Positions 1-33,607 of a stretch of 33,607 bases of DNA are shown here, piece after piece. Both the position numbers and the translations under genes were made by a program. Source of the DNA: Nemertoderma westbladi (Eukaryota; Animalia; Xenacoelomorpha); assembly GCA_032718475.1 (NCBI GenBank), contig JAUCBJ010004887.1, positions 1-33,607 on the forward strand, in the 5' to 3' direction. How positions within the stretch are numbered: position 1 is the stretch's first letter; every line of letters begins with the position of its first letter. The notes beneath the pieces were generated by a model. It saw only the letters and a program-made list of their open reading frames with translations, ran no database searches and was not told the origin of the DNA.

Positions 1-567
1 AGTAAGAAGCACTGCTTCACTTGTCCAAATAATAACAATCTGGTCGGTTTAATACCGCACAAAATTTTCGAATTATTTGCTAGCTATGTTCAATGTAAAC
101 AAACATATTATACCCTAACTTATTCGACCATTCATATACATTGGTTTATATTTAATGTCAATCATGACATTAAATACAGTGGTAGCGTGCAGTAATGCAT
201 ATATCGATCTACTGCGGCGAGCTAGTTGAGTGAATGAATACAATCTGTAATGATAAAGATAATGGAAGGCTGCTTCTATGTCTAAAAATAGTAATTAATT
301 TCTGTAGAGTAATCACATTTCCAAGAAGTATAACCACGTATCGTATTGCCCAAATAGCAGTAAGCACCCTTACAAAAACAGCCATATATGAAGCGATCAA
401 ATTGGTTGATATTTCGCTAAGCTTTGCTGTTATTTATGACCACTAGTGGAGGCGGGTGTGTTGGGAGAATGGGGGTGGGTCTCATAAACGATGTGGGTCG
501 ATAATTCCCCATCACCCAAGTCAACGGTTATTTTGTTCTACTCTTGGTCTTTTTAATTTATTTGCAG

Positions 568-1145
568 GATCTTTTCTTTGAATACGAGTGGAACAATTTC
601 CTACATCACCAAGTTGAACTTATCGTAAAACACGTATTATCGAACGAGATACTGTCTACGCATAATGATCAACATGTCGGTACAACAAACGGACAAGGTC
701 AAACAAACGGACAAGTGGGAAGTAGTGACGCACAACAGCCAATCAGTAGAGAGGGACAGCTGTCTAATATTGCACATCCACTACCTGAAGTACAGCAATC
801 GCAAACTCAACCCAGCCAACCACAGACTCAACCCAGCCAACCACTGACACAACAAAGCCAACCACAGGCACAACAAAGCCAACCACAGACACAACCTAGC
901 CAAACACAGACACAACCACCCCAACCACAAGCACATCCAAGCCAACCACAGACACAATCCAGCCTACCACAGACACAGCTCAGCCAACCACAGACACAGC
1001 TCATCCAACCAAAACCACCCAGCCAACCTTTACTGTCATTGCATCAGCCAAACCTTATACACCACCTTATCATAGACTGTCGTCTCATTCATAGAATCAT
1101 TGCCCCATTTTTAGACAACGATCTCGAATTCGGTTCAGAAAACAG
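568..1145 (+). CDS. PPP6R: Internal exon A of a SAPS-domain protein phosphatase 6 regulatory subunit (PPP6R1/2/3-like)
   Basis: Acceptor ttttaatttatttgcag|GAT at 567/568 and donor AACAG|gtgggt at 1145/1146 (phase 0 in, phase 2 out). DLFFEYEWNNFLHHQVE matches the SAPS motif DLFF.Y.WNNFLH.QVE. LIHHLIIDCRLIHRII resembles the following conserved helix. Confidence 0.9.
799..1030 (+). repeat. Coding 21-bp minisatellite encoding Q/P/T/S heptads (QPSQPQT-like, ~11 copies) inside exon A
   Basis: Repeating (c)cacagacacaacccagccaa-like units; protein QTQPSQP QTQPSQP LTQQSQP QAQQSQP... Confidence 0.85.
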
Positions 1146-1865
1146 GTGGGTAGACTCATGTACCGAATAGCCACTGGTACCTAAATGTATCGGTGGAAAG
1201 ATACAGATACCTATTGTATAGGAGGGTAGACACATATACGTAATGGTAGGCACAGGTACCTACCATATTGTACCTACCTATTGTACAGGAGGGTAGACAC
1301 ATGTACGTAAAGGTAGGCACAGGTACCTACCATATTGTACCTACCTATTGTACAGGAGGGTAGACACATGTACGTAATGGTAGGCACAGGTACCTACCAT
1401 ATTGTACCTACCTGAGGGTAGACACGTGTACGTAATGGTAGCCACAGGTACCTACCATATTGTACCTACCTATTGTACAGGAGGGTAGACACATGTACGT
1501 AATGGTAGGCACAGGTACCTACCATATTGTACCTACCTATTGTACAGGAGGGTAGACACATATACGTAATGGTAGGCACAGGTACCTACCATATTGTACC
1601 TACCTATTGTACAGGAGGGTAGACACATATACGTAATGGTAGGCACAGGTACCTACCATATTGTACCTACCTATTGTACAGGAGGGTAGACACAATATGT
1701 ACGTAATGGTAGGCACAGGTACCTACCATATTGTACCTACGTATTGTACAGGAGGGTAGACACATGTACGTATTGGTAGACAAGCACATGTACGTATTGG
1801 TAGATTCGGCAACCTATTGTATAGGTGGGGTATAGAGACAGGTACCGGGTAGACACAGGGTACCT
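1142..1865 (+). repeat. 67-bp minisatellite (~9 copies plus degenerate ends) starting at the exon A donor
   Basis: Unit acaggagggtagacacatgtacgtaatggtaggcacaggtacctaccatattgtacctacctattgt. gaggg recurs at 1481 and 1548 (67-bp spacing). Internal hairpin ATGGTAGG...CCTACCAT. Confidence 0.9.
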
Positions 1866-1971
1866 GATTTAATTTCGACCTTCTTTATCTGTGAATCTCA
1901 CTGCCCATCAAATACGCAGTTTAAACTTCAACTTCGATTTTCTAATCAATTAATTAAGAAATTGATATTTG

Positions 1972-4900
1972 TTTTGGATACACACACGGCCATGGTAACG
2001 TGTTCCTGGATACACACACGGCCATGGTAACGTGTTCCTGGATACACACACGGCCATGGTAACGTGTTCCTGGATACACACACGGCCATGGTAACGTGTT
2101 CCTGGATACACACACGGCCATGGTAACGTGTTCCTGGATACACACACGGCCATGGTGGGGTGTTCCTGGATACACACACGGCCATGGTAACGTGTTCCTG
2201 GATACACACACGGCCATTGTAACGTGTTCCTTTTGGATATAAACACGGCCATTGTAACGTGTTCCTTTTGGATATAAACACGGCCATTGTAACGTGTTCC
2301 TTTTGGATATAAACACGGTCATTGTAACGTGTTCCTTTTGGATACACACACGGCCATTGTAACATGTTCCTTTTGGATACACACACGGCCATTGCAACGT
2401 GTTCCTTTTGGATACACACACGGCCATTGTAACGTGTTCCTTTTGGATACACACACGGCCATTGCAACGTGTTCCTTTTGGATACACACACGGCCATTGT
2501 AACGTGTTCCTTTTGGATACACACACGGCCATTGCAACGTGTTCCTTTTGGATACACACACGGCCATTGCAACGTGTTCCTTTTGGATACACACACGGCC
2601 ATTGTAACGTGTTGGATACACACACGGCCATGGTAACGTGTTCCTTTTGGATACACACACGGCCATTGTAACATGTTCCTTTTGGATACACACACGGCCA
2701 TTGCAACGTGTTCCTTTTGGATACACACACGGCCATTGTAACGTGTTCCTTTTGGATACACACACGGCCATTGCAACGTGTTCCTTTTGGATACACACAC
2801 GGCCATTGTAACGTGTTCCTTTTGGATACACACACGGCCATTGCAACGTGTTCCTTTTGGATACACACACGGCCATTGTAACGTGTTCCTTTTGGATACA
2901 CACACGGCCATAGTAACGTGTTCCTTTTGGATACACACACGGCCATTGTAACGTGTTCCTTTTGGATACACACACGGCCATTGCAACGTGTTCCTTTTGG
3001 ATACACACACGGCCATTGTAACGTGTTCCTTTTGGATACACACACGGCCATTGCAACGTGTTCCTTTTGGATACACACACGGCCATTGTAACGTGTTCCT
3101 TTTGGATACACACACGGCCATAGTAACGTGTTCCTTTTGGATACACACACGGCCATAGTAACGTGTTCCTTTTGGATGCACACGGCCATTGCAACGTGTT
3201 CCTGGATACACACATGGCCATTATAACGTGTTCCTTTTGGATACACACACGGCCATTGTAACGTGTTGGATACACACACGGCCATGGTAACGTGTTCCTT
3301 TTGGATACACACACGGCCATTGTAACGTGTTCCTTTTGGATACACACACGGCCATTGCAACGTGTTCCTTTTGGATACACACACGGCCATTGTAACGTGT
3401 TCCTTTTGGATACACACACGGCCATAGTAACGTGTTCCTTTTGGATACACACACGGCCATAGTAACGTGTTCCTTTTGGATGCACACGGCCATTGCAACG
3501 TGTTCCTGGATACACACACGCCCATTATAACGTGTTCCTTTTGGATACACACACGGCCATAGTAACGTGTTCCTTTTGGATGCACACGACCATTGCAACG
3601 TGTTCCTGGATACACACATGGCCATTATAACGTGTTCCTTTTGGATACACACACGTCCATTGTAACGTGTTCCTTTTGTATACACACACGGCCATTGCAA
3701 CGTGTTCCTTTTGGATACACACACGGCCATTGTAACGTGTTCCTGGATACACACACGGCCATTGTAACGTGTTCCTTTTGGATGCACACGGCCATTGCAA
3801 CGTGTTCCTGGATACACACACGGCCATTATAACGTGTTCCTTTTGGATACACACACGGCCATAGTAACGTGTTCCTTTTGGATGCACACGGCCATTGCAA
3901 CGTGTTCCTGGATACACACACGGCCATTATAACGTGTTCCTTTTGGATACACACACGGCCATTGTAACGTGTTCCTTTTGGATACACACACGGCCATTGC
4001 AACGTGTTCCTTTTGGATACACACACGGCCATTGTAACGTGTTCCTGGATACACACACGGCCATTGTAACGTGTTCCTTTTGGATACACAACACACACGG
4101 CCATTGTAACGTGTTCCTTTTGGATGCACACGGCCATTGTAACGTGTTCCTTTTGGATGCACACGGCCATTGCAACGTGTTCCTGGATACACACACGGCC
4201 ATTATAACGTGTTCCTTTTGGATACACACACGGCCATTGTAACGTGTTCCTTTTGGATACACACACGGCCACTGTAACGTGTTCATTTTGGATAAACACA
4301 CGGCCATTGCAACGTGTTCCTTTTGGATACACACACGGCCATTGTAACGTGTTCCTGGATACACACACGGCCATTGTAACGTGTTCCTTTTGGATACACA
4401 ACACACACGGCCATTGTAACGTGTTCCTTTTGGATACTCACACGGCCATTGTAACGTGTTCCTTTTGGATACACACACGGCCATTGTAACGTGTTCCTTT
4501 TGGATACACACACGGCCATTGTAACGTGTTTTTTTTGGATACACACACGGCCATTGTAACGTGTTCCTTTTGGATACACACACGGCTATTGTAACGTGTT
4601 CCTTTTGGATACACACACGGCCATTGTAACGTGTTCCTTTTGGATACACACACGGCCATTGTAACGTGTTCCTTTTGGATACACACACGGCCATTGTAAC
4701 GTGTTCCTTTTGGATACACACACGGCCATTGTAACGTGTTCATTTTGGATAAACACACGGCCATTGCAACGTGTTCCTTTTGGATACACACACGGCCATT
4801 GTAACGTGTTCCTGGATACACACACGGCCATTGTAACGTGTTCCTTTTGGATACACAACACACACGGCCATTGTAACGTGTTCCTTTTGGATACTCACAC

Positions 4901-6947
4901 GGCCATTGTAACGTGTTCCTTTTGGATACACACACGGCCATTGTAACGTGTTCCTTTTGGATACACACACGGCCATTGTAACGTGTTTTTTTTTTGGATA
5001 CACACACGGCCATTGTAACGTGTTCCTTTTGGATACACACACGGCTATTGTAACGTGTTCCTTTTGGATACACACACGGCCATTGTAACGTGTTCCTTTT
5101 GGATACACACACGGCCATTGTAACGTGTTCCTTTTGGATACACACACGGCCATAGTAACGTGTTCCTTTTGGATGCACACGGCCATTGCAACGTGTTCCT
5201 GGATACACACACGGCCATTATAACGTGTTCCTTTTGGATACACACACGGCCATTGTAACGTGTTCCTTTTGGATGCACACGGCCATTGCAACGTGTTCCT
5301 GGATACACACACGGCCATTATAACGTGTTCCTTTTGGATACACACACGGCCATAGTAACGTGTTCCTTTTGGATGCACACGGCCATTGCAACGTGTTCCT
5401 GGATACACACACGGCCATTATAACGTGTTCCTTTTGGATACACACACGGCCATTGTAACGTGTTCCTTTTGGATACACACACGGCTATTGTAACGTGTTC
5501 CTTTTGGATACACACACGGCCATTGTAACGTGTTCCTTTTGGATACACACACGGCCATAGTAACGTGTTCCTTTTGGATGCACACGGCCATTGCAACGTG
5601 TTCCTGGATACACACACGGCCATTATAACGTGTTCCTTTTGGATACACACACGGCCATTGTAACGTGTTCCTTGTGGATACACACACGGCCATTGTAACG
5701 TGTTCCTGGATACACACACGGCCATTGTAACGTGTTCCTTTTGGATACACAACACACACGGCCATTGTAACGTGTTCCTTGTGGATACACACACGGCCAT
5801 TGTAACGTGTTCCTTGTGGATACACACACGGCCATTGTAACGTGTTCCTGGATACACACACGGCCATTGTAACGTGTTCCTTTTGGATACACAACACACA
5901 CGGCCATTGCAACGTGTTCCTTTTGGATACACAACACACACGGCCATTGTAACGTGTTCCTTTTGGATACACACACGGCCATTGTAACGTGTTACTTTTG
6001 GATACACACACGGCCATTGTAACGTGTTCCTTTTGGATACACACACGGCCATTGTAACGTGTTTTTTTTTGGATACACACACGGCCATTGTAACGTGTTC
6101 CTTTTGGATACACACACGGCCATTGTAACGTGTTCCTTTTGGATACACACACGGCCATAGTAACGTGTTCCTTTTGGATACACACACGGCCATTGTAACA
6201 TGTTTTTTTTTGGATACACACACGGCCATTGTAACGTGTTCCTTTTGGATACACACACGGCCATTGTAACGTGTTCCTTTTGGATACACACACGGCCATA
6301 GTAACGTGTTCCTTTTGGATACACACACGGCCATAGTAACGTGTTCCTTTTGGATACACACACGGCCATTGTAACGTGTTCCTTTTGGATACACACACGG
6401 CCATTGTAACGTGTTCCTTTTGGATACACACACGGCCATTGTAACGTGTTACTTTTGGATACACACACGGCCATTGTAACGTGTTCCTTTTGGATACACA
6501 CACGGCCATTGTAACGTGTTTTTTTTTGGATACACACACGGCCATTGTAACGTGTTCCTTTTGGATACACACACGGCCATTGTAACGTGTTCCTTTTGGA
6601 TACACACACGGCCATAGTAACGTGTTCCTTTTGGATACACACACGGCCATTGTAACATGTTTTTTTTTGGATACACACACGGCCATTGTAACGTGTTCCT
6701 TTTGGATACACACACGGCCATTGTAACGTGTTCCTTTTGGATACACACACGGCCATAGTAACGTGTTCCTTTTGGATACACACACGGCCATAGTAACGTG
6801 TTCCTTTTGGATACACACACGGCCATTGTAACGTGTTCCTTTTGGATACACACACGGCCATTGTAACGTGTTCCTTTTGGATACACACACGGCCATAGTA
6901 ACGTGTTCTTTTGGATACACACACGGCCATAGTAACGTGTTCCTTTT
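1972..6947. repeat. 35-bp satellite array (~140-145 units, with 32/33-bp and other variants)
   Basis: Unit ttttggatacacacacggccattgtaacgtgttcc repeated head-to-tail with no spacers. It produces the repetitive ORFs in the track. Confidence 0.97.
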
Positions 6948-7095
6948 AATAATAGCGCCTGGGTCGCTGGGTCATTAGCTAAACTAAAAATAGTAAATAA
7001 TACCATTTATTTTATGGCCCAGCAGCACCAGCACCACCCAACCCCACCCCACCTGCACCACCTAACTCATTTAATTATGTGTGTTTATGTTACAG

Positions 7096-7300
7096 CCTCT
7101 TGAAACTAAGTTGCCGCTATGGCTATATGGGCCATCTAATGACTATGGCTAAACACCTAGCGGAGAGCAGTTCTGTTCAACCAAATGGAGTTACTATTAG
7201 AGATTGTTTGGATGAGTTACCGGTAGACATCAAGGAGAGATGGGATTTATTCTCCATCCAAACCCTTGTATTATGGTCTAACAGAAATTCTACTGATCTT
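7096..7300 (+). CDS. PPP6R: Internal exon B of the PPP6R/SAPS gene
   Basis: Acceptor gtttatgttacag|C in phase 2 (AG+C = Ser with exon A); donor CTT|gtgagt in phase 0. Encodes RYGYMGHLMTMA (SAPS R.GYMGHL motif) and ERWDLF...L...NRN..DL. Confidence 0.9.
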
Positions 7301-8069
7301 GTGAGTTCTATGTGATTTACATTAGTTTATTTGTTGTTGATGTCTAACACCATACAGTCGTTATTGTAGTGACAACATATTGTAATGACTGGAGGAACAC
7401 TTTTAGCTTGTTTCTGTATGCGGCGGAATTATCAAGATTACGATTGCCCTCGGACGGAGTTTTCCATGTCGGAAATGTCCGGATCCAAATATAAACAATG
7501 AGCATATGAAATTAATATTATATATTGTCCGTACGTGTAAACTGTATATTATGGTGTTTCGAAAAAACACTTTTTTCATATTTTCATTGCTCAAGTGAAT
7601 TTCCCCATTGCATTTCACCTCAAAACATTATTAACGAATTTTCTCCAACAAATATTAATGTTTAAGAGGTGGTACATCAGAACCAAAATATTAAAAATGA
7701 CGCCGCGCCTACATTTTTTGCGCTTCTACCTGAAATTTTCAAATTTGAAATTTTCAGTCCTCAAGTAGTTTAATATAATCAATCACAATGGTTGTAATCG
7801 ATTTTTCGCGCCTCCGTAGGCAAACATACAAAAATACACTCCGTCGTGATTCTGATTTAAAAATGCAATAATCACTACACAATTATTCCCTTTCCCACCG
7901 TAATATTTCATTCCGTTAATATCCAGTATTACAACATATTTCCATCCAAGGCATCTTTAATCGCCTTCACCCACATTTCCAACCAATATTGCCGGCTACT
8001 CCCCTACCACTCTAAATAATTTTTATTTAGAAAAGTTACAAAATTCAGAAAAGTTATTTTTAAAACCCG

Positions 8070-9958
8070 TTTCGTTTTTCAAAATCTACTTAGCCTATCA
8101 GCCTCAAAAAGTACCGGTCTAGACCTAATACCTGCCCGTTTTCTTAAGGATGGTGCTGAAGTACTTAAAGTGCCTATTACATTTATTATTAATTACTCTA
8201 TCGTAGATAATGTAGTACCAGACGAACTGAAATTAGTTAAGGTTGTTCCTCTGTATAAAAAGAATAGTAAAGTAGAACCCTGTAATTACAGACCTGTTAG
8301 TATCTTAAGTATTGTATCTAAAATTCTAGAATGTTCTGTTTTTCTACAGCTGGAGGCACATCTTAGGAGGCTAAATCTGATCTATGAACTTCAGTCCAGT
8401 TTTCGTAAATCATATTCTACAGACACCTGCCTTATTAACTTAACTGATACAATTAGATGTAATAACGCAAAGGGTTTATATACTGGTATGGTAATGTTGG
8501 ACCTACAAAAGGCTTTCGATACAGTAGATCACGAAATTCTGCTTGGTAAGTTAGGCCTGATGGGTGTAGGTTCTATAGACTGGTTCAAGTCCTACCTGTC
8601 AGACAGAGGTCAAACTGTAGTCATTAGCAAATCGCAGTCTACTGTACACGAGATTACCTGTGGTGTACCGCAAGGTAGTATATTAGGTCCTCTGCTTTTT
8701 GTATGCTATGTAAATGATATGATAAGTAGTATAGATCCCGATTTTAAACTCATTTTATATGCCGACGACAGTGCTCTTATTTTCTCTCATAAAGATCCTA
8801 TCCATATTTCCCAAAAGTTAAGTGCAGTTCTAGAATCCTGTAATGAGTGGTTGGTTGATAATAAGCTATCCATTCACTACGGTAAGACTGAAAGTATTTT
8901 GTTTGGTTCCAAAAGAAAGTTAAAGAAGGTAACTAAGTTTGAAGTCACTAGTAATGGACATAAGATTGAAAATAAAAAGGAAGTTAAATATTTAGGCGCC
9001 ACATTGGATAACTGCTTATCAGGAGAAAGCACAGTGAAAAATATTTTCTCGAAAGTTAACAGTAGGCTTAGGTTTCTATACAGAAATAAAAATAGTTTAA
9101 ACACCGACTCCCACAAGTTACTTTGCCCTTCTTTAATACAGTGTCACATGGACTATGCATTCTCTTCTTGGTATGAAGGCTTAACCAAACAGCTTAAATG
9201 TAAATTACAAGTAGCTCAGAATAAAGTAGTACGATTTATTAAAGACTACAAACCTAGGCACCACCTAACTCCAGATGACTTTTCTGAATCTGGACTACTT
9301 AACTTAGATAGTAGAGTTAAGCAGCTACGCCTTAACCATGTGCATAAAGTGTATAATGGTAAATGTCCCAATTACCTAAAACAAAAATTCAACAGAGTAC
9401 GCGATACACACTCTTACAGTACCAGAGCTAGTGCTTCAAACTTCTACCTCCCGAATTGTAAATCCTTTGAATCTGATACTTTCTTTTTTAACGGTATTAA
9501 AAATTGGAACGCTCTGCCTAATGAAATTAAAAACCTATATAATCAACATTCTTTTAAATCTGCAGTTAAATCTCACCTCCGTGTGCAATGTAAAAATAGG
9601 TACAATAGTCCTACAGTAAGTTATTAGTTTAATAATTATTTACTATTTATACTGTAATTATGTTTTATATTAAATTGTTCTGTACATTACATCTTTATCG
9701 TTGAGTCGGGCATTGTCACGCTCTCGGTAAAGTTGTACATGTACATAGTGTAATTACGTTTTATATTGGTTTTAGGTTAGCTTAGTGTAATATTGTATTT
9801 GTAACCAAGTAACATAAAGGACCCCCTTGGAAATAAGCTGCAAAGCTTTAGGGGTAATCCTATATGTTATGTTGGACAATACCTTTATACCGGTACATTG
9901 TTTGGTGTATTTGTTATTGTTTTTACATAATGTATAAATAAATCTATCTATCTATCTA
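8070..9958 (+). mobile_element. 5'-truncated non-LTR retrotransposon (LINE), CR1/L2 group
   Basis: RT ORF followed by a ~330-bp 3' UTR with a stem-loop-like segment (ggacccccttgg...aggggtaatcc), AATAAA and an (ATCT)n tail at 9942-9958. No endonuclease domain or ORF1 upstream. The 5' boundary is approximate. Confidence 0.9.
8170..9627 (+). CDS. LINE ORF2 fragment: reverse transcriptase domain and C-terminus
   Basis: Motifs [45 protein letters not shown] and KYLG. The frame extends upstream through [15 protein letters not shown] (from ~8100), so this is a truncated ORF2 without a genuine start codon. Confidence 0.92.
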
Positions 9959-12767
9959 CAAATTACTGCCATCCAATAAAGGAGGTCACTATACAACCTC
10001 CCTCCTTTTTCTCATTGACCCCTCACCCCTCAGTGCGCCAACATTCATCCACCTTATTAATCTCACCCAGTTATTAACAAAGGAATAATTGATAACCAGC
10101 AAACTCTATTGCCATTCAACAGTAGTCGGTTATTGGTCAGTCTAACAACCACATATTAATTATATTTTACATGGGTTGAACGTAAATCACTGCACAAGAA
10201 AGACAAACTATGTTTAGGTGATAATTAGGGGTGAACTTCATATTGACCCCACACCGGGTTTAAATGGGGCCACATTCGGATGGAAAAGTCAGTCCCAAAA
10301 ACCAGCCTCATAGTTGGCCCCCTCGGCAGCTAAGCTAGGCTCTGCTCCAAGGTATTGGACTTCCTTCATCCCAGGCAGGCCTTAACGGGTTCGCGGTTGC
10401 TGGGAAGGTAAGACGATTCCGCCTCAGGACTGAGTTTCGCTGCTAACTAGCCCCAGAGCGCTCGCGCACTCTGTCCACTGGCTACTTAGTTCGTCTCAGG
10501 ACCGACTATTTATTTTTGGGGGCAAAGTATCAGTGTCCCTATAGGCTTCAACTCTGTCAGTTACCAACGGTGGTGCTTGTGCACTCTGTCCGCTGGCTAC
10601 AGTTCATCCCAGGCTCTCCCGCCAGTATCGACGGTATAGCTTTGAGGGCAAAGTAACATCTATCCATTTGCGTCCAATCTGTCCCACCCCTGTTTGGGCT
10701 CAGAGCGCGTGATAGCGTGAAGCTGCTGTATTTTTAGCATAGCGAAACGACTAAAAATACTGTATTTTTCTATACTGTTTTGTTTATATACTGTTTTGGA
10801 CTATATTTTGATTATTTGAGGCTATACTAACGGACCCAAAGCACCCCTCACCCGGTTTATCTTTTTCCTCATCCCAGAGGTTTTTCTATGGTGTTACAGT
10901 CAGTACACTATTTTTATATGCCAGAAGAGAGCAATATACATCTTGGGAAGAACAGAAATCACTGTGTTTTTGCACTATCTTGAAGGGTTGTGGATGTCCG
11001 TAAATAACAAGTCATTGAAGGACCGTGTTCTAGTGGGAAATATTTCTTATCAGCCGGGAACCAAAACAATAAGGGGAAGAATAGCACTTCTTGGAACCTT
11101 TAGAGATTCAAACCCGTTTTAGGAGCTTATCGTGCCAAGAGGCACGAGAAATCCATTACAATGGTGATTGTGAAGTTTTCTTATGAAGTTCTTTTTATTG
11201 AGTTGATCATAGGGGTGATTGAGAGACACTCACTTTTTTCCAAATACTGGAAAATTCTGAAAAATTGTCACATATAAACTTTTCAGATGTTATATTTTAG
11301 GTGTTAGATATATTATATCCAGCCCTCAATTAGTTTATAGTTAATCTTGTTATTGTGAAGTTATTAACATCAAAATTAATTATATCGGTTGGAATATAGG
11401 GGTGGTATAGACACAGTTTATTAGGCCTAATATTGACATAATTGGGATTGGCGAATAGAATCGTAAGTGTAATAATGTAAGTTTATGTTAATTCCTAAGG
11501 TGAAGCGACAAACACATTTGTTCTGTTCAAATTAAGTTGAGTTAGTGAAAATAAATGTTATAATCAAAACAAAACTTATCCTACAACATTTGTCTCATTT
11601 GAATCGCAAACGTCATTTTAGTGGGGGTAGACACCATAAAAACAACACAAGAATTATTAGTTCTCGAGATATTGCACAAAAGGTAAATGGTAGCTCAACT
11701 TACCATTAGCGCATCAATGAGATATTGGAATATTACAAAAAAAAAGGGTGCTTCTAATTATCCCACAGAATTAAATGTGCTCATTCGATCCGCAATGATC
11801 GATTTAGTTGGGGTAGACACCATCGATTTAGTTGGGGTAGACACCATCAATACGACAGAATAATTAGTTCCCGAGATATAGTACAACATGTGAAGGGTTG
11901 ATCGAGAACTAATACATGTTGTGTTGTTTTCATGGTGCCTACCCCCACTAAAATAACGTTTGCGATTCAAATGAGACAAATATGAGGCCTGTACGATCAA
12001 CAGAAGTGAAAAAATGGTGAAGCTCTTCTGTGACGATTGATCGCGAAATCTGCGATGCTGTGAAAATCTGTAGACAGTTTGGATACTGAAAATCTTGAAA
12101 TATTTTTGTGAAATGTTGTAGGATTAGTTTTTGTTTTGATTATAACATTTATTTTCACTAACTCAACTTAATTTGAACAAAAAAATGTGTTTGTCGCTTC
12201 ACCTTAGGAATTAACATAAACTTACATTATTACACTTACGATTCCATTCGCCAATCCCAATTATGTCAATATTAGGCCTAATAAACTGTGTCTATACCAC
12301 CCCTATATTTTAACTGATATAATTAATTTTTGTGTTAATAACTTCACACTAACAAGATTAACTAGACAAACCAGTTGAGGGCTGGATATAATATATCTAA
12401 CACCTAAATTATAATATCTGAAAAGTTTATATATGACAATTTTTCAGAATTTTCCAGTATTTTGAAAAAAGTAAAAATTTCTGTAGTACTACCCCTATGC
12501 ATCAACTCAATCAAAAAAATTTCATAAGAAAATCTTCAAGATTTCAGTTAGAAACGCAAAAAAGTAGGCACCGCTTCATTTTTCAATATTGTGGGTCTGA
12601 TGTACCACCACCTTTACATTATTTAATATTTTTTGAGAAGAATTTGTTTCTATTGTTTTTAGGTGAAATGCAATGGGAAACTTCACTTGAGCAATGAAAA
12701 TATGAAAAAAGTGTTTTTTCGAAACACCCTACTGTAGTACACCCTGTAATTATAACTTATTTTACAG

Positions 12768-12860
12768 GGAGGATCACGTCCTGTCGGTGTCCTAACACCG
12801 TTGTTAGATGATGATGACTTCGGTACAATTAGGTTCCCAACAGAACCAGACCTACAAAAG
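12768..12860 (+). CDS. PPP6R: Internal exon C of the PPP6R/SAPS gene (GGSRPVGVLTPLLDDDDFGTIRFPTEPDLQK)
   Basis: Acceptor cttattttacag|GGA and donor AAG|gtaatt; 93 nt, phase 0-0, open frame. The acidic DDDDF...LQK segment resembles the region after the SAPS domain in PPP6R proteins. Confidence 0.8.
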
Positions 12861-15800
12861 GTAATTCGGTACAATTAGGTTCCCAACAGAACCAGACCTA
12901 CAAAAGGTAATTCGGTACAATTAGGTTCCCAACAGAACCAGACCTACAAAAGGTAATTCGGTACAATTAGGTTCCCAACAGAACCAGACCTACAAAAGGT
13001 AATTCGGTACAATAGGTTCCCAAACAGAACCAGACCTACAAAAGGTAATTCGGTACAATTAGGTTCCCAACAGAACCAGACCTACAAAAGGTAATTCGGT
13101 ACAATTAGGTTCCCAACAGAACCAGACCTACAAAAGGTAATTCGGTACAATTAGGTTACCAACAGAACCAGACGTACAAAAGGTAATTCGGTACAATTAG
13201 GTTCCCAACAGAACCAGACCTACAAAAGGTAATTCGGTACAATTAGGTTCCCAACAGAACCAGACCTACAAAAGGTAATTCGGTACAATTAGGTTCCCAA
13301 CAGAACCAGACCTACAAAAGGTAATTCGGTACAATTAGGTTACCAACAGAACCAGACCTACAAAAGGTAATTCGGTACAATTAGGTTCCCAACAGAACCA
13401 GACCTACAAAAGGTAATTCGGTACAATTAGGTTCCCAACAGAACCAGACCTACAAAAGGTAATTCGGTACAATTAGGTTACCAACAGAACCAGACCTACA
13501 AAAGGTAATTCGGTACAATTAGGTTCCCAACAGAACCAGACCTACAAAAGGTAATTCGGTACAATTAGGTTACCAACAGAACCAGACCTGCAAAAGGTAA
13601 TTCGGTACAATTAGGTTCCCAACAGAACCAGACCTACAAAAGGTAATTCGGTACAATTAGGTTCCCAACAGAACCAGACCTACAAAAGGTAATTCGGTAC
13701 AATTAGGTTCCCAACAGAACCAGACCTACAAAAGGTAATTCGGTACAATTAGGTTCCCAACAGAACCAGACCTACAAAAGGTAATTCGGTACAATTAGGT
13801 TCCCAACAGAACCAGACCTACAAAAGGTAATTCGGTACAATTAGGTTACCAACAGAACCAGACCTACAAAAGGTAATTCGGTACAATTAGGTTCCCAACA
13901 GAACCAGACCTACAAAATGTAATTCGGTACAATTATATAGGTTCCCAACAGAACCAGACCTACAAAAGGTAATTCGGTACAATTAGGTTCCCAACAGAAC
14001 CAGACCTACAAAAGGTAATTCGGTACAATTAGGTTCCCAACAGAACCAGACCTACAAAAGGTAATTCGGTACAATTAGGTTCCCAACAGAACCAGACCTA
14101 CAAAAGGTAATTCGGTACAATTAGGTTCCCAACAGAACCAGACCTACAAAAGGTAATTCGGTACAATTAGGTTCCCAACAGAACCAGACCTACAAAAGGT
14201 AATTCGGTACAATTAGGTTACCAACAGAACCAGACCTACAAAAGGTAATTCGGTACAATTAGGTTCCCAACAGAACCAGACCTACAAAATGTAATTCGGT
14301 ACAATTATATAGGTTCCCAACAGAACCAGACCTACAAAAGGTAATTCGGTACAATTAGGTTCCCAACAGAACCAGACCTACAAAAGGTAATTCGGTACAA
14401 TTAGGTTCCCAACAGAACCAGACCTACAAAAGGTAATTCGGTACAATTAGGTTCCCAACAGAACCAGACCTACAAAAGGTAATTCGGTACAATTAGGTTT
14501 TACCAACAGAACCAGACCTACAAAAGGTAATTCGGTACAATTAGGTTACCAACAGAACCAGACCTACAAAAGGTAATTCGGTACAATTAGGTTCCCAACA
14601 GAACCAGACCTACAAAAGGTAATTCGGTACAATTAGGTTACCAACAGAACCAGACCTACAAAAGGTAATTCGGTACAATTAGGTTCCCAACAGAACCAGA
14701 CCTACAAAATGTAATTCGGTACAATTATATAGGTTCCCAACAGAACCAGACCTACAAAAGGTAATTCGGTACAATTAGGTTACCAACAGAACCAGACATA
14801 CAAAAGGTAATTCGGTACAATTAGGTTCCCAACAGAACCAGACCTACAAAAGGTAATTCGGTACAATTAGGTTACCAACAGAACCAGACCTACAAAAGGT
14901 AATTCGGTACAATTAGGTTCCCAACAGAACCAGACCTACAAAAGGTAATTCGGTACAATTAGGTTCCCAACAGAACCAGACCTACAAAAGGTAATTCGGT
15001 ACAATTAGGTTACCAACAGAACCAGACCTACAAAAGGTAATTCGGTACAATTAGGTTCCCAACATAACCAGACCTACAAAAGTTAATTCGGTACAATTAG
15101 GTTTTACCAACAGAACCAGACCTACAAAAGGTAATTCGGTACAATTAGGTTCCCAACAGAACCAGACCTACAAAAGGTAATTCGGTACAATTAGGTTCCC
15201 AACAGAACCAGACCTACAAAAGGTAATTCGGTACAATTAGGTTACCAACAGAACCAGACCTACAAAAGGTAATTCGGTACAATTAGGTTCCCAACAGAAC
15301 CAGACCTACAAAAGGTAATTCGGTACAATTAGGTTCCCAACAGAACCAGACCTACAAAAGGTAATTCGGTACAATTAGGTTCCCAACAGAACCAGACCTA
15401 CAAAAGGTAATTCGGTACAATTAGGTTACCAACAGAACCAGACCTACAAAAGGTAATTCGGTACAATTAGGTTCCCAACAGAACCAGACCTACAAAATGT
15501 AATTCGGTACAATTAGGTTACCAACAGAACCAGACCTACAAAAGCTGAAAAGGTAATTCGGTACAATTAGGTTCCCAACAGAACCAGACCTACAAAAGGT
15601 AATTCGGTACAATTAGGTTACCAACAGAACCAGACCTACAAAAGGTAATTCGGTACAATTAGGTTCCCAACAGAACCAGACCTACAAAAGGTAATTCGGT
15701 ACAATTAGGTTCCCAACATAACCAGACCTACAAAAGGTAATTCGGTACAATTAGGTTCCCAACAGAACCAGACCTACAAAAGGTAATTCGGTACAATTAG

Positions 15801-18800
15801 GTTCCCAACAGAACCAGACCTACAAAAGGTAATTCGGTACAATTAGGTTCCCAACAGAACCAGACCTACAAAAGGTAATTCGGTACAATTAGGTTCCCAA
15901 CAGAACCAGACCTACAAAATGTAATTCGGTACAATTAGGTTACCAACAGAACCAGACCTACAAAAGCTGAAAAGGTAATTCGGTACAATTAGGTTCCCAA
16001 CAGAACCAGACCTACAAAAGGTAATTCGGTACAATTAGGTTACCAACAGAACCAGACCTACAAAAGGTAATTCGGTACAATTAGGTTCCCAACAGAACCA
16101 GACCTACAAAAGGTAATTCGGTACAATTAGGTTACCAACAGAACCAGACCTACAAAAGGTAATTCGGTACAATTAGGTTCCCAACAGAACCAGACCTACA
16201 AAAGGTAATTCGGTACAATTAGGTTCCCAACAGAACCAGACCTACAAAAGGTAATTCGGTACAATTAGGTTACCAACAGAACCAGACCTACAAAAGGTAA
16301 TTCGGTACAATTAGGTTCCCAACAGAACCAGACCTACAAAATGTAATTCGGTACAATTAGGTTACCAACAGAACCAGACCTACAAAAGCTGAAAAGGTAA
16401 TTCGGTACAATTAGGTTCCCAACAGAACCAGACCTACAAAAGGTAATTCGGTACAATTAGGTTACCAACAGAACCAGACCTACAAAAGGTAATTCGGTAC
16501 AATTAGGTTCCCAACAGAACCAGACCTACAAAAGGTAATTCGGTACAATTAGGTTACCAACAGAACCAGACCTACAAAAGGTAATTCGGTACAATTAGGT
16601 TCCCAACAGAACCAGACCTACAAAAGGTAATTCGGTACAATTAGGTTCCCAACAGAACGAGACCTACAAAAGGTAATTCGGTACAATTAGGTTACCAACA
16701 GAACCAGACCTACAAAAGGTATATCGGTACAATTAGGTTACCCACAGAACCAGACCTACAAAAGGTAATTCGGTACAATTAGGTTCCCAACAGAACCAGA
16801 CCTACAAAAGGTAATTCGTTACAATTAGGTTCCCAACAGAACCAGACGTACAAAAGGTAATTCGGTACAATTAGGTTCCCAACAGAACCAGACCTACAAA
16901 AGGTAATTCGGTACAATTAGGTTACCAACAGAACCAGACCTACAAAAGGTATATCGGTACAATTAGGTTACCAACAGAACCAGACCTACAAAATGTAATT
17001 CGGTACAATTAGGTTACCAACAGAACCAGACCTACAAAAGGTAATTCGGTACAATTAGGTTACCAACAGAACCAGACCTACAAAATGTAATTCGGTACAA
17101 TTAGGTTACCAACAGAACCAGACCTACAAAAGCTGAAAAGGTAATTCGGTACAATTAGGTTCCCAACAGAACCAGACCTACAAAAGGTAATTCGGTACAA
17201 TTAGGTTACCAACAGAACCAGACCTACAAAAGGTAATTCGGTACAATTAGGTTCCCAACAGAACCAGACCTACAAAAGGTAATTCGGTACAATTAGGTTA
17301 CCAACAGAACCAGACCTACAAAAGGTAATTCGGTACAATTAGGTTCCCAACAGAACCAGACCTACAAAAGGTAATTCGGTACAATTAGGTTCCCAACAGA
17401 ACGAGACCTACAAAAGGTAATTCGGTACAATTAGGTTACCAACAGAACCAGACCTACAAAAGGTATATCGGTACAATTAGGTTACCCACAGAACCAGACC
17501 TACAAAAGGTAATTCGGTACAATTAGGTTCCCAACAGAACCAGACCTACAAAAGGTAATTCGTTACAATTAGGTTCCCAACAGAACCAGACGTACAAAAG
17601 GTAATTCGGTACAATTAGGTTCCCAACAGAACCAGACCTACAAAAGGTAATTCGGTACAATTAGGTTACCAACAGAACCAGACCTACAAAAGGTATATCG
17701 GTACAATTAGGTTACCAACAGAACCAGACCTACAAAAGGTAATTCGGTACAATTAGGTTCCCAACAGAACCAGACCTACAAAAGATAATTCAGTACAATT
17801 AGGTTCCCAACAGAACCAGACCTACAAAAGGTAATTCGGTACAATTAGGTTCCCAACAGAACCAGACCTACAAAAGGTAATTCGGTACAATTAGGTTACC
17901 AACAGAACCAGACCTACAAAAGGTAATTCGGTACAATTAGGTTCCCAACAGAACCAGACCTACAAAATGTAATTCGGTACAATTAGGTTACCAACAGAAC
18001 CAGACCTACAAAAGGTAATTCGGTACAATTAGGTTCCCAACAGAACCAGACCTACAAAAGGTAATTCGGTACAATTAGGTTACCAACAGAACCAGACCTA
18101 CAAAAGGTAATTCGGTACAATTAGGTTCCCAACAGAACCAGACCTACAAAAGGTAATTCGGTACAATTAGGTTCCCAACAGAACCAGACCTACAAAAGGT
18201 AATTCGGTACAATTAGGTTACCAACAGAACCAGACCTACAAAAGGTAATTCGGTACAATTAGGTTCCCAACAGAACCAGACCTACAAAAGGTAATTCGGT
18301 ACAATTAGGTTACCAACAGAACCAGACCTACAAAAGGTATATCGGTACAATTAGGTTACCAACAGAACCAGACCTACAAAAGGTAATTCGGTACAATTAG
18401 GTTCCCAACAGAACCAGACCTACAAAAGGTAATTCGGTACAATTAGGTTCCCAACAGAACCAGACCTACAAAAGGTAATTCGGTATAATTAGGTTACCAA
18501 CAGAACCAGACCTACAAAAGGTATATCGGTACAATTAGGTTACCCACAGAACCAGACCTACAAAAGGTAATTCGGTACAATTAGGTTCCCAACAGAACCA
18601 GACCTACAAAAGGTAATTCGGTACAATTAGGTTCCCAACAGAACCAGACCTACAAAAGGTAATTCGGTACAATTAGGTTACCAACAGAACCAGACCTACA
18701 AAAGGTATATCGGTACAATTAGGTTACCCACAGAACCAGACCTACAAAAGGTAATTCGGTACAATTAGGTTCCCAACAGAACCAGACCTACAAAAGGTAA

Positions 18801-21800
18801 TTCGGTACAATTAGGTTACCAACAGAACCAGACCTACAAAAGGTATATCGGTACAATTAGGTTACCCACAGAACCAGACCTACAAAAGGTAATTCGTTAC
18901 AATTAGGTTCCCAACAGAACAAGACCTACAAAAGATAATTCGGTACAATTAGGTTTTACCAACAGAACCAGACCTACAAAAGGTATATCGGTACAATTAG
19001 GTTACCAACAGAACCAGACCTACAAAAGGTAATTCGGTACAATTAGGTTCCCAACAGAACCAGACCTACAAAAGGTAATTCGGTACAATTAGGTTTTACC
19101 AACAGAACCAGACCTACAAAAGGTAATTCGGTACAATTAGGTTACCAACAGAACCAGACCTACAAAAGGTATATCGGTACAATTAGGTTACCCACAGAAC
19201 CAGACCTACAAAAGGTAATTCGGTACAATTAGGTTTTACCAACAGAACCAGACCTACAAAAGGTAATTCGGTACAATTAGGTTACCAACAGAACCAGACC
19301 TACAAAAGGTATATCGGTACAATTAGGTTACCCACAGAACCAGACCTACAAAAGGTAATTCGGTACAATTAGGTTACCAACAGAACCAGACCTACAAAAG
19401 GTAATTCGGTACAATTAGGTTACCAACAGAACCAGACCTACAAAAGGTAATTCGGTACAATTAGGTTCCCAACAGAACCAGACCTACAAAAGGTAATTCG
19501 GTACAATTAGGTTCCCAACATAACCAGACCTACAAAAGGTAATTCGGTACAATTAGGTTCCCAACAGAACCAGACCTACAAAAGGTAATTCGGTACAATT
19601 AGGTTCCCAACAGAACCAGACCTACAAAAGGTAATTCGGTACAATTAGGTTACCAACAGAACCAGACCTACAAAAGGTAATTCGGTACAATTAGGTTCCC
19701 AACAGAACCAGACCTACAAAATGTAATTCGGTACAATTAGGTTACCAACAGAACCAGACCTACAAAAGCTGAAAAGGTAATTCGGTACAATTAGGTTCCC
19801 AACAGAACCAGACCTACAAAAGGTAATTCGGTACAATTAGGTTACCAACAGAACCAGACCTACAAAAGGTAATTCGGTACAATTAGGTTCCCAACAGAAC
19901 CAGACCTACAAAAGGTAATTCGGTACAATTAGGTTACCAACAGAACCAGACCTACAAAAGGTAATTCGGTACAATTAGGTTCCCAACAGAACCAGACCTA
20001 CAAAAGGTAATTCGGTACAATTAGGTTCCCAACAGAACCAGACCTACAAAAGGTAATTCGGTACAATTAGGTTACCAACAGAACCAGACCTACAAAAGGT
20101 ATATCGGTACAATTAGGTTACCCACAGAACCAGACCTACAAAAGGTAATTCGGTACAATTAGGTTCCCAACAGAACCAGACCTACAAAAGGTAATTCGTT
20201 ACAATTAGGTTCCCAACAGAACCAGACCTACAAAAGGTAATTCAGTACAATTAGGTTCCCAACAGAACCAGACCTACAAAAGGTAATTCGGTACAATTAG
20301 GTTCCCAACAGAACCAGACCTACAAAAGGTAATTCGGTACAATTAGGTTACCAACAGAACCAGACCTACAAAAGGTAATTCGGTACAATTAGGTTCCCAA
20401 CAGAACCAGACCTACAAAAGGTAATTCGGTACAATTAGGTTACCAACAGAACCAGACCTACAAAAGGTAATTCGGTACAATTAGGTTCCCAACAGAACCA
20501 GACCTACAAAAGGTAATTCGGTACAATTAGGTTACCAACAGAACCAGACCTACAAAAGGTAATTCGGTACAATTAGGTTCCCAACAGAACCAGACCTACA
20601 AAAGGTAATTCGGTACAATTAGGTTCCCAACAGAACCAGACCTACAAAAGGTAATTCGGTACAATTAGGTTACCAACAGAACCAGACCTACAAAAGGTAA
20701 TTCGGTACAATTAGGTTCCCAACAGAACCAGACCTACAAAAGGTAATTCGGTACAATTAGGTTACCAACAGAACCAGACCTACAAAAGGTATATCGGTAC
20801 AATTAGGTTACCAACAGAACCAGACCTACAAAAGGTAATTCGGTACAATTAGGTTCCCAACAGAACCAGACCTACAAAAGGTAATTCGGTACAATTAGGT
20901 TCCCAACAGAACCAGACCTACAAAAGGTAATTCGGTACAATTAGGTTACCAACAGAACCAGACCTACAAAAGGTATATCGGTACAATTAGGTTACCCACA
21001 GAACCAGACCTACAAAAGGTAATTCGGTACAATTAGGTTCCCAACAGAACCAGACCTACAAAAGGTAATTCGGTACAATTAGGTTCCCAACAGAACCAGA
21101 CCTACAAAAGGTAATTCGGTACAATTAGGTTACCAACAGAACCAGACCTACAAAAGGTATATCGGTACAATTAGGTTACCCACAGAACCAGACCTACAAA
21201 AGGTAATTCGGTACAATTAGGTTCCCAACAGAACCAGACCTACAAAAGGTAATTCGGTACAATTAGGTTACCAACAGAACCAGACCTACAAAAGGTATAT
21301 CGGTACAATTAGGTTACCCACAGAACCAGACCTACAAAAGGTAATTCGGTACAATTAGGTTCCCAACAGAACCAGACCTACAAAAGATAATTCGGTACAA
21401 TTAGGTTTACCAACAGAACCAGACCTACAAAAGGTATATCGGTACAATTAGGTTACCAACAGAACCAGACCTACAAAAGGTAATTCGGTACAATTAGGTT
21501 CCCAACAGAACCAGACCTACAAAAGGTAATTCGGTACAATTAGGTTTTACCAACAGAACCAGACCTACAAAAGGTAATTCGGTACAATTAGGTTACCAAC
21601 AGAACCAGACCTACAAAAGGTATATCGGTACAATTAGGTTACCCACAGAACCAGACCTACAAAAGGTAATTCGGTACAATTAGGTTTTACCAACAGAACC
21701 AGACCTACAAAAGGTAATTCGGTACAATTAGGTTACCAACAGAACCAGACCTACAAAAGGTATATCGGTACAATTAGGTTACCCACAGAACCAGACCTAC

Positions 21801-24800
21801 AAAAGGTAATTCGGTACAATTAGGTTCCCAACAGAACCAGACCTACAAAAGGTAATTCGGTACAATTAGGTTACCAACAGAACCAGACCTACAAAAGGTA
21901 TATCGGTACAATTAGGTTACCCACAGAACCAGACCTACAAAAGGTAATTCGTTACAATTAGGTTCCCAACAGATCCAGACCTACAAAAGGTAATTCGGTA
22001 CAATTAGGTTACCAACAGAACCAGACCTACAAAAGGTATATCGGTACAATTAGGTTACCAACAGAACCAGACCTACAAAAGGTATATCGGTACAATTAGG
22101 TTACCCACAGAACCAGACCTACAAAAGGTAATTCTTTACAATTAGGTTCCCAACAGAACAAGACCTACAAAAGATAATTCGGTACAATTAGGTTTTACCA
22201 ACAGAACCAGACCTACAAAAGGTATATCGGTACAATTAGGTTACCCACAGAACCAGACCTACAAAAGGTAATTCGTTACAATTAGGTTCCCAACAGAACC
22301 AGACCTACAAAAGGTAATTCGGTACAATTAGGTTACCAACAGAACCAGACCTACAAAAAGGTATATCGGTACAATTAGGTTACCAACAGAACCAGACCTA
22401 CAAAAGGTATATCGGTACAATTAGGTTACCAACAGAACCAGACCTACAAAAGATAATTCGGTACAATTAGGTTTTACCAACAGAACCAGACCTACAAAAG
22501 GTAATTCGGTACAATTAGGTTCCCAACAGAACCAGACCTACAAAAGATAATTCGTTACAATTAGGTTCCCAACAGAACCAGACCTACAAAAGATAATTCG
22601 TTACAATTAGGTTCCCAACAGAACCAGACCTACAAAAGATAATTCGGTACAATTAGGTTTTACCAACAGAACCAGACCTACAAAAGGTAATTCGGTACAA
22701 TTAGGTTCCCAACAGAACCAGACCTACAAAAGGTAATTCGGTACAATTAGGTTCCCAACAGAACCAGACGTACAAAAGGTAATTCGGTACAATTAGGTTA
22801 CCAACAGAACCAGACCTACAAAAGGTAATTCGGTACAATTAGGTTACCCACAGAACCAGACCTACAAAAGGTAATTCGGTACAATTAGGTTCCCAACAGA
22901 ACCAGACCTACAAAAGATAATTCGTTACAATTAGGTTCCCAACAGAACCAGACCTACAAAAGATAATTCGTTACAATTAGGTTCCCAACAGAACCAGACC
23001 TACAAAAGATAATTCGGTACAATTAGGTTTTACCAACAGAACCAGACCTACAAAAGATAATTCGGTACAATTAGGTTTTACCAACAGAACCAGACCTACA
23101 AAAGATAATTCGGTACAATTAGGTTTTACCAACAGAACCAGACCTACAAAAGGTATATCGGTACAATTAGGTTTTACCAACAGAACCAGACCTACAAAAG
23201 GTAATTCGGTACAATTAGGTTCCCAACAGAACCAGACCTACAAAAGGTAATTCGGTACAATTAGGTTCCCAACAGAACCAGACCTACAAAAGGTAATTCG
23301 GTACAATTAGGTTACCAACAGAACCAGACCTACAAAAGGTATATCGGTACAATTAGGTTACCCACAGAACCAGACCTACAAAAGGTAATTCGGTACAATT
23401 AGGTTCCCAACAGAACCAGACCTACAAAAGGTAATTCGTTACAATTAGGTTCCCAACAGAACAAGACCTACAAAAGGTAATTCAGTACAATTAGGTTCCC
23501 AACAGAACCAGACCTACAAAAGGTAATTCGGTACAATTAGGTTCCCAACAGAATCAGACCTACAAAAGGTAATTCGGTACAATTAGGTTACCAACAGAAC
23601 CAGACCTACAAAAGGTAATTCGGTACAATTAGGTTCCCAACAGAACCAGACCTACAAAATGTAATTCGGTACAATTAGGTTACCAACAGAACCAGACCTA
23701 CAAAAGGTAATTCGGTACAATTAGGTTCCCAACAGAACCAGACCTACAAAAGGTAATTCGGTACAATTAGGTTACCAACAGAACCAGACCTACAAAAGGT
23801 AATTCGGTACAATTAGGTTCCCAACAGAACCAGACCTACAAAAGGTAATTCGGTACAATTAGGTTCCCAACAGAACCAGACCTACAAAAGGTAATTCGGT
23901 ACAATTAGGTTACCAACAGAACCAGACCTACAAAAGGTAATTCGGTACAATTAGGTTCCCAACAGAACCAGACCTACAAAAGGTAATTCGGTACAATTAG
24001 GTTACCAACAGAACCAGACCTACAAAAGGTATATCGGTACAATTAGGTTACCAACAGAACCAGACCTACAAAAGGTAATTCGGTACAATTAGGTTCCCAA
24101 CAGAACCAGACCTACAAAAGGTAATTCGGTACAATTAGGTTCCCAACAGAACCAGACCTACAAAAGGTAATTCGGTACAATTAGGTTACCAACAGAACCA
24201 GACCTACAAAAGGTATATCGGTACAATTAGGTTACCCACAGAACCAGACCTACAAAAGGTAATTCGTTACAATTAGGTTCCCAACAGAACCAGACCTACA
24301 AAAGGTAATTCGGTACAATTAGGTTACCAACAGAACCAGACCTACAAAAGGTATATCGGTACAATTAGGTTACCAACAGAACCAGACCTACAAAAGGTAT
24401 ATCGGTACAATTAGGTTACCCACAGAACCAGACCTACAAAAGGTAATTCGTTACAATTAGGTTCCCAACAGAACAAGACCTACAAAAGATAATTCGGTAC
24501 AATTAGGTTTTACCAACAGAACCAGACCTACAAAAGGTATATCGGTACAATTAGGTTACCCACAGAACCAGACCTACAAAAGGTAATTCGTTACAATTAG
24601 GTTCCCAACAGAACCAGACCTACAAAAGGTAATTCGGTACAATTAGGTTACCAACAGAACCAGACCTACAAAAGGTATATCGGTACAATTAGGTTACCCA
24701 CAGAACCAGACCTACAAAAGGTAATTCGGTACAATTAGGTTACCCACAGAACCAGACCTACAAAAGGTAATTCGTTACAATTAGGTTCCCAACAGAACCA

Positions 24801-26100
24801 GACCTACAAAAGATAATTCGGTACAATTAGGTTTTACCAACAGAACCAGACCTACAAAAGGTAATTCGGTACAATTAGGTTTTACCAACAGAACCAGACC
24901 TACAAAAGGTATATCGGTACAATTAGGTTACCAACAGAACCAGACCTACAAAAGGTATATCGGTACAATTAGGTTACCCACAGAACCAGACCTACAAAAG
25001 GTAATTCGTTACAATTAGGTTCCCAACAGAACAAGACCTACAAAAGATAATTCGGTACAATTAGGTTTTACCAACAGAACCAGACCTACAAAAGGTATAT
25101 CGGTACAATTAGGTTACCCACAGAACCAGACCTACAAAAGGTAATTCGTTACAATTAGGTTCCCAACAGAACCAGACCTACAAAAGGTAATTCGGTACAA
25201 TTAGGTTACCAACAGAACCAGACCTACAAAAGGTATATCGGTACAATTAGGTTACCCACAGAACCAGACCTACAAAAGGTAATTCGGTACAATTAGGTTA
25301 CCCACAGAACCAGACCTACAAAAGGTAATTCGTTACAATTAGGTTCCCAACAGAACCAGACCTACAAAAGATAATTCGGTACAATTAGGTTTTACCAACA
25401 GAACCAGACCTACAAAAGGTAATTCGGTACAATTAGGTTCCCAACAGAACCAGACCTACAAAAGGTAATTCGGTACAATTAGGTTTTACCAACAGAACCA
25501 GACCTACAAAAGATAATTCGTTACAATTAGGTTCCCAACAGAACCAGACCTACAAAAGATAATTCGGTACAATTAGGTTTTACCAACAGAACCAGACCTA
25601 CAAAAGATAATTCGGTACAATTAGGTTTTACCAACAGAACCAGACCTACAAAAGATAATTCGGTACAATTAGGTTTTACCAACAGAACCAGACCTACAAA
25701 AGGTATATCGGTACAATTAGGTTTTACCAACAGAACCAGACCTACAAAAGGTAATTCGGTACAATTAGGTTCCCAACAGAACCAGACCTACAAAAGGTAA
25801 TTCGGTACAATTAGGTTCCCAACAGAACCAGACCTACAAAAGGTAATTCGGTACAATTAGGTTCCCGACAGAACCAGACGTACAAAAGGTAATTCGGTAC
25901 AATTAGGTTCCCAACAGAACCAGACCTACAAAAGGTAATTCGGTACAATTAGGTTCCCAACAGAACCAGACCTACAAAATGTAATTCGGTACAATTATAT
26001 AGGTTCCCAACAGAACCAGACCTACAAAAGGTAATTCGGTACAATTAGGTTCCCAACAAAACCAGACCTACAAAAGGTAATTCGGTACAATTAGGTTCCC
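12819..26100 (+). repeat. 46-bp satellite (~290 units, ~13.3 kb) built from the last 42 nt of exon C plus the first 4 intron bases
   Basis: Unit ttcggtacaattaggttcccaacagaaccagacctacaaaaggtaa. Copy 1 (12819-12864) overlaps the coding exon and its donor. The array ends 40 nt before the next acceptor. Confidence 0.97.
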
Positions 26101-26140
26101 ACATAACTCCAATTAAATATTGATTTACGTTTTTTTTCAG

Positions 26141-26184
26141 TTTGATATATCAGCGGATGAGTTTATCCAACAGCAGGAGCGCAG
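26141..26184 (+). CDS. PPP6R: Short internal exon D of the PPP6R/SAPS gene (FDISADEFIQQQER)
   Basis: Strong acceptor (cg + T-run + cag|TTT) and consensus donor CAG|gtaagt. Phase 0 in, matching exon C; phase 2 out; no stop. Confidence 0.7.
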
Positions 26185-26233
26185 GTAAGTGAACGTAATA
26201 GGTAAAATAGTAAAATAGGTAACGTAAATGTAC
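26183..26233 (+). repeat. Degenerate 17-bp triplication of the exon D donor (AGGTAA x3)
   Basis: AG|GTAA with the GT at 26185, 26202 and 26219. Confidence 0.45.
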
Positions 26234-26283
26234 CAAGTGTCTGATTCTGCTACAGTCTCAAACACTGTTGCACTACAGACGGA

Positions 26284-26307
26284 CCCCCCCCCCCCCCCCC
26301 CCCCCCC
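26284..26307. repeat. Poly-C homopolymer (24 C)
   Basis: Read directly; flanked by gacgga and aaccccgtcc. Confidence 0.9.
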
Positions 26308-27073
26308 AACCCCGTCCATACATGTACTAATGTATCGGAGTATTGACTAAGGTTGTGAGTTTTCCGGAAATATGTTTTTTCAAGGAAATTTCCGGAAAAG
26401 TATATACTTGACCCGTATGTCAATGCCAACCATATTGACCAAGTTACTCACGGGACTAAAAATATACAAAAATGTAAATCATTTGAGAATGAATGATCGG
26501 GTGGATTTGATAATTAGATCGCCAGATACACAATAATCGGTCCCCTCCTGCTGTGATACACTTAAAGCACAGTTTGTTATAGAAAAGGCTACATCGAATT
26601 AAAAAAAAAATCGTCACTTACGGGACAAATTTCAAATTTTGTTTTTGTGATTACGGGCTCATTTAGGCCATTAAAATTACAATTCAGGTGTCAAACGATT
26701 AATATCCCTCCTGAGTATAATTCCTAGCTCTTCGTAGTAAATTTAAGTTATCAGAAATTCAAAAAAAAATTGCGTGGTCCGTTTTTTTGTCACATACGTG
26801 ACACTCGGTGGGATAAATATTTCTCCATTTGACGCAACACCGCCGCGGCCGCTATGAGGGAGGTGAATACCGCGGCCGCTCCTAAAGCCGCAGGGGTAGG
26901 TGTAAAACGCGGATCCGGATCCGGATTCAGGATCCGGATACGGATCAGGACCCGGATTTGCGAGTGTAAAAGGCGGATCCGGATTTACATACAATCCGTA
27001 ACTGAGTGTAATATGCGGATTCTGAAATACGCAATCCGTATTGCAGTGTAAAACGCGGATTCATATATTTTGT

Positions 27074-27550
27074 GAATCCGGAATGGAGTGTAAAACACGG
27101 ATTTACGTTAATTATCAAGTTTAGTTGGATCCGGAATGGAGTGTAAAACACGGATTTTCGTTAATTACTAAGTTTTATTGGATCCGGAATGGAGTGTAAA
27201 ACACGGATTTACGTTAATTATCAAGTTTTATTGGATCCGGAATGGAGTGTAAAACACGGATTTACGTTAATTACCAAGTTTTATTGGATCCGGAATGGAG
27301 TGTAAAACACGGATTTACGTTAATTACCAAGTTTTATTGGATCCGGAATGGAGTGTAAAACACGGATTTACGTTAATTACCAAGTTTTATTGGATCCGGA
27401 ATGGAGTGTAAAACACGGATTTACGTTAATTATCAAGTTTTATTGGATCCGGAATGGAGTGTAAAACACGGATTTTCGTTAATTACCAAGTTTTATTGGA
27501 TCCGGAATGGAGTGTAAAACACGGATTTACGTTAATTATCAAGTTTTATT
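27074..27550 (+). repeat. 53-bp tandem array (~9 units), left arm of the foldback element
   Basis: Unit ggatccggaatggagtgtaaaacacggatttacgttaattaccaagttttatt; gatccgg recurs at 27181 and 27234. Confidence 0.92.
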
Positions 27551-28850
27551 GAATCCGCGTTTTACACCCCGTCCGGATCCAGAAACACTTTGTAATTAAC
27601 CCGAATCCGCGTTTACACCCCGTCCCGGGTAAAACTTGGTAATAAACTTGAATTCGCGTTTTACACCCCGTCCCGGATCCAATAAAACTTGGTAATAAAC
27701 TTGAATCCGCGTTTTACACCCCGTCCCGGATCCAGAAACACTTTGTAATTAACCCGAATCCGCGTTTTACACCCCTCCCCGAATCCAGTAACACTTTGGT
27801 AATAAACTTGAATCCGCGTTTTACACCCCGTCCCGGATCCAATTAAACTTGGTAATAAACTTGAATTCGCATTTTACACCCCGTCCCGGATCCAGAAACA
27901 CTTTGTAATTAACCCGAATCCGCGTTTTACACCCCTCCCCGGATCCAGTAACACTTTGGTTATAAACTTGAATCCGCGTTTTACACCCCTCCCTGGATCC
28001 AATAAACTTGATAATAAACTTGAGTCCGCGTTTTACACCCCGTCCCGGATCCAGAAACACTTTGTAATTAACTTGAATCCGCGTTTTACACCCCTTCCCG
28101 GATACAGTAACACTTTGGTAATTAACTTGAATCCGCGTTTTACACCCCTTCCCGGATCCAATAAAACTTAGTAATAAACTTGAATACGCGTTTTACACCC
28201 CTTCCCGGATCAAATAAAACTTAGTAATAAACTTGAATCCGCGTTTTACACCCCTCCCCGGATCCAGTAACACTTTGGTAATATACTTGAATCCGCGTTT
28301 TACACCCCTTCCCGGATCCAATAAAACTTAGTAATAAACTTGAATCCGCGTTTTACACCCCTCCCCGGATCCAGTAACACTTTGGTAATATACTTGAATC
28401 CGCGTTTTACACCCCTTCCCGGATCCAATAAAACTTGGTAATTAACTTGAATACGCGTTTTACACCCCTCCCCGGATCCAGTAACACTTTGGTAATATAC
28501 TTGAATCCGCGTTTTACACCCCGTCCCGGATCCAATAAAACTTGGTAATAAACTTGAATCCGCGTTTTACACCCCTTCCCGGATCCAATAAAACTTGGTA
28601 ATTAACTTGAATCCGTGTTTTACACCCCTTCCCGGATCCAATAAAACTTAGTAATAAACTTGAATCCGCGTTTTACACCCCGTCCCGGATCCAATAAAAC
28701 TTGGTAATAAACTTGAATCCGTGTTTTACACCCCTTCCCGGATCCAATAACACTTGGTAAATAAATTGAATCCGTGTTTTACACCCCTTCCCGGATCCAA
28801 TAACATTTTGTAATAAACCTGAATCCGTATTTTACACCCAATCCCGGATT
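27551..28850 (-). repeat. 53-bp tandem array (~24 units), right arm, inverted relative to the left array
   Basis: Unit aatccgcgttttacaccccgtcccggatccaataaaacttggtaataaacttg; its reverse complement aligns to the left-arm unit. Confidence 0.92.
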
Positions 28851-30460
28851 CAGTAGAAATATGAATCCGCGTTTTACACTCCATTCAGGATTTAGCCTAC
28901 AACATGAATCCGCGTTTTACACTCCGTTCCGGATCGAAAAAAAAAGCCAATCCGCGGTTTACACTCGGTTACGGATTCGGTAAATTTAGCAGTGCACGGA
29001 TCCGCAGATTACACCCTAAAAATGTCAATTCAGTCGACTTCCATAGGGACAATGTTAAATGATAGAATCCGGATCCTGATCCGGATCCGCGTTTTACTCT
29101 GACCCAAGCCGCAGGCCATCGCTAACTATATAGGTTAACTTGGGATTCTGGGGGACTTTTCGATGAAGGAACTGACCAATTTTTTTTATTTTCGCACCAG
29201 GGGAGCGGCTCGGAATAGCAACTCTAACATTAGCAAATCTATCCCCTCGACGGACACGGCGGACAAAAAACCGTCATTTTTTCGACAATTTTAAAAATTT
29301 TTTGAAAGGCGTTCTACAGTGGCTCGAAAAAACCCTAGGTTATTGCTTAGCCGACGCCGGGATACGATAGAAGGGATTAATTAGTGAATTCGTTTTTTTT
29401 TTCAAAAAAGATTACCACGCCTTTTTCCTGAAATTGTCCGTCAAAGTTGATAAAACGGACAAAATGGCTTTGCGGGATCCGCTCTAACTCGGCTAATATT
29501 AATCGTACGGGGACGAAAGTAACGCGGTTGGAAAGGGGAAGAGTGGTACTACCTTCGTATCGAATGGGGGTAAGATATTTATTAAAATTTCGGGTGGAAA
29601 AAGGGGCCGTAACTTTGTCCGTTTTTTCCATCTTTTTTACATAATTATTATTTCCAAAATTTTTAATTCGACAACGCTAGTAGGAATCTGCCAATTCTTT
29701 TTCGGAAAGCGTAGAAGACCACAGGGGCTACATTCCTATCGAATGGGGGTACAAAAAATATGTAGGCAAAGGGGTCCAAAAAGGGCCAGAAAATGATAAA
29801 AAGTTTATAACTAACAACTTTTTTATTTTTGACTCTAGAAGGTTAAAGTACATTTTATACGGTTAATATCGATACGGGGAATCCAAATATTCGATTGGTT
29901 TTGCCGCGCAAACGATATTAAAAAAATGAGGACCCAAATTAAAATTTCACGCTTCAAACTCGCTTCGCGGGAACTCGTCTAGCTCGAAAAATACATAAGG
30001 TCTGGGAGACTTATTTAAACAGTCTTATAGAACGTCAAATTATCTATCTTTCAACGGTAGTTACAGCGCCATAGCTATTATATAAATGGAGCTGCAGACG
30101 ATCGTGTGAAATATACTACTTATAAAAAAGGGACGACAAAATTTTTTTTTAATAAATCGCCATTACATTATAATTTAACTTTTTGCGCCAAAAGTTCCTG
30201 TAAAATGTAGCAAATTAACTCCACTATCTTTTTTCTTAACATTTATAATTAAAATAACGAGTTTTAAGGGTCGAAAAATATCGCGTAATTTTGGCCCTTT
30301 TTTCATTTTTTTGGGGCCAAAAATAACCCCTTCTCAAAAGATAGAAAAAAAAATTGCGGCAAAGAATATACCAATTTTATTGAATTTGGAGCACCAGAAC
30401 CGAAGTTAGAGCGAATTTAGTCAAAAATTGAAAATATTTTTTTTTGCAAAAAATTAAGAA

Positions 30461-30534
30461 TGGTCAATATTGGGTTTCGAACCCACGAACTTAGGTATCG
30501 TTAACGTTATTGATAACCACTAGACTACGTGACC
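30461..30534 (-). pseudogene. Degenerate tRNA-like sequence (tRNA-Val(AAC)-like pseudogene or SINE head)
   Basis: Minus strand reads GGTCACGTAGTCTAGTGGTTATCAATAACGTTAACGATACCTAAGTTCGTGGGTTCGAAACCCAATATTGACCA. It has an A-box (TAGTCTAGTGG), a B-box/T-arm (TGGG-TTCGAAA-CCCA) and a partial acceptor stem GGTCA/TGACC. The anticodon stem does not pair. Confidence 0.55.
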
Positions 30535-32785
30535 AAGAGAATTTGAAATTTTCGAGTGACTATTTTTAAACATTAATAACTTTGGTTCTACTGGGCCGTT
30601 TGATCTGTAACATTTTTCATTGGATAGAGGATAGATTGTACAGTGTGTGAAATAGGATACAACTTGGGAAAAGACGCATGTGCACTTAGTGCAAAGTGCA
30701 CTTAAAAAGTGCGCATTTTTTATATATTTCAAACACTATTATTTCCAGTTCTATTCATCGTAGAATGTAATTTTTTGGATTAAAATGTAATTTGGAGTGA
30801 TTTCTAACTATAATCGTAACATTTGTTTAACTTTTTATGTCTATAAAGTGACTTAAAATGTCCTTGAATATGGTCCGAAATCGCAAATGTCGAGATTTAT
30901 GAAATTGGATTTTTGACACTTTTAGCGACTGACACTTACTTAATCATACACCATCGTAGATCGGTAGAGGATAAACATAAGTTTGTTAAATAAGAACCAC
31001 CCTTACGATCTGATAAAGTGCACTTGTACAAATAAGTGTGCAAAAGTGCAAATTTTTTAATAAGGTCAAATTATATAGTATTGGGTTCTTTACTTTGCAG
31101 ATACTTTATTTTCATATCAATATATTGTTTGGACCATACTGAGCGCATTAGGGTTATGTGTACAAATAACCGGCCCTTATGAGGCTACGATTGGGTAAAT
31201 TAATAAAACATAAGGTTGTAATATTCTAAAAACCAGTGTGATATTAAATGCACTTTAAACAATAAATAGAGATCAAATAACAAATGGACCACACAATTAA
31301 AAACTCGCACAATTTTGTACTTATTATATTGCTTCAAATTAATTCAACAGTGGATATTTGGGGGAAGGGGGAAGTTACAGTGTGCATTCGGGGGAAGTTT
31401 GGTGAACTGCATTTATGCAGTGAATCCAAACTTTCCCCTTTGAGATATCATATACTTAAGACATGCTAGGGTGACGGGGAAATATTTGTTACTGTCACAC
31501 TTTGCTTCCATTTATACTATCCTTTATTATTACCCCAGTCAGATAAGAAATAATAATCAGTAAAAACTAAACTAAACTGTCTTTCATGCAAACAAATTTC
31601 TAACTAAAGACGGGTGAATGACCATGACCATGGAAATAATTTTAAATATAATTGTATATCAAATATATTGGGAGGCTTCCAAGTTAAACCAGAAAACAAT
31701 TATTTCGCTACATATATAGTAAATAACGTTGTATGTGCTTCTTCCTCTCATAATAAAATATAATGAAATATCTCTGATCGCTGTGCCCTGTAACATTTCA
31801 CAATCAAAATATTTAAGTGTGAAAAGTGTAGGCCTACCACACCCCGCCCAAACAACACGCATAGCCACCAAATTTAACAAAAGGTTACATACATGTTGGC
31901 TGTTGGGTTCATGACGAGATGAGTGAAAATTGATCGCGTAATATAAAGTAAAAAATTAAGAGACGGGCTGGCTCTCCTCCACTTTCTTACTCAATGGATA
32001 TGTTGTTGTAATAATCTAATATTGGGGTGGGTTTCTCTCGGTAAATGATTAATTTAATAGCATATAAATTGTCAAATATGGGCCATTAACCCGATGTGTT
32101 AACACTTCCGTATTCTCCCATATGTTTTTTTTTAGATTAGCAATTTTCAGTTTATGAGGTCAATTGCGTGAGCGTGTCCAAAATGGTCCAAAAAAGTGTC
32201 CCATACATGGTTGGCACTGACCCATTATCGAACCACTTCAACACAAGAAGTGTGTCAGAATGGTGTATAAACTGGTAAAATAGCAGGAGGTATAAAAATG
32301 TGAAAGAGTTAAAATTGAAAATGTAATTTCCGAAATTGCTTTCAATATAAAACATAGAAATAGTGAAAGTGACAAAAAGTCACAATCGCTATTCTAGTTT
32401 AAATCTTATTGAAGTAGAAGCTTGAATCTCCAATAATAAAGAGTTAATTGTATTTTATTTATTGATCAAGCACGTTAAGTAAAAACCTTACCGGTAGGTA
32501 TGTCAGTGCCAAAGTATGTAAAAAACTAAAAAGACCTAGACGTTGCATTCAATTAGTGATCGCTGACGGCAGCCAGCTGATCGGTAGGTTTCGCCCCGCA
32601 ACTAAAGGCATTCTCAGGAGGCCAAGCTAGGAAATGTAGAGAGAGATTCCCAAAGTGGGACGGAACAGGTAATGAAATGAAGAGATGTCTGTTTCTGTAA
32701 CTAACCACTGGGAAGCCTCACCGTAAACTTGCCCCAGTCACGTTTCTGCTTGTTGATAACCGGCTTGCTTGTTAATACATTTCAG

Positions 32786-32884
32786 GCTTTTGCAAGACTG
32801 GCCGCAATGTGTGTCTAGCAATTACAGTGAAATGTTAAACAATTCACGCCAGTCAGTCAGCCAACGTGTATTGGGCTCGCCGGG
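32786..32884 (+). CDS. PPP6R: Probable exon E of the PPP6R/SAPS gene (LLQDWPQCVSSNYSEMLNNSRQSVSQRVLGSP)
   Basis: Acceptor aatacatttcag|G and donor GG|gtgagt; 99 nt, phase 2-2, open in the frame required by exon D. No conserved motif recognised. Confidence 0.5.
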
Positions 32885-32889
32885 GTGAG

Positions 32890-33607
32890 TCATGATGTAG
32901 TTGTGCACAGTCTTACCCTGTTCGCTCCCATCATTGGAGGTCCCATCCTGGTGCTGTCTAACGCGTTCAAACAAGTGTTGGAAGGTGTGTCCAACATATT
33001 CCCCCTTACAAGAGGGACAAGAGAAAGAGTAAACGACGTTAGACGCAAGGATTTCTGGGATGGGGTGTTTGAGAGATGGGAGTAACTGGCGCAGTTTACA
33101 TGTTGTAAAAACAAACCGAACTGGCCGTGTGCAAGACCTGGGTATAAGACCACGTAACTTTCGAACATCAGTTGCCCGACCTCGGTACTCGAACTTACAG
33201 ATAATAGGCTTGGAATCATCAACACGTGCCTGGTCGACCGGGTCAATTACCTCGGTGGGGACAGCTGTTGGTGCCTCGCCACCAGAACCACTACTTGCAC
33301 GCTCCCTAGCGGCTTGAACTACGGCTAGCTCATGTTCGACCATCGTATCAGTATATTGGTTATTGCTGAGAATATTCTTAGCATCCCCAATAGCGGTATA
33401 GAGTTGGGAACCATCCCCACCCTTACTGGCGTTAAAGATGCGATGAAATATACCACGAACTACACCGCGCGTTTGTGAGACTCAGGGGCACACGCAGTGG
33501 CATTGAGAACGAGCCCAGTATCTGTAGGCTTGCGGTACCACGCTGTTGAAAGAGCATAGTCAACCCGAGTGACAACCAAATCAAGAAAGGACAAGCGCCC
33601 CCCCCCC
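32890..33607 (-). mobile_element. Degraded Penelope-like retroelement (RT C-terminus plus GIY-YIG endonuclease), running off the window end
   Basis: Minus strand gives LSFLDLVV...STAWYRKPTDTGLVLN...AP..HKRAV, then a stop/frameshift at ~33460, then VRGIFHRIFNAS...AKNILSNNQY and SNVVYSFSCPSCKGEYVGHTFQHLFERVRQH (GIY-YIG). Confidence 0.85.

Follow-up and report, generated by a model that had tools for sequence, protein, structure and literature searches.

The window, i.e. the whole 33,607-nucleotide stretch of Nemertoderma westbladi contig JAUCBJ010004887.1 that was analysed, carries four exons on its forward strand (termed A, B, C and D), which join in one open frame without stops. The intron between exons C and D is occupied almost entirely by a 46-bp tandem array, the first unit of which spans the exon/intron boundary. 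The features of the locus are listed below, where a slash within a motif marks the splice boundary or its counterpart in the repeat, and numbers prefixed with X denote sequencing runs and four-digit numbers prefixed with P database proteins.

568-1145, + strand: exon A, matching Pfam PF04499 over residues 1-34 (E 2.8e-7, 30.3 bits, cut-off 25.6)
7096-7300, + strand: exon B, matching PF04499 slightly under the cut-off (E 1.4e-5, 24.7 bits) and present in spliced contigs
12768-12860, + strand: exon C, 93 nt, of which the final 42 nt form the exonic part of unit 1; supported by a spliced joint and by alignment to the end of P0007
12819-26101, + strand: 46-bp minisatellite with 40 unit types, made up of 286 complete units and one partial unit of 21 nt; supported by TRF, by a parse and by the depth of unit contigs in X1
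12858-12866, + strand: authentic donor AAG/GTAATT, with its GT at 12861, which opens a series of 214 identical sites
12876-12878, + strand: in-frame stop codon TAG within unit 2, encountered by all transcripts that read past donor 1
26102-26140, + strand: non-array intron end, 39 nt, with branch-like motifs (26103-26107 and 26120-26124), a T tract and a CAG acceptor
26141-26184, + strand: exon D, 44 nt, with donor CAG/GTAAGT; supported by X3 and X4 contigs that run into a further exon

Similarity searches indicated that the host gene is an animal PP6 regulatory subunit gene of the SAPS/PPP6R family, since exons A and B match PF04499, P0006 bears the name PP6 regulatory subunit 3 in its source and both P0006 and P0007 are SAPS members. 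These two proteins were the ones used among the five that were returned by a profile-free search with exon B, which exhibited 35-40% identity to the PPP6R fragments P0005-P0008. P0004, an ankyrin-like repeat protein, was dropped, as it matches residues 2-25 only, and P0005 and P0008 were set aside for the comparison with exon C, as both stop short of the corresponding segment. Exon C gave no match in a Pfam search; two word-based protein searches (with seven candidates and one candidate, respectively) and a PDB sequence search each returned zero matches, while a protein atlas returned only unnamed clusters with a recognition value under threshold. The exon that follows exon D had zero matches in the window.

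Repeats have enlarged further introns of the gene as well, with tandem arrays making up 94% of the intron between exons A and B. A second array, with a 67-bp unit, is present in that intron and likewise starts at a donor, namely that of exon A. Positions 1142-1183 were shown to align to the unit of this second array with a score of 45, which was reached by none of 2000 shuffles (best 27), and at least eight of the nine later matching sites of the 67-bp array, among the matches listed, read GA for GT.

The 46-bp array was located by TRF at 12819-26101, with a period of 46, 286.5 copies, 95% matches and a score of 23363. Our own parse revealed head-to-tail units of minisatellite length, of which 286 are complete and one is a partial unit of 21 nt, with 40 distinct unit sequences and 99 of the 286 units identical to unit 1. 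The parse bore out an earlier annotation of this DNA, made from the sequence alone, in its description of the unit as the 42-nt end of exon C plus GTAA: unit 1 (12819-12864) consists of the 42 nt with which exon C ends (FGTIRFPTEPDLQK; 14 codons) followed by GTAA, and spans the exon/intron boundary, as shown by the spliced contigs, with the donor GT at 12861. The array that this first-pass annotation had reported thus stands, while its figures of ~290 copies and ~40 nt of non-array sequence are corrected to 286.5 copies and 39 nt. The host intron (12861-26140) measures 13,280 nt, of which the array represents a share of 0.997 (99.7%). At its 3' end the array breaks off mid-unit and is followed by the 39-nt non-array intron end (26102-26140), in which the branch point would lie, judging by motif, at 26103-26107 or 26120-26124.

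Unit variants are grouped in ordered blocks, and both edges of the array are closest to the coding copy, with 0.39 variants per unit in the first tenth, an increase to ~2 per unit in the last tenth and lower numbers again over the last seven units. The longest exact repeat within the array is 675 nt, the longest run of identical units is five, and the array contains no N. An exon hidden in or lost from the array was ruled out, as the parse showed no non-unit insert and the mRNA joins exon C directly to exon D. An Rfam search over 12600-26300 yielded zero matches, and no second copy of the array was found within the window. A 48-bp unit variant accounts for 7% in the window.

Array size was also gauged in DNA run X1, in which unit contigs were present at depths of 1366-4200, compared with 25-33 for single-copy pieces. 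These depths correspond roughly to 130-170 units, with the proviso that contig depth is not copy number and that run X2 disagrees, and they fit a single locus. With this unit number, and with the 48-bp variant making up 35% in X1 and 7% in the window, the array seems to differ between individuals in length and variant mix.

Among the 286 array junctions, 214 read AAG/GTAATT, the authentic donor included, in agreement with the earlier statement that most later copies repeat this donor. The other junctions read AAG/GTATAT (38), AAG/ATAATT (21), AAT/GTAATT (12) or AAG/TTAATT (1), such that GT was kept at 264 of 286. The 214 intact donors are identical in their flanks, with 42 shared exonic bases upstream and shared bases downstream, and the 213 extra ones agree with the donor consensus at seven of nine positions. 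Read-through past donor 1 gives LQKVIRYN-stop, ending at the TAG at 12876-12878, as had also been stated for any donor after the first. No sign of selection on the decoy donors was observed, with 5 of 21 distinct substitutions located in the 9-nt donor window, compared with 4.1 expected, i.e. no enrichment. Purging of decoys was rejected on this basis and because intactness is greatest close to the exon, with 27 of 28 decoys intact in the first tenth of the array compared with 13 of 28 in its eighth tenth.

None of the runs indexed for this locus is recorded as RNA. X3 (from study P3) and X4 (from study P2) are both marked 'DNA?' and were read here as RNA, because exons are joined at GT..AG in their contigs and the depth on the unique intron bins 7358-7755 is 0. 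The joint of 7300 to 12768 (GT..AG; 7301-12767 skipped) exhibited a depth of 196.4 in X3 and 56.6 in X4 (side 93), and the 3' end of exon A was represented by the loose end before exon B in the contigs of both runs. These contigs comprise unique exon C, one 42-nt unit part, 26141-26184 and then a further exon beyond the window, and the loose end behind 12860 in X4 corresponds to the start of exon D. Both joints proposed in the first-pass annotation, 7300 to 12768 and 12860 to 26141, are therefore found in spliced contigs of X3 and X4. Since donor 1 is the sole donor able to give a product of unique exon C, one unit part and exon D, the main mRNA uses the first, most upstream donor in both spliced runs (2/2, from two studies), which is the choice among many identical donors that had been put forward. 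No skipped or extended forms were seen among the X3 and X4 contigs, from which rare forms drop out and which therefore set no bound on minor use of later donors or on exon skipping. Run X3 furthermore yielded one 76-nt array contig at a depth of 6.4, i.e. 3.3% of that of the mRNA contig, which may stem from nascent RNA, from DNA carried over or from splicing at a later donor.

The array is a boundary-spanning minisatellite (an F7-type VNTR or 'mirage') and thus of a described kind, and the novelty implied by the first-pass annotation was too high, as the arrangement is known from human F7, CBS, 6-16, LMNB2, PDGF and ABCA7 and from amphioxus. Intron 7 of F7 carries a 37-bp VNTR of 5-9 copies, the first unit of which lies on the exon/intron boundary, and its identical downstream donors are functional yet silent, the most upstream donor being chosen (Borensztajn et al. 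2006, PMC1557585). The Introduction of the same paper mentions 6-16, with 25 pseudo-sites of which two are used, intron 13 of CBS, with 15-20 units of which two are used, and LMNB2 and PDGF, in which only the authentic donor is used (PMC1557585). The present array resembles that of F7 in its boundary-spanning first unit, the identical donors after it and splicing from the most upstream one, but differs in having 286.5 copies rather than 5-9 and 42 exonic bases per unit rather than four, and in representing 99.7% of its intron.

In intron 18 of ABCA7, a 25-bp VNTR has a unit that starts at the donor GT, with alleles ranging from 12 to ~427 units (up to 10,678 bp), and splicing from the second donor yields a transcript that is out of frame and sensitive to decay, retention of one unit having been seen (De Roeck et al. 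2018, PMC5954066; PMC13747324). The scale of that VNTR is comparable to the one described here, and in both cases a later-donor product would be out of frame; however, the ABCA7 unit is without exon sequence, and the array of the reference allele, as described in these sources, is far from filling the intron. Among invertebrates, amphioxus 'mirages' in Adh3, globin, troponin C and PGBD5 are tandem duplications of exon/intron boundaries with units of 10-160 bp, which are unstable in length, undergo concerted evolution with their edges set apart, occur several per locus or genome and leave normal splicing undisturbed (PMC3087553, PMC3902484). The present array is likewise an invertebrate tandem duplication across such a boundary, although it is ~50 times larger than the globin mirages, for which 3-6 copies are quoted. 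In human paralogs, internal tandem repeats at exon-intron boundaries have been described to alter gene structure (De Grassi and Ciccarelli 2009, PMC2812944); as far as that account goes, they create introns or stay exonic, whereas in the present case an existing intron was enlarged and the protein left unchanged. The N. westbladi array therefore lies at the large end of its kind, yet within the range of ABCA7 alleles, and stands out by the 42-nt coding share of its unit and by its 99.7% fill of the intron.

The proposal that the array arose from coding sequence, by amplification across the exon/intron boundary, was supported by the alignment of the 14 repeated codons with a PPP6R segment. Exons B and C align to the very end of P0007, with LQK opposite LQQ. 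In a comparison that we anchored on this LQQ end, the 14 repeat-encoded residues scored 19 against the last 14 residues of P0007 (5 identical; reached by 19 of 20000 shuffles) and 15 against P0006 (4 identical; reached by 61 of 20000), while the reverse-strand frames of the repeat scored at most 4. Among 2000 shuffles, 6 attained the local score of exon C in the case of P0007 and 156 did so in that of P0006, the latter not being significant, and BLASTP with exon C alone against P0007 gave no alignment. As the codons of the repeat can be aligned to the corresponding segment in PPP6R proteins of vertebrates, it is likely, on this modest support, that the 14 codons are older than the array and that the satellite came from the exon and not the reverse. 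An exonised satellite would lack a counterpart in orthologous proteins, whereas the PPP6R segment does match, though weakly.

P0007 ends at LQQ and P0006 continues for four residues further, and these protein ends suggest an old intron at the end of exon C. The size of that intron is a separate matter: the very short ancestral intron assumed in the first-pass annotation, inflated without further events, is unproven, because the 3' edge of the array is a 21-nt partial unit followed by the 39-nt tail and offers no clean duplication edge. Part of a longer ancestral intron may have been lost by deletion, and the history of the array requires either such a deletion or a seed duplication.

We consider it probable, for the account as a whole, that a minisatellite made up of the end of exon C and GTAA was born by duplication of the junction, grew by slippage and unequal exchange, and is carried as a passenger that leaves in one piece from the donor first met. 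A local duplication across the splice junction likely seeded the unit, after which growth and turnover would have relied on slippage and unequal exchange, i.e. ordinary minisatellite processes. Donor 1 likely wins as the first donor met behind the acceptor of exon C, in keeping with the F7 experiments and with exon definition, from which the 5'-most functional donor would be expected to prevail. Rare slips to later donors would carry the TAG at 12876 and be subjected to nonsense-mediated decay, and the array would be a tolerated passenger.

RNA structure that frees donor 1 was ruled out, as folding gives this donor no more access than donors 2-4 (local folding accessibility of 0.048 and 0.044-0.048, respectively), which indicates that position rather than structure decides the donor. 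With identical flanks and predicted structures alike, what remains to account for the selection of the first donor is solely the order of the donors and how far they lie from the acceptor. Donor 1 is located 93 nt from the acceptor at 12768, donors 2-5 at 139-277 nt and later donors at more than 300 nt, while under exon definition exons are usually limited to ~300 nt. We infer an order-of-arrival mechanism from these features, borrowing it from mammalian work. A premature stop with further exons downstream is expected to elicit decay; the cost of the array may consequently be low, as slips would be removed by decay and the sense strand of the array contains neither AATAAA nor ATTAAA (0 and 0, compared with 7 and 6 in the preceding 5.5-kb intron). 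This lack of early cleavage signals, together with that of acceptors, may explain why an array of this size is tolerated.

'Passenger' is no safe default, however, because a longer array in ABCA7 alters splicing. By analogy, the present array could act as a length-dependent dial, in which longer alleles cause skipping of exon D or use of later donors, breaking the frame and lowering the output of the PP6 regulatory subunit through decay. Skipping of the next exon increases with VNTR length in ABCA7 (PMC5954066). Exon D would be sensitive to such an effect, as its 44 nt follow a phase-0 junction and its skipping shifts the frame, its acceptor is carried by only 39 unique bases, and the array seems to vary between individuals, as judged from the ~130-170 units and the different share of the 48-bp variant in X1 (35% versus 7%). 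Nevertheless, the contigs show neither a skipped nor an extended form, and retention of one unit in ABCA7 is reported to be unchanged with length (PMC5954066), and we regard the dial as unlikely. A broader combination, in which exon D skipping or later donors set dosage, exchange with unit 1 ties the 14 codons to the satellite, and the array at the exon A donor represents an older stage of a process biased towards birth at exon ends, appears improbable as a whole.

The length of 13 kb could in part be a product of the assembly, the array being far shorter in real chromosomes or misplaced. In this respect, the ~130-170 units estimated from X1 fall below the assembled number, the summed array depth is ~36x single copy in X2 versus ~206x in X1, and neither X1 nor X5 contains a contig that links the array with its 3' flank. 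Positions 26102-26128 are uncovered in X1 and X5, as is exon D in X5, a hole that is evidence neither for nor against. On the other hand, the array does not have the look of a collapsed or looped assembly, since its 40 unit types form ordered blocks, exact repeats do not exceed 675 nt, identical runs do not exceed five units and N is absent. In addition, unit depths in X1 run into the thousands, X5 contains 58 array pieces with a summed depth of up to 18,627, and repeat depths in X2 are erratic (a LINE bin is at 33,382x single copy in X2 versus 3,747x in X1). A much shorter or misplaced array is thus very improbable: a large array is confirmed, while 286.5 is the figure of the assembly and the exact length is unconfirmed.

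Stepwise removal of the intron, as floated in the first-pass annotation, would have donor 1 join an AG/GT within the array, rebuild the donor and proceed in steps to 26141. Intact AG/GT junctions would indeed rebuild an identical donor, and the mature mRNA would be the same as after one-step removal. The pyrimidine tract and YAG ahead of AG/GT that characterize recursive-splicing ratchets are nonetheless absent from the array junctions, which carry AAG at -3 to -1 and 6% T at -20 to -4, compared with CAG and 53-71% T at the four real acceptors. The array furthermore contains no T5 run and one branch-like motif in 13 kb, versus 34 and 63, respectively, in the preceding intron, and recursive splicing is accordingly highly improbable. 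Just as improbable are a pre-existing satellite that landed here and had its first copy exonised, for which the satellite-rich genome region would speak but against which stand the match of the 14 codons to the segment of PPP6R that has LQQ at its end in both P0007 and P0006, and an X1 depth that leaves no room for thousands of copies elsewhere, and a U1 snRNP sponge, for which the 213 extra donors matching 7/9 consensus positions could serve, but for which a few nascent transcripts with ~200 sites each are small against a cellular U1 pool of ~10^5-10^6 per cell.

The boundary-spanning minisatellite with first-donor use provides a natural test case, in which donors are alike in flanks and predicted structure and differ in order and distance, and it is relevant, beyond mammals, to models in which donors are chosen on a first-come basis or by exon definition. 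If it were true that array length sets the skipping of exon D, the locus would parallel the disease VNTR of ABCA7, in an invertebrate and in the gene of a core phosphatase.

The 67-bp minisatellite in the intron between exons A and B of the host gene, a member of the SAPS/PPP6R family, was found to start at a splice donor (1142–1804), as does the 46-bp minisatellite of the intron between exons C and D. The segment at 1142–1183, which comprises the last four bases of exon A and the start of the intron, was shown to match the 67-bp unit with a score of 45, a value reached by none of 2000 shuffles. Among the later matches to the array start that were listed, GA replaces GT in eight of nine sites, the site at 1821 being the sole one to retain GT. 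The 67-bp array represents a second boundary array of the host gene, more eroded than the 46-bp array.

Together with a 35-bp satellite (1972–6947; 144 copies, ~5 kb), the 67-bp array constitutes 94% of intron A–B. Comparison of this satellite with the exon ends revealed no likeness. Exon A itself carries a 21-bp coding repeat (808–1028; 10.7 copies), encoding a Q/P/S/T-rich insert within the SAPS domain, between profile positions 362 and 393.

Upstream of exon C, a high-copy LINE-like reverse-transcriptase fragment was observed at ~8000–9950, with an RVT_1 match at 8419–8937 (E=2.5e-26) and a depth thousands of times that of single-copy sequence. At 8500–8523, this fragment shows 13 exactly matching bases, plus a few others, relative to the junction of the 46-bp array; a score at least as high was obtained with 3 of 200 shuffled units, and the likeness is probably due to chance. 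Nested inverted repeats were also identified, at 11176–12532 and at 7545–7742/12535–12736 (185 nt at 96%, 105 nt at 94% and 114 nt at 87%), representing MITE-like elements that end 30 bases upstream of exon C.

In the intron 3' of exon D, a 53-bp satellite (26900–29100) is arranged in two blocks of opposite orientation (27076–27557 and 27549–28849), forming a fold-back-like element. The exon following D, represented by a loose end in the spliced contigs from runs X3 and X4, is absent from the window, which ends at 33607, and intron D–E must therefore exceed 7.4 kb. A divergent haplotype contig from DNA run X1, covering 26131–26280 at a depth of 11.6, exhibited six other letters and five gaps over 150 bases, mostly within the intron after exon D, and this region is thus highly polymorphic.
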